64,000 nucleotides of DNA. Origin: a virus. The stretch is taken from IMG/VR virus record IMGVR_UViG_3300042878_001341, positions 14,963 to 78,962 of that record, one strand, 5' to 3'. The position numbers and the translations under genes were made by a program. The notes below the pieces were generated by a model. The model saw only the letters and a list, made by a program, of their open reading frames with translations, had not been told where the DNA came from and searched no databases. How positions within the stretch are numbered: position 1 is the stretch's first letter; the number at the start of each line of letters is the position of its first letter. Positions 1-64,000 of this stretch are shown here, in pieces.

Positions 1-1
1 T

Positions 2-3000
2 AATAGATTAACGGGAACTTACTTCCCTGTATCTTTTATTCCTGGTGATTATTTTGATGAATCGTTTATTGATAACCCACAAACTGAAGCGGCATTAAAT
101 GTTGCAAATACCCTAACGGGTGGATTCTTAGGTCCAATATTAAATAAGTTTAAAAATCCTTCAGAGATATTTGTTGCAAATACAGGGTTTGGTCAAAGAT
201 CGGTATTGTTCTCAAGTTTAGATTATAACAAATATAGACCTGCTTACAATAGAGGTATTATACAAGGAGCCACAAGTGCAATTGACAGATTGTTTGATAA
301 AGATAAGTCACAAACGGGTGGTTATTATGTTGGTAGTTCTAATTCGGAACCTTCGCAAATTGACTCTCCTGCAAATCAAGTTCCTATTGGAAAAAATGGT
401 AGACAAGTACAAACCATTGTATATGGTCCGCAAGAACTTGGTATTTTATATGAAGGTAATGACGCTCAATTACAGTTTGGTTTAAAAGGTAAATCATATA
501 GTGATGGTGGTGGTATTAGTGGCCAATTTGTTTGGACATCACCAAAATATAAAGATAATGCAGGATTTAAAGTCGGACCTGGTGGGGTACCAACAAGGTT
601 GGACAACGAGTTTGAAGCAATTAAAAGTGATTATGGTAGATACCAATCTACTGATATTGATTTCAAAGGAGACTCAATATTAGATAAGACACAAAGACTT
701 ATTGAATCTGCCGATCAAGTACAAGGTCAAGCAAGGTTAAAACACGTAGGTAATGCAATTAACCAAGTATCTAAGGTATTCAATGATGGATACAAAGAGA
801 TGACAAAGGGTTCTATGGTATTATCATATACGGATCAGACCGATGGGTCTCAAGCGGGTATTGAGTATTGTAGAGTGTTCCAAAAGGATACTCCTTACTT
901 TACGTATGCTGACTTACAAAAGAGTGATGGTATTACAACTGAAGGTAGGAAATTCTCGTATTCAGTTTTGGATAAGACATATAATCTTAACATTGCTCCA
1001 CTTAAGAATCCGGGATCAACAAACATTGTAGACAACAAAGTTAAAAAATATATGTTCTCTATTGAGAATTTAGCGTGGAGAACTTCAGACAGACCTGGGT
1101 TTACTTACGATGATTTACCTGTTTGTGAAAAAGGACCAAACGGTGGTAGAGTCATGTGGTTTCCGCCTTATGACATTTCATTTAGTGATGATAGCACACC
1201 TGATTTTTCGTCTACCAATTTCTTGGGTAGACCTGAACCAATTTACACATATAAAAATACTTCAAGAAAAGGTAGTATAAGTTGGAAGATTGTTGTTGAC
1301 CACCCTGCAATTATGAATACGATTATTCAGAAACAATTAGCGGGGGTTGCAAAACAAAGAGTTGATTCAATTGTTGATTCATTCTTTGCGGGATGTACAA
1401 AATATGATATGTATGAATTGGGTATTAAATTTAATACGATACCAACAAGAGACTTATTCACATACCAACAGATTTTAAATAATCCAAGGTTAACCAACGA
1501 AGAATTGGGGCAAGTGGCGTTTGAGATACCTGCAGACGCTGGCGTAGTTACCAAAGGTAATACTGAGGGCGCTGATGGATCAAAAGATAGTGTGGGAGCA
1601 ACTAGTACTACAAAAGATGGAACAACAACATTAGAAGATTCTGATATTTTAAAAGAATTTTTAAATTATGGATTTTATTTTGAAAATGATTGTCCTGAAT
1701 GTTATGGTACATATGCAACAACTTCATCAAAACCATTTGATAGTTGGTATGATTCATATATCCCTAAACAAAGTACAACATATGTAACAAAAGCACCTGC
1801 AAAAGTATATGTTGGGGATAAAGAATTTACAAAAGAAGGTGTACAAACATTTTTTAATAATGTTATTAAGGATAATTTTAATAAATTAAAAACTGATTTT
1901 TTAGCAAAGTTAAAAGAAGTGATAATAGATAAAGGTGGTACTGTTGAATTAACATTAAGAGGTTCCGCATCGGCACCTGCAACAGTAGGATATAACTTGA
2001 ATTTATCTAAAAGAAGAGTTGACACTGTACAAAAATGGTTTAAAAATCAAAAACTTGGGGATAAACTTATAAGTGAATTACCTTCAGACAAATTTAAAAT
2101 TACAGTTCAAACACAAGGAGAAACTGAAGTTGTAACTGTTGGTACCGCTAATGGTGGTAATGGAGAACCAATTAATTGTACTACAAATATAACTTTAACA
2201 TCGGGATCCCCAATTACAAGTGGTAGTACTGCCGGAACATCAGCTAATAGTGCGGCACAATGGTGGTCAGTTCCTGCCATGGCTTGTAGAAGAGTTGCGT
2301 TATCAGAAATTAAAGTTAAAGTTCCACCTGAACCAAAACCTGTGGATACACCACCTACTGAAATAGTAACACCACCAAATGAGAATCCTACTAACACATA
2401 TATACCTGGAAATCCATCTAGTACAATCAAACCTACGCCTAATTTAAGAATTGAACAAAAAATTAAAGAAGGTATATCTAAAAAAATATTAAGATTCTTA
2501 TTCTCAGAATGTGATTACTTTGAGGTTATTAAGGAAACTGATCCTATGGTATATGATAGCATCAAACAAAAGATTAAGTACTTCAACCCTGCGTTCCACT
2601 CAACAACACCTGAGGGATTAAATGCGAGATTAACATTCTTAAATCAATGTATGAGACCGGGACAAACAATTCCTGTGATTGGACCTGATGGTAGACCAAA
2701 ATATAATGATGCGTTAAACACATCATTTGGGGCACCACCAATCTTAATTTTAAGAATGGGTGACTTTTATAATAGTAAGATTGTACCAACGTCATTAAGT
2801 ATCACATATGATCCTATTACATTTGACTTAAATCCTGAAGGTATTGGTGTACAACCAATGATTGCTAAAGTAACAATGGCATTTAACTTTATTGGTGGTC
2901 ATGGACTTAAAGAACCTGTTGAAGAATTACAAAACGCATTATCGTTTAACTATTATGCGAATACTGAGATTTACGACGAAAGAGCAACGGCAACAGAAAG

Positions 3001-4246
3001 TACTGAGGCAAGAGACAAATACATGGTTGAGAAGATATTATCTAACCAACCAAAGGTAACGACTGCTGATGTTGTTAATCAACAACCAAAAAGAGGTGGA
3101 GAAGCAATTGGAACAATATCAGGAGAATCGGATATAGATTATACTAAATTTGTTAATGATTATTGGAATAGTACTAAAGAATATTTTGACGCTTATATCA
3201 ATACAAATGCGGCAATTGGTAAAAATTATAACATAGGTATTCTTGATTTATTATATACTGATAGAGATTATTCTAAAGGTACTGCCGAATTTACTCCTGA
3301 AATAGAAGTGCCAATTTATGGTAAACCAAGTAATGTTGAAGACAAGTTAGAAAAATTATTTGATAAAGTTAATGGGGATATTTCAGGTAGAAACGATCCA
3401 TTTATGCAAATAGTAGTATCTAATGATCAGTCTATAAACAATAGTGACAAAAGAGAAATTGAAAATAAATTAAAGGAATATGTAACAGGACTTAAACCCG
3501 ACTTTATTACTAACGTGAGTAATAGTGTTAAGGATTTAGTTTTATTACAACAGGACTATATTCAATATATACGAAAGGCTAATTTGGTATTATCAAAAAC
3601 GGATGGTATAATGAATTCAAATAATGAACCTCAGGTATATGATATTTCGGGGGATACTTTTACTCAATTAGAAGATTATTTGAAAAAAATAACAGACAAA
3701 CATATTGAATTTAACGACGCTAAGGGTGTTGTAAAGTTTGATGAATGTTTATATTTAAACGAAGATAATTATAAAAAGTCATCTTCTACGTTTATAGATG
3801 GTAATACGTCTACCGCCGATTTGATAACGTCAAGAAATCAGAGTGGTTTAATGGCTAATGAACCGGCTAATAGATTTTATCAAGTTATGGCAAATGTATT
3901 AAATGATGAAAATAGTAAAAATGAGTTAAAAACTTTTATTCTTAATAGTCAAAATTATAGTAATATACAATTTGTGACTGAAGTAGTTGATAAAGCCACT
4001 ACTGGTTGTTCGGATAGATTTAAATCTTATACTGAAATAAATAAAAAGAGATATGATGGTATTAAAACTAACGAAAGATATTTAACATTAATAAAAAGTC
4101 CGATTGAGGATAATGTTAAATTTGGGTTAAAGTACGCAAAAGTTAGTGGGACATCACAACAAAAAAAGGAAATAAAAGATTTATATTCAAATGTGAATGT
4201 GAATAATAAAGAAAAAACCTTTGATGGTAAAATTAAATTTAATTAA
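2..4246 (+). CDS. Baseplate tail-tube-initiator-like protein (gp48/gp54/P2 gpU-like) with inserted OmpA-like domain; 5'-truncated by window
   Basis: Frame is open from nt 2, so TTG at 206 is probably not the true start. Tube-like motifs FPPYDISFSD..FLGRPEPIYTYKNTSR and PPILILRMGDFYNSKIV..DLNPEGIGVQPM flank an OmpA-like segment (YFEND..LRGSAS..YNLNLSKRR..CRRV). Followed by LysM-like and hub genes. Confidence 0.7.
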   Translation, partial: NRLTGTYFPVSFIPGDYFDESFIDNPQTEAALNVANTLTGGFLGPILNKFKNPSEIFVANTGFGQRSVLFSSLDYNKYRPAYNRGIIQGATSAIDRLFDKDKSQTGGYYVGSSNSEPSQIDSPANQVPIGKNGRQVQTIVYGPQELGILYEGNDAQLQFGLKGKSYSDGGGISGQFVWTSPKYKDNAGFKVGPGGVPTRLDNEFEAIKSDYGRYQSTDIDFKGDSILDKTQRLIESADQVQGQARLKHVGNAINQVSKVFNDGYKEMTKGSMVLSYTDQTDGSQAGIEYCRVFQKDTPYFTYADLQKSDGITTEGRKFSYSVLDKTYNLNIAPLKNPGSTNIVDNKVKKYMFSIENLAWRTSDRPGFTYDDLPVCEKGPNGGRVMWFPPYDISFSDDSTPDFSSTNFLGRPEPIYTYKNTSRKGSISWKIVVDHPAIMNTIIQKQLAGVAKQRVDSIVDSFFAGCTKYDMYELGIKFNTIPTRDLFTYQQILNNPRLTNEELGQVAFEIPADAGVVTKGNTEGADGSKDSVGATSTTKDGTTTLEDSDILKEFLNYGFYFENDCPECYGTYATTSSKPFDSWYDSYIPKQSTTYVTKAPAKVYVGDKEFTKEGVQTFFNNVIKDNFNKLKTDFLAKLKEVIIDKGGTVELTLRGSASAPATVGYNLNLSKRRVDTVQKWFKNQKLGDKLISELPSDKFKITVQTQGETEVVTVGTANGGNGEPINCTTNITLTSGSPITSGSTAGTSANSAAQWWSVPAMACRRVALSEIKVKVPPEPKPVDTPPTEIVTPPNENPTNTYIPGNPSSTIKPTPNLRIEQKIKEGISKKILRFLFSECDYFEVIKETDPMVYDSIKQKIKYFNPAFHSTTPEGLNARLTFLNQCMRPGQTIPVIGPDGRPKYNDALNTSFGAPPILILRMGDFYNSKIVPTSLSITYDPITFDLNPEGIGVQPMIAKVTMAFNFIGGHGLKEPVEELQNALSFNYYANTEIYDERATATESTEARDKYMVEKILSNQPKVTTADVVNQQPKRGGEAIGTISGESDIDYTKFVNDYWNSTKEYFDAYINTNAAIGKNYNIGILDLLYTDRDYSKGTAEFTPEIEVPIYGKPSNVEDKLEKLFDKVNGDISGRNDPFMQIVVSNDQSINNSDKREIENKLKEYVTGLKPDFITNVSNSVKDLVLLQQDYIQYIRKANLVLSKTDGIMNSNNEPQVYDISGDTFTQLEDYLKKITDKHIEFNDAKGVVKFDECLYLNEDNYKKSSSTFIDGNTSTADLITSRNQSGLMANEPANRFYQVMANVLNDENSKNELKTFILNSQNYSNIQFVTEVVDKATTGCSDRFKSYTEINKKRYDGIKTNERYLTLIKSPIEDNVKFGLKYAKVSGTSQQKKEIKDLYSNVNVNNKEKTFDGKIKFN

Positions 4247-4248
4247 AA

Positions 4249-4572
4249 ATGAATTTACAATATTATAACAGATATAATGAGTTTTTAATAAATGGACAAC
4301 AAACCGTTACTCCATATATAAATTTACCTGCAAAAACAACTGATAAGAATTTTATTTATAAAGTTGGACAATCAAGGTTGGATAAGATATCATTTCAATT
4401 CTATAACACACCTTATTTTGGGTGGTTAGTACAAATGGCAAACCCACAGTATAGTGGATTGGAATCAAACATACCCGATGGGGCAATTTTAACAATACCA
4501 TTCCCCCTTGTTAAATCATTACAGGATTATAAAAACGAATTAGATAATTATTTCTTCTATTATGGTAGATAA
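4249..4572 (+). CDS. LysM-like baseplate wedge protein (gp53/P2 gpX-like)
   Basis: YKVGQSRLDKISFQFY..WLVQMANP..IPDGAILTIP is a LysM/tail-X pattern; lies between tube initiator and hub. Confidence 0.75.
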   Translation: MNLQYYNRYNEFLINGQQTVTPYINLPAKTTDKNFIYKVGQSRLDKISFQFYNTPYFGWLVQMANPQYSGLESNIPDGAILTIPFPLVKSLQDYKNELDNYFFYYGR

Positions 4573-7500
4573 AGGTGAAAACATATTAGTGGAATTTGAT
4601 TATGACAACATTACCTTAATAGATCCAAACAAAATTGTAGACAATGAAGGTAAAGTTAGTGATAGATTAGTTAAACATGAGAACCTTGTGTTCTATGCAA
4701 ATCTTGAGTGTAACGTATTACCAAGAACTAAATTGGCGTTAGGGTCGGCATTAAACGATTCTATTAGAACAGTTTCCGTTGGTAAGATCAATTTCTTAAA
4801 TCCGGGTAATAAAACCTTTTTAGATAATAGATATACCGATGAGATTACGGGTAAAGGATCCGTACAGGGTAAAGGTGTAAACCAACCTAAATTAAATGCG
4901 GTTCAAAACCCAAACAAATCTGATGATTTTTATCTTACACAGAGTACATATTCAAACGGAACTCCTGGTGCGGTTGATAATGGTTTATTAGGTATAACCG
5001 ATATACAGGTTGCAATTGACACAAGTTTCTTACCTACGGTGACAGTTAACTTAACCGATGTTAAGGGTAGAGCGTTGTTTGAAGGTGGTAATAATTCACC
5101 ATATTCTGCGTTTTTCCAATTACCATACCCAATGTTTTATTTAACATTAAAGGGGTATTATGGTAAGGCGGTTAGATTGCCATTAATGTTACAATCGTTT
5201 ACATCAAACTTTGACAATACGACTGGTAACTTTAAGATTGTATTGAAATTTTTTGGATACAAATATACGGTAATGTCATATGTTAATTGGGGGGCAATGA
5301 TGGCGGTCCCACATATGTACAATAATTTTGTGTCAACCGTACAATCAATTACAAATACTCCGGCAGCAACAAACCTTGAGGTAGTAACTGCAAAACCTGT
5401 GAGTAGAGGATTTCAAAAAATGAAAGAATTATATTCTGAATATAAAGCCAAAGGTTTGGTTGATGATGATTTCCCTGAGATTACAATCACACAATTAAAG
5501 GCTCGTTTAGATAGATTTATAAAAAACATATTAGAAAAATTCACTAAAGAAAATTTGGGAGTTTTAACTGAGTTGGATAATTTCCAAACACAATTAACCG
5601 AGTTTCAAAAAAAGGTATTCTTTTATGGAGATTCATGGTTTGAAACATATATGGATAAAACCAATTCATATAGTTTAAAGGATACTAAGGAGGTTGTTTA
5701 CACTTTCAAAAAAGAATATTCTGATCCTAATAAACAAGCTGAGGCTCAAACCAAATTAAGTGGGATATTCACTGAATATCAAAAACTTTTTGAAAGTAAT
5801 AGTGTTGCGGGTAAAAATGGTAGTTATACCGTTGGTGGTAAAACAACAAAAAGTGAGGTACCTGTAAATGCAACCGTGGAAAAATGTGAAGCAAAAATTA
5901 ATCCACTTACGGATATTGATTACGCAAAAACATATGAAGAAAGAAATGGTAAACCCGCAAAAACACAAATAGAATTAGATACATTCATTGCATCTAATGG
6001 GGTTCCACCTAATACTAAATTTTTTGTATTTGAGGGTGTGGATCACTTTATTGACATTACTGAAAAATCTGCAAAAGACTCATCAACTCTTAGAAGACAA
6101 ATTGAAGAAAAAATATCTGAAAATCTTAACGAACAATTAAGTAATAAAGAAACGGGTGTTGGATTTAAACCTTCAATTAGAAATATATTGGCAGTTTTCT
6201 TTGCTCAAGGAGAGGCGTTCATCCGATTAATGGATGATGTACACTCAAAGGCTTGGGATATAAGGGAAAATAAATATAGACAACAAGCAATATTTGGAAG
6301 TAACAGTAGTGCTCAAAGTGTTGATGTTAAATCTTCCACTCAAAATAATGAACCAATATATCCATGGCCTCAAGTCATAAGAGAAACATTAGGTGATGAC
6401 AAACAAGAAAAGTTTGAAATTGTTTACCCTGGTGATAAATCAATTGCTACTATGACAAAGGCTTATATACCTGAGATATGGCCTGAGGTTGAATTTGTGG
6501 AAGAGTTTATTAAAGGTTATGTGGATAGAGAGCCTAAAAATCCTGACTACGGTGATGAATCAAATGTATTAACAAAACCTAGTAGGTTAAGTTTAAATGC
6601 TCTTGATTTTCCTGTAACAAACGAAATATTCCAAAACAAAGAAGAGATTAAATTCTTTTATGAAATATATGAAAGAGTTATGGTTAATACCTATTACTCT
6701 AAATTAAATAGACAATCAGGGTATGATGCTAGTATATTCATGGTTGAGGCTGAGGACGAAAAAATCAATATATTAAAAAGTTTGGGTAATGATAATCCAT
6801 TTTTAACTCAAAAATTAAAACAATATTTAATTGATCAAAATAATTTCTTAACATTCTTAAGACATATTTCAAATCAAGGTGAGGGTGAAAGTTGGCAAAA
6901 ATTCATAAGAGGTGAGTTTACAATTAATTATATTAAGAACAAAACCAATACACCATTTGAGTTATTTAATCAGGAAATTCTAACAAATGAAAGATCACAA
7001 CCTGATGTTTCATTAACCGATGAATCTAAAATAATTGATTATATTGGGAACCAAACATCAAGTAATGAATTTGATTTTTCCGATATGTACCCGATTACTA
7101 ATTTTGATTGGTGTAAAAATTATCTTGCGGATGGAAAAGCATTACAAAATGTAAATTTGGCTTACAACACTAAAGATGTATTATCTTACAATACGACTCA
7201 TAAGACTATATGTAATTTTAAAAACGACGACACTAACGATAAGAAAAGACCTATAACTAATTTTAATTATAAAGCGGATGTGTTTAGTCAAAATATTGAT
7301 ACATCTAATTTCAAAACATTCTATAATAATAGAAAAATTGAAGAACAATTTACAACTGAAGGTAATTTAAATTACTCTAACTATGATGGTTTTGTAACGG
7401 ATACTCAAACGACCTCAATATTGAATACTCCTTATTTTATAAACGCAATACAAAGTGGTGTATATAATTTTAGATATAAATCTGATGATTTAGCATCGTA

Positions 7501-10500
7501 TAAACAGGCGGCATATCTATTCTTGAATAGTTTACCATTAGCGAGTCTTAGAGAAAAATATAGGTCATACAATGAACCTAATGATTTAAGTTATATACTA
7601 TCAACAATTAAGAAATTCGGGGCGGTACATAAATTACCATACGCTTGGATTGTTAAATACGGATCAATTTGGCATAGATACAAAACTTGGAATGAAAAAG
7701 GTATTGATATGTTGGATGAGGTTTGGACTGATTTTAATTATTTAGGTAATTATGATCCTGTTACTTCAGCGTCTACAAAGGTATATAGTTTAAACATTGA
7801 AGGATTCCAAAATAATATTGTCTTGGAAGACACGGTAACTGCAACACCAAATTTGGTCACATATAATTCAACAACAATGAACACAGGGTTCTACCCTAAG
7901 TTGTATGATGATATGAATGTATTTCTACAAGGATTACAACTATTTTCAGGTGTCACACAATTAAATGGTACTTGTACTATTACAGGTACAACAATGGATG
8001 TTTTAACTATTAACGATAATAATTTGGCACCTGGTTTAGTATTAGCGGGACCAAACATTGAAGTTGGAACAACAATAGTGTCACAAGTTACCGGTAATAC
8101 AGGAGGTATTGGACAATATATTGTTGATATATCACAAGATTCCCTAAGTAATGTGTTTTATGTTACCAACTCGGCAACAGGTGGGTATTCACAAACTGAA
8201 ATACAAGGGTTAATTAATGATGGTAAGTTAGTGATGACCACAAATTCATTGGGTAAGATTATTGAAATAAGTGGTTTTGATCCTAACGATAATGATAGGT
8301 CGTTAAAAATAACCCCTTGGTCAACAATTGTTAAAACAACTGAAGGTGATAAATATTTTGTAATGCCGTCTTTTGGTTATACAAAAAATCAAACAAGAGA
8401 TGAGTGTTTTAAGAATAACAAATTAAAAGTTGAGGTTTCAAGTAACCCTGCGGTGTTTAACGGATCGGTTAGATTATTTTGGGGAGCACCTAATTACGGG
8501 TATTTTGATAATACAAAAATTTCAAAACCAAATCCTGATTCATACTTAAAAGAAATATTGTCAGATAAGAAAATACAACAGAACTTTTCATTAAATGGGG
8601 ATAACACAAAATACAATAAGATATCTGAAATGTTCACAACATTTGATACGGAAGTATTAGATTACTTTGAACAAGAGTTCTTGAATTTTAGTAGATCAAT
8701 TTACGATTATAATACATTAGTTCCAAGTGATAAAGATGTTGAAACAGAATCTGAAAGATCATATAAGAACTTCCAATTGTTAATGAGAGAATTATTGGTT
8801 GTTGAAAAACCGTCAACTCTTAATTCTGAGGGGATGATTAATTCGGTAATTGAAAAACAAAAATCAACTTTCCAAGGAATATTAACTAATTTCTTAGAGT
8901 ATAATGTTGTATTAAAGATGGGTAATCCTTCTATGTTTGATAGAAGAACATTCTTAACCTTCTCAACTAAATTCTTAATTGATCCTGTATCATACCAAGG
9001 ATATAATCAAGGGACAACAGGTGGTTTACCGTCAAATGGTGGGACAATTACATTGGCCCAATCAAAAAGTGAAAACCCTGAAACATGGAAAGCGTTAGAG
9101 AAATATGTAGGGTTTTCTGAAATACCAGAATTAGTGTATTCAGACAATGGATCATATATTACTGACTTCTTTATTGATTTGAATGTTCAGTTTACTGAGA
9201 AAAATGTTAAAGATTTTGCTCCGTTGATTATGTTATATGCAACACAAAAACTTAATAATTTTGAAATCCCAACAAATAATGTTGTTATTCCAAACCCTGT
9301 TCCGACACCTGCACCAAGTCCTCAAACACCTGGTGATTTATTAACGGTTGTAACACTTAAAGATACTAAAACAATTTCGGTATATAAATTTGGGACACAA
9401 AAATATGGTGTTTATAAAGACGCAACAGGAACAATTATTTATACTGGGCCGACACAAAATGCGTTTCAATATCCTTTAAATAGTACAATAGTTGATCAAA
9501 TTATTATAATTCAATATGATGCTTTAGCAACAACTCCTAATGATAATCAATTTATTATTAGTACTGTTAATATAACACCTTCACAAGTTACAACAACCAC
9601 AACTACCCTTCCTATTGTTCAAAATTTAGGTAATAGTGTTGATGGTGTTAAGTTTTATGGTCTTATGGATCAATACCTTGATAAATCTGAAACTTATCTT
9701 AAAAATGTTATTTCTAATTTAATGACAGGTGTGAGAGCCGGATTACCAAGTATTACAATTGAAGGAGATAAAGGTAATAGAGCTCAACTTGAGGGAGAAC
9801 AAACACGAGTTGAAATATGGGAAACATTTAAAGCATTCAATGACACATGGGTTGCAGGCGGAGACTTTAAATCAAAAACATTATTTGAAGATGTTCTATT
9901 ATTTGATAGAGCAAGTAGAGATGTTGGTCAAAAAGTATATGTAGATATCTTTAAGGTTAAGGATTTAATTGAGGGATCTCTAACAAAGAATAATATGTTA
10001 GACATTATCTCAACAATACTTACGGAAAATAATTTTACTTACTTCCCATTACCCGCTTACGCTAATTTTTATAACGCACAAGATGCCGAAAAGAATCCTG
10101 TACCAAGAAGTGAAGGGTCAACTGAGTTCGCAAATTCATTTTGGGGAACGTTCTTAAATGTGGATTACAGAAACACATCACCTAAGTTCTTATGTTACTA
10201 CGCAAACAAACCTAGTCAGTATGTGGACATGAAAGATAATGTTGATTATAGATTTAGAGATGACGCTTTTGATCTTAGGAGAGCAAGTGACAATCCATTA
10301 GTTGAAAACCAATCAAATAAAAAGAATTGGGATAAATCAAATAAAGTGGTTGGTTTTAATATTGATATTAGTAATCAAAATCAGCAAATATTTAAAAACT
10401 TTAGTGTTGGTCAAGATGTTGGTAAACCTACTGCGGAATCTTTGGAAATGTTAAATCAAATGGCTAACCAAAGTAGAAATAGAAGTACAGGTTCTCAAAA

Positions 10501-11470
10501 CGTATCGTTATATAACCTTTATAGAAATAGAAGTTACGAATGTTCTGTTGATATGTTAGGTAATGCTTTAATACAACCAATGATGTATTTTAATGTGAGA
10601 AACATACCTATGTTCTCAGGACCATATATGATTACATCTGTAACACATCAAATTAGTGACGGAGATTTCAGTACAACATTTAAAGGTACAAGACAACCTT
10701 TTTATAGTTTACCTAAAATTGATAATTTTATTCAATCATTAAGTTTAAATATTATTTCTAAATTACAAGAACAAATTAAATCAAATGAAGAAAAGACAAA
10801 ATTATCAAGTGATAATGTGATATTCCAAAAAAACAATGTAATTTCAAATGTAACTGGTACTGATACAATAACTAAGAATCAAGATTGTTCAGATAAAATT
10901 AATAGTGGTTATGTTGGATATACACCTTTAGATAATCCGGCAATAACACAACTTTCATATAAAGATTTTAAAAAATTACTTGAGGATAGGATTGTTGCTA
11001 GTGGTATACCAAAAGAAACTACAAGTAATGGCGTAACAACCATAAGTGATACTTTCTTAAAATTATCGGGATTTTTATTCTCGTTTATATATTTAGATTC
11101 GGCATCATCAAGTGGTTTAAAAGCGTATGAGAATAATTATAGTACAATAAATTTAACTGAAACTTATGGGGCAATACTATCAACTACTGCTAATAAAAAA
11201 TTCTATTGTGTATCAAGAGGTACTAATTTGAATATACCTGTGGTGTCATTTATATCTGCAGAAAAATTTGTGGATTTTGCTATTGCTAAATTTAAAGATA
11301 AACTATCTTTAATAAAAACGGCTAGCGATGAAGAGATTGTCCAATTATATGTTACTAAGTATCCTAACACCCAACCTGATAATGTTTATACTGAAATGAC
11401 AGAACAAGATAAAAATACATTAAAAAATAAAGTAAAACAGTCGGTAGATATATATAACTCATTAAATTAA
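4562..11470 (+). CDS. Giant baseplate hub protein (gp27/P2 gpD-like motifs), 2302 aa
   Basis: N-terminal LGITDIQV..VTVNLTDVKG and late motif CSVDMLGNALIQPMMYF..FSGPYMITSVTHQI..FSTTFKGTR, typical of hub/late-control-D proteins; U-X-D-like synteny. Confidence 0.65.
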   Translation: MVDKGENILVEFDYDNITLIDPNKIVDNEGKVSDRLVKHENLVFYANLECNVLPRTKLALGSALNDSIRTVSVGKINFLNPGNKTFLDNRYTDEITGKGSVQGKGVNQPKLNAVQNPNKSDDFYLTQSTYSNGTPGAVDNGLLGITDIQVAIDTSFLPTVTVNLTDVKGRALFEGGNNSPYSAFFQLPYPMFYLTLKGYYGKAVRLPLMLQSFTSNFDNTTGNFKIVLKFFGYKYTVMSYVNWGAMMAVPHMYNNFVSTVQSITNTPAATNLEVVTAKPVSRGFQKMKELYSEYKAKGLVDDDFPEITITQLKARLDRFIKNILEKFTKENLGVLTELDNFQTQLTEFQKKVFFYGDSWFETYMDKTNSYSLKDTKEVVYTFKKEYSDPNKQAEAQTKLSGIFTEYQKLFESNSVAGKNGSYTVGGKTTKSEVPVNATVEKCEAKINPLTDIDYAKTYEERNGKPAKTQIELDTFIASNGVPPNTKFFVFEGVDHFIDITEKSAKDSSTLRRQIEEKISENLNEQLSNKETGVGFKPSIRNILAVFFAQGEAFIRLMDDVHSKAWDIRENKYRQQAIFGSNSSAQSVDVKSSTQNNEPIYPWPQVIRETLGDDKQEKFEIVYPGDKSIATMTKAYIPEIWPEVEFVEEFIKGYVDREPKNPDYGDESNVLTKPSRLSLNALDFPVTNEIFQNKEEIKFFYEIYERVMVNTYYSKLNRQSGYDASIFMVEAEDEKINILKSLGNDNPFLTQKLKQYLIDQNNFLTFLRHISNQGEGESWQKFIRGEFTINYIKNKTNTPFELFNQEILTNERSQPDVSLTDESKIIDYIGNQTSSNEFDFSDMYPITNFDWCKNYLADGKALQNVNLAYNTKDVLSYNTTHKTICNFKNDDTNDKKRPITNFNYKADVFSQNIDTSNFKTFYNNRKIEEQFTTEGNLNYSNYDGFVTDTQTTSILNTPYFINAIQSGVYNFRYKSDDLASYKQAAYLFLNSLPLASLREKYRSYNEPNDLSYILSTIKKFGAVHKLPYAWIVKYGSIWHRYKTWNEKGIDMLDEVWTDFNYLGNYDPVTSASTKVYSLNIEGFQNNIVLEDTVTATPNLVTYNSTTMNTGFYPKLYDDMNVFLQGLQLFSGVTQLNGTCTITGTTMDVLTINDNNLAPGLVLAGPNIEVGTTIVSQVTGNTGGIGQYIVDISQDSLSNVFYVTNSATGGYSQTEIQGLINDGKLVMTTNSLGKIIEISGFDPNDNDRSLKITPWSTIVKTTEGDKYFVMPSFGYTKNQTRDECFKNNKLKVEVSSNPAVFNGSVRLFWGAPNYGYFDNTKISKPNPDSYLKEILSDKKIQQNFSLNGDNTKYNKISEMFTTFDTEVLDYFEQEFLNFSRSIYDYNTLVPSDKDVETESERSYKNFQLLMRELLVVEKPSTLNSEGMINSVIEKQKSTFQGILTNFLEYNVVLKMGNPSMFDRRTFLTFSTKFLIDPVSYQGYNQGTTGGLPSNGGTITLAQSKSENPETWKALEKYVGFSEIPELVYSDNGSYITDFFIDLNVQFTEKNVKDFAPLIMLYATQKLNNFEIPTNNVVIPNPVPTPAPSPQTPGDLLTVVTLKDTKTISVYKFGTQKYGVYKDATGTIIYTGPTQNAFQYPLNSTIVDQIIIIQYDALATTPNDNQFIISTVNITPSQVTTTTTTLPIVQNLGNSVDGVKFYGLMDQYLDKSETYLKNVISNLMTGVRAGLPSITIEGDKGNRAQLEGEQTRVEIWETFKAFNDTWVAGGDFKSKTLFEDVLLFDRASRDVGQKVYVDIFKVKDLIEGSLTKNNMLDIISTILTENNFTYFPLPAYANFYNAQDAEKNPVPRSEGSTEFANSFWGTFLNVDYRNTSPKFLCYYANKPSQYVDMKDNVDYRFRDDAFDLRRASDNPLVENQSNKKNWDKSNKVVGFNIDISNQNQQIFKNFSVGQDVGKPTAESLEMLNQMANQSRNRSTGSQNVSLYNLYRNRSYECSVDMLGNALIQPMMYFNVRNIPMFSGPYMITSVTHQISDGDFSTTFKGTRQPFYSLPKIDNFIQSLSLNIISKLQEQIKSNEEKTKLSSDNVIFQKNNVISNVTGTDTITKNQDCSDKINSGYVGYTPLDNPAITQLSYKDFKKLLEDRIVASGIPKETTSNGVTTISDTFLKLSGFLFSFIYLDSASSSGLKAYENNYSTINLTETYGAILSTTANKKFYCVSRGTNLNIPVVSFISAEKFVDFAIAKFKDKLSLIKTASDEEIVQLYVTKYPNTQPDNVYTEMTEQDKNTLKNKVKQSVDIYNSLN

Positions 11471-11488
11471 TTTTATTGAATAACCAGA

Positions 11489-11495
11489 TATTTAT
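11489..11495 (+). promoter_or_regulatory. TATTTAT motif (putative phage late promoter)
   Basis: 13 nt upstream of ATG 11509; same motif precedes about 11 genes in the window. Confidence 0.55.
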
Positions 11496-11508
11496 AAATA
11501 AAACTATT

Positions 11509-11733
11509 ATGAACACAAAATTAATATTAGACAACTACTTGGGTAAAAACACAAGAGTGTCAGAAAAAGATAAAGGTAATGGTTACAAAGAAGTTTGTGA
11601 CTTAGATACTGGAGATTGTTATACACTAAGAATAAAAGACGGATTAATTGAAAGAGTTGATAACACTATGAACACATTCAAAAAAATCCAAGTTGAGACT
11701 AAATCAGGAATTAAACAATTATTAAACGGATAA
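11509..11733 (+). CDS. Hypothetical protein (74 aa)
   Basis: ATG at 11509 after TATTTAT and A-rich leader is preferred over TTG 11476; CDLDTGDC motif. Confidence 0.7.
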   Translation: MNTKLILDNYLGKNTRVSEKDKGNGYKEVCDLDTGDCYTLRIKDGLIERVDNTMNTFKKIQVETKSGIKQLLNG

Positions 11734-11735
11734 CC

Positions 11736-12407
11736 ATGGCTATAGATCAAAAAATTTTAAATGAAATAAGTAGATTTAATTCTATTAACAAATACATAAT
11801 GGAACAAGGTGATCCAGCTTTGGACCCTACAATTGCGCCACCTGTTGACCCCGCTGCGGCACCACCTGTTGACCCTGCTGCGGCACCTGTTGATCCTGCT
11901 GCGGCACCCGCAGACCCTAATGCAGTTGCACCGATTCCACCAGCAGCACCTATTGATATCTCAAACGATCCTGAGGTTGAAGAACTTGGTGATGAAGGTG
12001 AGGAAGAAGGAAACAAAGAGGAATTAGATGTTACTGATTTGGTTGCAAGTCAAAAAAACATGGAACAAAAACAAGAAGAATATTTTGATAACTTGTTTAG
12101 TCAATTAAAAACTCTTGAGGAAAAATTAGGTGAGATGGATAATTTAGTTACTACTATTAACAACTTAGAGGCTAAGTTTGATAAATTTAGACCAAAAACC
12201 CCACAAGAAAAATTAGAATTGAGAAGTTTGGACTCAGGGCCATTTAATCAAAAACTATCTGATTTCTTTGAAGATAAAGAACCTGATATGGAAAAATCAG
12301 GTAAAAATGAATATGTTTTAACAACTGATGATGCTACTAATTACTCTACAAATGATATTGAAACATCATTTAACAACTACGACGACGAGAACACAAATAT
12401 GATGTAA
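11736..12407 (+). CDS. Acidic Pro/Ala-repeat coiled-coil protein, putative head scaffold/internal protein
   Basis: ILNE/IMEQ leader, PVDPAAA repeats, acidic tract, coiled coil. Confidence 0.6.
   Translation: MAIDQKILNEISRFNSINKYIMEQGDPALDPTIAPPVDPAAAPPVDPAAAPVDPAAAPADPNAVAPIPPAAPIDISNDPEVEELGDEGEEEGNKEELDVTDLVASQKNMEQKQEEYFDNLFSQLKTLEEKLGEMDNLVTTINNLEAKFDKFRPKTPQEKLELRSLDSGPFNQKLSDFFEDKEPDMEKSGKNEYVLTTDDATNYSTNDIETSFNNYDDENTNMM
11838..11918 (+). repeat. In-frame 24/21-bp tandem repeat encoding (P)PVDPAAA
   Basis: ccacctgttgaccc(c/t)gctgcggca x2 plus a 21-bp copy and a partial copy. Confidence 0.85.
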
Positions 12408-12413
12408 TACTAT

Positions 12414-12447
12414 GAGGGGGACATCTTTGTCCCTCTCTACTTTTTTT
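12414..12447 (+). terminator. Rho-independent terminator
   Basis: GAGGGGGACA-tctt-TGTCCCTCTC followed by tac and T7. Confidence 0.8.
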
Positions 12448-12457
12448 AAAAACCTTA

Positions 12458-12486
12458 TTGACTACACTACTTTTTATAACTATATT
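12458..12486 (+). promoter_or_regulatory. sigma70-like promoter TTGACT-N17-TATATT
   Basis: Exact 17-nt spacing, immediately after a terminator and upstream of SSB. Confidence 0.65.
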
Positions 12487-12518
12487 TTCTACGTAAACCT
12501 TTAATAAATATATATACA

Positions 12519-13382
12519 ATGGCGACAAACAATGTTTTAGATGCGGTTTTGGCTCAGTATGAGAGTTCAAAACAAAGTGGTTCTTCTTCCACTTCAAAAT
12601 TCACACAAGAAGAAAGAATGAAAAAGTATTTCGCAGCAATTCTTAAAGATAGCGAAAAACAAGGACAAAGAAAAATCCGTATTTTACCAACCACTGATGG
12701 ATCATCTCCTTTTAAGGAAGTTTGGTTCCACGAAATCAATGTTGATGGTAAATGGCAGAAGTTCTATGATCCAGGAAAAAATGACAACGAACGTTCACCT
12801 TTAAATGAGGTATACGATGAGTTAATGTCAACAGGTCGTGAATCTGACAAACAATTGGCGACACAATATAAAGCTCGTAAGTTTTATATCGTAAAAGTAA
12901 TTGACCGTGACCATGAAGAAGACGGAGTTAAGTTTTGGAGATTCAAACACAATTATAAACAAGAAGGAATCCTTGATAAAGTTATTCCAATTTGGAAGGC
13001 AAAAGGTGATGTGACTGACTCTGATAAAGGTCGTGACTTGATCCTTGAACTTACAAAGGCAAAGACACCAAAAGGTGCAACATATACGGTTATTCAAACT
13101 GTTATGTATGACGATCCAACACCTACACATGAAGACGCTGAACAGGCATCTACTTGGATCAACGATGAGTTGACTTGGGAGGACGTGTATTCTAAAAAAC
13201 CTGTTGAATATCTTGAAGCGATTGCAAGAGGTGAAACTCCACGTTGGGACACTGACGCAGGAAAATACATTTACTCAAATAACCAAGAAGAAGAGATTTC
13301 TATGGGTGGAAGTGTAAAGTCTGAAAGTAAAAAATCTGATCCTCAATCTAACGATGAGGTGGACGAAGATTTACCATTCTAA
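12519..13382 (+). CDS. Single-stranded DNA-binding protein (T4 gp32-like)
   Basis: IRILP..PF..WFH, FYIVKVIDR..GVKFW, GRDLILEL motifs; acidic tail ending DEDLPF; heads the replication block. Confidence 0.8.
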   Translation: MATNNVLDAVLAQYESSKQSGSSSTSKFTQEERMKKYFAAILKDSEKQGQRKIRILPTTDGSSPFKEVWFHEINVDGKWQKFYDPGKNDNERSPLNEVYDELMSTGRESDKQLATQYKARKFYIVKVIDRDHEEDGVKFWRFKHNYKQEGILDKVIPIWKAKGDVTDSDKGRDLILELTKAKTPKGATYTVIQTVMYDDPTPTHEDAEQASTWINDELTWEDVYSKKPVEYLEAIARGETPRWDTDAGKYIYSNNQEEEISMGGSVKSESKKSDPQSNDEVDEDLPF

Positions 13383-13391
13383 TTAAACTTT

Positions 13392-13430
13392 AACATAGGC
13401 ACTTGGTATGACTGAGTGTCTATGTTTTTT
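13392..13430 (+). terminator. Rho-independent terminator/attenuator after SSB
   Basis: 15-bp stem AACATAGGCACTTGG/CTGAGTGTCTATGTT (with G-U pairs) then T-run. Confidence 0.75.
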
Positions 13431-13443
13431 AAAATCAAAACAA

Positions 13444-13674
13444 ATGAGTAAAATTGCAGAAAAAATGTATGAGGCATTGTCCTTAAAATATCGCAGTGAA
13501 ATTGCGGAATCCGAAGCAACATTGTTAATTTATTTAACTACACCTGTTGGTATTGGTGAACACCCACAACATCTTGAAGAGATGGATAAATTAGTAGAAA
13601 AATTCGCAAATGCTCAAGATAAACTTGAGTCATTGGAAAAAATTCGTAAGTATAATTCAACAATAACACAATAA
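13444..13674 (+). CDS. Conserved small phage protein (PVGIGEHP motif)
   Basis: ATG 13444 preferred because ATG 13408 lies inside the terminator; VGIGEH motif is familiar from T4-like phage hypotheticals. Confidence 0.7.
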   Translation: MSKIAEKMYEALSLKYRSEIAESEATLLIYLTTPVGIGEHPQHLEEMDKLVEKFANAQDKLESLEKIRKYNSTITQ

Positions 13675-13675
13675 T

Positions 13676-14683
13676 ATGGCACTTAAAAAGAATGACTTTA
13701 GTTCAGTAAAGAAGAAATTCTCAACTTCAGCAAAGTACAAACCACAGAGATTTTTTGATTTAGGTGAACCATTCTTAGATGCCGTTGGTCTACCTGGTCC
13801 TGCAATGGGACACATTAATATGTTCTTGGGTCACTCAGATACGGGAAAAACAACTGCATTGGTAAAGACTGCGGTTGATGCTCAGAAAAAAGGTATTTTA
13901 CCTGTGTTTATTATCACAGAACAAAAATGGTCTTTTGATCACGCAAAACTAATGGGGTTTGAATGTGATGAGGTAGTTGATACGGAAACAGGAGAATTGG
14001 AATGGGATGGTTTTTATATCTTTAACAATAACTTTGACTACATTGAACAAATAACTGACTATATTAATAGTTTATTAGATGCACAAGAAAAAGGTGAATT
14101 AGATTATTCATTATGTATCATGTGGGATTCAGTTGGTTCTGTTCCTTGTAAGATGACTTATGAAGGTAAAGGTGGTAAACAACACAACGCATCCGTATTG
14201 GCGGATAAAATTGGAATGGGAATAAATCAACGTATTTCAGGATCTCGTAAATCAGATTCAAAATTTGAAAATACGTTAATCATTGTTAATCAACCTTGGG
14301 TTGAGTTACCTGACAATCCATTCGGACAACCTAAGATTAAAGCAAAAGGTGGTGAGGCAATTTGGTTAAACTCTTCATTGGTATTCTTATTTGGAAACCA
14401 AAAGGGAGCGGGAACAACTAAGATCACTGCAACCAAAGATAAGAGAACGGTTAAGTTCGCATCAAGAACAAAAGTATCCGTTATGAAAAATCACATTAAT
14501 GGACTTGGGTTTGAAGATGGTAAGATTATCGTAACTCCACATGGATTTTTACCAGGTAAAGACACAACTGAAGAGAAGGCATCTATTGAACAATACAAAA
14601 AAGAATATGCTGAGTATTGGAAAGATGTGATTGGAGTTGATGGTGAGTTTGATTTAAGAGCGGAAAGAGAAGAAGCAGAGTAA
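13676..14683 (+). CDS. recA: RecA/UvsX-like recombinase
   Basis: Walker A GHSDTGKT, TEQ, Walker B IMWDSVG, IIVNQ, KGGEA, KNHI motifs. Confidence 0.9.
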   Translation: MALKKNDFSSVKKKFSTSAKYKPQRFFDLGEPFLDAVGLPGPAMGHINMFLGHSDTGKTTALVKTAVDAQKKGILPVFIITEQKWSFDHAKLMGFECDEVVDTETGELEWDGFYIFNNNFDYIEQITDYINSLLDAQEKGELDYSLCIMWDSVGSVPCKMTYEGKGGKQHNASVLADKIGMGINQRISGSRKSDSKFENTLIIVNQPWVELPDNPFGQPKIKAKGGEAIWLNSSLVFLFGNQKGAGTTKITATKDKRTVKFASRTKVSVMKNHINGLGFEDGKIIVTPHGFLPGKDTTEEKASIEQYKKEYAEYWKDVIGVDGEFDLRAEREEAE

Positions 14684-14704
14684 GAACCTTTGGTAAAAAA
14701 TATA

Positions 14705-15712
14705 ATGACCAAAACACTTTTAGTTGACGGTAACAACTTATTAAAAATCGGATTTCACGGAGTTAAGGACTTCTACAATAAAGGAGAACACGTAGGTGGT
14801 ATTTGGCACTTTCTAAATACCCTACGTCGTTTTTTAGAGGATTCTAACTATAATAAAGTAGTTGTATTTTGGGATAGTAAAACTAGTTCATCTGAACGAA
14901 GATTATTATACCCAAAATATAAACTAAATCGTAAACCTTCGGCAACCGAACAAAAGGAAGAATCTTTCTCAACTCAAAAACAAAGGGTTAAACAATACCT
15001 TGAGGAGATGTTTGTAAGACAATTAGAGCTAGATCAGGCGGAAGCTGATGATCTTATTGCCTACTATTGTCAAATATCATTAGATGAAGAGAAAACGATA
15101 TTTTCAGGTGACAGAGACCTTACACAATTAATATCTGATAAAGTAACAATTTATTCCCCAAACACAAAACAATACTATAAGTTAGGTGATAAGATTAAGA
15201 TAGATAATATTGAAATCCCACACTATAATATTAAAACTTATAAGATATTAGCCGGTGATGGTGGGGATAACATTGATGGTATCTATTATTTAGGGGAGAA
15301 GACATTTGTAAAATTATTTCCTGAAATACTTGATTCAGAGGTTTCTTTTACCGATATTTTAACAAAGGGTGAGGAATTACTAAAAGAACAAAAAGAGAAT
15401 GTTGTTTTAAAAAATTTACTCAGTGGAAAGACCAAAGAAGGTATTTTCGGTGATGAATTTTTTGTGATCAATAAAAAACTCGTAGATCTATCAGAACCTT
15501 TGATTAACGAAGAAGGTAAAGAGACGGTTAGATTATACTACTCAGAGTCAATGGACCCTGATGGTAGAGGACATAGGAATCTAATTAGGATGATGATGGA
15601 CGACGGGTTTTTCAAGTATCTACCAAAAGGGGACGAAGCTTGGGTCAATTTTTTAAAACCATTCTTAAAATTATCAAGAAAAGAAAAAACAAAGTTTAGA
15701 AACAAAAAGTAA
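14705..15712 (+). CDS. 5'-3' exonuclease/flap endonuclease (PolI N-terminal/T4 RNase H family)
   Basis: LLVDGNN, YKLNR, EADDLIA, SGDRDLTQL, LAGDGGDNIDGI (H3TH) motifs; ATG 14705 preferred over TTG 14690. Confidence 0.9.
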   Translation: MTKTLLVDGNNLLKIGFHGVKDFYNKGEHVGGIWHFLNTLRRFLEDSNYNKVVVFWDSKTSSSERRLLYPKYKLNRKPSATEQKEESFSTQKQRVKQYLEEMFVRQLELDQAEADDLIAYYCQISLDEEKTIFSGDRDLTQLISDKVTIYSPNTKQYYKLGDKIKIDNIEIPHYNIKTYKILAGDGGDNIDGIYYLGEKTFVKLFPEILDSEVSFTDILTKGEELLKEQKENVVLKNLLSGKTKEGIFGDEFFVINKKLVDLSEPLINEEGKETVRLYYSESMDPDGRGHRNLIRMMMDDGFFKYLPKGDEAWVNFLKPFLKLSRKEKTKFRNKK

Positions 15713-15725
15713 AAACAAAAACAAG

Positions 15726-16175
15726 ATGAGAGATCAAGATGTAACGAAAGTTGAATTTCTATTAATGTGTAACGATAACATTGTAGTACAACGTTTTTTT
15801 AATGTTAAGGGATTCAACAAAAACGCCCATAAATCTGAAGAGTTTTACGACCATATGAATAGTCTATGTCGTGAATTTCAATATGATTTGAAAATGCGTT
15901 CAGTAGTCTATATGTTAGACAACAAATACGAAATTTCTGAGAATCCAGAGATTTTAAACACGTCAATTACTGACGGGGAAGAGAATTTTAACATTTTTAT
16001 TAAGCTTGGGGACATGACAATTTGTCATAGAAGGTTTGATGCTAAGGTGTACCCACCAAAGGTAAGATACACCGTAGACCTACGTCCGAAGTTAAAAGGT
16101 ATCCTAAACGGCCTGACTGACATTTTTTCAGGTAAAAATTTTAATTATTTCCGTCCCGAATTTATCCAAAACTAA
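15726..16175 (+). CDS. Hypothetical protein in replication block
   Basis: 149-aa ORF with A-rich leader between exonuclease and helicase. Confidence 0.7.
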   Translation: MRDQDVTKVEFLLMCNDNIVVQRFFNVKGFNKNAHKSEEFYDHMNSLCREFQYDLKMRSVVYMLDNKYEISENPEILNTSITDGEENFNIFIKLGDMTICHRRFDAKVYPPKVRYTVDLRPKLKGILNGLTDIFSGKNFNYFRPEFIQN

Positions 16176-16207
16176 TAGTATTTATCTTTACTAACAGAAG
16201 GAAAATT

Positions 16208-17599
16208 ATGGCGACAAACAAAAATTTTGAGTATCTAGGAAACACATTCCAATTACAATTACTTAATCAAATTATATTAGATAAAGAATTTTCACATTCA
16301 ATTATTGATGTGATTGAGAACAATTATTTTGAAAACAAATACTTCAAAATAATAATTCAAATGATAAGAGAGTATTATACAAAATACGATCACACACCAT
16401 CATTTGAGACATTAGAACAGATCACTAAATCTGAACTACAACAAGAGATTGCATCCAAAATAGTGTTGGATACAATTAAGAAAATTAAAGACGCACCTGT
16501 TGATGGCGTAGGTTTCGTACAGGAAAAAGCGTTAAAGTTCTGTAAACAACAAGAACTACAAAAGGTTATGGGTAAGGCTCAAAAAATCATTGATGGAGGT
16601 GAATTTGAGAACTATGACGCTCTTGAAGAGATGGTTAGAGGAGCATTACAAGTCGGAGCAAAAGATACAAGTGCGATGGATGTATTCTCTAACATGGATC
16701 AAGTCCTTGACGATGATTACAGACACCCTATTCCAATGGGAATACCTGGTATTGATAAACTACTAAAGGGTGGTTTGGCTAAAGGTGAAATTGGTGTTAT
16801 ATTAGCACCAACGGGGGTTGGTAAGTCTACAATCTTAACTAAAATTGCTAACCACGCATTCAACTTAGGAAATAACGTACTTCAGATCTTTTTTGAGGAC
16901 AATCCTAAGGTAATTCAAAGAAAACACTACACACTTTGGACTAAGATTCATCCTGACGAATTGTCAGAAAAAAGAGAAGAAGTTATTCAAAAAGTTAGGG
17001 AAATTGAGGATTCAATGCCTAACAAGTTAATTATGAATAAATTACCGTCTGATACTGTAACCATGTCACAAATTAAGAATCAAATTAGAAAGATGGTTGC
17101 TGATGGTAATAAGATTGATATGGTATTACTTGATTACATTGACTGTGTGGTTCCTGACAAGAATTTAGGTGATGAATGGAAGAGTGAGGGGTCTGTAATG
17201 AGAGCATTTGAGGCTATGTGTCACGAAATGGATTTAGTTGGGTGGACTGCAACACAGGGTAATAGAAACTCTATTTCTTCTGAGGTTGTAACAACTGATC
17301 AAATGGGAGGATCTATTAAAAAGGCTCAAGTTGGTCACGTTATCATTACGGTAGCGAAAACACTACAACAAAAAGAGATGAAATTGGCGACAATCGCAAT
17401 CACAAAATCAAGGGTCGGTGATGACGGAGTTGTATTTGAGAATTGTAAATTTGATAATGCAATGTTGGACATTGACACCGAGAGTTCTATGACTTTCTTA
17501 GGTATTGAAGAACAAAAAGAAGAAAGACAACGACTAAGAGTCAAAGAGTTGTTACAGAAAAGACAAGAAAGACAAAAAGAAGAAACAAACAATAATTAA
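16208..17599 (+). CDS. dnaB: Replicative DnaB/gp41-like helicase
   Basis: Walker A APTGVGKS, Walker B LLDYID, TATQGNR, KSR motif. Confidence 0.9.
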
Positions 17600-17612
17600 T
17601 TTAAAAAGAAAG

Positions 17613-18560
17613 ATGGAAAAGATATTAAAGGAAAACCCTAATAGGTTTGTTATCTTCCCGATAGAGCACAACGACATTTGGGAATATTATAAAATGCATC
17701 AGGCGGCGTTTTGGACGGCTGAAGAAGTAGATTTAACTAATGACATTCGTGATTGGGAAAAATTAACAGATAATGAAAAGTTCTTTGTTAAGAACGTATT
17801 ATCATTTTTTGCCGCTTCTGATGGAATTGTAAATGAAAATTTAGCGGAAAACTTCTATCGTGAAGTACAATATCCTGAGGCTAAGTTTTTCTACGGATTT
17901 CAGTTAGCAATGGAGAATATCCACTCATTGATGTATTCGTTATTGATAGATACGTATATCAGTAATCCTAAAGAGAAAGATGAGTGTTTTAACGCTATTG
18001 AAAACTTACCAGCCGTTAAGAAAAAGGCTACTTGGGCTCTTAATTGGATTGAGAACGCATCTTTCCAAGAAAGATTAATTGCATTCGCAGCGGTTGAAGG
18101 TATATTCTTTTCAGGGTCATTCTGTTCAATCTTTTGGATGAAATCAAGAGGTATTATGCAAGGATTATGTAACGCAAATTCATTGATCTTTAAAGATGAA
18201 AACTTACATTGTGATTTTGCAATTCACTTATTGAATAACCATTGTCAAGAAAAACCATCTGAAAAAAGAATTAAAGAGATTTTGTTATCAGCTTTAGAGA
18301 TTGAAAAAGAATTCATTACTGAGTCATTACCGGTATCATTGATTGGAATGAACTCAAACTTGATGAAACAATATTTGGAGTTTGTTGTTGATGGTCTTTT
18401 AGTTAAATTTGGATGTAGTAAAGAATTTAACGTTGAACAACCATTTAAATTCATGGAACAAATAGCGGTTGAAACAAAAGGTAATTTCTTTGAGTCAAGA
18501 ACAATGGAATACCAAAAAGCAAAATTGAATGAAACGATTACGTTTGAAGAAGATTTTTAA
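17613..18560 (+). CDS. nrdB: Ribonucleotide reductase class Ia beta subunit
   Basis: [44 protein letters not shown] diiron motifs. Confidence 0.97.
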
Positions 18561-18573
18561 ATATTAAAAAAAT

Positions 18574-21003
18574 ATGATGTCACTTAAAATATTAAAAAGA
18601 GATGGGGATAATGTAACGTTTAACCCACAAAAAATTTACAATCGTGTTAAACGATCGGCAAAAGGTTTGAATGTTAATTCAGACGAGATCTTTATAAAGG
18701 TTATTACTTCAGTACCAACTGAGGGTGAAATAACGACAAAAGAATTAGATAAACTTATTTATGAAATTGCAGCATCTTATACCGGTAGTCACCACGATTA
18801 CTCAAGATTAGCGTCTTCAGTAGCAATTTCTTCTTACCATAAAGAAACTAATCCAAGTTTTTCTGAGACAATGGTGGATTTACATTCATACGGAATTATA
18901 AATGACGGGTTAATGGAAACAATTCAAAAGTATGGCGAGGATTTAATTGATGAGGTAATTAACCATGATAATGACTACAATTTTGATTACTTCGCTTGGA
19001 GATCTTTACAGGAAATGTACTTGTTAAAAAGACCTGATGGTGTTGTTGTTGAAAGACCACAACATATGTATATGAGAGTTGCATTATGGGTTACGGATAA
19101 CTTTAAAGATGCCGTTGAGTACTACAAATCACTATCAAATCAACTTATTTCTAAGGCAACACCAATTATGATTAATGCGGGTACAAAGGTACCTCAATTG
19201 GCTTCATGTGTGTTACATTATAATAATTCAGATTCAAGAAATGGTTTATTAAATACATTAACTGATATATCAACCTATTCTTCAGACGCTGCAGGGATTG
19301 GATTATCAATGTCTAACATTAGAAGTAAGGAAAGTAGAATTTCAAGTTCAGGTGGTTATGCAGGTGGTTTATTGAAGTATCTTAAAATCGTTAACGAATC
19401 TTTACGTTTCTTTAACCAACAAGGACGTAGACCTGGATCTGCAGCAATTTATCTTGAACCTTGGCATAAAGATATATTTGATTTATTGGACATTAAAAAG
19501 AATACAGGAGCTGAGGAATTACGAGCACGTGATTTATTCACCGCACTTTGGATTCCTGATAATTTCATGAGAGCGGTAAAAAACAATACTGAATGGTATT
19601 TGTTCTGTCCTAATGATATTATCACTGCAGGTATTAAACCATTACAGGAATCTTTTGGTGATGAGTATGAGGAGAATTACAATAAGGCGGTTTCTTTAGG
19701 TTTGGGTAAAAAAGTTAAAGCTCAAGACATTTGGTCAAAAATTATTGAATCACAAATTGAAACGGGGATTCCTTATTTATGTTCTAAGGATAGTGCAAAC
19801 AAAAAAACAAATCACCAAAACATTGGTGTAATTAAACAATCTAACCTTTGTAATGAGATTTATCAGTACACAGATGAAGAAACTACTGCTATATGTACGT
19901 TATCATCAATTGTTCTTAAAAACTTCATCAATGGAGGTAAGTTTGATTTTGAGTTGTTGTATAACGAAGTAAGAAAAGTTGTTAGAACTTTAAATAAAGT
20001 TGTAAACATCAATAATTACTCTACTGAAAAAGGACGTAAGGGTGGATTATATCAAAGAGCAATTGCAATTGGAACACAAGGACTAGCTGACGTATTCTAT
20101 TTGATGGATTATATTTTCACGTCGGAAGAAGCTTGTAACTTAAACAAAGAAATCTTTGAAACAATTTACTTCGCGGCGATCACCGAAAGTAATAAATTGT
20201 GTGAGGGTGGTAAGTATGAACCATATGCTTACTTTAAAGGGTCACCAATGTCACAAGGAATATTCCAGTTTGATATGTGGGGATTGAAAGAAGATGATTT
20301 ATCGGGAAGATGGGATTGGAGAACACTAAAAGAAAATGTTAGTAAGTATGGAGTTTGTAACTCTTTATTCACGGCTCAAATGCCTGTAGCGTCTTCTGCA
20401 AAGATTACAGGTTCATATGAAATGACTGAACCTGCTCACTCAGCAATCTTTAACAGACGTGTTGTAGGTGGAGAAATTATGATTGTTAACAAGTATTTGA
20501 TTAGTGATTTTGAAAAGATTGGAATTTGGTCTGAAGATTTAAAAAATGAAATTATTATGAATGACGGATCAATCCAAAATATTAATTTTAATAATTACTT
20601 AGATCCTGAAGACAAACATTATAATAAGAAAGTTAAAAGAATTGAGCATTTGATTCCTAAATACAAAACAATTTGGGAGATATCACAAAAAGAACTCATC
20701 AACATGGCGGCAGACAGAGCACCGTTTATTGACCAATCACAATCAATGAACATTTATATGTCAAATCCATCATTATCTAAGATTACCTCGTCACACTTCC
20801 ACTCTTGGGAGAAAGGATTGAAAACACTTTGTTATTATGTAAGAACTAAAGCGATTTCAACAGGGGCAAAACACTTGGCGTTGGACATGACAAAAAAAGA
20901 ACCTGTTAAAAAAGTTGAAACTCCAAAAGTAGATTTTTCTAATATGAATTTACCTTCAAAACCTGATAGTTCAGAGTTTGAATGTTTCGGATGTTCATCT
21001 TAG
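18574..21003 (+). CDS. nrdA: Ribonucleotide reductase class Ia alpha subunit with ATP cone
   Basis: ATP cone, ERPQHMYMR, QLASC, SNLCNEI, MPVASS, DQSQS, TLCYY, C-terminal CFGC. Confidence 0.97.
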   Translation: MMSLKILKRDGDNVTFNPQKIYNRVKRSAKGLNVNSDEIFIKVITSVPTEGEITTKELDKLIYEIAASYTGSHHDYSRLASSVAISSYHKETNPSFSETMVDLHSYGIINDGLMETIQKYGEDLIDEVINHDNDYNFDYFAWRSLQEMYLLKRPDGVVVERPQHMYMRVALWVTDNFKDAVEYYKSLSNQLISKATPIMINAGTKVPQLASCVLHYNNSDSRNGLLNTLTDISTYSSDAAGIGLSMSNIRSKESRISSSGGYAGGLLKYLKIVNESLRFFNQQGRRPGSAAIYLEPWHKDIFDLLDIKKNTGAEELRARDLFTALWIPDNFMRAVKNNTEWYLFCPNDIITAGIKPLQESFGDEYEENYNKAVSLGLGKKVKAQDIWSKIIESQIETGIPYLCSKDSANKKTNHQNIGVIKQSNLCNEIYQYTDEETTAICTLSSIVLKNFINGGKFDFELLYNEVRKVVRTLNKVVNINNYSTEKGRKGGLYQRAIAIGTQGLADVFYLMDYIFTSEEACNLNKEIFETIYFAAITESNKLCEGGKYEPYAYFKGSPMSQGIFQFDMWGLKEDDLSGRWDWRTLKENVSKYGVCNSLFTAQMPVASSAKITGSYEMTEPAHSAIFNRRVVGGEIMIVNKYLISDFEKIGIWSEDLKNEIIMNDGSIQNINFNNYLDPEDKHYNKKVKRIEHLIPKYKTIWEISQKELINMAADRAPFIDQSQSMNIYMSNPSLSKITSSHFHSWEKGLKTLCYYVRTKAISTGAKHLALDMTKKEPVKKVETPKVDFSNMNLPSKPDSSEFECFGCSS

Positions 21004-21026
21004 GATGAATCGTGTATCATGATGGG

Positions 21027-21053
21027 AAATCACGGCTTAGGTCGTGATTTTTT
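21027..21053 (+). terminator. Rho-independent terminator after nrdA
   Basis: AAATCACGGC-ttag-GTCGTGATTT plus T-run. Confidence 0.8.
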
Positions 21054-21089
21054 ATTTTATATGTATTTATTCAAAACACATAGATACTA

Positions 21090-21096
21090 TATTTAT
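21090..21096 (+). promoter_or_regulatory. TATTTAT motif (second copy at 21064-21070)
   Basis: 5 nt upstream of gp25 ATG, right after a terminator. Confidence 0.55.
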
Positions 21097-21101
21097 TAGA
21101 T

Positions 21102-21560
21102 ATGGCAAATGGAATAACATATGGGATAAATTTTCCTTTTAGAGAATCTTACATTGGTAAATATTTAGATGTTTCTGATAGTACTGATGAAGAAGTTAGA
21201 AGTAATTTAATTCATTTATTGTTAACTAGAAAAGGGTATAGATATTATCTTCCTGATTTTGGAACAAGATTGTATGAGTATATTTTTGAACCTCTTGATG
21301 GTCCTACATTTAGTGAAATTGAGGGTGAAATTAGAGACTCAGTTGAGAAATATATGCCGGGGGTACAAATAACTAATATATCAATTACCGACGCTTCTTT
21401 AGGTGAAGAAGATAAGGGTACTTTTATTAATCCTGATGGGGAAAGAGAATTTAAAGTACAAGGTATAAGTGAAAAAGAACATACCGCAAAAATTAAAATA
21501 GATTATAAGGTAACAAATCAAGCCTTTGAAAGTAGTGATTTTGTAATTATCAATATTTAA
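21102..21560 (+). CDS. Baseplate wedge gp25/gpW-like protein
   Basis: GINFPF, NLIHLLLTRKGYR..PDFGTRL..IFEP motif. Confidence 0.9.
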   Translation: MANGITYGINFPFRESYIGKYLDVSDSTDEEVRSNLIHLLLTRKGYRYYLPDFGTRLYEYIFEPLDGPTFSEIEGEIRDSVEKYMPGVQITNISITDASLGEEDKGTFINPDGEREFKVQGISEKEHTAKIKIDYKVTNQAFESSDFVIINI

Positions 21561-21566
21561 TAGTAT

Positions 21567-23405
21567 ATGGCTGAGAAAAAAATATCCTACACAACCAGAG
21601 ATTTTCAGGGAATAAGAACTGAGTTAATAAACTTTACACGAACTTATTATCCTGATTTGGTACAAAACTTTAACGACGCTGGGGTTTTCTCAGTAATGTT
21701 AGATCTAAATGCTGCCGTTACAGATAACCTACAATTCAATATTGACAGAAGTATCCAAGAAACGGTATTACAATACGCTCAACAAAAATCTTCAGTATAT
21801 AATATCGCTAAGACTTACGGGTTAAAAATACCGGGTCAAAGACCTTCAGTGGCATTAGTTGATTTTTCAATAACGGTACCTGCATTTGGTGATAGAGAAG
21901 ATTTAAGATATTGTGGAATCCTAAGAAGAGGATCTCAAGTAAATGGTGCAGGACAACCATTTGAAACGGTTTACGACATTGATTTTGCATCTGCAATTAA
22001 TGCGGAGGGAACTTTAAATAGATTAAAAACTCCTAACTTTGATGCTAATGGTAAATTATTAAACTATACTATTACAAAAAGGGAAGTTGTTGTTAATGGA
22101 TTTACAAAAGTATTCAAAAGAGTTATAACTCCAAATGATGTTAAACCATTCTTTGAATTATTTTTACCTGAAAAAAATGTTTTAGGAATTACAAGTGTTA
22201 TTTTAAAAGATGGTACACAATATAACACAATACCAAACCCACAAGAATTTTTAGGTTTAGAAAATAGATGGTATGAAGTTAAGGCACTTGCTGAAGACAG
22301 AGTATTCATTGAGGACCCAACTAAAGTTTCTGACCAACCTGGTACAAAGGTTGGTAAATATATTTTAACCAATACTAAATTCACATCTGAATACACACCT
22401 GAAGGTTATTTGAAAATGACATTTGGTGGTGGTAATGTTTCTGCGGAAGAACAACTTAGAGATTTTGCAAGAACAGGAAAAGGATTTGATTTAAACAAAT
22501 ATTCAAATAACTTAGCATTAGGGGCGGCATTGAAATCAAACTCAACATTGTTCATTCAATATAGAGTTGGTGGTGGTCAAGCAACTAACTTAGGTATTAA
22601 TGTTATCAATCAAATTGGAACGGTTTCATTCTTTGTTAATGGTCCTTCAGAAAGTATTAACAGATCTGTAATCAATACGTTAAAATGTAATAATGTTACT
22701 GCGGCAATTGGAGGGGCAAACGCACCGACACTTGAAGAGGTTAGAAACTTAGTTTCATATAACTTCTCGGCACAAAACAGAGCGGTAACTATAAATGACT
22801 ACGAATCTATCATTAGAACAATGCCATCTCAGTTCGGGGCACCTGCAAAAGTTGCGATTACGGAAGAGAATAATATGATTAAGATAAAAATGTTATCTTA
22901 CGATACAAGTGGTAATTTAACCGACACTGTTTCTAATACATTAAAAACTAATGTCGCAAATTACCTTTCTAACTATAGAATGATTAATGATTATATTTCA
23001 ATTGAAAGTGCAAACCCAATTGACTTGGCAGTTAACGTTGATGTTGTGTTGGATGCTAGTCAAAACCAAGGCGCGATTGTATCTAAAATAATTGATATTA
23101 TAACGACATACTTTAGTCCTACAACAAGACAATTAGGTCAAAATGTTGTGGTATCTGAATTAAGAAGACTAATCCAAGCTGAAAATGGGGTTGTAAGTAT
23201 TTCTGATATGGAATTCTTTAATAAGGTTGGAGGTCAGTATTCTTCAAATCAAACATCTCAAAAATATTCAGATCCGGCAACTAAACAAATCCAATTAATT
23301 GCCGATACAATTTTTGCTGAACCTACTCAAATTTATCAAATTAGATACCCAAACAAAGACATTAATGTAAGGGTTATCAATTTAAGTACGGTTAATTTCT
23401 CCTGA
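21567..23405 (+). CDS. Baseplate wedge gp6/gpJ-like protein
   Basis: YTTRDFQGIR, FGGG, YRVGGG, AIGGA, QNRAVTINDY motifs. Confidence 0.9.
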   Translation: MAEKKISYTTRDFQGIRTELINFTRTYYPDLVQNFNDAGVFSVMLDLNAAVTDNLQFNIDRSIQETVLQYAQQKSSVYNIAKTYGLKIPGQRPSVALVDFSITVPAFGDREDLRYCGILRRGSQVNGAGQPFETVYDIDFASAINAEGTLNRLKTPNFDANGKLLNYTITKREVVVNGFTKVFKRVITPNDVKPFFELFLPEKNVLGITSVILKDGTQYNTIPNPQEFLGLENRWYEVKALAEDRVFIEDPTKVSDQPGTKVGKYILTNTKFTSEYTPEGYLKMTFGGGNVSAEEQLRDFARTGKGFDLNKYSNNLALGAALKSNSTLFIQYRVGGGQATNLGINVINQIGTVSFFVNGPSESINRSVINTLKCNNVTAAIGGANAPTLEEVRNLVSYNFSAQNRAVTINDYESIIRTMPSQFGAPAKVAITEENNMIKIKMLSYDTSGNLTDTVSNTLKTNVANYLSNYRMINDYISIESANPIDLAVNVDVVLDASQNQGAIVSKIIDIITTYFSPTTRQLGQNVVVSELRRLIQAENGVVSISDMEFFNKVGGQYSSNQTSQKYSDPATKQIQLIADTIFAEPTQIYQIRYPNKDINVRVINLSTVNFS

Positions 23406-23477
23406 TAATTTATTTTTTTTTAATTAGAACTACTTTTTGAAAATAGGAACTAAACTATTTATCAAAAAAAGACTTTA

Positions 23478-26400
23478 ATGCCAAAATCATATAGAATAAG
23501 GACACAAGTAGGTGTTGACAAATATATCAACGTAAAGTTAGATCAAGATTTTGATTTCTTAGAAATACTATCTTTAAAAATTAATCAATCAGACCTTTAT
23601 ACAAAGGTGTGTTCTGACTATGGAGTTGTGGTTGGTAGAGTTGTAGTTAATGGTGGATTTGGTCTACCTAATGCAAAAGTTTCAATATTCATACCTCTAA
23701 CACCTGAGGATGAATTAAATCCTACTATTTCTGAGTTATATCCTTATAAAACATTATCAGATAATAATGAGGCGGGTTATAGATATAACCTTTTACCACA
23801 TGACCCGTCATATAGTGTTCATTCAGCAACAGGTACTTTCCCAAATAGAGAAGAAGTTTTAATAGATCAGACATATATTGAGGTTTACGACAAGTATTAT
23901 AAGTACACGGTTAAAACCAATGATAGTGGAGATTACATGATTTTTGGTGTTCCAATCGGAACTCAAAATGTTTTTATGGATGTTGATTTATCTGATATTG
24001 GATGTTTTTCTTTAACACCACAAGATTTGATTAATGCGGGACAAGCAACAGAAACTCAAGTTAATGGGTCAACATTTAAAAAATCAACAAATCTAAGTGA
24101 ATTACCACAGATTAAGACATTAAATAAGAATGTTGATATTTCACCACTTTGGGGTCAAGAAGACATTTGTCAAATAGGTATAACGAGAGTTGATTTTGAC
24201 TTAACTAATGAAGCGAATGTGACCATTAGACCTAACGCTATATTGATGGGGTCTATAATATCCACAACAAATGAGGATGCACTTAAAACAAGTTGTAAAC
24301 CAAAAAATAATACAGGTAATTTATGTGAGTTAATTGCGGGACCTGGCCAAATATTATCTATTAGACAAACAATTTATCCTGATAAAAATAATTTCCCTGT
24401 TCTTGAAGAACATAAGTTTGAACAAGATGGAAAGATTATAGATGGGGATGGTTCATTTTTGGCGAATGTACCAATGAATTTGGATTACATAATTACTAAT
24501 GAATTTGGTGAACAAGTTATATCAAATGACCCAACAAAAGGAATACCAACAAAAGGTAGATATCGTTTTAAATTCAAATGGAATAATGAAGGTGGGTTAC
24601 AGAATGAGTTTCAAAGAGCAAATTTCTTAGTACCTAATATTAAAGAACACGGATGGGTATCAAGTTCAACGGATCCTTTTGATCCAAACTCAACTACACC
24701 GTTTTCTATTATAATGCTATCAACATTTCCCGTTAATCCACCACAATACACTGGATCAACAACGGCAGCGTCAAATGGGGGTCTTTTATTTGAGGACTCT
24801 GTTAATAGTAAAAACTTTACAATTTATATTGATGATGGTAGTGGTCCACAACCATATTATGGTGATATAAGTGTGATACCTGTAAATGCGGGTGATATTG
24901 TTTTAGCGGTTTCAGAACCAATAGATAACACTCAACAACAAGAAGTTAATTTTACTTTTTATCCTCAGAATTATTTTGACTTATTAAGATCGTATAGTTT
25001 TAGTTTAGATTGGGATGATTATGTGGATCCTCTATCTGCAATCAATTGTGAAGATACGTTCTATGAAATGAACTACAATAAAGTTTATACGACGGCAATG
25101 TTCCTTGATAGATACAAAAATGGTGTGTCAAGGGCAAGACATTTGGGTATTAAAGAAATTGATAACAGAACTTGTAAGTCAACGGTAAATACGTTTCCAT
25201 CTAATGATATTATTAGAAATTTTGATATCATATTTTTTATATTTAACATACTAATTAACGTTTTAACGTTTCCTTTATTAGTATTACTATTTGTTGCTCA
25301 CTTCATAGCGTGGGCATGGCCTGTTTTAAAGTACTTATTAATCGTTTTAGGGATATATTTCGCGTATGACGCAATAAGGGATATGATCGATTGGATTAAC
25401 TCCTTAATTGAGGTATTTGCATTTGCACCATTAGGTGGTCCTGTAATTAATTTTGGTTTGATTTTAAGAATAGCGGCACAAGCACTATCTTTCATATTTA
25501 GATTAGCCTTATCAATCGCGTTCATTATATTTACGGTTAAATTCTTACTTAAAATTAAGAATTTTCCAAGGATAGGATTACCAATGATATCTTATCCTGA
25601 GTGTACAAGTTGTGATTGTGATTGTGGTCCTGCAACTTTAGAGGATGATATTGATGCTAATTCAGTAAATGATCAAATAGCGGCTCAACAATCAAATGAT
25701 GGTGTTAATGTTTATCTTGGACAAGCGAATGGGTTTTTGGCTCCTGTTAATGTTCCTGGTTCATATGATGTTATTCATCCTAATAATCAAAATAATCCAA
25801 TTGAGGATCAAGAAGATTTAAAGAAAGGTCCATTTTGGAATGGAGCTTGTCTTGATGGAGTAACCGATTCTTGTGACGGTGATTGTAAAGTACCATCATT
25901 AATTACCGCAGCAATGAATCAAGATATAACTCCTGAAGTTGCGGCAAGAGGTATAATAGACTATCAAAGGATGTTTTCAGGTTACGATATTATACAATCA
26001 TCGGGAACGGTAGGTGATGATATTATTTATGGTGATGAATTTGCGTTGTATCACGCTCCACAACCATTCCTATTTGCCGCTTGGGATGATGGGGGAAGAG
26101 ACCCAAGAGACTGGGGGTTCCCAACAAAAGAGACTTTTCCTCAAAAATTAAATGAATTTAATGTAAGAAAAAAATATTTTGATGGAGTTAATAAAATTAA
26201 AACTTATGTTAACGAATCTTTAGGTAGTGAACCTTTTGAGGATCAAATTGTGGTTGTTTTAGCCAACCCAGGAACAAAAGATCAAATGCAAGTTGGAAAA
26301 CCTATAAGTTTTAACAATCCTTTAACGTCAAATGGTTATGTTAATATCACGGGTGGAACATTAAATGAATTTGGTAATAATGCAATTACAGGTACAACAA

Positions 26401-28952
26401 CAACAGGAACAACATCAATAGTTGTTGAATGGGCTGACCCATCAAACATCAATAACCCAAATCCTAACCAATCAAATGTTATTATTACTCAACCTGTGAT
26501 TTCAAATGTTCCATCATCAACCGCTGGTGATGAAGTTGGATACTTACAATACCCCACAGATGTGGAATATTATCAAATGATAACGGGTATGACCGTAATC
26601 AATTTCTTGGCGTTATGTGGGTCTAGCTCAGGTACTTTCCCAACGAGTGCATTTTTAAGACATAGAATAGAATTTGTATATTGTTGTGACGGTAGTTATA
26701 ATACTTATGATGCTGGACAAGCTTTAGGACAAATGACAAACTATGAAAATTTTGAAATTATTATTTTAAACAGAGGGGTTGACGTTCATACTGCACCACA
26801 AAAAATAAAATACGATTTATCAAGAATATTTGGTAAATCATATGGTAATGTTATTACTGATGAGGGTGATTTTTATTTAAATGTACCTATACAACCAACA
26901 GGATTAAAACCTGCAACTCATAACACATCTACAAACTCGGCAACTAATCTTTATTTTCCATCATATAACTTTAACATAGGACCTGCGGATGGTTCTAACC
27001 CTAATTACACTGCTTTTACTTCGGATTATCCTTATTATTATTTATCTACAGATGATCTTAGTGTAGTTGCCGATTACCAACCCTATACTTCATGGCAATT
27101 TATTGGGTCTTCTTCATTAACTAGTACTCCAAGAACAATATTATCAAATAATGATTACACATTACCAAGACAACAAAGTGATTATATTGGTGGTGGGACA
27201 TTTATAGCCTCTATAAGTAACGGTTCATATCCAAATTGTGATAATGATAGTCATAATGGAGTTACTCCTAATGATGGAGATGCCGCTAAAGGAGAAATAG
27301 GAGTGCCTCCACCTCAATTAAATGCGTTGTATTCTCCTGCATATTATAGATATGGTTTACCTGGAGTTAATTTTAATGATAAAACTAAGATGGTTATGAG
27401 AAGTGACCGTTTACCAACATCTACAAAAACTGAAGATGGCCCTGGATCTTATAAAACTGGTTATGCGTTACACCAAAATAATAATTTCACATTCTATACT
27501 GCTGATGGAACTGCCTCAACATCTGGAACAAATTTAGAGTCTGATTTGGCTTCAGGTAACCAACTTGATTTACCTGATAATATTGGATCAATTACATCTA
27601 CGTTAACTTGTGATAATATGGTTTCGTTACAATGTTATCAAGGTTCGGGTAATGACGTGACAGTTATACCTCCTGATCAGTGTATTGTACCTGAAAATAG
27701 AGTTAAAAAAGGATGTTATTGTTTATTAAATAAAAAGTACCTTACAGAATATGATGAAGACGTAAAACTATTCTTAGAGTGGAAAACAAGGTTTACAATT
27801 ACCTTTGCTGCTTGTCGTGGAGTGTTTGCTCAGGTCTTCCAAAACAATTGGATAAACGGAGTTTTATATATGTATGCGTTCAATAAAACATCAACATATA
27901 CAATACAAGATCCTAATACTCCTACTTATAATTATTGTGATGATGTAATCATTTTTAATGAATTAAATAATGGGTTTTATTATAGATCGTCACCATGGAA
28001 AGAAAGTTCACAACAATTTATTGGTAAAAATAAACCTTTGATTAATCCAAATTGGCCATCATCAATAGTTAATGGATATCCAGGGTTAGGTTATAATGAA
28101 AAACAAATTCAATTCCCAACAACAATTGCGGATTTAGGACCAAGAGATCAATTCATTACTGAAATATGTAATAACTCAAATTTTAATGGTTATTTGGTTG
28201 ATCAAGTCAAATCAACCTCATATCAAGATACGTCTGATTTAATACAGGTTGGATTTTTATCAAGATTACTAAATGATACGTTTAGACAGGCTATATTACC
28301 TATATCAAGTGGTGGGGGTAATACGGAAGGAAAAGGTATAATCCAATTCTTTAATAGTGGTAGAAAAGGAGATAGAATTGATGGTGATTTTGCTCAAGCT
28401 CTATCAATAAATTCTGAATGGAAAATGAATCCGTTTATATTTGAAAATTACCCTAACCCAGATTCAATTTATTTTGGAAATGACAATCAGTCTCCTGCAA
28501 GACCTGTTTTTGGAATTTTATTTGAAACTCCAACCGAGGAGTATAAATATAGAAGAAGGTTTACTCCTGGTGTTGAAACATATAGTCAATCACCATTAAT
28601 ACAAGATTATTATGGGTATCCAAAAACTCAAGATGTACCACATTATCAATGGATAATAGATTCATCACCAAATATATTTGGTTCTGAAAATAATAATTGG
28701 TATACGGGTGGTCCTCAATTTTTCCATAAGGGATATCAAAATTTGGATTTCAATGTTGATCCATATTTCCAATCTTCAACAACTAAATTGGGTATGATAA
28801 CTAATTTTGATGTTAGTGGACAACCATTACCAACACCACAAGTATCGTCACAAGTTATAGTTGGGGCACCATTCCATTTTTATTTTGGATTAAATAATGG
28901 TAAAACCGCAATTGATAAATTTGTTAAATTATATGTAAATAACGAGGGATAA
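23478..28952 (+). CDS. 1824-aa structural protein: N-terminal carboxypeptidase-regulatory-like beta domain, internal hydrophobic helices, Cys-rich segments
   Basis: YGVVVGRV..LPNAKVSIF..TNDSGDYMIFGVP; ~110-aa hydrophobic block; preceded by TATTTAT at 23456; follows gp6. Confidence 0.6.
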   Translation: MPKSYRIRTQVGVDKYINVKLDQDFDFLEILSLKINQSDLYTKVCSDYGVVVGRVVVNGGFGLPNAKVSIFIPLTPEDELNPTISELYPYKTLSDNNEAGYRYNLLPHDPSYSVHSATGTFPNREEVLIDQTYIEVYDKYYKYTVKTNDSGDYMIFGVPIGTQNVFMDVDLSDIGCFSLTPQDLINAGQATETQVNGSTFKKSTNLSELPQIKTLNKNVDISPLWGQEDICQIGITRVDFDLTNEANVTIRPNAILMGSIISTTNEDALKTSCKPKNNTGNLCELIAGPGQILSIRQTIYPDKNNFPVLEEHKFEQDGKIIDGDGSFLANVPMNLDYIITNEFGEQVISNDPTKGIPTKGRYRFKFKWNNEGGLQNEFQRANFLVPNIKEHGWVSSSTDPFDPNSTTPFSIIMLSTFPVNPPQYTGSTTAASNGGLLFEDSVNSKNFTIYIDDGSGPQPYYGDISVIPVNAGDIVLAVSEPIDNTQQQEVNFTFYPQNYFDLLRSYSFSLDWDDYVDPLSAINCEDTFYEMNYNKVYTTAMFLDRYKNGVSRARHLGIKEIDNRTCKSTVNTFPSNDIIRNFDIIFFIFNILINVLTFPLLVLLFVAHFIAWAWPVLKYLLIVLGIYFAYDAIRDMIDWINSLIEVFAFAPLGGPVINFGLILRIAAQALSFIFRLALSIAFIIFTVKFLLKIKNFPRIGLPMISYPECTSCDCDCGPATLEDDIDANSVNDQIAAQQSNDGVNVYLGQANGFLAPVNVPGSYDVIHPNNQNNPIEDQEDLKKGPFWNGACLDGVTDSCDGDCKVPSLITAAMNQDITPEVAARGIIDYQRMFSGYDIIQSSGTVGDDIIYGDEFALYHAPQPFLFAAWDDGGRDPRDWGFPTKETFPQKLNEFNVRKKYFDGVNKIKTYVNESLGSEPFEDQIVVVLANPGTKDQMQVGKPISFNNPLTSNGYVNITGGTLNEFGNNAITGTTTTGTTSIVVEWADPSNINNPNPNQSNVIITQPVISNVPSSTAGDEVGYLQYPTDVEYYQMITGMTVINFLALCGSSSGTFPTSAFLRHRIEFVYCCDGSYNTYDAGQALGQMTNYENFEIIILNRGVDVHTAPQKIKYDLSRIFGKSYGNVITDEGDFYLNVPIQPTGLKPATHNTSTNSATNLYFPSYNFNIGPADGSNPNYTAFTSDYPYYYLSTDDLSVVADYQPYTSWQFIGSSSLTSTPRTILSNNDYTLPRQQSDYIGGGTFIASISNGSYPNCDNDSHNGVTPNDGDAAKGEIGVPPPQLNALYSPAYYRYGLPGVNFNDKTKMVMRSDRLPTSTKTEDGPGSYKTGYALHQNNNFTFYTADGTASTSGTNLESDLASGNQLDLPDNIGSITSTLTCDNMVSLQCYQGSGNDVTVIPPDQCIVPENRVKKGCYCLLNKKYLTEYDEDVKLFLEWKTRFTITFAACRGVFAQVFQNNWINGVLYMYAFNKTSTYTIQDPNTPTYNYCDDVIIFNELNNGFYYRSSPWKESSQQFIGKNKPLINPNWPSSIVNGYPGLGYNEKQIQFPTTIADLGPRDQFITEICNNSNFNGYLVDQVKSTSYQDTSDLIQVGFLSRLLNDTFRQAILPISSGGGNTEGKGIIQFFNSGRKGDRIDGDFAQALSINSEWKMNPFIFENYPNPDSIYFGNDNQSPARPVFGILFETPTEEYKYRRRFTPGVETYSQSPLIQDYYGYPKTQDVPHYQWIIDSSPNIFGSENNNWYTGGPQFFHKGYQNLDFNVDPYFQSSTTKLGMITNFDVSGQPLPTPQVSSQVIVGAPFHFYFGLNNGKTAIDKFVKLYVNNEG

Positions 28953-28953
28953 G

Positions 28954-30687
28954 ATGATAGATAACTCAACAAATATTGTATTAGGAAGTTTAAGGTATAA
29001 GGGATCAAGTGATACTAATCTTTTTATCAACGTCCCATTGGAACAAACGGAAAAAGAAATTGTTGAATTTGACAGAAATGTTGATTTAAGTTTACAAAAA
29101 GTTTTTGACGATGAAAGACAATTATCTACAATTTTCAGACCTGTCACTAAATACACATTCATATTTAAAAATGAATATACGGGGTCAACAAACTATGTAC
29201 CATATAGAAATAATTTATATTACACAAATGAGTTAAGTAATGCAATTTCTTACGCAACAAATCCGAATACATCTTGGGATGGTTATCCTCAGTATTGTGA
29301 ATTTGATTTTATTAGAGTTGATAATGATGTGGTAGGTTATACAAAACCACCAAATAATCATATAACATTTATTAATAAAAGTGCTTCCACATATAATTGG
29401 ACACATTATATGAGTTATGGTTATAGTAACGATTATACTAAACCATTATTTGCGATTGATAGTGAGACTAATGTATCTTGGTTTTGGTCGGCATCAGATG
29501 GTATACCATTTACAATAACATCAGGTAGTGATGATAATGGTAATTATATTAATTTTAAATGTCCTGTGAAACATGGGTTATTAACGGGAGAGTTTGTTGA
29601 ATTTCCATTTGATTACAATGGGGAGAACATTTTCCAAGTTAATGGACTTGGCGATTCAGGGTTCGGTAGTGAGGCATATATCTTTAAAATTTATAATGTT
29701 GGATTTACAGGTACCACGTTTCAAAACGGAATCACAAGTACATTTAGAAGAATAATAAATAAAAGTAATAGTGGGGAGACCAGATCAGAATATTATGTGA
29801 GGGTACATAAAATATTAACAAATTCTGATTGTGCTATATTAATAAAGTCGGGATTTGAACAAAACATATTTGAGTCAAAATCAAAATTTGAAAAAGATGT
29901 TTTAAGTCCTAATAATGTGAATAGAACCTCAATTAAAGAAGGTAATCAATCATATACTTTATCGTTTAATTGTGATATTGATATTAGACCGTTACGTGAT
30001 AATCAAAATAGACCTATATCTGAATTATTTTTTACTACGATATGGAAAGGTTATTTTGGATGGACTAAAGGTATGAAACAAGGGTGGGGATTTAACCAAC
30101 CTTTAGATAATGGGTTACCAAATTCATGGTGGGATCAAGGTAATTTCTTATCAAATACAAGTATTACTCAAGGTCAATATAATTCCAATACTTTACCACC
30201 TGTTGGACCATTTTACTATAATAATGATTTAATAACTGGTGATACAATTGATGGTGATTTTTGTGAATGGAATGATTTTGACCAAAATGAAAGAGTAATA
30301 TCAAGATATGTTCACAAAATAGTTTATAACGATTTAAAGTTTAATATAGTAACGGACGCTCAACCAACAAATGAGTTTGGTTACTACTATAACCCACATA
30401 ACCCAATTGTAATTAGAAGATATTCCGATTATATTGAAGAGGCGGATAGTAATTTAATTTTAGATATTCCCGATTATTCATTTTACTCTAACCTATCAAA
30501 TAGTTTTAGATGGAGAGATTTATATACTTATGGTTATATAGATAATAATGGTATTGGGGTTAATTATCCATTTATGAATGGGAAACATTACCCATTTGTC
30601 AATACGATTTTTAGATTAACTCCTGAAGGTATAGGTGTACAAAACATAAACAATATTGCAGAACCTATAATAGATGAGTGTGAATAA
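28954..30687 (+). CDS. Putative baseplate/tail structural protein
   Basis: 577-aa aromatic/Asn-rich ORF tightly coupled within the structural operon. Confidence 0.6.
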   Translation: MIDNSTNIVLGSLRYKGSSDTNLFINVPLEQTEKEIVEFDRNVDLSLQKVFDDERQLSTIFRPVTKYTFIFKNEYTGSTNYVPYRNNLYYTNELSNAISYATNPNTSWDGYPQYCEFDFIRVDNDVVGYTKPPNNHITFINKSASTYNWTHYMSYGYSNDYTKPLFAIDSETNVSWFWSASDGIPFTITSGSDDNGNYINFKCPVKHGLLTGEFVEFPFDYNGENIFQVNGLGDSGFGSEAYIFKIYNVGFTGTTFQNGITSTFRRIINKSNSGETRSEYYVRVHKILTNSDCAILIKSGFEQNIFESKSKFEKDVLSPNNVNRTSIKEGNQSYTLSFNCDIDIRPLRDNQNRPISELFFTTIWKGYFGWTKGMKQGWGFNQPLDNGLPNSWWDQGNFLSNTSITQGQYNSNTLPPVGPFYYNNDLITGDTIDGDFCEWNDFDQNERVISRYVHKIVYNDLKFNIVTDAQPTNEFGYYYNPHNPIVIRRYSDYIEEADSNLILDIPDYSFYSNLSNSFRWRDLYTYGYIDNNGIGVNYPFMNGKHYPFVNTIFRLTPEGIGVQNINNIAEPIIDECE

Positions 30688-31483
30688 AATTAAAATATTA
30701 AGACCAATTAATGATCAGTATGTAGATATTCCTATTGAAATGAAATGGGATTTTACGGGTAGAGATGATAGTATTTTGGAATATCAAGATGAGATGGTGA
30801 AAGAAATTGTGGGTTCACCAAATGATTTTGAAATAAGTCGTTTCTCAAATAATTCAGATCAAAATGGTAATACTGACATTAATTATGAATTTTATTTTTA
30901 TGATAATGTATTACCTATAACTGCAAATACTGTCACTCAGTCAAATTGGGGTATATCTTATATAAATGAAGGTTTTACTAATGAGGAGGTTTATTATTAC
31001 ACCAAACCTTTTACCAAATCATTCTTTAAGTTGGACTTTTATGACACGACAGATGAGAAGACTCAACAGATTTATTTTACGATAATTCTACCTGTACAAC
31101 AAGGTGATTTTATGAGTGTTAGTTTAAATGCTTTATTACCAAATGTTGACATTAGAAAACCAAAATTCAAGTTGGACTATATTGGAGATAAAGAAGGGTT
31201 TTTTATCTATTGGTTAAGAGAACGAGATTTTTATGATATTAGTGAATTTTATATGTCGGGTAAATTCTTTGATGCAAAGTTAGGTGTCTACGCGATAATG
31301 ACCAATACACCACAACCAATAATCACTCCCAATAAATTTAATTTTTTACCTGAAGACTATTTTTATTACAAAGTAAACTTAGATTATAATAACAAGACAT
31401 ACGAGGTATCATCCACTTCAACCACATTACGTGTTGGAAATGTGTTGACACCAATAAAATGGTATGAATATGTAAACCCATAA
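30674..31483 (+). CDS. Putative structural protein
   Basis: 269-aa ORF overlapping both neighbours; SFFKLDFYDT motif. Confidence 0.6.
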   Translation: MSVNKIKILRPINDQYVDIPIEMKWDFTGRDDSILEYQDEMVKEIVGSPNDFEISRFSNNSDQNGNTDINYEFYFYDNVLPITANTVTQSNWGISYINEGFTNEEVYYYTKPFTKSFFKLDFYDTTDEKTQQIYFTIILPVQQGDFMSVSLNALLPNVDIRKPKFKLDYIGDKEGFFIYWLRERDFYDISEFYMSGKFFDAKLGVYAIMTNTPQPIITPNKFNFLPEDYFYYKVNLDYNNKTYEVSSTSTTLRVGNVLTPIKWYEYVNP

Positions 31484-32661
31484 TGGAAGAACAAAAATAT
31501 TACTTTAAAATATCTCCTGAAAATGTTTTCGGGGACCTTAGATTAGTTCAATATACTGGTGGTACTGATGTGTATGATACTACCGATCCTTGTTGTCCTA
31601 TATTGACAGGTGAAACAACTGTCACGGGTGTTGATTATATCGGAGTTTATACTGGTATGTCTTATGTGTTATCAGGAGGAACAAATGGGGACTCGTTATT
31701 AACGGGATTAACAATACCTATTATGATTACTCAAACCGCAGTTGATATGGGGTATTATTCTGTATTTGACGGTGCGGTTTTACAAAAAGATGTTATTAAT
31801 AATTTCTTGTTTTCAGCAACAACAGGTAGTCCATACACTTACTATTTCTACAATACATCGGATACTGAATTAATTAAATTTTTGTCGTTGGTAACATATG
31901 TTGTGGATTGGGGAGATGGATCACCAACTGTAACATTAACAAATACGTCACCAATATCACATAACTACCCAACATCTAATAGTGAGTATCAAATCACTAT
32001 GACCGCTACATCACCATGGGGTATATCAAAAATAACAAAAACTATTACGACACCATTTGATGATGTTATAATATCAAACCCTAATGGTATTGCTACATTT
32101 ACACCTGCGGGTGGTAATTGGAGTGCAACCTCATTCAATTATGATTATATCTTTAGTGGGGATTCAAATACGGACATAAATGATTTCTTTAGTTACAATT
32201 ACACTACCATACCATTCTTAATAACAGGATATACCGAATCAACAATAAATGATTTGGCTCAGTATGGTCCAAAAAGTAATCTTTATGGTGGTAAATTTAA
32301 AATAGGTGTACAGGTAACAGGTACTACAGGTAGTGTCGGTACCGTATGGGGACCTGACCCAGATGGGTTGTATATTGCTTACACAGTAAATCAAATTGAT
32401 TATTTTGATTATGAGGACTTTACTCTTTTTATGGTTTATTCATCTGGGTTAACAGAAAATGATATTATAATGACAGGTTTAACTAAAAATGAAGCCTTAA
32501 TAAATGTTATTGATCAACCTGAAGTGCAGACAGATATTTTTATTGAAAGAGGTAAAAACTCGGCGTTAGAATATATTGATAGACTTGGTGAAGTTGATAA
32601 TGTTGGGGATTTGGAAAAATACGGATATGGATTTTTTAATGTCAAAAAAGATCTTAGTTAA
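31483..32661 (+). CDS. Structural protein with PKD-like Ig domain
   Basis: YVVDWGDGS..SHNY..YQITMT is a PKD-like signature. Confidence 0.6.
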   Translation: MEEQKYYFKISPENVFGDLRLVQYTGGTDVYDTTDPCCPILTGETTVTGVDYIGVYTGMSYVLSGGTNGDSLLTGLTIPIMITQTAVDMGYYSVFDGAVLQKDVINNFLFSATTGSPYTYYFYNTSDTELIKFLSLVTYVVDWGDGSPTVTLTNTSPISHNYPTSNSEYQITMTATSPWGISKITKTITTPFDDVIISNPNGIATFTPAGGNWSATSFNYDYIFSGDSNTDINDFFSYNYTTIPFLITGYTESTINDLAQYGPKSNLYGGKFKIGVQVTGTTGSVGTVWGPDPDGLYIAYTVNQIDYFDYEDFTLFMVYSSGLTENDIIMTGLTKNEALINVIDQPEVQTDIFIERGKNSALEYIDRLGEVDNVGDLEKYGYGFFNVKKDLS

Positions 32662-32708
32662 GTATTTATTAGATGAGTAAAAATAAACTAAAAATAAATT
32701 AAATTCTT

Positions 32709-33614
32709 GTGGCTACAGGTAATTACGGAACAATAAGAAGTGCGGACGTTAGTCCTGATGATGTAGAGATCATCTTGAATTATACGCCATCAAGGGATCA
32801 AACGGATAATTTTATTTTAACAAAATTAGATGCTAAATCTATTTTGCGACCATATTTTCATAATTCGGCAACAGGAGGTAATGCAAATGTTGAGATTTTA
32901 GGTGGTTTATATAACCTAAAATTACCGGCAGATCAATTTAATAAATTAGGTATATACACATTGTATATTAGACCTGCTGAAATTAGAACTAAAATAACAG
33001 ATTGTGGTGTTTTATCTTCATTACCTAATGTAAAAGGTATTGTAATAGATTTGAATAATGTTCCATCACAATATAGAAATAAGTTTGTTAATCAAGGTTT
33101 AATTGGTTTTAGAGTTGAATATTTAAATTCAGATGGGACTAAAATACCTAACTTTTTTAGAATTGTAACCTCATCATTTTATTGTGAACCAGTTGTTCAG
33201 AATTTAACAAATACATCACAAAAGGCGATTAGATATAGATATGTTGAAAGTTCATCAAACTTACTTTTTTGTACCCTTTCACCATCTTCTTCACCTACTA
33301 ACAAGCCAAATGCAACGCCTTTTATCGGTCAACCTGATCAAAATGTTGTTATAACAAATACATTCTTTAATCCTATAACAACTGAAGTTGAGATAGTAGA
33401 ACATGACATATCAACATTGGCAATTGCTCTTTATGGTAACCAAACCAAATCTATTGATGATGGAATTTACACAATCTATGATAGTGCTAATAACATTTAC
33501 AAACAATACAATTTATTTGAAGTACGTGATCAATTTAATGAGTTATTATATGAGGTTAGACAAGATAGAAATAATAACATTGATTTTAGCAAAAGTTTTA
33601 ACAATATAGTATAA
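32709..33614 (+). CDS. Putative structural protein (GTG start)
   Basis: 301-aa ORF; TATTTAT at 32663 upstream. Confidence 0.6.
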   Translation: MATGNYGTIRSADVSPDDVEIILNYTPSRDQTDNFILTKLDAKSILRPYFHNSATGGNANVEILGGLYNLKLPADQFNKLGIYTLYIRPAEIRTKITDCGVLSSLPNVKGIVIDLNNVPSQYRNKFVNQGLIGFRVEYLNSDGTKIPNFFRIVTSSFYCEPVVQNLTNTSQKAIRYRYVESSSNLLFCTLSPSSSPTNKPNATPFIGQPDQNVVITNTFFNPITTEVEIVEHDISTLAIALYGNQTKSIDDGIYTIYDSANNIYKQYNLFEVRDQFNELLYEVRQDRNNNIDFSKSFNNIV

Positions 33615-33616
33615 CG

Positions 33617-36600
33617 ATGGCGGTAACAAAATATACGTGTCCACCCCAAACCCCAAGCGGTCAGGGAACTTTTTCGGACAACTTAGTTGGTTTACAACTT
33701 GTTGACGGGGGAGGTTTTACGCAGGCAAATTTTGAGTTTACTACATCAATAACCGAAAAACAGGATAGAAATTTTTCAATCGGAGCATTTTCTGAACCAA
33801 TATCTTTAGATAGTTTAAATATCCAAAGTATTACAGAATCAAGATTAATACAGGCTAATAATTTTAAAGTTTACCCTAATTTTGATTTATCCCAAGTAAC
33901 TAATTTTACGTTATATGGGTCTTTAGTCAAAAGGATATCAACATCTATTTCACATATAATTAATTTTTTTCCTGCGGCTTTAGAAATTACATCAACACTA
34001 CCAAATTATAGTACTACTGAAACGGCATTAAACATTCAGTACGATCCTGTTGAGGATGAAACGACATTTGATGTTTTGATTAATTCATTAAGAAACCCGT
34101 TTGATATAGATTATAGTTCAAATTCAAATAGAAATTTTGAATTACTTGAAATTGAAGTTTCATCTTTAAGGAATTTCACATTAAATTACCCAAAATATTC
34201 ATTATTCATTAATGGTGGTGAATATCCTTTTATATTTTATAGTCCATCTAACAACACATCTACGACATTAAATTTTGTTGTTAAAGGTAACCCGTTCTCA
34301 GGTAATAGTATTTCTTATGATACGGTACTTATTAGACCTAATGATATGTATGTTAACAAAACATTCAATGAGGCAATGGATGAGGTTGAGCAATTTTTGT
34401 TGAACAGATCCATTACCCCGATATACACATCAACGTTTACGGTACCAAGAGAGAATGAAGATGGTACGGTTTATTTAACGACTCAAGCGATCACATTCCC
34501 TAAGAATGGTCAATGGAATTTAGATATTACATCATTAGCGTTTGATAATTATCTTACGACTTTGAATGATTTTGCAGCTAACTTAGATTTATATCGTACT
34601 AATTTAATATCACGTTTTTTAACAACAGGAGCAATCAAAGAATTTGATACTCCTGATCAAAAAATTGAAAAAGTTTTACAAATATACGGTAGAAGTTTTG
34701 ACGAAACTAAAAAGTTTATATCGGCATTATCTAACATGAATAATGTTAATTATAATGTAAAAAATGACATACCATCTCAGTTATTAAAAAATTTAGCAAT
34801 GACATTAGGTTGGGATACAAACATATCTCCAATCACAAATGACCAATTATTAGATTCTGTATTTAGTACGGGCACTAATGAGTTTAGCGGATTATCGGTG
34901 GGTATGACACCTGAAGAACTTAATTATCAATACTATAGAAACTTAATTTTAAATTCTGCTTATCTTTTTAAATCTAAAGGTACCAGAAAATCTATTGAAA
35001 TATTATTAAGATTGATTGGGGCTCCTGAGGCGTTAATTGAATTTAATGAATACATATACATTGCGGATCAGAAAATTAATATTGAGGAGTTTAATGGTCA
35101 GTACGCTAATTTATCTGGGGGTACCTATACTCAGCAATTACCAATATTAGATACTACCGATATCTACTCAATACAAGGTCAACAATTTACAGGTTTTACC
35201 ACGACAAGTATTATAAGTGATGTGAATGTTTTTCCCGAAGACTATCCAATAGATAATTTTGGATATCCGACGATGCCGTCAGTGAGTGATTCATACTTTT
35301 TCCAAATTGGAGGAGGGTGGTTTGAATCAACACCACAACATAGAATGCCAGAGCAAGTAGATAGTACTAATAGTGTATTTATTGGATCTAATCCTAATTA
35401 TCAAACTACATTATTACCATTTAATTATGGTGAACAATATTTACAAAGATACAGAACTTTCCCTTATATGACTTTAGGGTATAAACTACGTAGAGTGGTG
35501 GATAATAAGAAAAGTTGGACCGATACTGATGATGGTTTAAGAACTAATTTTGATGGTGGGTTTAATGCGTATTATCCTGTTGGTGATGACAAATTGGTGG
35601 TTAATGTTAAGAATGTAGACATATTTATGAATCCGGCTCAAGGGTTAGTTTATGATGTATGGACAATGTCAAGACAATATAATTACCCAATTCCAAATGA
35701 AGGTTTAAATTATATTGAACCAACACGTTGTAACCCAACTCCAAACACTCCTTATCCGGAAAGAGGTGGGATTGATTGGACTGAAATAAAACCAAAACCA
35801 AAAGAAAAAACATTCTTTGAATTTGCGCAAACTTTTTGGCATAACACAATTAATGTTAGAAATAGACAATTTATTACCGATGGTAAAACAGGTGGTTACC
35901 CAACCCTTCAATCTATATATTGGAAGTATTTGGAATCAGGTCAAGCAATCAATGTACCTAACGATAACTTTACATATCAAACAATGATTGATTATGTGAA
36001 TGGTTTGGGAACTTATTGGATAAAATTAATTGAACAAATGGTACCTGCAACCACAATATGGAATACGGGAACCAAATTAGAAAATTCAATTTTCCACAGA
36101 CAAAAGTTTGTATGGAGAAGACAAATGGGTTGTCAACTTGTTCCAGTACCTTGTGATCCTTGTTATGCAATTGGTCAGTTAGTGCCTTTTGATTGTCCAA
36201 TACAATCTGTTAATTGTCCTATTTACCCTTGGGGTTCTGACCCTCTTATTAACTCATTTGGGTCTGTTTTAGGACAAGTTTTAACTACATATTTAGATAA
36301 TAATGGTTATGATTTGAATAACGATTGTTTGGCGAATACTATAACATCTGAATGGTATGTTGACGTGAGATTAAATGGAACTCAAATAGTGGACTACAAA
36401 TTTTTTGATGGATATGGTTATTCTGTTAGTGGAACAAGTTTTCCGACTCAAGTAAATTGGTTAAATGCACTTTATGATTCATTACCACAAATGATTAATG
36501 AAGGTTTAACATTTAATATTGATGAAACAACCAATATTGTGACTATATATAATAATAATTGTGTTTCTCTTAATGATGAAAACAATTTGGAATTAAATGT

Positions 36601-36634
36601 GGGGATAAATTTTGACATAACTTGTAATCAATAA
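33617..36634 (+). CDS. Baseplate wedge protein with P2 gpI/T4 gp7-like domain
   Basis: IPSQLLKNLAMTLGWD..LFKSKGTRKSIEILLRLIG matches the gpI-type KGT motif. Confidence 0.65.
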   Translation: MAVTKYTCPPQTPSGQGTFSDNLVGLQLVDGGGFTQANFEFTTSITEKQDRNFSIGAFSEPISLDSLNIQSITESRLIQANNFKVYPNFDLSQVTNFTLYGSLVKRISTSISHIINFFPAALEITSTLPNYSTTETALNIQYDPVEDETTFDVLINSLRNPFDIDYSSNSNRNFELLEIEVSSLRNFTLNYPKYSLFINGGEYPFIFYSPSNNTSTTLNFVVKGNPFSGNSISYDTVLIRPNDMYVNKTFNEAMDEVEQFLLNRSITPIYTSTFTVPRENEDGTVYLTTQAITFPKNGQWNLDITSLAFDNYLTTLNDFAANLDLYRTNLISRFLTTGAIKEFDTPDQKIEKVLQIYGRSFDETKKFISALSNMNNVNYNVKNDIPSQLLKNLAMTLGWDTNISPITNDQLLDSVFSTGTNEFSGLSVGMTPEELNYQYYRNLILNSAYLFKSKGTRKSIEILLRLIGAPEALIEFNEYIYIADQKINIEEFNGQYANLSGGTYTQQLPILDTTDIYSIQGQQFTGFTTTSIISDVNVFPEDYPIDNFGYPTMPSVSDSYFFQIGGGWFESTPQHRMPEQVDSTNSVFIGSNPNYQTTLLPFNYGEQYLQRYRTFPYMTLGYKLRRVVDNKKSWTDTDDGLRTNFDGGFNAYYPVGDDKLVVNVKNVDIFMNPAQGLVYDVWTMSRQYNYPIPNEGLNYIEPTRCNPTPNTPYPERGGIDWTEIKPKPKEKTFFEFAQTFWHNTINVRNRQFITDGKTGGYPTLQSIYWKYLESGQAINVPNDNFTYQTMIDYVNGLGTYWIKLIEQMVPATTIWNTGTKLENSIFHRQKFVWRRQMGCQLVPVPCDPCYAIGQLVPFDCPIQSVNCPIYPWGSDPLINSFGSVLGQVLTTYLDNNGYDLNNDCLANTITSEWYVDVRLNGTQIVDYKFFDGYGYSVSGTSFPTQVNWLNALYDSLPQMINEGLTFNIDETTNIVTIYNNNCVSLNDENNLELNVGINFDITCNQ

Positions 36635-39600
36635 TGGGGTTAATTAATATAAATGGGTTTTCCATAACTGGAGATTGTACAAACGAGGGATTAGGCGAAA
36701 TTATTTTTTCGGTAACAGGAGATAGTCCTAATTGGTTAGTTACTGAAACTCCCACCGCAGATGTTAATTTACCAACATCTGCATTAACTGTATTTGATAA
36801 TGTTTATTATTACTCAGGTTTAAGTGCCGGTAGTTACTTTTTAAATGTCTATGACTCAACATATACTAATTATATTGTTGTTAATTTCTATATATCTTCG
36901 GGTACCTGTGTATCAATTAATACGACAGACACTACTTGTGGATTTGATAATGGGGGTATAACTGCGACAACACAAACGGTATATGGTAACGGTGGAACCT
37001 TTACGTTATATGATATTAATGATAATTTCATCTCAAGTGGAACTTCAGTAAGTAATGAATATGTTTTCCCACCTGTACCTTCAGGAATTTACTACGTTAT
37101 TGCCAATGACGGTGGTGGATGTACAGGTTGTAGTGAATCATGTGTAGTTAGAGAGTCATTTCCATTTGATTATGGTTATTACGTTGTTAATGACGGAAGT
37201 TGTATAGGTAGTGATGGTAGTGGTAAAATATTTTTAACGGGTTTATCAGACCCAAGTCTATATACTGTTAATTGGTTAACGAGTGTTAATGGTCAAACAG
37301 GGACTACGGTGACAGGTTTGACTGAAGGTTTATACAACGTTCAGGTAACTAATCAGGATGGTTGTGTATCAACTAAAACAATAACAGTTACCGGGGTAGA
37401 TCCGTTAGGAATTGGTGGTTTTATGACATATCCACCAACTTGTTTCACTAATGATGGGGAAATAACCATTATTATTACGGGGGGTACTGCGCCATATTAT
37501 ATTGGATGTTCAAACGGTGATAGCGCGATAATTTTTAATAATGAATATACATTTACTGATTTATTTTCGGGAACGTATAATTTTAATATTATAGATGCTG
37601 GTCTCTGTAAAGTGTCGGGAACAACATCTATTAATACGTCAAATAGTTTTCAAGTATTAAGTGTTGATACGACAAATTCAATGTGTAATGACAATTCAGG
37701 ATCAGTTACAATTACGTTAATTGGATCAGGATATTATACGTATAGTTTAACGGATTCATTACATGATACAACAAGTTTTGGTCCTACAACTAATATAGTT
37801 CAAGTATTTGATACGTTGTCTTCAGGTGATTATGATTTAGTTATTACCGATGGAGTTTGTGATTATGAAACAACAATTACAATTCATAATACTGAAAAAT
37901 TTACAATCTCGGCTATAACTGAAGATACTACTTGCGGGTTAAATAATGGGTCAATACAATTATTAGCAAGTACAGGTGGAACTTTACCTTATCAATATGA
38001 AATAACAGGTTTTCCACCATCCTCAACGACTACATTTAATAATTTAGCGTCTGGTAATTATGTTGGAACAGTTACAGATAATACGGGTTGTTCTCAAAGT
38101 TTAAATATATTTGTTAATAACTCTAATGGTGTCTTTTTTGATTTAGTTGTTGACCAACCAACAAGTGGGGATAATGGTCAAATTGAAACTATTATATATG
38201 ACGGAACACCTATATTCACCTATGATTGGAGTCCTAATGTTAATGGTCAAACAGGGACTACGGTGACAGGTTTGACTGCGGGTACCTATAGTTTAGAGGT
38301 AACAGATTCAAGTGGATGTACATTAACAAAAACTGTGACTTTATCAGGTACTGAAAAAAAATTAAGTTATCAAACATATAATATATGTAATGATAATTTC
38401 CAAAATACTGGAATACTCGGTAAAAGAGGTATGCAACAGATGTTAACCGAAGGGTTTAAAGATTTAACATATGATGATACAGGATGTATTTTAAATACTG
38501 CAAATTTTATTGCGGATGTAACAGTTGATGGAGAAAACACACAACAATCATTTTATGTATCGTCAGGTTTAACTGATTATCCTTCAGATTATGTGTGGGG
38601 TGAAACATTAACTGAACTTTTACAAAGTTATAGCGGAATTAGTAAAGTTGAAATTAATTACTCAACTAATGAGATTAAAATTTATAACAAATGTGTGGAA
38701 ATAGACGGGTGTCAACCTGAAACAATTTATTATTTGTCTGATGCGAATATTGTAATTAATCTAAAATTAGAATACAATATTTCTTGTCAACAATGTATTA
38801 CAACCCCAACTCCAACCCCAACTCAAACTTTAACTCAAACTCCAACACAAACACAAACGCAAACTCCTACACAAACCCCAACTCAAACTTTGACTCAAAC
38901 ACCAACTCCTACGCAAACACAAACGCCAACACCAACTCAAACTTTAACTCAAACACCAACTCAAACACAAACACCTACGCTAACCCCAACTCAAACTTTG
39001 ACTCAAACACCTACACCGACTCAAACAGAAACTCAAATACTTACACCTACACCTACGCCAACACCGACCCAAACTGAGACTCAAACGCCTACGCCAACAC
39101 CAACTCAAACAGAAACTCAGACTCCTACGCCAACACCAACCCAAACAGAAACTCAGACTCCTACGCCAACACCAACCCAAACACCAACACCAACTTATCC
39201 TGATACGGAATTTTTACAACTACAAAATATTATTGGTACAGATCCAATGATTGTGTCTTTTAAAACCGCACCAGATAGTAGTTTTAATATAAATTGGGGG
39301 GATGGGTCATCAGAATTTGTTAATATAACTGATCCACCGTACAATCCTACTTTTAGTGCGTATACCTATACTCATAATTATGTAGGTAGTTTAAACACTG
39401 CGATTTTTGAAGACTTCCGAGTGTCATCATCATTATCAACTGACAATATTCGTGAGATTTATTTAGCAAATGTTTCAGATATTATTGAAAATGTTTATAC
39501 TTTTAGTGCATTTACTGCTTCAACTAAATTAACTTTAACGGCTTGTACTTTAACTGAGTTCAATTCTAGCTTACCTAATACTCTTGTGAGATTTTACATA

Positions 39601-40875
39601 TATAACAATTACGCACCATCAACTCAATACTTTAATTTTAATCCAACAACAAACTTAGCATTATTACCTAGTTTTGTAGAGTTAATTATTTCAAATACTG
39701 ATATGTCAGGGTTTACATATGATTTTTCAGGAAGTAGTTCATTACAAACTCTTCAGTTAACTAGTAATAATAGTTTAACAAACTTGAATATGACAGTTCC
39801 GACAGGGTCATCGTTTTTTCAATTTTGGGTATTCGGTAATACTTCGTTATCGGCATTAACAGTTAATAATAATTTATCGGATTGTATAAATCTTAATGAT
39901 ATACGAGTATATGGAAATACAGCATTAACAGGTTGGACTTATATATTACCAGTGGCTGCAGATAACGTACAATTAAATTCAAATAGAATCCGTAATTTTG
40001 ACATTGATTTATCGGCAAATACAAATTTAACTGATTTAAATTTAAATAGTAATCTTGTTTTAAGTTCATTCACAAATAGTATATCTGCATGTACATCATT
40101 GACAGATTTAAGATTAGATAATAACAACTTAACGACATTACCTCCGATATTCCCAAATAGTATTCAAACATTAAGATTAGAATCAAATGATATAACGGGA
40201 TACACAAGTAACTTCCCTACTAGTTGTGTTTATTTTGATATGAGTGATTCTGTAGCGAGTTTACAGACTGTTCCCCAATGGTCGGTAGATTTAACGGGAG
40301 CAACGTCATTACAAACTTTCAATTTAAATAGTGTTGGGTTATCAGGATGGACAACACAATTCCCATCATCAATTAAAACAATAAGTTTTAGAAATAATCT
40401 TTTAACTGATTTTGATTTTAATTATACTACAGGTGCTACATCAATAGATTTATATTTCAACCAATTAACTGGAACAACAAATTTATCGGGACACACTTCT
40501 TTAACTGGTTTAACAATAGGAAGTAATAACTTTACAGATAGTTCTCCAATACTTGGAGGTGACTTCCCACCAACTTTAAGAACATTTGACATTGGGGGGT
40601 CACCATTATTAACAGGATGGACGACAACATTCTCAGCAATGACCAATATGTTGTCATTAAATTTCCAAGGTACCAAACTTAAAACTGCGGCGGTAGATTA
40701 CATTTTAGATGATGTTGCAACTATAGCGGTAGCAAATAATTTATATAATAAAACACTTAATTTATCCGGTACTCCTCCAAACCAACCAGAATCCCCAACG
40801 GGAGGTGTGACTAATGCTGATTATATATTACTTACAAGTTCACCATATAATTGGACAGTAACTATAACCCCATAA
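36634..40875 (+). CDS. Tail fibre/adhesin: SprB repeats, Thr-Pro linker, PKD-like motif and leucine-rich repeats
   Basis: Repeated C...G.I....GGT.PY.Y..TGL..G.Y...VTD..GC units; 132-aa TP/TQ tract; INWGDGS; LxxLxLxxNxL repeats at C-terminus. Confidence 0.75.
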   Translation: MGLININGFSITGDCTNEGLGEIIFSVTGDSPNWLVTETPTADVNLPTSALTVFDNVYYYSGLSAGSYFLNVYDSTYTNYIVVNFYISSGTCVSINTTDTTCGFDNGGITATTQTVYGNGGTFTLYDINDNFISSGTSVSNEYVFPPVPSGIYYVIANDGGGCTGCSESCVVRESFPFDYGYYVVNDGSCIGSDGSGKIFLTGLSDPSLYTVNWLTSVNGQTGTTVTGLTEGLYNVQVTNQDGCVSTKTITVTGVDPLGIGGFMTYPPTCFTNDGEITIIITGGTAPYYIGCSNGDSAIIFNNEYTFTDLFSGTYNFNIIDAGLCKVSGTTSINTSNSFQVLSVDTTNSMCNDNSGSVTITLIGSGYYTYSLTDSLHDTTSFGPTTNIVQVFDTLSSGDYDLVITDGVCDYETTITIHNTEKFTISAITEDTTCGLNNGSIQLLASTGGTLPYQYEITGFPPSSTTTFNNLASGNYVGTVTDNTGCSQSLNIFVNNSNGVFFDLVVDQPTSGDNGQIETIIYDGTPIFTYDWSPNVNGQTGTTVTGLTAGTYSLEVTDSSGCTLTKTVTLSGTEKKLSYQTYNICNDNFQNTGILGKRGMQQMLTEGFKDLTYDDTGCILNTANFIADVTVDGENTQQSFYVSSGLTDYPSDYVWGETLTELLQSYSGISKVEINYSTNEIKIYNKCVEIDGCQPETIYYLSDANIVINLKLEYNISCQQCITTPTPTPTQTLTQTPTQTQTQTPTQTPTQTLTQTPTPTQTQTPTPTQTLTQTPTQTQTPTLTPTQTLTQTPTPTQTETQILTPTPTPTPTQTETQTPTPTPTQTETQTPTPTPTQTETQTPTPTPTQTPTPTYPDTEFLQLQNIIGTDPMIVSFKTAPDSSFNINWGDGSSEFVNITDPPYNPTFSAYTYTHNYVGSLNTAIFEDFRVSSSLSTDNIREIYLANVSDIIENVYTFSAFTASTKLTLTACTLTEFNSSLPNTLVRFYIYNNYAPSTQYFNFNPTTNLALLPSFVELIISNTDMSGFTYDFSGSSSLQTLQLTSNNSLTNLNMTVPTGSSFFQFWVFGNTSLSALTVNNNLSDCINLNDIRVYGNTALTGWTYILPVAADNVQLNSNRIRNFDIDLSANTNLTDLNLNSNLVLSSFTNSISACTSLTDLRLDNNNLTTLPPIFPNSIQTLRLESNDITGYTSNFPTSCVYFDMSDSVASLQTVPQWSVDLTGATSLQTFNLNSVGLSGWTTQFPSSIKTISFRNNLLTDFDFNYTTGATSIDLYFNQLTGTTNLSGHTSLTGLTIGSNNFTDSSPILGGDFPPTLRTFDIGGSPLLTGWTTTFSAMTNMLSLNFQGTKLKTAAVDYILDDVATIAVANNLYNKTLNLSGTPPNQPESPTGGVTNADYILLTSSPYNWTVTITP
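37284..38278 (+). repeat. Pair of perfect 41-bp direct repeats (37284-37324 and 38238-38278)
   Basis: tgttaatggtcaaacagggactacggtgacaggtttgactg occurs twice, 954 bp (318 codons) apart. Confidence 0.9.
38800..39195 (+). repeat. Low-complexity Thr-Pro/Thr-Gln tandem repeat (mucin-like linker)
   Basis: About 132 codons of TPTP/TQT units, including near-identical 36-bp TQTETQTPTPTP copies. Confidence 0.95.
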
Positions 40876-40914
40876 TAAATTCACTTTTAGTTATTATCTA
40901 ATATCTTTTACTTT

Positions 40915-41889
40915 ATGGGAGATATTCTTTTTGTTACTGCACAACCTGACGTACCTTATTTTCATTGGCAAGTAAAATTGTATACTCATAATTTTATTGA
41001 GAAGGGAATTAAACCTTGTCAGATCCATGTTATTTTTGGATTACAAAAAAAACAACAACCATCACAAGGGGCATTAGAATTATGTGATTACGGATTTAAT
41101 GTTCATTTTTATGATGATGATCGTGAGAACAAATCATACATACCAAGTATAAAACCATATCTAATTTATCAATGGTTAAAAGAATATCCTGAAAACGGTA
41201 AATTATTTTTCTTACACGATTCTGATATCATCTTCAATAGATTACCAAATTTTGATAAATTACTTAATGATAATGTATCTTATTTATCTGACACGATAGG
41301 CTATATTGGTTACGAATACATTAAAGATTGTTGTGATAGATATGAGAAACAACATCCAACATCAAACAAAGAACAGTTACTCCAAGAGATGTCAGATACA
41401 ATAGGTATTGATGTTGATCTTATAAAACAAAATCAAGAAAATTCGGGTGGAGGTCAATACCTTATCAAAAATACGGATCCACTATTATGGGGTAAGATTT
41501 ATGATGATTGTACACCATTGTATAACCAAATGTTAGATTACCAAAGAAGATTCCCCATTAATCCTGGTCAAATACAATTTTGGACTGCCGAAATGTGGTC
41601 ATTATTATGGAATATGTGGAACTCAGGGTATGAAACAAAAATCACAAATGAGTTAGATTTTTCATGGGCAACTGATAGTATTGATATTTATAATCAAAAA
41701 CCAATACTACATATGGCAGGTGTGACTGACCAATTAAGAACTACGAAATTTTATAAGGGAGATTTCATAAACAGAAATCCGATTGAGGATTTAAGGAATG
41801 ACATTAATTTCTTTAATTATGTGGACAAAAATAGTTCTACGATTAAATATATTGAAGTAATGAGGTCATTTTTGGAAAAAAATAAATAA
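40915..41889 (+). CDS. GT-A glycosyltransferase resembling plant HPAT (GT95)/SERGT (GT96) protein O-glycosyltransferases
   Basis: TAQPDVPYFHWQ, YIPSIKPYLIYQWL, LHDSDIIF (DxD), FWTAEMWSLL, ILHMAG motifs in family order. Confidence 0.7.
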   Translation: MGDILFVTAQPDVPYFHWQVKLYTHNFIEKGIKPCQIHVIFGLQKKQQPSQGALELCDYGFNVHFYDDDRENKSYIPSIKPYLIYQWLKEYPENGKLFFLHDSDIIFNRLPNFDKLLNDNVSYLSDTIGYIGYEYIKDCCDRYEKQHPTSNKEQLLQEMSDTIGIDVDLIKQNQENSGGGQYLIKNTDPLLWGKIYDDCTPLYNQMLDYQRRFPINPGQIQFWTAEMWSLLWNMWNSGYETKITNELDFSWATDSIDIYNQKPILHMAGVTDQLRTTKFYKGDFINRNPIEDLRNDINFFNYVDKNSSTIKYIEVMRSFLEKNK

Positions 41890-41906
41890 CTGATTATTTA
41901 TTAGTA

Positions 41907-43235
41907 ATGGGAACTCAACCGATATCAGTAAAACCAATAAATGAATGTGCGATAGTTACGTTATTTCCAATGACGGCTATATGTGATAGTGTTAATCCAA
42001 GTACTCCACAATCCTATGATGGATCAGTAAGTGTTATGGTTAGTGGTGGTACTCCACCATATAATATTACTTGGGAAGAAGGTGGATTAGGACCAACAAA
42101 ATCTAATCTTGGTGTTGGAGATTACCGAGCAACCATTGTTGATTTTTATGGTGATTTTACGGCAAATACAATATGTAGTTTAACCGCAGAAACAAGTACA
42201 ACCACAACCTCCACATCAACAACTACATTACCTGTTTACGAGGATTTATGTATGTACTTTACGGACAACAATGGTCCAAATTCAGAAACACATCAGTTTT
42301 TATTTAATGGATATTTAAATGGAAAACCTACTTGGATATCTGATGATGACTTATATAATATATATTGGAGTACAGGTACTACAAATCAATGGTTAGTTGA
42401 CGGGTGGAGTAATGGTATCATTTACAATTCAAATACATCCGTACCACCATTAACGGGGTGGCAATTCTTAGGTGGTAGTTATTCAGGGACATTTACTATT
42501 ACCGTTTCTGAGGGAACTTGTGTGGATAATCCTATGGTTAATATATTAATAAGTTACCAATCTCCAACCTGTGGTAGTAATGGTAGTATTATTGTGACGG
42601 CAAATGGAGGAACACCATCGTACCAATACTCAATTAATGGAGGAACAACATACCAATCAAGTCCTGTATTTAGTAATTTATCAAGTGGTATATATAGTGT
42701 TAAGGTTAAGGATACAAATGATGTAGCAACAACACAAAGTGTTACTTTATCAGGGCCACCACCTAATCAAACTTATCAAATAGCATTACTTTTAACGGGT
42801 CCTAACTCTTTTAACATAAATGTAACTCCTACATTACCAAGTGGGGTATATATCACTTTTGATTTAAAACATAATAGTGTATTTAAATTAGCACCTTCAC
42901 CAACCGTGGCGGTATATAATAATGTTGTCACGGTTAATGTTAATGGAAATCCGATTGCGACTCCATCACCTATGTTAAGTACAACCGCAACATTTAACCC
43001 TTGTGATTCGGGGTCTATATATACTAAAACAAATATCACTACATGGACTACGTTAACGTTTAATCCAACAAGTACCATGAGCGGTACTTTTACAAATAAT
43101 ATAAGTCCGATAACACCTTTAGTTAATTGTTATTCGGTTAGTGGGTCAAGTGAATTAGTTATTACAAATGCAAAATTATATAACTGTGATTGTTGTAATA
43201 TAACAATAAAAAACTCTAACCCTATTAGGATTTAA
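41907..43235 (+). CDS. SprB-repeat, Thr-rich structural/fibre protein
   Basis: SGGTPPYNITW..LGVGDY and CGSNGSI..GGTPSYQYSING..FSNLSSGIYSVKVKD; TSTTTTSTSTTT tract; TATTTAT 5 nt upstream. Confidence 0.7.
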   Translation: MGTQPISVKPINECAIVTLFPMTAICDSVNPSTPQSYDGSVSVMVSGGTPPYNITWEEGGLGPTKSNLGVGDYRATIVDFYGDFTANTICSLTAETSTTTTSTSTTTLPVYEDLCMYFTDNNGPNSETHQFLFNGYLNGKPTWISDDDLYNIYWSTGTTNQWLVDGWSNGIIYNSNTSVPPLTGWQFLGGSYSGTFTITVSEGTCVDNPMVNILISYQSPTCGSNGSIIVTANGGTPSYQYSINGGTTYQSSPVFSNLSSGIYSVKVKDTNDVATTQSVTLSGPPPNQTYQIALLLTGPNSFNINVTPTLPSGVYITFDLKHNSVFKLAPSPTVAVYNNVVTVNVNGNPIATPSPMLSTTATFNPCDSGSIYTKTNITTWTTLTFNPTSTMSGTFTNNISPITPLVNCYSVSGSSELVITNAKLYNCDCCNITIKNSNPIRI

Positions 43236-43287
43236 AGTATTGAAGTTAGAGGATAAAAAAATTATAAATAAACTATTTATTGATTAG

Positions 43288-45801
43288 ATGAGCTATATAT
43301 TAAAAAATACATCAGGGTTAGTTAACACTAGAATAACTGACACAGGAAGATTAAAGTTATCACAAGGTAATTTTAACATTTCATATTTCCAAATTGGGGA
43401 TAGTGAAGTGTCGTATAATGAATTACCAAACACTTACAATCAATTTAATAGTGTAGTTTTAGAACCAAGTTTTAATAGTCAAAATAGTGCCGGATCTCCT
43501 GAATCAAACAAACAAAATATTAAATATCCATATTATGTGGATGATAATAATAGTAATACATATGGAATTCCATTTATGGATTCTGTTATTGAACCTGTTT
43601 ATAATAGAGCTCCATTAAGAGGATTTTTCACAGGTAATACAACCGCAAGTACGGTTAATTATAGTGCGTTTACAGGATCAAAGTATGTTGTAACGTCCAA
43701 TTACATTGTTGATATGTCAACATTAAATGGATCAAATCAAATAACAATAATCCAAGATATATGTGACCCAACAAACACTAATAAACCAAGTGTTGGAGAT
43801 TTCATTACAATTTATTATGATGGTTTAGCGAAATATGATTGTTCTTGTATTAATTTACCTACACCAACACCAACGGCAACAATAGGTACAACTCCTACAT
43901 TAACTAATACTCCCACTGCGTCAAATACTAATTCTGACCCATGTGCGTCTCCAACACCAACACCAACTCCATCGGCAACACCTTGTTTGACACCATCAAA
44001 CAAACCTGTTTGTCCTATACCACCTGATCCGTCATGTGTTAAACCTGTTCATTCATGTTTTCCTATATTGACATATAGGATCGTTGATATTTGTGAGAAT
44101 AATGTGACTTTGGATAGACCAACGCCTAATTATGTTGGATTAAGTTCTAATTGTTTTGGTAGAGTATTGGTATACCCACCAAATATGACTACACTATATG
44201 ATAGTATCACACCTCGTCCACATTGGGCGGATGATGTTATCAATTTTGAATCTATTTGTGATATTGATCAATTTGATGTTAAAGTATGGAATATGAATAT
44301 TCCTTGGACTGAGAGTCCTGCGGGATTAAGATCTACTGAGTATGAAGATTATACTTATTTTGGTTCCATTGATTATATTGGTAGTAAAGAATACTTTGGT
44401 TATAACTCAACCTCAGGTCAGACAGATACAAGTTATACGTATTATTACAATTCATTTGATGAAATTGTTCAAGTTAAACCTGAAGAACAAAAGGCAATTG
44501 CTATAATTCATTATACAAACCAAACTATAGATTTCTTTTATGGTGAGAAATTTGCGTTAGAACCATATAACAATTCAAATCCTGATGATACGACAGGACA
44601 AGCAAGAAACTTTAAATTACATATGCCAACATTAATGTGGCATAAAAATCCTGAGTGTTGTTATGGTCAAACATTTTGGGTTGATCCTCCGGGATTTGAT
44701 GGGAAAGATTTATTCCAAGTTGAATATATTAAGTCAACTAAGAATACTGATATGAATCAACCTGGTATTCGTTATTATCACTTGTGGGACACTAATGCAA
44801 ATGCAGATGGGTTACCAAGTAGAGTGGGTAAAGTATTCCCTGATAGTAAGTTAATTATTATTGATGACGAAGAAATAATCGCAGCATTATCATATAAATC
44901 AAATAGAAACTGGACATTAACGGCACCTCAAGTATCGTTAATTACTCCTAATACTTGTGGTGTAACCACCGCAACAACTGATGGTATTTTAACAGGTAGT
45001 AATGAAACAATGTATGTAACTTATATGTTGGGTAACTCTTATAATTTTACTAATTCATTACATTCTAATTATTATTCTAAAATTACCGGTAATAATAATG
45101 ATTGTAATCCTGACACATCTAAAAATGTGGCGGTTAGATTTGGTGCTGAATTTAAATGTTTAACACAACCTGGTTATAGTCCTTTAACGACAACAACAAC
45201 TACACATCCATTATTAACAACAACAACTACTTATTTACCGTTAACAACAACAACAACACTTTGCCCTACATTTTGTGATACACCTAATGGTTTCTTCGCA
45301 ACTAAATTCCAAGTGATTGCACAAAAAGTAGTGACAGGACAAAGACCTGATCCATCTAAATGGAGAGTTATTGATTATACTAGTTCATTAACCGCAACTA
45401 CTATAAATGGGTATATTACTGAAGAAGGTTTAACAGGAACTACATTTGTTATTACCCCTGATCTTTATAATAACGCACCGTATTACAATTTAAATAATTA
45501 TATTCCATTAACACCACTTGGTACCACAACACCAAATCTTAATTTTGGTGACGAGTACTTTTTCTACGGAGCGTTTGAAAGTGATATTCAAGCGACAATA
45601 TATGAGATGAGGTATAAAGTAAATTTAAGTTTTGCTGAATTCCAAACCACAACAAATCCTACGTGGAAAAAAGGTGGTAATTCTTACATTACTGAAATTG
45701 CGTTACTTGATAGTAATAAAGATGTTATGGTAATTTCTAAGATGCAATCACCTGTATTAAGACAAGGTATCCAACAGTTCGTTGTTAAGTTAGATCTATA
45801 A
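43288..45801 (+). CDS. Tail-collar/baseplate protein (P2 gpH N-terminal/DUF3751-like) with Thr-Pro-rich inserts
   Basis: N-terminal ITDTGRLKLSQG..YFQIGD and C-terminal ITEIALLD..VISK motifs; PTPTPT and poly-Thr tracts between. Confidence 0.6.
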   Translation: MSYILKNTSGLVNTRITDTGRLKLSQGNFNISYFQIGDSEVSYNELPNTYNQFNSVVLEPSFNSQNSAGSPESNKQNIKYPYYVDDNNSNTYGIPFMDSVIEPVYNRAPLRGFFTGNTTASTVNYSAFTGSKYVVTSNYIVDMSTLNGSNQITIIQDICDPTNTNKPSVGDFITIYYDGLAKYDCSCINLPTPTPTATIGTTPTLTNTPTASNTNSDPCASPTPTPTPSATPCLTPSNKPVCPIPPDPSCVKPVHSCFPILTYRIVDICENNVTLDRPTPNYVGLSSNCFGRVLVYPPNMTTLYDSITPRPHWADDVINFESICDIDQFDVKVWNMNIPWTESPAGLRSTEYEDYTYFGSIDYIGSKEYFGYNSTSGQTDTSYTYYYNSFDEIVQVKPEEQKAIAIIHYTNQTIDFFYGEKFALEPYNNSNPDDTTGQARNFKLHMPTLMWHKNPECCYGQTFWVDPPGFDGKDLFQVEYIKSTKNTDMNQPGIRYYHLWDTNANADGLPSRVGKVFPDSKLIIIDDEEIIAALSYKSNRNWTLTAPQVSLITPNTCGVTTATTDGILTGSNETMYVTYMLGNSYNFTNSLHSNYYSKITGNNNDCNPDTSKNVAVRFGAEFKCLTQPGYSPLTTTTTTHPLLTTTTTYLPLTTTTTLCPTFCDTPNGFFATKFQVIAQKVVTGQRPDPSKWRVIDYTSSLTATTINGYITEEGLTGTTFVITPDLYNNAPYYNLNNYIPLTPLGTTTPNLNFGDEYFFYGAFESDIQATIYEMRYKVNLSFAEFQTTTNPTWKKGGNSYITEIALLDSNKDVMVISKMQSPVLRQGIQQFVVKLDL

Positions 45802-45851
45802 AACTTTAGTTTTATCTTCTTGTCATTATATTATAATAAAACAATCTTTGT

Positions 45852-46460
45852 ATGAGAACACCAATTAAAAATTCGCCCAAAGTTTTGGGTTTAGATATAT
45901 CAACCAAGACAATAGGGTGGGCACTTTTTGACATTCAAACTCAAGAACTATTGGAATTAACTCATGTTTCGCCAAGACCTAAAAATAAAGATACTGAGGA
46001 GAATAAAATGTTGGAATTAATCTTAAAATCTGAGGTATTCAAAACAAAATTAGAAGATTATAAGAAATTAGGTATTGTTAGTGTTATTATTGAAGAACCA
46101 TTATTAAATTCTAATAATGTTTATACAATCCAAACATTGTTAAGATTTAATACTTTAATTTGTAAAACAATTTATGATGTTTTAGGTATTGTACCTGAAT
46201 TCATATCTACTTATAACTCAAGAAAATTTGCATTTCCTGAGTTAGTTCAAGAAAACGATAAAAAGAAATACGTTTTATTTGGAGGACTCCCTAAAGACAT
46301 TGATAAGAAAATGATTATATGGGAATTGGTTGCAAAAAAAGAACCTCAGATCCAATGGCAATATACAAGAAATAATACTTTGAAGAAAGAAAACTTTGAC
46401 CAAACAGATGCTTATACTTGTGTTTTAGGTTACATGAGAAGTAAGGAAATTTGGAAATAA
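45852..46460 (+). CDS. RuvC-like Holliday junction resolvase
   Basis: VLGLDISTKTIGWA, IIEEP, DQTDA acidic RNase H-fold motifs. Confidence 0.75.
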   Translation: MRTPIKNSPKVLGLDISTKTIGWALFDIQTQELLELTHVSPRPKNKDTEENKMLELILKSEVFKTKLEDYKKLGIVSVIIEEPLLNSNNVYTIQTLLRFNTLICKTIYDVLGIVPEFISTYNSRKFAFPELVQENDKKKYVLFGGLPKDIDKKMIIWELVAKKEPQIQWQYTRNNTLKKENFDQTDAYTCVLGYMRSKEIWK

Positions 46461-46486
46461 CCTACTTAAAAATACTGTTAATATAG

Positions 46487-46515
46487 ATATCGTCTAAAAA
46501 GACGATATTTTTTTT
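46487..46515 (+). terminator. Terminator between convergent genes
   Basis: ATATCGTC-taaaaa-GACGATAT plus T8. Confidence 0.75.
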
Positions 46516-46526
46516 ACCTAATAATT

Positions 46527-48692
46527 TTAAAGACAAAGACCAATATTGGTGATCACAACAAATTTTGATGTGGATGTTGGTAATATTGATGAACATATTT
46601 TTAATGATGAATAACCATTAATATTTACTTCCGTTAGAGTACCGGTACTACATGGACTATATGTAAATGGTTGAGGACTAATATATGAGTTCTCAATTAA
46701 ATAGGTGTAACAAGTTGGTGTGGGTTTTGTTGGGGTAGGTGTTGGAGTACTTGTCATTGTTGGTGTGGGAGTCGGAGTATTTACAAAAACACATTGTGAA
46801 CACACACCTTCTGATTCAGGTCCTAATATATCTGTTAAAATTATAGTACTAACACCGGCAACATCACTAACAAACCCATCATAGGTTATACAAGTTGAAA
46901 TTCCATTAACAAATGATTGATACACATAACCTTCAGATGGAGTTTCACCAAAAGGATCTAAAACAACGTCTGTTGTATAATAAAAGAATCCTGTATTACA
47001 TTCCTTAAAACGTTTACTACCATTACATCTAATATAATCATCAAATGTGTTGAATACCACCGATCCGTCAAAATTACAATTATATTGTGGTGATGCGGTT
47101 GGCGTTGCAATCATTTTAGCATTTGTTGCGGTAGGTGTTGGTGTTAAAACATTTGCGGTAACGGATATTCCTTTACCACCACAAATTTCGGTTGACGTTG
47201 GTGTTGGTGTGGGGGTTGGTGTTGGAGTTCCTGTAACGGTTGCCGTTGGGGTTATAGGTAACTCACAATCAAACACCACATCAAAAGATATTGGTTGACA
47301 ATAATCAGTTGGTGTAGGAGTTGGTGTTGGACAAGGACCTCCATTAAAGAAATCTTCACATAAATCAGGGCACTCAGTATAACAAGGAGATGGCCCAAAT
47401 AAAAGACATTCACCATCTAATGCGTCTGACAAACACCAACGATTATCAGTTGATGAAAAATAAATAAATAATCCACTTGTTGAACCGTACCAAAATAATT
47501 GACTATTCCATGTTCCACCACTTAGATATGTATCATCATAAGTAACATCACCTGTGTTAATACAATAGTATTCAAACGGACATGGGATTGGGGGTGGAGT
47601 TGGTGTCTGTGTTAGTGTTGGTGTTGGTGTTGGTGTATTTGGTACTATTACAATATCTGCACATTCTGGAGCTTGTGACGCTCCAAATATTGTATTTGGT
47701 GCGTTTTGTGTAAATGTTAGGGTGTATGGTGATGATAATGAAAAATTATATATGGCCCCATTACTATTACAAACATATAAATCACCTGATGTCATAAACA
47801 TCCCCCAAGGGTTTGCTATTGTGGGACTAACTAATACATCCACCTCAATATTTCCTGTTGTGTAGTCATGTTGGGTTATATATCTATTTGCGCCTGATCC
47901 ATTATATGAACAAATTAATTTATTAGGTGGTGAATAAGTGTAAACCATATCGCCAGCAATAACTCTTCCTGATGGCATTGGAAATTTGGTGGTAAATACT
48001 GCGGTTGAAGTTGTTATATCTATTTCAATTATATTACCACCAAGACTACTACTTACTAATGTTGTATTATCAATTACGCCTAAACCATCACCAATCGGAG
48101 ACGGTAGAGTTATATTTCTACTAAACGATGCGGAAAACGGACATAACGTTATGTCGTACTCCTTAAGTATAGTTCCACTATACATCCATAATTTTGTGGT
48201 TGTATGGGCAATATCACTAGAATTTAGAGTTGGTGTAAAATAAGATGTGATATTTCTAGTTGTATTTGTTGAAAATACATATCCATATATTAAGGTACCG
48301 GCATTAAAAATAATATCACAAGTGTCCAAACAATATGGTGATGTAGGTGTTGGTGTACTTGTTAACGTTTGTGTAGGTGTAGGTGTACTTGTTAGAGTTT
48401 GTGTAGGTGTTAAAGTTGGTGTTGGAGTTAACGTTTGTGTGAGTGTCGGTGTCGGTGTCGGTGTTGTACAAGGTGTAATAGTTAGTATTTTGTTGTTAAT
48501 AAGATAAGTGTTAATACCATTAGAAAAATATAAATTACTTACCGACAGTAGAGTTGTGCAAGATGGGTCCGTAAATATTCCTTGACCAAGATTTAAACTA
48601 TCACCATATACATTAATTGTGAATGGTCCCGAACATAACCCTGCCGGACTTGCATTCCCAGCTGTAAAAACTCCTAAAAAATTACACGCCAT
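46527..48692 (-). CDS. Cys-rich multidomain protein with multiple Thr-Pro linkers (putative fibre/decoration protein)
   Basis: 721 aa, at least 5 PTPTPT tracts separating Cys-rich beta domains. Confidence 0.75.
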   Translation of the reverse strand: MACNFLGVFTAGNASPAGLCSGPFTINVYGDSLNLGQGIFTDPSCTTLLSVSNLYFSNGINTYLINNKILTITPCTTPTPTPTLTQTLTPTPTLTPTQTLTSTPTPTQTLTSTPTPTSPYCLDTCDIIFNAGTLIYGYVFSTNTTRNITSYFTPTLNSSDIAHTTTKLWMYSGTILKEYDITLCPFSASFSRNITLPSPIGDGLGVIDNTTLVSSSLGGNIIEIDITTSTAVFTTKFPMPSGRVIAGDMVYTYSPPNKLICSYNGSGANRYITQHDYTTGNIEVDVLVSPTIANPWGMFMTSGDLYVCNSNGAIYNFSLSSPYTLTFTQNAPNTIFGASQAPECADIVIVPNTPTPTPTLTQTPTPPPIPCPFEYYCINTGDVTYDDTYLSGGTWNSQLFWYGSTSGLFIYFSSTDNRWCLSDALDGECLLFGPSPCYTECPDLCEDFFNGGPCPTPTPTPTDYCQPISFDVVFDCELPITPTATVTGTPTPTPTPTPTSTEICGGKGISVTANVLTPTPTATNAKMIATPTASPQYNCNFDGSVVFNTFDDYIRCNGSKRFKECNTGFFYYTTDVVLDPFGETPSEGYVYQSFVNGISTCITYDGFVSDVAGVSTIILTDILGPESEGVCSQCVFVNTPTPTPTMTSTPTPTPTKPTPTCYTYLIENSYISPQPFTYSPCSTGTLTEVNINGYSSLKICSSILPTSTSKFVVITNIGLCL

Positions 48693-48913
48693 TATATATT
48701 AATATTTTCTGTTATCACACAATCATTATCATCAATCACTTTAACCACAAAATCTGTAAATGAGGAAAAAATTGATGGAATCATAAAAGAATATGGTAAA
48801 TCACCACTATTAATAGTTGACACATAAACACAAGTTGTGTATCCTGTGTCACACACGTAAACATCATAAGGTGATATTCCGGTAATAGAAGTGATTGTAA
48901 TGTTTGTATCCAT
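48692..48913 (-). CDS. Small beta-rich protein, coupled to the 721-aa gene
   Basis: 73 aa, 1-nt stop/start overlap; TATTTAT on the minus strand at 48932-48938. Confidence 0.7.
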   Translation of the reverse strand: MDTNITITSITGISPYDVYVCDTGYTTCVYVSTINSGDLPYSFMIPSIFSSFTDFVVKVIDDNDCVITENINI

Positions 48914-48963
48914 ATATTTTTATTCTATTGTATAAATATAGTAGGAATGAAAAACTTGTGTAG

Positions 48964-48992
48964 TTGATTAAACGAAATAATTTATCTATACT
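48964..48992 (+). promoter_or_regulatory. sigma70-like promoter TTGATT-N17-TATACT
   Basis: Exact spacing; -10 element ends 7 nt before primase ATG. Confidence 0.6.
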
Positions 48993-48999
48993 TTAAAGG

Positions 49000-49899
49000 A
49001 TGGAAGAAAATGACGCGATTGTAGAATTATTAGAGGATCTTTTGGGTGACCACGGACTCCACTACCCCAATAAGGGTCAGATATCCTTCAATTGTCCCGT
49101 CTGTGATGAGGATAGAAATAAACATAATTTAGAAATAAATTACGTTAACAATGTTTATAAATGTTGGAGTTGTGGTGATATAGATGGTACCCATGGGTCT
49201 TTGGGTAAACTTTTTGATAAGTACGGAAACAAGAAATTAAAGAAACTATATAACGTCTTAAAACCTGAGACGGTACAACCAAGACAAAAAAGAACAAAAA
49301 AATTGACACTCCCTGAGGGGTTCACTTTATTCACTGAGTCAAGTCCGGTGTATCCAGTGAGAAGACAGGCGTATAATTACTTAAAAAGTAGGGGAATAAC
49401 GGATGAAATCATTAAAAAATATAATATTGGTTTTTGCGATCGTGGTAGTCATACAGGTCGCATTGTTGTACCATCATATGATGGTAAAGGAGAACTAAAC
49501 TATTATGTTGCTCGTAGTTGGGACACAAAAAGTAAGTTTAAATATAAAAATCCTGAAGCCGAGAAAGACAAAATTATTTTCAATGAAAGATTGATAGATT
49601 GGGATAAAGACATCTATTTGGTTGAGGGTGTATTTGATGGATTTTTCTTAGACAACTCAATCCCAATGTTGGGTAAACATATGTCAGAAATCCTATTTGA
49701 AAAAATATATACCAAGGCAAAGGGGGATGTTATTATTGCTCTTGATGGTGATGCTTGGAGTAATGCAATTAAATTATATCGTGAACTAAATGGTGGTGAG
49801 TTATATGAACGTATTAAGATTGTTCATTTACCTATGGACCAAGATGTTTGTGATTTAAGAGGAAATATAAACGAATACTTCGTAAAATTAAAAGATTAA
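49000..49899 (+). CDS. dnaG: DNA primase (DnaG/gp61-like)
   Basis: Zn finger CPVC..CWSC, YLKSRGI, KYKNP, TOPRIM LVEGVFD..LDGDA. Confidence 0.9.
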   Translation: MEENDAIVELLEDLLGDHGLHYPNKGQISFNCPVCDEDRNKHNLEINYVNNVYKCWSCGDIDGTHGSLGKLFDKYGNKKLKKLYNVLKPETVQPRQKRTKKLTLPEGFTLFTESSPVYPVRRQAYNYLKSRGITDEIIKKYNIGFCDRGSHTGRIVVPSYDGKGELNYYVARSWDTKSKFKYKNPEAEKDKIIFNERLIDWDKDIYLVEGVFDGFFLDNSIPMLGKHMSEILFEKIYTKAKGDVIIALDGDAWSNAIKLYRELNGGELYERIKIVHLPMDQDVCDLRGNINEYFVKLKD

Positions 49900-50753
49900 T
49901 GGATTTAAAGAAAATATCGGAAGAGATTAGGGAAATCATCTCAGAAAAACAAAAAGAGTTCCAACTAACGTTTGAGGAAGATTCTCATAAATATACAATG
50001 TTAGATGCTAACGGTAATTTAAGAATTGACTTACCTTCAGTATCAAAAGTTATGAAATTATTCTATGAGGAATTTGATTCTGAGGGGATATCGTATAGAA
50101 AGGCAAACGGAGATCCATATGAACAACAACGATTGTTGGAGGAGTGGGCAAATGCCGGAACTTACTCAACAAATATGGGTTCTCGTGTTCACTTCATATT
50201 GGAAAATCACACATTAGAGGAATTTGGTATTCATAAAGAAGTAAGACAACCAATTTATGAATGTGATGCCGAACAGGTTGTTAAAGGAGATACAATGGTT
50301 ATCGCAGGTAAACGATACATTGACTTACTTAAAGAACGTAATTGTTTTTTACTTGATACGGAGATGGTTTTAGGTCATCCTGAATTGGGTTATACTGGAC
50401 AACCTGATAAAGTATGGTTAATTGTTGGTACCAATGGTGATCTTGGTATTTTGATTACGGATTGGAAGACAAACAAACCTAAAAACTTTGAGAAGAATAA
50501 GTTTACAAAACAAATGAAAAAACCATTTGAAGATTTGCCCGATAATGCTCTTGGACACTATAATACTCAGTTACCATTTTATGGTAAATTATTATTAAAG
50601 ATGTTAGAGGGTACCAAATATGAGAACATTAAATTGATGGGTTGTATTGTTGTTTTATTAACAGAAGAACGAGAGTTTGTTGAACATAGAGTTTCAAAGA
50701 AAACTATTAATACGGTACTTGAAATGGATATGAAAAAGTATTTGACAAAATAA
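49899..50753 (+). CDS. PD-(D/E)xK exonuclease (RecB/lambda-exo-like)
   Basis: PSVS, GSRVH, GQPDK..ITDWKT, YNTQL..Y motifs. Confidence 0.8.
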   Translation: MDLKKISEEIREIISEKQKEFQLTFEEDSHKYTMLDANGNLRIDLPSVSKVMKLFYEEFDSEGISYRKANGDPYEQQRLLEEWANAGTYSTNMGSRVHFILENHTLEEFGIHKEVRQPIYECDAEQVVKGDTMVIAGKRYIDLLKERNCFLLDTEMVLGHPELGYTGQPDKVWLIVGTNGDLGILITDWKTNKPKNFEKNKFTKQMKKPFEDLPDNALGHYNTQLPFYGKLLLKMLEGTKYENIKLMGCIVVLLTEEREFVEHRVSKKTINTVLEMDMKKYLTK

Positions 50754-50770
50754 ATAAAATAAACTATATT
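50742..50770 (+). promoter_or_regulatory. sigma70-like promoter TTGACA-N17-TATATT
   Basis: Consensus -35 with 17-nt spacer. Confidence 0.65.
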
Positions 50771-50775
50771 ATATT

Positions 50776-50865
50776 ATGGAAATGACAATTACATCAGTTT
50801 GGTATACAAATACTAGTTGGGACACTGAAACAATAAAAATAAACGTAAATTATATTATAAAATGA
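50776..50865 (+). CDS. 29-aa small ORF MEMTITSVWYTNTSWDTETIKINVNYIIK
   Basis: Fills the intergenic gap, starts 5 nt after a -10 element, ATGA overlap with next gene; not in the ORF track. Confidence 0.5.
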   Translation: MEMTITSVWYTNTSWDTETIKINVNYIIK

Positions 50866-51080
50866 ATGATGATAATATCATAAGACCTAAGATTGATCTT
50901 AGGCAACAACCAACTATCGTTTGTGAGGAGTGTGGTTCAAAATTCTTCAAAGAAGTAACTATGTTGAAGAAAGTTCCTAAATTATTAACAGGAAGTCCGG
51001 ATGATACAATCGTACCATTCCCAACGTATATGTGTAATAATTGTGGGTTTGTAAATGAAGAATTTTTAATATTTGAATAA
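50862..51080 (+). CDS. Small zinc-ribbon protein
   Basis: CEECG..CNNCG. Confidence 0.75.
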   Translation: MNDDNIIRPKIDLRQQPTIVCEECGSKFFKEVTMLKKVPKLLTGSPDDTIVPFPTYMCNNCGFVNEEFLIFE

Positions 51081-51081
51081 C

Positions 51082-51339
51082 ATGACATATAAAGAATTTT
51101 ACTTTTGGTTAGAAGGATTTATGACCAATAGAGATTGGACACTGATTAAACAAACTGATATTGAAAGTATCCAAGACAAAATGAAAGAGGTGAAGGATGA
51201 AATTCCTTCATTAGGTGGAAAACAACGACCTGATTGGATGGTACCAATACCTGTTAACCCATTTACACCAAATGGTACTGGAAACCCTACTCCGCCTTGG
51301 ACAATAACTTGTAATACAAAAACACAATTAAATGACTAA
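51082..51339 (+). CDS. Hypothetical phage protein (FYFWLEGF motif)
   Basis: ATG 51082 preferred over TTG 51073. Confidence 0.65.
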   Translation: MTYKEFYFWLEGFMTNRDWTLIKQTDIESIQDKMKEVKDEIPSLGGKQRPDWMVPIPVNPFTPNGTGNPTPPWTITCNTKTQLND

Positions 51340-51577
51340 TAACAATAAAATATTAATAATGATTGGGACATTTCTTTTAGGACTTGCCTTAGGTAGTCTA
51401 ATTGAAGATTCTAGACCTACTAAAGTAATAACGGTAACTGAAACCGATACCACTTTAGTTAATAAAATTGAAGATCTTGAAGAACAAAACGAATTACTTT
51501 TAGATGAGCTACAAATGAAAGAAGGTGAAATCAGTTATTGGGGTAGAAAGTATGACGAAGAAAAAAACAAAAAGTAA
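51332..51577 (+). CDS. Small membrane-anchored coiled-coil protein
   Basis: N-terminal hydrophobic helix then acidic coiled coil. Confidence 0.65.
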   Translation: MTNNNKILIMIGTFLLGLALGSLIEDSRPTKVITVTETDTTLVNKIEDLEEQNELLLDELQMKEGEISYWGRKYDEEKNKK

Positions 51578-52356
51578 TGATAAATAAATTAGTACATTTC
51601 TCCGATTTACATATCAGATTATATAAAGATCACGATTTATACCGTTCAATTTTAGAAACTGCAATTGAACAATGGAAAGAATTGAAACCTGATCGTATTG
51701 TTTTTACTGGTGATTTAGTTCATTCTAAAAACCAAATGACACCTGAACTTATTGAGTTTGTTGCTTGGATTTTAAAGGAATGTTCTTATATAAGTAAAAC
51801 AATTATTATACCGGGTAATCACGATTTCTTGGTAAACAATACCGAAAGATTGGATGCGCTTACACCTATCATTGACTCTTTGAATAATGACAATATTGTA
51901 TATTACCGAGATAGAGGTGTGTATGAGGATGATAACATCAGTTGGTGTGTTTATTCGCAATACCAAGGAAATATTCCACCTGACATTATTGAAGGTAAGG
52001 GAAGAAAGATTGGGTTATTTCACGGACCTATTTCAGGTTTAAAAACAGATCTTGGATTTGAGTTTGGTGAGGAAGCGTATGAAATTGAAAAGTTTGATGG
52101 GTTGGAAACCGTATTATGTGGTGACATTCACAAACGAGCTGAGTTCCAAATTAAAGGTGGTAAAGGTTATATGATTGGATCAACTATTCAAAACAACATT
52201 GGTGAAAGTATTGGTAAACATGGATATGGTATATATGATGTTGAAACAAAAGAATATAACTATGTTGACTTACCAAACCCAAAACCATTTTTAAAGTTCT
52301 CCATTAAATCATTTGAAGATATTGAGAATGGAACAGAAAGACTCCAAAATATTTAA
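51577..52356 (+). CDS. sbcD: SbcD/Mre11/gp47-like metallophosphoesterase nuclease (short form)
   Basis: SDLH, TGDLVH, PGNHD, FHG, GDIH motifs; GS..Q..GE. Confidence 0.85.
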   Translation: MINKLVHFSDLHIRLYKDHDLYRSILETAIEQWKELKPDRIVFTGDLVHSKNQMTPELIEFVAWILKECSYISKTIIIPGNHDFLVNNTERLDALTPIIDSLNNDNIVYYRDRGVYEDDNISWCVYSQYQGNIPPDIIEGKGRKIGLFHGPISGLKTDLGFEFGEEAYEIEKFDGLETVLCGDIHKRAEFQIKGGKGYMIGSTIQNNIGESIGKHGYGIYDVETKEYNYVDLPNPKPFLKFSIKSFEDIENGTERLQNI

Positions 52357-53122
52357 TAAAACAACAATGCAGGCAGTGTCTGCATTTTGTGAAGCAAACA
52401 ATATTGAGGATAAGGACGATTTCATATACCTTTGTTTCAAACAAGGGTTTGACATCAAGAAGTTTGGTCTTTTGGGAGAAACACTTAATGAAGGTGAAAA
52501 ACACTTAAAAACGGGTGTGATTGAAGAAAAACAGGTGGAAATTGAGGTAATCAGAGAAATACGGGTGGAAGTTCCTGTTGAAAAAATAGTTGAACGAATT
52601 GTTACTGTAACTGATGACACTAAGATAAATGAACTGTTGTTAAAAATACAACAGTTGGAAAATAAACCTCCTGAAACTGTTGAAGTCGTTAAAGAAGTTG
52701 AAAAAGTTGTCACAAAAGTAGAATATATTTGTGACAAAACGGGTGAGAATGAACTGTTCGGAAAAATAGAACAGTTGGAACAAGAAATTTCCACTAAAGA
52801 CAATGAATTAACTAAACAACAACAATTATTTTCCACTAAGACGACAGAAATAGAAAATATTTTCCAAAATGAAATGTCTAAAAAAGAAGAAGAATTAGAC
52901 GAACTTAGACATTCTTTAGACGAACTTTCAGTTGTTGTTAAAAATGAAACAACTGATAAATTAAAAATGATGTCAACGACTTTACAGAATTTGAGGAATG
53001 ACTTATCATTGAAAAACGATAAAATAACTGAATTAGAAAGAATAAACCAAGAACTACAAAAAACGGCAAATTTACAAAATGCCATTTATATGAAAGGTTC
53101 CAATTTAAATAGTAGAATATGA
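52328..53122 (+). CDS. Coiled-coil protein with VEVPVEK-type repeats
   Basis: Long heptad pattern; start uncertain (52328 or 52367). Confidence 0.7.
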   Translation: MEQKDSKIFNKTTMQAVSAFCEANNIEDKDDFIYLCFKQGFDIKKFGLLGETLNEGEKHLKTGVIEEKQVEIEVIREIRVEVPVEKIVERIVTVTDDTKINELLLKIQQLENKPPETVEVVKEVEKVVTKVEYICDKTGENELFGKIEQLEQEISTKDNELTKQQQLFSTKTTEIENIFQNEMSKKEEELDELRHSLDELSVVVKNETTDKLKMMSTTLQNLRNDLSLKNDKITELERINQELQKTANLQNAIYMKGSNLNSRI

Positions 53123-53472
53123 CACAATTAGTAATGTTTATGATTGCCGCCTATGGGATGACGACAATCTTAGTATATGGATCTATCTTTAACGGATTAA
53201 GAGATAAAATTAGAAAAGCGGGTAGTGATAAAGGTTATTTTTTAACTAGACCAATATTTAAGTTCATTTCTGACTTAATATCTTGTATGTTATGTACAAG
53301 TACTTGGATTGGATTTTTCTTTTCATTATTTTATTTTTCACCATCACATGAATTCATTGGACTTAGTAAGTTTTTATCCGTATTTTTTGATGGTATGTTG
53401 TCCGCAGGGTCAGTATGGGCAATAAATGCGATAATAGAATGGTTTGAAGAAAATAGACCATCAAAAGATTAA
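53119..53472 (+). CDS. Membrane protein, DUF1360-like
   Basis: Three hydrophobic segments, LISCMLCTSTWIG motif. Confidence 0.65.
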   Translation: MTQLVMFMIAAYGMTTILVYGSIFNGLRDKIRKAGSDKGYFLTRPIFKFISDLISCMLCTSTWIGFFFSLFYFSPSHEFIGLSKFLSVFFDGMLSAGSVWAINAIIEWFEENRPSKD

Positions 53473-53501
53473 AAATAAATAACAAATAAATAAAAACAAA
53501 T

Positions 53502-53801
53502 ATGCCAAAGTCAAAATTAAGAGGTGGGGCGAAAGCACACAGAACAAAAATTGCAAAAAGAAACAAACTTATTAGTCAGGAGAAATCAGGAATGCAAAAA
53601 GCGTTTGATAGATTAATGGAGGAACAAATACAAAAATTAAAAAACGGTGAAGGTTTAAGTATAGAGTCGTCGGGTAATACAATACCATTTGAAGTTTTTG
53701 ATAAAGAACATTTAGATTCAATTGTTGATTTCAAAGGAAGACACCCTGAATTATTGATGGGTAATGATGAAGTTGAAAATACTGAAGACGAACAAAAATA
53801 A
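53502..53801 (+). CDS. Hypothetical protein with basic N-terminus
   Basis: MPKSKLRGGAKAHRTKIAKR; A-rich leader. Confidence 0.7.
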   Translation: MPKSKLRGGAKAHRTKIAKRNKLISQEKSGMQKAFDRLMEEQIQKLKNGEGLSIESSGNTIPFEVFDKEHLDSIVDFKGRHPELLMGNDEVENTEDEQK

Positions 53802-53804
53802 TGA

Positions 53805-56177
53805 ATGGACTTGTTCAACCCACCAAAATTATTTAATTACAATATAATGATAAAAGATTTAGATTTTTCAAAGTATGAGAATCCAACAATACAAGTTGTG
53901 TGGGAAGATCTACAAGAAAATTTCACACAAGATAAGATTAAGAGTGTTAAACATTATTTCCAAAAGAAATATAACACTACCAATGTGAATGTATTAACTA
54001 AGGTTAAAAATGTTGACACAGATACAATGCAAAGTGTTGATGTCTCTGTTAACGTAACTGATGTTAATTATCAACTTGATCTATTAAAGAAATTTTTAGA
54101 ATCTAAAGGGTATTCTGACTATTCTGATGATATCTTAGGTATTAACAGAATGGTTGAAAACCGTATGAAAGAGGATGAGACTGAAACAACACAATTCAAA
54201 AAGTGGTACATCAGGAACATTGAGTTTTCAAACTTTTTATCGTATGGTGAGAATCAAAGAATGGATTTCGATAAATGCAACGGAGTTGTTGTTGTTGAGT
54301 CAGATCCACCTAACTTTGGTGGGAAGACCGTTCTTTCTGTGGATTTATTGTTGTTCTTATTCTTTAATGAGACAACAAAGACTACAAAGGCTGAAGAAAT
54401 TTTTAATAGATTTACCGATAAAGACTCGGTAGTTGTTAAAGGTGAGGTTACAATTGATGGTGAAGATTACATTATCCTTAGAAAGATTGAAAGAAAACTT
54501 TCTAAAAAAGGAGAATGGAATGTGAAAACAGAATTGGACTTCTTCAAAAAAATGTCTGATGGTAGTCTACAGAATTTCACGGGGGAACAAAGAAGGGAAA
54601 CTGAAGCGTTCATTAAAAATTCCATTGGAACCAAAGAAGATTTCTTAATGACCATACTTACAACTGCAACCAATCTTGAGGAGTTATTGGAGTCAAAACC
54701 AACCGCAAGAGGACAGGTGTTGTCAAGGTTTATGGGACTTGAGTTTTTAAAACGGAAAGAGGAAGTTGGTAAAGAGATTTATTCTGAATTTAATAAATCA
54801 AAGATGTCTAACATTTATAATTCGGAAGAATTAAAAAACGACAACGAATCTTTAACAACGAAAATCGGTGAATTAAATGATCAAATTGATTCTATCAAAT
54901 TGGAACTTAAAGATATTGATGAAAAAATCGTTAAGGGAAAAGAGTATCGTGATGATATGTTAAAGAAGAAACACGGAGACATTGATAAAGAAATCAGTTT
55001 GATGAACCCGGTTAAGACTCAAGAAGAAATCGTTGGTTTTGATAGAGAAAAAACAATGTTCCAACAAAAGTTAGACGAACTTAAAGTTGTTGAACCAAAA
55101 GAATTTTATCATGAAGATGATCACGATAAAATTAAAGAGGAATACAATGGTGTGTTCAAATCTAAAATTGAACTTGAAACACAGATCAGAGAAATTGAGA
55201 AATTGAAGAGTTCTGTGAGTGATGGTATTAAATGTGAACATTGTGGAATTGAGTTAATGAACGCATCAATTACCCAATCTAAAATTGCTGAACTTGATGG
55301 TTATATCGTACATAAAGACCAAAAAGAGGGGTTAATGCAGGTTTTAACAGGCAAAGAACAAGCTTTTGTACAACTTAAAAAAGACTTTGATGAGTATGAA
55401 AAAAACAAACTTATCAAAGAAAAATACGAATTGAGTATTGAAAGTTGTGATTTAAAGATTGGTGGTTTAAAAGGTAAGTTGGATCGCTGGGGGGATGTAC
55501 AGGATAAGATTAAAGAGAACGATCAGATAGATTCAATGTTGATTAAGGCGGATTTACGTTTAGATGAACTTGACCACCTTAAAAGACAAAAAAACACAAA
55601 CATTACAAACAATGAGTACCAAATAAAAACTTGTAATGAAAAGATTGATAACAATAAAAAGTTAATTGTTAAGATCAAAGAGGAGGAGGAGAAGGAAAGA
55701 ATATACAAAATCTATATGGAAGCCTTCGGTAAAAATGGACTATCAAAAATCATTATGAAAACAATGATGCCATTGATTAACTCTGAATTGCAAAGATTAA
55801 TGGAAGATAGTTGTTACTTCAAATTGGAAATTAGAATTAACGATAAGAACGAAGTTGAATTCCTAATGATTGATAATAGTAGTGGTATTGAAAAACTAAT
55901 GGTGTCAGGGTCAGGTTATGAAAGAACAATTGCTTCACTGGCTTTAAGATCAGTATTAAGTAAGGTATGTTCATTACCAAAACCAAATGTGGTGGTATTT
56001 GATGAGGTATTTGGTAAAATCAGTAATGACAACTTAGAAATGGTATCTGAATTCTTCATAAAGATTAAAGATTACTTTGAAAAAATATTTGTTATAACTC
56101 ACAATCCTATGGTTAGTCAATGGGCTGATACGATCGTTAAAATTAAAAAAGAAAATAATATTTCAAAAGTGTTGTAG
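53805..56177 (+). CDS. sbcC: SbcC/Rad50/gp46-like ATPase with N-terminal extension
   Basis: NFLSYG, NFGGKT (Walker A), coiled coils, CEHC hook, GSGYE signature, VFDE, ITH. Confidence 0.88.
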   Translation: MDLFNPPKLFNYNIMIKDLDFSKYENPTIQVVWEDLQENFTQDKIKSVKHYFQKKYNTTNVNVLTKVKNVDTDTMQSVDVSVNVTDVNYQLDLLKKFLESKGYSDYSDDILGINRMVENRMKEDETETTQFKKWYIRNIEFSNFLSYGENQRMDFDKCNGVVVVESDPPNFGGKTVLSVDLLLFLFFNETTKTTKAEEIFNRFTDKDSVVVKGEVTIDGEDYIILRKIERKLSKKGEWNVKTELDFFKKMSDGSLQNFTGEQRRETEAFIKNSIGTKEDFLMTILTTATNLEELLESKPTARGQVLSRFMGLEFLKRKEEVGKEIYSEFNKSKMSNIYNSEELKNDNESLTTKIGELNDQIDSIKLELKDIDEKIVKGKEYRDDMLKKKHGDIDKEISLMNPVKTQEEIVGFDREKTMFQQKLDELKVVEPKEFYHEDDHDKIKEEYNGVFKSKIELETQIREIEKLKSSVSDGIKCEHCGIELMNASITQSKIAELDGYIVHKDQKEGLMQVLTGKEQAFVQLKKDFDEYEKNKLIKEKYELSIESCDLKIGGLKGKLDRWGDVQDKIKENDQIDSMLIKADLRLDELDHLKRQKNTNITNNEYQIKTCNEKIDNNKKLIVKIKEEEEKERIYKIYMEAFGKNGLSKIIMKTMMPLINSELQRLMEDSCYFKLEIRINDKNEVEFLMIDNSSGIEKLMVSGSGYERTIASLALRSVLSKVCSLPKPNVVVFDEVFGKISNDNLEMVSEFFIKIKDYFEKIFVITHNPMVSQWADTIVKIKKENNISKVL

Positions 56178-56202
56178 TAATAGAATTTTATTTGTATATT
56201 TG
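56171..56202 (+). promoter_or_regulatory. Bacteroidota-type promoter GTTG-N20-TATATTTG
   Basis: -7 element matches TAnnTTTG; upstream of the 174-aa gene and sigma factor. Confidence 0.65.
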
Positions 56203-56223
56203 TAGAACAATTAAAACTAAGAT

Positions 56224-56748
56224 ATGAATTACTTACTTTTTGTTTATCACCATGAGGACATGGAAACCCCTAGTGTAACGACTGAAAATATTGGGGGTGA
56301 GTTATCAAAGATCATGTCATCAAGTCAAGTTAAATATATGTTTGGCGATAGACACTCAATTTACCACTTTGCAAGTGATTTCTCAGTTGATGAACTTGAT
56401 GACTTTTTATGTTTAGTATCTGCAGAGTACGATAATTTTAATTATTTGTTGACACAAAAAACTAAAAACGTTTCATCTAACTTTGATCAAGACAACTTAT
56501 TACATTTACTTACGTTAAGGAATACCAATAAGAAAAAACAAACTCCACCTAAAGATTTTGAATTTAAAATGGATCTTGGTGGTGGTGAGGATTTTTCTCG
56601 TATAGCAGACACTATTATGGGTTTGATGTCTAACAAAGGGTGTGAATTGACAATGGATGAACTTTTGGATAAAATCAGTTCCCAAGGTATAGATTCATTG
56701 AGTAAAGAAGAAAAAAGTAAATTAGACGAATATTCAAAAAACTATTAA
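56224..56748 (+). CDS. Hypothetical protein with C-terminal DUF6576-like motif
   Basis: MDELLDKISSQGIDSLSKEEK. Confidence 0.6.
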   Translation: MNYLLFVYHHEDMETPSVTTENIGGELSKIMSSSQVKYMFGDRHSIYHFASDFSVDELDDFLCLVSAEYDNFNYLLTQKTKNVSSNFDQDNLLHLLTLRNTNKKKQTPPKDFEFKMDLGGGEDFSRIADTIMGLMSNKGCELTMDELLDKISSQGIDSLSKEEKSKLDEYSKNY

Positions 56749-56756
56749 TTAAACAT

Positions 56757-57557
56757 ATGAAAGACAAAAACACGGGGATCCCAATTAACCAAGAAGAAAT
56801 TCAATACTATCTAAAAGATATACGTAGAATTAAAGTAATGACACCTGACAGAGAAAAAGAACTGGCGGTGAAGATGAAGAATGAGGATACTCCTGAACAC
56901 GAGAGAAAGAAAATTGAGTCTGAACTATTAGTTGGTAATTTACGTTTTGTTATCACAGTAGCAAAACAATACCAAAATCAAGGTTTAGATCTATCGGATC
57001 TAATTGCTGAAGGTAACTTAGGATTGATGAAAGCAATCAAAAACTTTGATTGGAATAAGGATCTACGTTTTATATCATATGCGGTATGGTGGGTTAAACA
57101 ATCTATCATCCAATCTTTGAATGATAACTCAAGAACTATCCGTCTACCTGTTAACGTCGTACAAGACCTACACAAGGCTAAAAAAGAAATTGAGGTTACG
57201 GGTAAAGAATTAGATTTAAAGTTCACGTCATTACCATCTATGATTGATTTGGATATGACTATCAATGAGGAAGGTGATACGTTGGTTGATATGATTGCTA
57301 ACCCTGACGCACTTGCTCCTGATGCGGGATTCAACACTAAAGATATGATAAAGAACAAACTTTTATCTTTATTGAATGTCTTAGATGATAGAGAGAAAGT
57401 GATCATTGAGGATTACTATGGGTTAAGTGGAACTCCAAGAACACTTGAAGATATTGGAGGAGACTTTGGACTAACTAAAGAACGAGTTAGACAGATCAAG
57501 GAAAGAGCTCTTAGAAGATTGAGAAATGAAAGTTCGGAATTATTTGATTACTTATAA
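56757..57557 (+). CDS. RNA polymerase sigma70-family factor, Bacteroidota primary-sigma-like
   Basis: Region 1.2 YLKDI; region 2 NLRFVITVAKQYQNQGL..DLIAEGNLGL..FISYAVWWVKQSI; region 4 TLEDIG..LTKERVRQI; no region 1.1. Confidence 0.92.
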   Translation: MKDKNTGIPINQEEIQYYLKDIRRIKVMTPDREKELAVKMKNEDTPEHERKKIESELLVGNLRFVITVAKQYQNQGLDLSDLIAEGNLGLMKAIKNFDWNKDLRFISYAVWWVKQSIIQSLNDNSRTIRLPVNVVQDLHKAKKEIEVTGKELDLKFTSLPSMIDLDMTINEEGDTLVDMIANPDALAPDAGFNTKDMIKNKLLSLLNVLDDREKVIIEDYYGLSGTPRTLEDIGGDFGLTKERVRQIKERALRRLRNESSELFDYL

Positions 57558-57568
57558 AAAATAAAAAT

Positions 57569-58021
57569 ATGGGAAGTGTAATTGATTATATTGAATGTTC
57601 AAATTGTAAACAAGAAGCGTTTAGCGACTTTTATTACAAAACAGGTGAACAGTATGTGAGTTGTAGTAGTTGTGGATATTTTCATTCACAATATTGGAAA
57701 AGAAATAAGGAAGGTAAATTTGAAACATTGGATGGTACCGATAATTATAGTTTTGATAACTTAATAATGGTTGAGGAAGAACTAAAAAATCCTTATGGAT
57801 CTTACAGACTAAAAACTTACCAATCAGTGGCATCCCAAGTCGGATCATTTGAAACTGAGTTTGATTATAACGAGTTTAAGTTATATCTTATTGACGATGT
57901 TGAAATTGAGTCCTTTACGTTGTCAAGATTTGTTGATGGTGAGATCAAAGTTGAAACGTTAATTGATAATGGTCCTAAGGTTGATTCTGCGGGTTTTACG
58001 CAAGAAGATAATTTTCTTTAA
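57569..58021 (+). CDS. Zinc-ribbon-containing hypothetical protein
   Basis: CSNC..CSSC at N-terminus. Confidence 0.7.
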   Translation: MGSVIDYIECSNCKQEAFSDFYYKTGEQYVSCSSCGYFHSQYWKRNKEGKFETLDGTDNYSFDNLIMVEEELKNPYGSYRLKTYQSVASQVGSFETEFDYNEFKLYLIDDVEIESFTLSRFVDGEIKVETLIDNGPKVDSAGFTQEDNFL

Positions 58022-58028
58022 AAAAGAT

Positions 58029-58059
58029 TTTGCAGATTGGAATAAATGTTATATATTTG
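58029..58059 (+). promoter_or_regulatory. Bacteroidota consensus promoter TTTG-N19-TATATTTG
   Basis: Exact match to the -33/-7 consensus TTTG-N19-21-TAnnTTTG. Confidence 0.75.
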
Positions 58060-58079
58060 TGGAACAAAACGAAACAATT

Positions 58080-58367
58080 ATGACAAACACAGAAACAACC
58101 AAGAAAGTAGGATTAGTAGTTAACAAAGGTACATGGGAAGGTGCTAAATGGACATTGACAGGATACCCAAACAAAAACACATTTCGTGATTGGGATAGTG
58201 CATATGACTTTGAGGGTTTTGTTAAAAACGTATTAAATATTAGTGGTGATTTTGATTCTGAAACTTGTCAGTTCTACGTTTACTTTGACACCAAACAAAA
58301 GGCAACTGCGGCTTTGAACAAGATTGAAAAACATTTCAAAAAAGTAGGTGAAATGTTAGGTTTGTAA
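58080..58367 (+). CDS. Hypothetical (probably early) protein, 95 aa
   Basis: ATG 58080 downstream of the promoter; the track start at 57963 overlaps the upstream gene. Confidence 0.7.
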   Translation: MTNTETTKKVGLVVNKGTWEGAKWTLTGYPNKNTFRDWDSAYDFEGFVKNVLNISGDFDSETCQFYVYFDTKQKATAALNKIEKHFKKVGEMLGL

Positions 58368-58379
58368 GGAAAAAAGATA

Positions 58380-58387
58380 TATATTTG
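58380..58387 (+). promoter_or_regulatory. Bacteroidota -7 element TATATTTG upstream of a non-coding region
   Basis: Identical to the -7 elements at 56195 and 58052; -33 element imperfectly spaced. Confidence 0.55.
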
Positions 58388-58391
58388 TAAA

Positions 58392-58534
58392 ACAAACGAA
58401 CAGGGTTGTACCGAGATTACCCTTATAACTCGGCGGAATGAGACACGATGTTCTCAAGGTGAAAATCCTCAATCTTGTCCTGGCGATAAGATGAAATTAC
58501 ACTCCCCCCTTGGTACCGAGGGGGGTTTTATTTT
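58392..58534 (+). ncRNA. Candidate structured ncRNA (H-type pseudoknot, three hairpins, terminator)
   Basis: About 50% GC by count in an AT-rich genome; AGGGT/ACCCT and CCGAG/CTCGG interleaved; TGAGA/TCTCA, AGG/CCT and ATCTTGTC/GATAAGAT hairpins. Confidence 0.6.
58504..58534 (+). terminator. Strong Rho-independent terminator
   Basis: CCCCCCTTG-gtac-CGAGGGGGG then TTTTATTTT. Confidence 0.85.
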
Positions 58535-58952
58535 ACACCCAAATTACAATTTGATTTTTACCGGTTCTAAAAGGATTTTCACTTGATTCTCTAAATACGG
58601 TGAATACTTCTAAGACCCAATTTGTCCCTGAGATATGAACAGGATTTAAAGGGATGGCTAATTCCCATTTTTCTGACTTAACAACAAAAGCTTCACCATC
58701 TTTTATTTCACGGTTAACTATTTTTTCTGCGATCTGAGATTTAGCCATCATTACAACCTCTCTAATCTCTCTATTTTCAATAGGCCTTTGATTGTAACCC
58801 GTACCTTCTAATTCAGGCCTTGTTGATCTGTCAAAAGCGTGTTTTTTACGATCCACTTCTAAATTAAAGGTAACTTCAATAGAAGTGACTATCTGTGCAA
58901 TCGTTTTTTCTTGTATTAAAACTCTACGTATTGATTCTCTAAGTAATGACAT
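58533..58952 (-). CDS. Putative head-packaged protein, possible BECR/RelE-like RNase fold
   Basis: Leader LRESIRRVLIQE; HAFDR..R and LEVFTVFR motifs; TATTTAT 6 nt upstream on the minus strand. Confidence 0.55.
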   Translation of the reverse strand: MSLLRESIRRVLIQEKTIAQIVTSIEVTFNLEVDRKKHAFDRSTRPELEGTGYNQRPIENREIREVVMMAKSQIAEKIVNREIKDGEAFVVKSEKWELAIPLNPVHISGTNWVLEVFTVFRESSENPFRTGKNQIVIWV

Positions 58953-59001
58953 AATTATATAAATACCTTATATTGATATTTATAAATACATAACAATTAT
59001 T

Positions 59002-60210
59002 ATGAAAGAAAAATTTTTACCATGGTTTTTATTATTTTGTGCTCTTGGTCTATCAGGAACCGCGGCTTATTATAGTGTTGTGGGGTTATCTGTGGTGTTT
59101 GTTGGTGTTGCGTTACCTGTAATCATTATGGGATCGTTTCTTGAGGTATCTAAGATTGCCATAGCAACATACTTACACGATAAATGGAAAGAAACATACG
59201 GAGTATTAAAAGTATACCTTACAATTGCTCTTGTGACGTTATCGTTAATTACTTCACTTGGGATCTACGGTTTATTAAGCACTGGGTTTCAGGGGAATAT
59301 TGCAAAACTTGAGATTAATCAGAAAGAGATTGCAAACGTAGAAGTAAAGAAGACAAGATTTGTGGAGATAAAAGATGAGTTACAAAAAGAAAAAGACGTT
59401 TTAGATAAAGACATTTCAAAGTTAAGAGATGGGTTATCTACTAATACCACAACACAAACCGTTGATAGAACTACGGGTCAATTAATTACAAGGGCAAATA
59501 ATGCTAACCGTAAGTCATTTGAGGATCAATTAAAAATGACAACAGAAAATAGAGATAAAGTATCTACTCGTATTGATGCAATGAATGATAGTATCACTAG
59601 ATTGGATATTGAAATACTTGATATGGAATCTGCGGAGTTGGAAGGTAGTGAATTAGGATCCATTAAATACATCAGTGAGCTTTCGGGATGGGATGTTAAG
59701 AAGGTGGCAAACCTTTTTATATTACTTTTAATCTTTGTGTTTGATCCCTTAGCAATAACTTTGGTTATTGCAACCAATCAAGCGTTTAAAAATAATAAGA
59801 AAAAAAATAATACCCCCCAAGTTACCCCCCAAGTTACCCCTCAAGTTGAACCGATAATAATTGAAAAAATTGTTGAGGTTCCTGTTGAGGTAATTAAGGA
59901 AGTTGAAAAGATTGTTGAGGTACCTGTTGAGGTAATTAAGGAAGTTGAAAAGATTGTTGAGGTACCTGTTGAGGTTATTAAAGAAGTTGAAAAGATTGTT
60001 GAAGTGGAAAAAATAGTTGAGGCACCTATAGTACAAAGAGAACCTTTAATTATTAGTGTTGATAAAAGTTGGGAACATTTATCTGATGATGATTTATTTG
60101 AAGATGGTGAATATTACATGAGAAGTAATGGGACAGGTGATGAGTCAACAACTACGACAACAACTAATGATGGTGTTAAGAGACTAGTTTATAAAAAGAA
60201 TGATGAATGA
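59002..60210 (+). CDS. Multi-pass membrane protein with coiled coil and VEVPVEVIKEVEKI repeats
   Basis: Three N-terminal TM helices, coiled coil, TM LLIFVFDPLAITLVIA, repeat tail. Confidence 0.75.
   Translation: MKEKFLPWFLLFCALGLSGTAAYYSVVGLSVVFVGVALPVIIMGSFLEVSKIAIATYLHDKWKETYGVLKVYLTIALVTLSLITSLGIYGLLSTGFQGNIAKLEINQKEIANVEVKKTRFVEIKDELQKEKDVLDKDISKLRDGLSTNTTTQTVDRTTGQLITRANNANRKSFEDQLKMTTENRDKVSTRIDAMNDSITRLDIEILDMESAELEGSELGSIKYISELSGWDVKKVANLFILLLIFVFDPLAITLVIATNQAFKNNKKKNNTPQVTPQVTPQVEPIIIEKIVEVPVEVIKEVEKIVEVPVEVIKEVEKIVEVPVEVIKEVEKIVEVEKIVEAPIVQREPLIISVDKSWEHLSDDDLFEDGEYYMRSNGTGDESTTTTTTNDGVKRLVYKKNDE
59812..60021 (+). repeat. 12-bp (TPQV)x3 and 42-bp (EKIVEVPVEVIKEV)x3 tandem repeats
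   Basis: accccccaagtt x3 (one variant); 42-bp units at 59863, 59905 and 59947 plus partial copies. Confidence 0.9.
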
Positions 60211-60805
60211 GGATGATATCATAAAATTTGGGGACTTCAATTACGAAGGTGAGGAAAAAGTAAAAACTCAAATAATTTTATCTCACACTTCAAGAGTTGC
60301 GGTGGACTATATTAATGGTCTAAAGTATCGTTATGGGAAAAAATATAACAAAGTACCAAACTACATAGTTACCCGTGATGGTAAGATTATAGAACTATTG
60401 GAACCAAAGAAATACTCCAAATATATAAAGGATGAAAACATATCTAAGAAGTCAATAATAGTTTCTTTAGAAAATTTAGGTTGGTTAGAAAAAGAACCAT
60501 TAAAAAATAGATACATTAACTGGATTGGTAATATTTATAATGGAAAGGCTTTTGAACGTAAGTGGAGGGATTATTTTTTATGGCAACCATATACCCAAGT
60601 TCAAATTGATAGTACCGTACTAATATGTAAAAAACTAATGGAAGAATTTAACATTAGTAAAAAATGTGTGGGACATAACACTAAAGTAAATGGTGTAAAT
60701 CAATTTGACGGTATTGTTACCAGAAGTAATTACACCACAGATGTTACGGATCTAAGTCCGGCATTTGATTTTGATTATTTTAAAAAAAATATAGAAGATG
60801 AATAG
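60200..60805 (+). CDS. N-acetylmuramoyl-L-alanine amidase-like (Amidase_2/PGRP fold), catalytic residues possibly degenerate
   Basis: QIILSHT, NYIVTRDGKI, SIIVSLEN, YTQVQIDS, DLSPAFD. Confidence 0.7.
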   Translation: MMNEDDIIKFGDFNYEGEEKVKTQIILSHTSRVAVDYINGLKYRYGKKYNKVPNYIVTRDGKIIELLEPKKYSKYIKDENISKKSIIVSLENLGWLEKEPLKNRYINWIGNIYNGKAFERKWRDYFLWQPYTQVQIDSTVLICKKLMEEFNISKKCVGHNTKVNGVNQFDGIVTRSNYTTDVTDLSPAFDFDYFKKNIEDE

Positions 60806-61394
60806 ACACGATGAAATAAAAAATTTAATAGAGGCATCTAAAAAGTTATTAAATAAAAATTTGATAACTGAAGATATTAACCATATCCGAAAAAATCACG
60901 GATTAATATTGGAACAGGGTGAGGATGGACCAACTGAGGATCAACCTAAAGACTATGAAACTGCGGAAGATGGAATGGGGGATAAAGAAGAACAGGATGT
61001 TGTAAAAACCGACAAGTCAAAGGGTTATAGAATATCAGGTGGTATTATCGTTATTCACGGTAAAGATAAATCTGATTTACAATTAACATCAGACGATAAA
61101 AAGGCGTTCCAAGATACTATGGACGAGTTTGTTACTGAGGTTTCTGAGATTGTAGATTTCAATAAATTAAATTTATATCCCAACAATGTTGAGTGGTCAG
61201 GTAAAGTGACTGAATTAGACGTTGAGTTTTTCTATTCAATTGGTGAAACTAACGGTATATATATTAACGGTACAATGACTAAGATTGATGACGATTATTT
61301 GGAGTTTTTAAATAAGTTGAAACAATACTATGAAAAATTCAAATCTAAATGGTCTAAAGTAATTGCTGCAAGAAAGAAAACCCCGGAATCATGA
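60798..61394 (+). CDS. Putative head-associated protein
   Basis: LIE/ITE/ILEQ leader followed by acidic linker and globular domain. Confidence 0.55.
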   Translation: MNRHDEIKNLIEASKKLLNKNLITEDINHIRKNHGLILEQGEDGPTEDQPKDYETAEDGMGDKEEQDVVKTDKSKGYRISGGIIVIHGKDKSDLQLTSDDKKAFQDTMDEFVTEVSEIVDFNKLNLYPNNVEWSGKVTELDVEFFYSIGETNGIYINGTMTKIDDDYLEFLNKLKQYYEKFKSKWSKVIAARKKTPES

Positions 61395-61744
61395 GAAAGT
61401 TTATAAATGATAATTTTAAATATGTTTTAGTTGTTGTAGCAGCTATAGTAATATATTTTTTAATACTGAATCTAACAAAACCATCAAATGGAATGACAGA
61501 AGAAGATCTAAAAAAAATAGAACAAATAGATAAAGACATTAACTTGTTAATTGAAAATCAAAAGAAATTAGATGAATCAATTAACGAATATAAAAATGAA
61601 ATTAAAAAAATTGATTCAACAATATCTAACATTAGGATAAAAAAGGAAGTTGTTAATAACTACTATGAACAAAAAGGGAAAGAGATTAAAGACGCTAATG
61701 TAAAACAAGTTGATAGTTTATTAAGATCAAGATACAATTTTTAA
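61391..61744 (+). CDS. N-terminal TM plus coiled coil (i-spanin-like topology)
   Basis: YVLVVVAAIVIYFLIL then heptad repeats; near the amidase-like gene. Confidence 0.55.
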   Translation: MRKFINDNFKYVLVVVAAIVIYFLILNLTKPSNGMTEEDLKKIEQIDKDINLLIENQKKLDESINEYKNEIKKIDSTISNIRIKKEVVNNYYEQKGKEIKDANVKQVDSLLRSRYNF

Positions 61745-61746
61745 TT

Positions 61747-62157
61747 ATGAAAAATATAATAACAATATTATTTCTTTTGGTGTCAATGACATCATTTGGT
61801 CAACTTACAAAAGTTGATACAACTGAAATATGTTTACCATATAGTGTTGGTAAACAAATCATGTTGGACCTTAATAGATTAGATTCAACAACTGCAATAC
61901 TTAAATTAACTGAAGTAGAAGTTATTGAATTAAATAAAAAAATAGGATTCCAACAAGGAATTATTGTCAACTTAGAAGATAAGGTTAAGATCGGAGATAC
62001 TATAGTTCAGAAAACAAATGAGAAATTTGATATTGTTGACAGAATAAATAAAGATTTAATTGTTGAGAATAAAAAATTAAAGAGAAAGAATGTAATTATA
62101 GAAATAGTCTCAGGTTTTTTAATTGGGGCATTAACATATGAAGTAATCACACACTAA
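61747..62157 (+). CDS. Signal peptide, coiled coil and C-terminal TM protein (spanin-partner-like)
   Basis: MKNIITILFLLVSMTSFG|Q; C-terminal VIIEIVSGFLIGALTY. Confidence 0.55.
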   Translation: MKNIITILFLLVSMTSFGQLTKVDTTEICLPYSVGKQIMLDLNRLDSTTAILKLTEVEVIELNKKIGFQQGIIVNLEDKVKIGDTIVQKTNEKFDIVDRINKDLIVENKKLKRKNVIIEIVSGFLIGALTYEVITH

Positions 62158-62402
62158 TGGCATTAACACAGACAGAAAAAAAAGAGATTGAAGTTTTAAT
62201 TAGAAAAGAGATAAAAGATTTCTTAGGGTCTACCACTGCCAAACAATTTGAGGATAAACTTATTCAACAGGTCTCTAAAGACATAAAAAGAGGTAAACTA
62301 GAAGGTGATATCAAAGATATTGTTGTAAAATCATTCAGAGAATTTTTTACAATGATGTTCCATCAAAGAAGTTTCTGGGAGTCAAAATTTAGGAGTTCAT
62401 AA
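62157..62402 (+). CDS. Hypothetical helical protein
   Basis: 81-aa ORF with TAATG overlaps at both ends. Confidence 0.7.
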   Translation: MALTQTEKKEIEVLIRKEIKDFLGSTTAKQFEDKLIQQVSKDIKRGKLEGDIKDIVVKSFREFFTMMFHQRSFWESKFRSS

Positions 62403-63181
62403 TGGAAGATATAACCGCAAAAATTAGAGACATAGTATCATCTCAAATGTCAGGTAATCCTGATGCGAGAAACGAGACACTAAAAGGGCTTAAAGATGTT
62501 AAAGAAAGTGATGATAGTGAAAAACGATCAGTCCCCCAAGATTACTTAAAGGATCCAAATGGGTTAAAGTTAGTTTTTGAATTGGCAAAACAAAAAAAAA
62601 CTAATAAGTTAACAATAAGAAAGGAAATTAAAAAACTATTAAAAAACCCTGAAGAAATTAACGACTTCTTAAATTCAATACTTTCATTTGTTAAATCAAA
62701 AAAAGGTAACGATAAGGAAGAAACAAAAGAGATGACAGGATCAGGTAGTGCCGGTGGTTATTCCGCTCCATTATTTGGTAATGAAATGAAAGAAAGCGTC
62801 TGTAAGATTTGTGGTATGAAAAACTGTAAATGTAAAGACAAAAAACATGGTAATGTACCAAGAAGAACGGAAACAAAAGAAGCCACAGGATCGGCATCAT
62901 CAGGTCAATATTCGGGTCCCTCGATATGGGCAAAGTCAACTAAGAAAAAAGATTGGGGACCAAGTCGTAAAACACAATTACCTGGAGGTAAATTCGTCCA
63001 AGTTAAGAAAAAATGTAAAAAGTTTCCTTACTGCAATCAGGGGGATATTAACGCACTTAGAATCTTTGAAAACGAGACTCTTTCAAAAGTAATAAACGAT
63101 TTATCAGATAGATACCAAATTCACGAAGATTTCATAAAAGAAATAATCTTCAATGAAATGTCAAAAAGGAATTTAATGTGA
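62402..63181 (+). CDS. Putative head internal protein with duplicated ETKExTGSxSxGxYSxP motif
   Basis: Two copies of the motif flank CKICGMKNCKC; C-terminal CKKFPYCNQG. Confidence 0.6.
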   Translation: MEDITAKIRDIVSSQMSGNPDARNETLKGLKDVKESDDSEKRSVPQDYLKDPNGLKLVFELAKQKKTNKLTIRKEIKKLLKNPEEINDFLNSILSFVKSKKGNDKEETKEMTGSGSAGGYSAPLFGNEMKESVCKICGMKNCKCKDKKHGNVPRRTETKEATGSASSGQYSGPSIWAKSTKKKDWGPSRKTQLPGGKFVQVKKKCKKFPYCNQGDINALRIFENETLSKVINDLSDRYQIHEDFIKEIIFNEMSKRNLM

Positions 63182-63203
63182 TATTTATTAAATAAAAATA
63201 ACT

Positions 63204-64000
63204 ATGAACAATTATTTAAAATACAAAGCCAAAAAACTTATTAACGAAACTTTAGAAAAAAAGGCTAATGAAGTTATGGAGAAACTAAAATTTAACAAAC
63301 CTGGTAGTTCTTTTGATTACGTTGAAGAAGAAGAAATGTGCGAATCATGTGGTGGAGAAATGAGAGAAGGTGAAATGTACGAAGGTGAAACTTGTGAATC
63401 ATGTGGTGGAGAAATGACAGAAGGTGAATGTATGGAATGTAGTAATATGTATGAAGGAGAAGTAATGGAAAAATTATACGGTAACCAAAAAAGAATTGAT
63501 AAGAACCACAATAATAAGATTGATAGAGAAGACTTCAAAATGTTAAGAGGTAAAAAAGAAGACGTTAATGAAAATGTATTCTATGAGTTAACAACTGATG
63601 TAAATGGTAAGAGAGAAAAACTTTTATTTACTGAAGGTCAATTTGAAGAAATTATTGAAAACATTGTTTTAAAAGAAGAAGGTAAATTTAATAAAGGTAA
63701 AACACCAGCAGGATATGCTGAATATGAGAGATCTGTTAAAAAATCAAAAAAAGAAGGTGATGACTATATGAAAGATCTATCTGAAAAAATGAAAGATTAT
63801 TTAAAAGACGGATCTAAAGGTAAATATGAAATGTCACCTAAACATTTCCCAAAAGGAAATGGTGAATTGGAAAAGATGGATAAAAAGGCTTATGTTGCTT
63901 CAGGAGCAATTGAAGATTATATTGATAACTTCACTGCGGCTGGTTTAGAGAACTTAGATTACGATGAAATCCATCCTGATGAAGATTGGGTGACTGATAA
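63204..64000 (+). CDS. Acidic putative head protein with CxxC repeats and EF-hand-like loop; 3'-truncated
   Basis: Manually translated open frame to window end (absent from track): CESCGGEM x2, CMEC, DKNHNNKIDREDF; TATTTAT at 63182. Confidence 0.75.
   Translation, partial: MNNYLKYKAKKLINETLEKKANEVMEKLKFNKPGSSFDYVEEEEMCESCGGEMREGEMYEGETCESCGGEMTEGECMECSNMYEGEVMEKLYGNQKRIDKNHNNKIDREDFKMLRGKKEDVNENVFYELTTDVNGKREKLLFTEGQFEEIIENIVLKEEGKFNKGKTPAGYAEYERSVKKSKKEGDDYMKDLSEKMKDYLKDGSKGKYEMSPKHFPKGNGELEKMDKKAYVASGAIEDYIDNFTAAGLENLDYDEIHPDEDWVTD

Follow-up and report, generated by a model that had tools for sequence, protein, structure and literature searches.

A predicted glycosyltransferase encoded among threonine-rich fibre-like proteins of a huge phage: a candidate virion O-glycosylation system

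Why a gene for a predicted glycosyltransferase should lie between genes for fibre-like repeat proteins is the question raised by the 64,000-nucleotide stretch of viral DNA analysed here (the window). The initial annotation had proposed that the 324-aa product glycosylates Thr/Pro-rich proteins of the phage particle. To our knowledge, the only viruses with demonstrated virion glycosylation are a few mycobacteriophages, in which it blunts antibody recognition, and chlorella viruses. All the ORFs named in that annotation were found in place, and the description of the virus as a huge phage was supported by the estimated completeness of the record (78,962 bases, 27%) and by the sizes of its relatives (274–318 kb). 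A megablast search with 20 kb of the window found no match in the phage collection. The features that bear on the question are listed below.

21567..23405, + strand: baseplate wedge (gp6-like) gene, context only (phrog_219, E 1.2e-25)
36634..40875, + strand: 1413-aa fibre-like protein, candidate acceptor; SprB repeats followed by a T-x linker and an LRR-like C-terminal part; directly 5′ of the enzyme gene
38791..39216, + strand: 142-residue (T-P/Q)n tract in the 1413-aa protein (aa 720–861), recognized by residue composition; tandem DNA repeats with periods of 12–72 bases
40915..41889, + strand: 324-aa predicted soluble GT-A glycosyltransferase, phrog_4417, stand-alone form (phrog_4417 match, AF2 model, conserved residues, hhalign)
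41907..43235, + strand: 442-aa SprB-repeat protein (Pfam SprB) with a T/S run at aa 96–107; directly 3′ of the enzyme gene
43288..45801, + strand: 837-aa conserved protein, fold unassigned; P/T tract at aa 190–241 and three T5-6 runs at aa 634–657
46527..48692, − strand: 721-aa protein with four P/T tracts (nt 48321–48485, 47571–47651, 47175–47264, and 46695–46793)

The baseplate wedge gene is the first of a same-strand run of large genes that ends at 45801. The two genes flanking the enzyme ORF both exceeded the Pfam SprB cut-off of 28 bits (43.3 bits for the 1413-aa protein and 38.4 bits for the 442-aa protein), in agreement with the earlier description of the ORF as lying between two SprB-repeat genes, and the 1413-aa protein gave a weak LRR_4 match in addition. 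We infer that the four neighbours (1413, 442, 837, and 721 aa) are virion fibre proteins because of the SprB/LRR-like domains and the position 3′ of the baseplate wedge gene. The 837-aa protein and a 1005-aa protein received no name from PHROG, Pfam, or NCBIfam, and PDB sequence searches with these two returned chance-level rows only; the 837-aa protein had no tblastn match among phages. The sole match of the 721-aa protein in PHROG, Pfam, and NCBIfam was a weak one to phrog_15511, whose function is unassigned. Predicted promoters and terminators were outnumbered by those in shuffled sequence and were uninformative on operon structure.

The 324-aa protein matched phrog_4417, a PHROG family without assigned function, at an E value of 3.9e-71 (enzyme residues 6–317 on profile positions 3–289 of 293). 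Our literature searches found no publication on this enzyme family. Neither the single sequence nor a profile gave a sequence match in Pfam (E up to 0.1), NCBIfam, or the PDB; one PDB row, Hax3 (E 0.11), was rejected as a repeat artefact. The AF2 model (pLDDT 97.3) displayed a GT-A fold, with the catalytic domain starting from residue 4. The motifs noticed initially were located at residues 8 (TAQPDVPYFHWQ), 75 (YIPSIKPYLIYQWL), 101 (HDSD), 223 (WTAEMWS), and 264 (ILHM). Kyte-Doolittle hydropathy averaged over 19 residues peaks at 0.44, and the enzyme is therefore regarded as having no membrane segment, as had been claimed.

The solved folds closest to the model were glycogenin (VIA Z 14.6), Skp1 alpha-galactosyltransferase (14.2), UGGT (14.1), and LgtC (13.9), and GlyE (12.9) and PBCV-1 A64R (11.4) were also similar. 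More than 100 solved chains matched at a Z of at least 8, and the best 50 were almost all nucleotide-sugar transferases. Foldseek gave 412 matches at E ≤0.001, with E values of about 1e-7 to the set of glycogenin, Skp1 alpha-GalT, UGGT, GlyE, and A64R. The similarity to retaining GT-A enzymes of the GT8/GT24/GT77 type (Z 12.9–14.6) extends over 210–240 aligned residues at 7–12% identity, leaving about 80–110 of the 324 residues outside each alignment; the likeness to GT8 is in fold only, with no HMM match to PF01501 (E up to 0.1). The DxD and a C-terminal H-x-x-G ... K pattern in the enzyme together form what we take to be the GT8 signature. Glycogenin and Skp1 alpha-GalT glycosylate proteins in the cytoplasm, and GlyE glycosylates a serine-rich repeat adhesin in the same compartment. 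The initial annotation had named LPS- or DNA-modifying glycosyltransferases as the best structural matches that would speak against its proposal. The best matches found were protein-directed retaining GT-A enzymes, none of which modifies DNA; LgtC, an LOS enzyme, is tied among them.

Five positions (D102, D104, H266, G269, and K281) do not vary among 52 relatives; in the model, D102 and D104 follow strand 97–100, and H266 is within strand 264–266. Some relatives contain fused glycosyltransferase domains (GT7C, PF11397 GlcNAc, GT6, GT2, GT25, GT61, and O-FucT), and sulfotransferase and methyltransferase domains were also found in fused forms. An inactive protein that retains the glycosyltransferase fold and serves as a Thr-tag-binding assembly factor or chaperone would suit the siphovirus loci, where the enzyme gene adjoins tail assembly chaperone genes. 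Such a role is difficult to reconcile with the invariance of the DxD, His, and Lys over relatives of 30–40% identity and with the frequent fusion to other catalytic glycosyltransferase domains, and we rejected the non-catalytic chaperone as extremely improbable. Judged by its predicted fold and conserved catalytic motifs, the phrog_4417 protein is a GT-A glycosyltransferase.

The resemblance to the plant HPAT (GT95) and SGT1 (GT96) enzymes suggested initially proved to be one of remote homology and not of membership. Alignment of the enzyme-family profile with 22 bacterial HPAT proteins by hhalign (21 known from precomputed PF23452 hits and one detected with the HPAT model) gave 84.6% with an E value of 6.9e-6 over 266 columns, and the YxxWQ, DxD, WxxDM, late His, and Lys were in register. 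The values against single PF23452 members were 81% and 68%. In addition, the enzyme-family HMM scored two PF23452 members at 24.5 and 21.3 bits, and PF23452 is present in 18 of the 30 named clusters of language-model neighbours. The PF23452 model itself did not match the window enzyme (E up to 0.1); it matched one of 52 relatives, at E 0.38, and none in sets of 89 (E up to 0.01) and 10. Neither PF23452 nor PF23741 had a match in the window's own record, where the controls were silent too. Because it falls below the Pfam HPAT cut-off (in more than 150 relatives scanned), we read the phrog_4417 enzyme as a remote relative, not a member, of the HPAT family and GT95/96. The ordered motifs align across the full catalytic domain, a comparison that rests on bacterial PF23452 proteins and not on plant sequences or GT95/96 structures. 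In plants, the enzymes act on structural proteins and peptides of low complexity that are rich in Pro/Ser. The HPAT/GT95-96 enzymes have a type II membrane anchor and a secretory location, whereas the phage enzyme is apparently soluble. The bacterial HPAT proteins are mostly fused to PqqD.

The Thr/Pro tracts described around the enzyme gene were found in the 1413-aa, 837-aa, and 721-aa proteins, together with a T/S run in the 442-aa protein. According to a P/T/S window rule, only three tract-bearing genes exist among the window's ORFs of at least 100 aa, none more than 8 kb from the enzyme gene. In the 142-residue tract of the 1413-aa protein, Thr occupies every second position (67 T, 31 P, and 26 Q), and Ser is missing. 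Both tracts of the 837-aa protein are positionally kept in the consensus of 18 relatives. The AF2 model built from these relatives was too poor for a fold search (pLDDT 41.7 overall); the tracts fall in segments with pLDDT <50, beside some better-scored beta stretches of this low-confidence model. The 721-aa protein showed tblastn similarity in 65 of 80 related loci, and a minus-strand P/T-rich gene is located at the equivalent place in most of the 80.

The acceptor had been proposed to be Thr or hydroxyproline. Remote HPAT kinship and the plentiful Pro in the window's tracts would be compatible with the modification of hydroxyproline (or Ser) in Pro-rich tracts after prolyl hydroxylation, as in plants. 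A PF13640 search for 2OG oxygenases, the scan for a prolyl hydroxylase recommended in the initial annotation, found none in three relatives that are 99%, 100%, and 93% complete, and gave matches in three control genomes. Moreover, most other lineages have poly-Thr partner tags in which Pro is scarce or absent, many of these tags being pure poly-Thr, and the 142-residue tract offers no Ser. The hydroxyproline-directed reading was rejected on the absence of PF13640 and the Pro-poor partner tags, and we assign it only the slightest chance. Since no prolyl hydroxylase was found in the complete relatives, Thr is the likely acceptor of the phage enzyme, a point of difference from plant HPAT. These complete genomes carry a single copy of the enzyme gene, within the fibre module. 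Seven to eight GT2 genes and an epimerase gene are encoded elsewhere in them, and the relatives therefore have other glycan chemistry; in one of these genomes the GT2 clusters and the epimerase gene are located at 219–220 kb and 271–280 kb.

If Thr tracts are the targets, are they associated with the enzyme in other phages? The initial annotation had held that homologues lacking any association with Thr/Pro-rich genes would weigh against it; the association turned out to be strong and repeated. In eight cultured phage lineages, a poly-Thr run occurs close to the enzyme gene, either in a virion protein or in an adjacent one. In the Enterococcus phages phiFL1A and VPE25, Staphylococcus phage SA2, Lactobacillus phage iLp84, and phage phiCTP1, the enzyme gene is directly 3′ of the major tail or capsid gene. 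The major tail protein has a poly-Thr C-terminus in all five, and the capsid protein has one in two of them (phiFL1A and iLp84). In Chryseobacterium phage MA9V-3 and Lactobacillus phage Lpa804, a poly-T ORF is directly 5′ of the enzyme gene. Mixed T/P/A/S tags adjoin the enzyme in other loci.

The tag and the enzyme were also gained and lost together. The mutual identity of the tail proteins of the five siphoviruses is only 18–25%, which is too weak for a common query, and single-protein queries were used for this reason. Among 32 loci in IMG/VR with phiFL1A-type and VPE25-type tail proteins, 17 had both the poly-Thr tail and the enzyme, 15 had neither, and none was discordant. On the tree of one tail-protein family, tail and enzyme changed jointly four times, at least three of which are forced. 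A separate set of 118 viral loci was selected solely on nine consecutive ACN codons. Nine of these held the enzyme, always directly 3′ of the poly-T protein, compared to 0 of 118 controls (p = 0.0017); the mutual identity of the nine enzymes is 30–60%.

In bacterial genomes, a T-rich neighbour was found for 32 of 42 stand-alone forms and for two of 38 fused forms (p = 3e-11). The other 10 stand-alone loci lacked such a neighbour, as did almost every fused form on chromosomes (Chitinophaga, Mucilaginibacter, and Acidimicrobiia), and therefore the family is not everywhere tied to Thr tracts. In the window's own clade, P/T-tract genes are kept around the enzyme gene in 77 of 80 loci and strict T-rich runs in 59 of 80; these jumbo-phage loci are syntenic and amount to a single evolutionary observation.

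The roles for which phage glycosyltransferases are chiefly known are DNA glucosylation and serotype conversion (summarized in PMC12619734). The phrog_4417 enzyme might similarly act on phage DNA bases, on a host envelope polymer (for receptor masking or superinfection exclusion), or on a small molecule, with its Thr-rich neighbours being incidental. The presence of LgtC, a lipo-oligosaccharide enzyme, among the tied top folds, the missing T-rich neighbours at the fused chromosomal relatives, and the GT2 and epimerase genes of the complete relatives are in line with such a target. An incidental neighbourhood is, however, hardly consistent with the lack of discordance in 32 loci with at least three joint gains or losses, or with the position directly 3′ of the poly-T gene in nine of nine independently sampled loci. 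In the small phages, the enzyme genes are in the head and tail modules, not among replication or lysogeny genes, and the enzyme is without a membrane segment. Based on the zero discordance and the head/tail-module position, we rejected the DNA-modifying and host-surface (serotype-converting) readings, and we regard a target other than particle proteins as very unlikely.

With protein-directed enzymes as the best structural matches and the association with Thr-rich genes repeated across lineages, the virion-glycosylation interpretation is judged to be supported. The tag-enzyme neighbourhood, with joint gain and loss, is shown by the comparisons above. From these sequence data, we conclude that the enzyme quite probably glycosylates Thr tracts of the phage's own particle proteins. 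We infer the catalysis, Thr as the acceptor, the sugar identity, and the effects on stiffness, protease resistance, and recognition; the stiff, protease-resistant stalks envisaged initially are speculation.

The strongest co-variation was seen for pure poly-Thr tails of small Firmicute phages, and to regard the alternating T-P/T-Q linkers of the jumbo phage as acceptors is to extrapolate from these. Flexible P/T linkers are common, and they require no modification. The enzyme may modify only true poly-Thr runs, such as those in the 442-aa and 837-aa proteins, and the T-P/T-Q linkers of the 1413-aa and 721-aa proteins may simply be unmodified flexible linkers at domain-swap junctions. All of the co-variation evidence comes from runs of at least five consecutive Thr, and the strict T-rich runs of the clade could alone account for enzyme retention. 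In addition, the similarity of the 1413-aa protein to its relatives is limited to its first 51% and ends exactly where the tract starts, as expected for a recombination linker. Nevertheless, the residue that stays constant along the T-x tract is Thr (67 of 142), the 1413-aa gene is directly 5′ of the enzyme gene, as is the substrate gene in other lineages, and the mixed tags mentioned above also differ from pure poly-Thr. We consider this restriction to true poly-Thr runs unlikely.

We propose that the ORF at 40915–41889 encodes a cytoplasmic, metal-dependent GT-A glycosyltransferase of phrog_4417, with a GT8-like fold and remote HPAT/SGT1 relationship, which late in infection would transfer a sugar from a nucleotide-sugar donor to the Thr hydroxyl. 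The targets would be low-complexity Thr tracts on newly made particle proteins. In the jumbo phage, these would be the (T-P/Q)n and poly-T linkers of the surrounding SprB-type fibre-like proteins, with the 1413-aa protein as the first candidate. The tracts would function as genetically encoded glycosylation tags, placed between folded domains or, in small siphoviruses, at C-termini, so that the assembled particle would bear a glycan coat on exposed linkers.

We are further inclined to believe that the stand-alone phrog_4417 enzyme and its Thr-run tags constitute a hitherto undescribed self-glycosylation system, widespread among tailed phages, in which the tag is portable to any capsid, tail-tube, or fibre protein and the enzyme belongs to the same ancient peptide-glycosyltransferase superfamily as HPAT, SGT1, and the bacterial HPAT-PqqD fusions. 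The range of the proposed system may include siphoviruses and myoviruses of Bacillota, phages of Bacteroidota, and freshwater and marine jumbo phages. If the proposal is true, phages infecting lactic acid bacteria, enterococci, staphylococci, clostridia, and Bacteroidota commonly have glycosylated particles; these include phages used or considered for therapy and those spoiling dairy fermentations, and their immunogenicity, stability, mucus adherence, and host recognition would be affected. It would also explain the poly-Thr tails of many capsid and tail proteins, and would make available a minimal two-part system, consisting of a soluble enzyme and a short tag, for O-glycosylating proteins in the bacterial cytoplasm. 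The kinship would connect the extensin glycosyltransferases, which are specific to plants, with a superfamily of prokaryotes and viruses. The hypothesis is open to direct test in the cultured phages VPE25, phiFL1A, SA2, iLp84, and MA9V-3.

Two known systems are comparable to the proposed one. PBCV-1 A64R (Z 11.4 to the enzyme model) is likewise a virus-encoded GT-A enzyme, with which the virus glycosylates its capsid protein independently of the host secretory pathway; it belongs to another enzyme family and to a eukaryotic giant virus. The glycans of PBCV-1 are N-linked and of an atypical type. The mycobacteriophage enzymes (Che8 gp110, Corndog gp38, and Myrna) glycosylate the phages' own capsid and tail-tube subunits at the C-termini in the host cytoplasm (Freeman et al. 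2023, as cited in PMC12363180 and PMC12619734). The two systems differ in distribution: tblastn with the window enzyme (E ≤1e-5) gave 77 phage records, none of Mycobacterium, and the hosts of phrog_4417 phages are Bacillota and Bacteroidota, with jumbo phages among the carriers. The candidate tags of phrog_4417 consist of poly-Thr or T-x tracts, which in the window form linkers inside fibre-like proteins. Common to the mycobacteriophage system and the proposed one would be a tag-plus-enzyme pair encoded in the structural module, the phrog_4417 gene being between fibre-like genes in the window and after the major tail or capsid gene in the five siphovirus lineages.

The 324-aa protein encoded at 40915–41889 (+) had phrog_4417, a PHROG without assigned function, as its sole sequence match (E 3.9e-71), and no match was obtained in Pfam, NCBIfam or PDB sequences. 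The family is large, with 1472 clusters when grouped at 90% identity and 831 representatives at the 50% level. AlphaFold, with 52 diverse relatives as input, gave a model with a pLDDT of 97.3, and by this predicted fold the protein is a GT-A glycosyltransferase. The top solved folds lay within one Z unit: glycogenin (14.6), Skp1 alpha-galactosyltransferase (14.2), the UGGT catalytic domain (14.1), LgtC (13.9), and WbbM (13.7). Lower scores were obtained for GlyE (Z 12.9) and for A64R, the capsid glycosyltransferase of PBCV-1 (Z 11.4), and Foldseek gave a concordant picture. Against predicted viral structures, the best matches were two uncharacterised phage proteins, with GT8-type enzymes next. 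D102-S-D104, located after a beta strand, is invariant in the 52 relatives, as are H266-x-x-G269 and K281 in the C-terminal part; we take these residues to be the GT8-type metal and diphosphate site. Fusions were frequent among 89 longer relatives, the partners being glycosyltransferase domains (Glyco_transf_7C, PF11397 GlcNAc, GT6, GT2, GT25, GT61, and O-FucT), a sulfotransferase, and a methyltransferase; this pattern fits a glycan-building enzyme.

The initial annotation had claimed kinship of this protein to the plant hydroxyproline O-arabinosyltransferase family (HPAT, PF23452). The Pfam HPAT model did not match the 324-aa protein; among its relatives, a set of 52 yielded one marginal match (E 0.38), and sets of 89 (at E ≤0.01) and 10 yielded no match. 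Of the 30 named neighbour clusters in a language-model atlas, 18 carry PF23452, and two bacterial genomes encode both proteins passing the HPAT cut-off and the phage-type family; the phrog_4417-family HMM scored these HPAT-passing proteins at 24.5 and 21.3 bits. An hhalign comparison of the family profile with a profile of 22 aligned relatives of the HPAT-passing bacterial proteins gave a probability of 84.6% (E 6.9e-6, 266 columns), with YxxWQ, a Y-x-P-x-x-K-P stretch, DxD, WxxDM, the late His, and a Lys in register. Single-sequence comparisons with HPAT proteins gave 81% and 68%. From these profiles, the comparison being with bacterial HPAT proteins, we conclude that the 324-aa family is a remote homologue of the HPAT family but not a member of it, the scores being below the Pfam cut-off. 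Most bacterial HPAT proteins are fused to PqqD (PF05402), a domain by which RiPP pathways recognise peptides, as would be expected of a superfamily directed at peptides. In a Myxococcales MAG (loci L368/L437), a phage-type family member is encoded immediately downstream of the HPAT-passing protein. In an Acidimicrobiales MAG (L360/L438), the distance is about 4 kb, and the family member there is a 1013-aa protein in which an F5/8 type C domain and a GlcNAc-transferase domain (PF11397) are fused to it. These two loci may be peptide (RiPP-like) glycosylation loci.

All the ORFs and motifs named in the initial annotation were found in the window. The enzyme gene and its surroundings are as follows.

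36634–40875 (+), 1413-aa protein
40915–41889 (+), 324-aa enzyme
41907–43235 (+), 442-aa protein
43288–45801 (+), 837-aa protein
45852–46460, gene for a RuvC-like Holliday junction resolvase (phrog_827), flanked by the 837-aa gene and the 721-aa gene convergent to it
46485–46510, hairpin with an 11-bp stem, then a T run, between the two convergent gene ends
46527–48692 (−), 721-aa protein

The enzyme gene starts 39 nt downstream of the 1413-aa gene and ends 17 nt upstream of the 442-aa gene, and its product has no hydrophobic segment (top 19-residue hydropathy mean, 0.44). The 1413-aa and 442-aa proteins both exceed the Pfam SprB repeat cut-off. The former carries Thr at alternate residues over a 142-residue stretch (67 T, 31 P, and 26 Q), and the latter a T/S run; the 837-aa protein has one P/T tract and three T5–6 runs, and the minus-strand 721-aa protein four P/T tracts. 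Under one window rule, only three ORFs of ≥100 aa in the window were tract-marked, all within 8 kb of the enzyme gene.

The gene order is kept in 80 related loci (L005–L084; enzyme 56–95% identical), and P/T-tract genes lie within 10 kb of the enzyme gene in 77 of them, but because the synteny is shared, the 80 loci count as one observation. In every comparison with a relative, only the first 51% (about 720 aa) of the 1413-aa protein is similar, the similarity ending where the T-x tract starts, and the LRR-like C-terminal half is exchanged in every relative. The T-x tract therefore links domains at a point where they are swapped, and marks the site of cassette exchange in a putative modular fibre or receptor-binding protein. 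The positions of the P/T and poly-T tracts in the 837-aa protein are constant across 18 relatives. In this window the acceptors would be either the true poly-Thr runs only or the alternating T-P/T-Q linkers as well.

A tblastn search with the enzyme found 77 phage records, the hosts being mostly Bacillota, plus one Chryseobacterium phage. In phiFL1A, phiCTP1, and SA2, the enzyme gene comes immediately after that of the major tail protein; in VPE25 it lies between capsid and head-tail genes, and in iLp84 it comes after the capsid gene and a gene for a small Thr-rich protein. In each of these five phages, a run of 7–12 Thr ends the major tail and/or capsid protein. The five tail proteins are mutually only 18–25% identical, so the Thr tails are borne on very different scaffolds. 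Poly-Thr was also found in the ORFs directly upstream of the enzyme gene in the Chryseobacterium phage MA9V-3 and the myovirus Lpa804. In SA2 (L088, 4679–4942), the gene for the major tail protein is overlapped at its 3' end, in a different frame, by a small annotated ORF that encodes about 60 residues, nearly all Thr. This resembles an extension reached by frameshifting, which would make the Thr tag much longer on a fraction of tail subunits.

The proposed co-occurrence of the enzyme with Thr-rich structural genes was borne out in IMG/VR loci carrying a phiFL1A-type (27 loci, tail proteins 65–100% identical) or VPE25-type (five loci) tail protein: in 17 of the 32 a Thr-rich tail and the enzyme gene occurred together, in 15 both were lacking, and none was discordant. 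On the tail-protein tree the joint state switches four times, at least three of the switches being forced by well-supported branches. In the reverse direction, the family occurred in 9 of 118 viral loci (997 kb) chosen only for nine consecutive ACN codons, versus none of 118 control loci (1037 kb) chosen for nine GAN codons (Fisher p = 0.0017). All nine enzyme genes lie directly downstream of a large multi-poly-Thr protein; the enzymes are mutually 30–60% identical and 32–37% identical to that of the window.

Across 185,579 species-representative genomes, relatives of the family are encoded at no fewer than 131 sites. In the 80 genomic loci kept, a T-rich neighbour was found for 32 of 42 stand-alone forms (in 28, the directly upstream ORF) but for only 2 of 38 fused forms of ≥400 aa (p = 3e-11). 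It is therefore the stand-alone, phage-type form, represented in the window, that shows the Thr link. The fused forms reside in Chitinophaga, Mucilaginibacter, Sphingobacterium, and Acidimicrobiia chromosomes. Five fused forms of 451–582 aa in Chitinophaga, Mucilaginibacter, Sphingobacterium, and Elizabethkingia chromosomes (L371, L372, L394, L421, and L390) lack Thr-rich neighbours and probably have a different substrate, and two of them contain a Glyco_transf_7C part. The nearest genomic match (66% identity) is on a 5.3-kb contig, CAYGYN010000024.1 (L357), in a 'Candidatus Woesearchaeota' MAG; this is most likely a misbinned phage contig rather than an archaeal gene.

The analyses demonstrated the fold, motifs, HPAT kinship, and genomic association of the enzyme, and we infer its catalysis, acceptor residue, sugar, and benefit. 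Most likely, a soluble GT-A enzyme produced together with the late structural genes would act in the cytoplasm, before the particle is assembled or while assembly is under way, and transfer sugar to Thr hydroxyls in the exposed low-complexity tracts of its proteins. Mycobacteriophages self-glycosylate their virions, with glycans on capsid and tail-tube C-termini (PMC12363180, PMC12619734). The enzyme family here is another, none of the 77 records found by tblastn being from a Mycobacterium phage, and host range and tag also differ. PBCV-1 is a second example of virion self-glycosylation. A literature search found no paper on the enzyme family, poly-Thr phage tags, or HPAT-like enzymes in phages.

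The IMG/VR record holding the window is 78,962 b long (estimated completeness 27%). Relatives with the same locus are 274–318 kb in size and 93–100% complete, so the window's virus is a jumbo phage. Complete relatives have one enzyme copy and no PF13640 prolyl hydroxylase. Elsewhere in their genomes of 275–318 kb they carry 7–8 GT2 genes in two clusters and an NAD-dependent epimerase/dehydratase, none of which lies within the window's 79-kb record; this additional glycan chemistry might act on the same glycans, lengthening them, or have some other role. In the complete relative G001 (record of L020), the positions are as follows.

218992–220652 and 271701–280704, GT2 clusters
121854–122561, epimerase

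The window itself includes T4-like replication genes (UvsX-like recombinase, DnaB-like helicase, ribonucleotide reductase, primase, SbcCD, and sigma factor) and the following large or structural genes.

4562–11470, very large ORF (2302 aa) with a short T/S run at aa 1677–1682
21567–23405, gp6-like baseplate wedge gene
23478–28952, very large ORF (1824 aa)

The PHROG search gave no match for the 1824-aa ORF or for a partly open 1346-aa ORF at the window start. Large same-strand genes follow the baseplate wedge gene in a series that stops at 45801, and the GC content is 30–34% along the whole length of the window.

What the first reader, a model, noticed from the sequence alone, without database searches (positions are those of the whole stretch)
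58380..58534. Stand-alone pseudoknotted ncRNA with its own Bacteroidota -7 element and terminator, plus a possible antiterminator switch
Seen: after TATATTTG (58380-87) comes a ~140-nt, ~50% GC region in which almost every segment can pair. H-type pseudoknot: S1 AGGGT 58402-06/ACCCT 58419-23, S2 CCGAG 58411-15/CTCGG 58429-33. Hairpins follow at 58439-56, 58457-69 (GAAA loop) and 58472-92, then a C6/G6 terminator. GTACCGAG occurs twice (58408 and 58513), so the 5' copy can pair with CTTGGTAC (58509-16) in the terminator, which would disrupt both the pseudoknot and the terminator. An 18-codon ORF (58438-58494, MRHDVLKVKILNLVLAIR) also lies inside. Inference: an unclassified phage sRNA. The ~32-nt pseudoknot with A-rich flank recalls type III ToxI antitoxin units, which some phages mimic; a riboswitch-like or attenuator role is the alternative.
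Basis: partly seen in the sequence, partly recalled or inferred. Interest (0 to 1): 0.8.

Follow-up and report, generated by a model that had tools for sequence, protein, structure and literature searches.

The report
Conserved pseudoknotted phage small RNA gene
This is a real, strongly conserved gene for a knotted RNA of about 130 bases, carried once per genome by giant lake-water phages and found almost unchanged in unrelated phages; no RNA catalogue lists it, and it most likely works as a free RNA that binds a protein, perhaps blocking an RNA-cutting enzyme.

Summary
Both pseudoknot stems are supported.

The unit 58403-58533 is single-copy, matches no Rfam family and has no copy in 185,000 bacterial and archaeal genomes. 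It is better conserved (about 91% nt) than the genes on either side (about 77%). It also occurs at about 84% identity in phage DNA that shares no protein with this phage, so it is a self-contained gene.

The 18-codon ORF is not under coding selection. The GTACCGAG repeat and the antiterminator pairing are peculiar to this window. ToxI-type features (tandem repeats, a co-directional toxin gene) are absent.

The convergent 139-aa gene looks like a RelE/RegB-type RNase. All 77 of its homologues seen here face some small RNA gene. The reverse does not hold: the RNA lacks this neighbour in about 43% of contexts and in a 93%-complete genome.

Best reading (0.4): a trans-acting protein-binding RNA, probably an RNase decoy or antidote. 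Function is unproven. This scan had already flagged the same RNA family on other genomes.

The parts
58359..58387 (+). Bacteroidota-type promoter: TTTG (58359-62), a 17-nt spacer, then the -7 element TATATTTG (58380-87). The same promoter and A-rich leader precede the 95-aa gene at 58029-58059.
   Evidence: Read from the sequence. The same promoter and leader lie directly upstream of the RNA in many relatives. The only genes of the early-looking block 51.5-64 kb with TAnnTTTG within 45 nt upstream are 56224 and 58080; two structural genes (18574, 28954) also have it. Transcription from this promoter is not shown.
58403..58533 (+). The conserved RNA unit (family called R1 here), about 131 nt. 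The transcript from the promoter would be about 140 nt.
   Evidence: Similarity to phage DNA that shares no proteins with this phage starts at 58403 and stops at 58533, at about 84% identity. The covariance model gives 156.7 bits here and one strong hit per genome. Metatranscriptome contigs cover 58267-58497 and 58250-58480; these are contigs only.
58402..58423 (+). Pseudoknot stem S1: 58402-06 pairs with 58419-23.
   Evidence: A-U to U-A in 12 sequences and G-C to U-A in 2. The rival helix GGUU/AAYU has no compensatory change.
58411..58433 (+). Pseudoknot stem S2: 58411-15, inside the S1 loop, pairs with 58429-33.
   Evidence: 100% of cells pair; A-U to G-C in L076/L131 and G.U in 2 sequences.
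58440..58455 (+). Hairpin P3 (GAGAC/GnUCUC with one bulged base).
   Evidence: The stem is invariant in 49 sequences and only the bulged base varies. This is compatible with the hairpin but does not demonstrate it.
58457..58469 (+). Hairpin P4: 3 bp with a 7-nt loop UGAAAAU.
   Evidence: The closing pair is A-U in 23 sequences, G.U in 16 and G-C in 6. Support is weak.
58472..58492 (+). Hairpin P5: 8 bp with a variable loop.
   Evidence: Four pairs have compensatory changes and three have one-sided compatible changes.
58504..58534 (+). Palindromic intrinsic terminator (stem 58504-25, T tract 58526-34). The end of the convergent gene shares it.
   Evidence: The terminator scan finds it on both strands. 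Eight of nine pairs have compensatory changes.
58533..58952 (-). Convergent 139-aa gene ('g139'), a probable RelE/RegB-like (BECR-fold) endoribonuclease. It is an optional neighbour of the RNA.
   Evidence: No Pfam or PDB sequence match. The AF2 model has pLDDT 86.9. The best structural matches are RNase toxins: CdiA-CT Z 6.3, RelE/ParE/HigB Z 5-5.7, colicin E5 Z 5.2 and T4 RegB Z 4.6. E15 and H38 are invariant, and the TxH[AS]xxR and TVFRES motifs are conserved.
56757..57557 (+). Phage sigma-70-family factor, the conserved upstream anchor of the RNA's usual position.
   Evidence: Pfam Sigma70 regions 1.2, 2 and 4, and PHROG 351. Synteny.
58080..58367 (+). 95-aa accessory gene inserted between the sigma operon and the RNA. 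It carries a duplicate of the RNA's promoter and leader.
   Evidence: it is absent in most relatives.
59002..60210 (+). 402-aa membrane and coiled-coil protein, the first gene of a lysis-like cassette (an amidase follows at 60200-60805). It is the conserved downstream anchor.
   Evidence: TATTTAT lies 25 nt upstream.

Best explanation
Bases 58403-58533 (+) are a self-contained gene for a structured, non-coding, trans-acting small RNA of a family not yet catalogued.

Shown:
- It is conserved and single-copy.
- It folds into a 5' H-type pseudoknot, then three hairpins, then an intrinsic terminator.
- It is not a coding region.
- It travels as a unit between unrelated phage genomes.

Inferred:
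- In this phage it is transcribed early from its own host-type promoter, and also by read-through from the sigma-g150-g95 operon.
- The 5' pseudoknot protects and organises the RNA.
- The nearly invariant core of about 70 nt is a binding surface for a protein.

The mechanism I commit to is a decoy or antidote for an endoribonuclease. Where the convergent RelE/RegB-like gene is present, that RNase is the target. Where it is absent, the target would be a related RNase from the host or from competing phages.
For: That it is a real RNA gene:
- Covariation in five of six helices, with 0 of 500 shuffles as good.
- One hit of about 150-160 bits per genome, including a 272-kb genome that is 93% complete.
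- The core is about 91% identical at the nucleotide level, against about 77% for both flanking genes, in 64 of 64 loci.
- Promoter-like motifs lie 5-27 nt upstream in most contexts.
- Metatranscriptome contigs from two studies contain it.

That it acts in trans as a stand-alone unit:
- The same unit, with sharp edges at 58403 and 58533, lies in loci that share no protein with this 79-kb phage record.
- Its neighbours there are different.

That it is linked to an RNase:
- All 77 g139 homologues recovered in my loci lie tail to tail with a unit made of a promoter, a structured RNA and a terminator. The RNA is R1 or one of three other types.
- One of these pairs sits at the end of a gp23 capsid operon, which is a different neighbourhood.
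- The g139 model resembles RelE, ParE, HigB, CdiA-CT, colicin E5 and RegB RNases.
- g139 carries the late-type TATTTAT motif, whereas the RNA has an early host-type promoter. That ordering fits an antidote made before the toxin.
Against: - The RNA lacks g139 next to it in 29 of 68 resolved contexts.
- A 93%-complete genome with the RNA has no g139-family gene at all.
- The RNA sequence is essentially the same opposite g139 clades that are only 34% to 94% identical. On the g139 tree the facing RNA type switches at least 2-4 times. There is therefore no sign of RNA and protein evolving together.
- R1 lacks the loop motif shared by the other g139-facing RNAs.
- The RNase assignment rests on Z of at most 6.3, below the level at which fold matches are safe.
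- No binding or inhibition has been tested.
- Most contexts come from one phage lineage, so adjacency partly reflects shared ancestry.
Confidence: 0.4

Rival explanations
1. An RNase-independent, host-directed or transcription-directed regulatory RNA. It would bind and sequester a conserved factor such as RNA polymerase or sigma (a 6S-like role) or a translation factor. The g139 gene would merely sit in the same position and exploit the RNA gene's terminator or its convergent transcription.
For: - The RNA is kept nearly unchanged without g139, including in a 93%-complete genome.
- It does not co-evolve with g139.
- In the main lineage it always lies just downstream of the phage sigma gene.
- In the unrelated L131 context, a different ECF-like sigma gene lies 2 kb away.
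- Sharing of the unit between unrelated phages argues for a target common to them, which would be a host component.
Against: - It has no resemblance to 6S RNA or any Rfam family.
- The second sigma association is a single observation noticed after the fact.
- It does not explain why every g139 homologue, even in a capsid operon, faces a small RNA gene.
- A scan for base-pairing targets gave nothing above shuffled controls.
Confidence: 0.3
2. A cis-acting element. One version is a protective 3' end and terminator module for the sigma operon. The other is a terminated leader in front of the lysis cassette, in the manner of the lambda pR'-tR' 6S transcript.
For: - No terminator separates the upstream genes from the RNA.
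- In some relatives the unit starts 5-20 nt after a stop codon, with no TAnnTTTG element.
- RNA-library contigs bridge the 95-aa gene and the RNA.
- A lysis enzyme follows within 1-2 genes in two unrelated contexts: an amidase here and a lysozyme-LysM protein in L108.
Against: - A convergent gene separates the RNA from the lysis cassette in 39 of 68 contexts.
- The cassette has its own TATTTAT motif.
- A terminator or stabiliser does not need an invariant 70-nt core with a pseudoknot.
- The unit moves on its own, with promoter-like motifs, between unrelated gene neighbourhoods.
Confidence: 0.12
3. A riboswitch or attenuator in which the 5' GTACCGAG segment pairs with the terminator to switch termination on or off.
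For: An aptamer-like conserved core sits directly before a terminator. A 5-bp core of complementarity (ACCGA with UUGGU) is present in most relatives.
Against: - The helix pairs no better than shuffled columns, and 2 of its 8 pairs are broken in more than 85% of sequences.
- Only 2 of 49 sequences have the 5' GTACCGAG.
- There is no consistent co-directional downstream gene.
- It matches no riboswitch model.
Confidence: 0.04
4. A mimic of a type III (ToxI-like) antitoxin that defeats a host ToxN/AbiQ-type abortive-infection toxin.
For: It has an H-type pseudoknot of about 32 nt with an A-rich loop 3. Phage-borne ToxI mimics are known (PMC5086642). The unit is shared among unrelated phages, as an anti-defence gene might be.
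Against: - A single unit, with no tandem repeats.
- About 70 further nucleotides of conserved structure beyond the pseudoknot, which a ToxI unit does not have.
- No cellular counterpart from which it could have been copied, in 185,000 genomes.
Confidence: 0.03
5. The region encodes the 18-residue peptide MRHDVLKVKILNLVLAIR.
For: An ATG-initiated frame of 17-18 codons is open in 39 of 49 relatives.
Against: - In 9 of 49 relatives the frame stops at codon 7.
- Variable columns fall 8, 10 and 7 on codon positions 1, 2 and 3, so there is no third-position bias.
- The changes follow the RNA pairings instead.
Confidence: 0.01

Closest known systems
Type III toxin-antitoxin RNA antitoxins (ToxI, CptI, TenpI; review PMC5086642)
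   Same: An H-type pseudoknot RNA that ends at a Rho-independent terminator and lies next to a probable endoribonuclease gene. The RNA is plausibly made in excess over the protein, and earlier.
   Different: - Type III antitoxins are tandem repeat arrays that the toxin processes. This RNA is one non-repeated unit of about 131 nt with three extra hairpins.
- In type III systems the toxin gene lies downstream on the same strand in one operon. Here the gene is convergent, has its own late-type promoter, and is absent in about 43% of contexts.
- The candidate RNase looks RelE/BECR-like, not ToxN, CptN or TenpN.
AbiF/RCd22 of a Clostridioides difficile prophage (bioRxiv 10.1101/2025.04.15.648962)
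   Same: A phage-borne, non-repeat structured ncRNA that neutralises an RNA-targeting toxin by direct binding and acts in trans.
   Different: The toxin family (Abi_2/AbiD/F), the RNA motifs, the gene order and the host phylum are all different. For RCd22 binding was shown; for the present RNA nothing has been tested.
Convergent, 3'-overlapping type I toxin-antitoxin pairs of Bacillus prophages (txpA/RatA, bsrG/SR4; from my own knowledge, not checked here)
   Same: A tail-to-tail arrangement in which a small RNA gene shares its terminator region with the 3' end of a toxin gene. Any RNA in that position is complementary to read-through toxin transcripts, which would explain why the facing RNA type can be swapped.
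   Different: Those toxins are small membrane peptides. The overlap here is only the terminator. Antisense action would not require the conserved pseudoknotted fold.
Phage T4 RegB endoribonuclease and the T4 stable RNAs C and D (RegB structure 2hx6 matched; RNAs C and D from my own knowledge)
   Same: A T4-like phage (gp23-type capsid in relatives; a late motif related to the T4 late promoter) with a small RelE-fold RNase and stable small RNAs of unknown role near tRNA or regulatory genes.
   Different: No sequence or model similarity to the T4 RNAs could be tested. RegB is not known to have an RNA partner.
Lambda pR'-tR' '6S' transcript and put/EAR antitermination RNAs (from my own knowledge)
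   Same: A short terminated transcript located between a late-transcription regulator gene and the lysis genes.
   Different: The lysis cassette here has its own promoter motif and is often separated from the RNA by a convergent gene. The RNA is also found in unrelated neighbourhoods.
Rfam orphan motifs from lake metagenomes (for example freshwater-1, RF02979)
   Same: A structured RNA of unknown function from uncultured freshwater phages. freshwater-1 occurs next to the 95-aa gene's homologue in a relative.
   Different: R1 matches neither freshwater-1 nor any of the 4227 Rfam models.

Membership tests
Any Rfam 15 family | A covariance-model score at or above the family's gathering threshold | tested here: not met
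   0 hits in the 64-kb window. The best sub-threshold hits are 14-20 bits at E of 0.8 or more. No hit on the relative L050.
Type III TA antitoxin (ToxI/CptI/TenpI) | The antitoxin is a tandem array of short repeats | tested here: not met
   Tandem Repeats Finder finds nothing in 58200-58700. There is one model hit per genome.
Type III TA antitoxin (ToxI/CptI/TenpI) | A single-promoter bicistronic operon in the order repeats, terminator, co-directional toxin gene (PMC5086642) | tested here: not met
   The only adjacent candidate toxin is convergent and has its own upstream motif. It is absent in 29 of 68 contexts.
Type III TA antitoxin (ToxI/CptI/TenpI) | The toxin belongs to the ToxN/AbiQ, CptN or TenpN families | tested here: inconclusive
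   A PF13958 search of the phage record found nothing, but it also found nothing in the control genomes. g139 has no Pfam match, and its model resembles RelE/BECR RNases at Z of at most 6.3.
Type III TA antitoxin (ToxI/CptI/TenpI) | The RNA forms an H-type pseudoknot | tested here: met
   Both stems have compensatory changes.
Type III TA antitoxin (ToxI/CptI/TenpI) | The toxin processes and binds the RNA, and the RNA neutralises toxicity | not testable with these tools
   This needs expression, cleavage and binding assays.
Riboswitch / transcription attenuator | Conserved, mutually exclusive pairing between the sensor and the terminator | tested here: not met
   The proposed helix is 70.3% paired against 70.5% in shuffles, and two pairs are broken in 42-46 of 49 sequences.
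Riboswitch / transcription attenuator | A regulated gene immediately downstream on the same strand | tested here: not met
   The downstream gene is convergent in 39 of 68 contexts. In the remaining contexts the downstream gene has its own promoter-like motif.
Small protein gene | An open frame is kept and substitutions are biased to third codon positions | tested here: not met
   9 of 49 sequences are truncated at codon 7. Variable columns number 8, 10 and 7 by codon position.
RelE/ParE-BECR RNase (for the 139-aa neighbour) | A RelE-like alpha/beta fold | tested here: inconclusive
   The top structural matches are nearly all RNase toxins of this fold (Z 4-6.3, about 75-90 residues aligned). 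However, Z is below 8 and the best Foldseek E-value is 0.02.
RelE/ParE-BECR RNase (for the 139-aa neighbour) | Conserved acid-base and basic catalytic residues | tested here: inconclusive
   E15 and H38 are invariant, and the Arg of the TxHxxR and FRES motifs is conserved across 44 diverse homologues. Whether these residues lie at the active site was not checked.

The most novel reading that the evidence does not exclude
R1 is an 'immunity RNA'. It would be a non-repeat, pseudoknotted RNA that neutralises RelE-fold RNases which some of these phages make late, and perhaps package. Phages without the RNase would keep the RNA, and it would spread horizontally between unrelated phages, as protection against RNase-armed competitors or against host RelE-type defence toxins. 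This would be a new class of RNA-protein toxin-immunity system: a RelE-fold toxin with a structured RNA antidote in a convergent layout, and an RNA gene exchanged between unrelated phages.
Probability: 0.25. Interest if true: 0.85.

Novelty: new variant of a known kind. Interest (0 to 1): 0.62.

Why it matters
Phage-encoded structured RNAs with known roles are few. This one has the marks of an important function. Its core is nearly invariant, there is one copy per genome, and it has held the same position in 270-300-kb phages. The bare RNA unit is also shared among phages that have no genes in common.

If it is an RNase decoy, it would extend RNA-based neutralisation of toxins beyond the repeat-array type III systems to RelE-fold enzymes. 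It would also show RNA genes being traded between phages as counter-weapons. If it binds host machinery instead, it is a new takeover RNA for Bacteroidota, a phylum whose RNA biology is poorly known. In either case the family is well enough defined, by boundaries, fold, alignment and covariance model, to be tested directly.

Tried and rejected
- **Rfam.** Scans at the gathering threshold and at E up to 10 gave nothing usable.
- **tRNA/tmRNA scan.** Nothing in the window.
- **Deposited phage genomes.** blastn of the 1.4-kb region gave no match.
- **Bacterial and archaeal genomes.** Two pattern scans of 185,579 species genomes gave 0 hits. The patterns are exact, so diverged copies would be missed.
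- **Base-pairing targets.** RNAduplex was run against the start regions of 109 ORFs. The best energy, -39.2, lies inside the range of shuffled RNAs (mean -35.5, best -45.2), so there is no support for a target. The method was crude.
- **HDV-like, pistol, preQ1 and other folds.** I considered these by eye and rejected them because the strongly covarying P5 uses the bases they would need. Rfam models agree.
- **Alternative closing helix GGUU/AAYU from RNAalifold.** It has no compensatory change and is broken in 7, 2 and 2 sequences at three of its pairs.
- **More distant g139 neighbourhoods.**
  - The protein alignment was too diverse for the search for related loci.
  - Three distant representatives were not found in IMG/VR.
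- **RNA libraries.**
  - Only assembled contigs were available.
  - They show that the element is present in three metatranscriptomes and is joined to the upstream gene's 3' end.
  - They show no ends, strand or abundance, and DNA carry-over is not excluded.
  - Parts without cover say nothing.
- **Published catalogue.** The catalogue of over 10,000 candidate structured RNAs from IMG/VR (PMC10690425) may already list this motif. Its supplementary files are not held, so this could not be checked.
- **Complex prediction.** No job was sent, because the tool takes no RNA chain.

Full report
**Where it lies**

The window is part of a 78,962-base IMG/VR record that CheckV rates 27% complete. Relatives reach 272-296 kb at 93-100% completeness, so this is a giant phage of lake water.

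The element lies between convergent genes: a 95-aa ORF (58080-58367, +) and a 139-aa ORF (58533-58952, -). Further upstream are an SbcC-like gene, a DUF6576 gene, a sigma-70-family factor (56757-57557) and a 150-aa gene. Downstream are a 402-aa membrane and coiled-coil protein and an amidase.

**Checking the observation**

The single sequence folds only moderately better than shuffles: z = -2.26 on the plus strand and -1.23 on the minus strand. No Rfam family matches, and there is no tRNA or tmRNA.

**Relatives**

- Searches with the two flanking proteins found 24 loci. In nine contigs the intergenic element is 83-94% identical.
- Exact-pattern scans then gave 34-36 viral contigs and 68 metagenome contigs.
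- Together these hold 53 distinct versions.
- A core of about 70 nt, from GGGUUGAACCGAG to CCUCAA, is almost invariant.

**Fold**

Sixteen of 35 pairs have compensatory changes. No shuffle out of 500 reaches any of the five measures, and sliding the partners by 1-3 columns drops pairing to 40-55%.

- S1: the outer pair switches from A-U to U-A in 12 sequences, and the next pair from G-C to U-A in two.
- S2: one pair changes from A-U to G-C in those same two divergent sequences, and to G.U in two others.
- P5 and the terminator covary extensively.
- P4 has weak support.
- P3 never varies, so the data say nothing about it.
- RNAalifold's alternative closing helix has no compensatory change.

The pseudoknotted architecture is therefore real.

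**What is not conserved**

- The 5' GTACCGAG is GAACCGAG in 47 of 49 sequences, and the terminator copy also differs. The proposed antiterminator helix pairs exactly as often as shuffled columns (70.3% against 70.5%) and is broken at two positions in more than 85% of sequences.
- The 18-codon frame stops at codon 7 in 9 of 49 sequences. Its variable columns are spread evenly over the three codon positions.

**Copy number and distribution**

A covariance model (R1) finds one strong hit per genome. There are no tandem repeats. No copy exists in one genome each of 185,579 bacterial and archaeal species, by two patterns.

**Conservation relative to the flanks**

The core is about 91% identical to the window's copy, against about 77% for the sigma gene and about 78% for the 5' part of the 402-aa gene. 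It is the higher of the three in 64 of 64 loci. These loci were found through an exact 25-base match within the core, which inflates the figure. Loci found through proteins show the same trend.

**Usual position**

- In the main lineage the order is sigma, then optionally the 150-aa and 95-aa genes, then the RNA, then optionally the reverse-strand 139-aa gene, then the 402-aa gene and the amidase.
- The RNA is preceded by one of three things:
  - the same host-type TTTG/TAnnTTTG promoter and A-rich leader that here also precedes the 95-aa gene;
  - a TATTTAT-like motif formed by the last codons of sigma;
  - in some loci, nothing recognisable.
- TATTTAT lies within 45 nt upstream of 8 of 44 genes, against 0.6 expected. 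These include structural genes, the 139-aa gene and the 402-aa gene. The RNA therefore sits at the border between an early-looking operon and late-looking genes.

**A self-contained, mobile unit**

Six loci carry the RNA among genes with no detectable similarity to any ORF of the 79-kb record.
- L108/L061: the RNA is followed by a 137-aa gene and a lysozyme-LysM endolysin.
- L131/L076: it lies 2 kb from an unrelated ECF-like sigma gene.
- L107: it faces a DUF1810 gene.

Nucleotide similarity to the window begins at 58403, or at 58380 when the promoter is included, and ends at 58533. This fixes the boundaries of the functional unit. It also argues strongly for a trans-acting gene and against a cis element tied to particular neighbours.

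**The RNase lead**

Earlier reports of this scan, on other genomes, read this RNA as the partner of the convergent gene. I tested that idea.

- **Fold of the 139-aa protein.**
  - It has no Pfam or PDB sequence match.
  - It has 64 representative clusters at 50% identity, with invariant E15 and H38 and conserved TxH[AS]xxR and TVFRES motifs.
  - A confident model (pLDDT 86.9) gives a top list made almost entirely of RelE, ParE, HigB, YoeB, CdiA-CT, colicin E5 and T4 RegB RNases.
  - The scores are only Z 4-6.3, and the best Foldseek E-value is 0.02. A RelE-like RNase is probable but not established.
- **From the protein's side, the association is complete.**
  - All 77 homologues in my loci face a small RNA unit.
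  - The RNA is R1 or one of three other types. Those three share the loop motif GGAAGACGAUUNAGAUAC.
  - One such pair lies at the end of a gp23 capsid operon.
- **From the RNA's side, it is not.**
  - R1 is followed directly by the 402-aa gene in 29 of 68 resolved contexts.
  - A 93%-complete 272-kb genome and a 71%-complete one have R1 but no member of the protein family.
- **No co-evolution.** On the protein tree, R1 and another RNA type alternate at least 2-4 times. R1 faces clades only 34% to 94% identical to the window's protein without itself changing.

So the protein seems to need a small RNA gene opposite it, whereas R1 does not need the protein.

**Expression**

Assembled contigs from three metatranscriptomes contain parts of the region. 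One matches the window exactly (58267-58497) and one comes from a relative (58250-58480). Both run from the 3' end of the 95-aa gene into the RNA and stop before the terminator hairpin. This is weak evidence for transcription and for read-through from upstream. Contigs give no ends, and DNA carry-over cannot be excluded.

**Interpretation**

The safest statement, at about 0.95, is that this is a new family of structured, trans-acting phage small RNA.

For mechanism I favour a protein-binding decoy or antidote for RelE-type RNases (0.4). The reasons are the one-sided dependence of the RNase gene on such RNAs, the early-RNA and late-RNase promoter pattern, and the spread of the bare RNA among unrelated phages, as expected of a counter-weapon.

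The main rival (0.3) is an RNase-independent RNA that targets host or transcription machinery. Supporting it are the RNA's persistence without the RNase, the lack of co-evolution, and the recurring neighbourhood of sigma genes.

The other readings rank lower:
- a cis-acting element: 0.12;
- a riboswitch or attenuator: 0.04;
- a ToxI mimic: 0.03;
- a peptide: 0.01.

It fails the defining features of type III antitoxins apart from the pseudoknot (PMC5086642). In working principle it may be closest to non-repeat RNA antidotes such as RCd22 of the AbiF system (10.1101/2025.04.15.648962).

Noticed in passing
L144:1300-1500; L145-L181 (for example L156:5560-5700, L166:8040-8190, L162:4330-4520): Relatives carry other small RNA-like units in the same position, or opposite g139 homologues elsewhere. 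There are at least three architectures, and all present the motif GGAAGACGAUUNAGAUAC in a hairpin loop, sometimes twice. None matches Rfam. From memory, the motif resembles the universal 16S rRNA 790-loop sequence GGAUUAGAUACCC with one extra base. I could not test that resemblance.
   Followed up: partly
L021:2772-2833 and L021:1201-4389; also L018-L025: In relatives with a 72%-identical 95-aa gene, that gene is flanked by a tRNA gene array and by the Rfam orphan motif freshwater-1 (RF02979, 83.7 bits). A further structured-looking stretch of about 170 nt lies between tRNAs. The window itself has no tRNA.
   Followed up: partly
window, upstream of 16208, 21102, 23478, 41907, 43288, 58952(-), 59002 and 63204: TATTTAT lies within 45 nt upstream of 8 of 44 genes (0.6 expected), mostly structural genes plus the 139-aa and 402-aa genes. 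It is a likely late-promoter element. In relatives where the RNA directly follows sigma, the last sigma codons (GAY TAT TTA TAR) create the same motif 5-18 nt before the RNA. In this window that codon is TAC and the motif is absent.
   Followed up: partly
window 58459-58469 and 58572-58582: The 11-mer GTGAAAATCCT of the RNA's P4 hairpin recurs in the sense strand of the convergent 139-aa gene, in the codons for the conserved S-E-N-P-F. Plus-strand read-through of the RNA would therefore be self-complementary there. This may be chance.
   Followed up: no
window 58504-58525 and the equivalent in relatives: The terminator is a nearly perfect 22-nt palindrome. Its central six bases are GGTACC in most relatives, and GATATC or GGCGCC in others, so they are always palindromic. 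This fits a two-way terminator. It could also allow loop-loop dimerisation or act as a DNA site.
   Followed up: no
window 59002-60210: The 402-aa protein has N-terminal transmembrane segments, a coiled coil, a further hydrophobic segment, and a C-terminal run of near-perfect EKIVEVPVEVIKEV repeats. Only its first 262 residues or so are conserved among relatives. It precedes the amidase and may be a holin-like or lysis-control protein.
   Followed up: no
L107:5737-6210 and L108:1103-2475: In unrelated phage backgrounds the same RNA faces a DUF1810 gene (L107) or precedes a 137-aa gene and a lysozyme-LysM endolysin (L108). A lysis enzyme lying near the RNA in two unrelated contexts may be meaningful.
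   Followed up: partly
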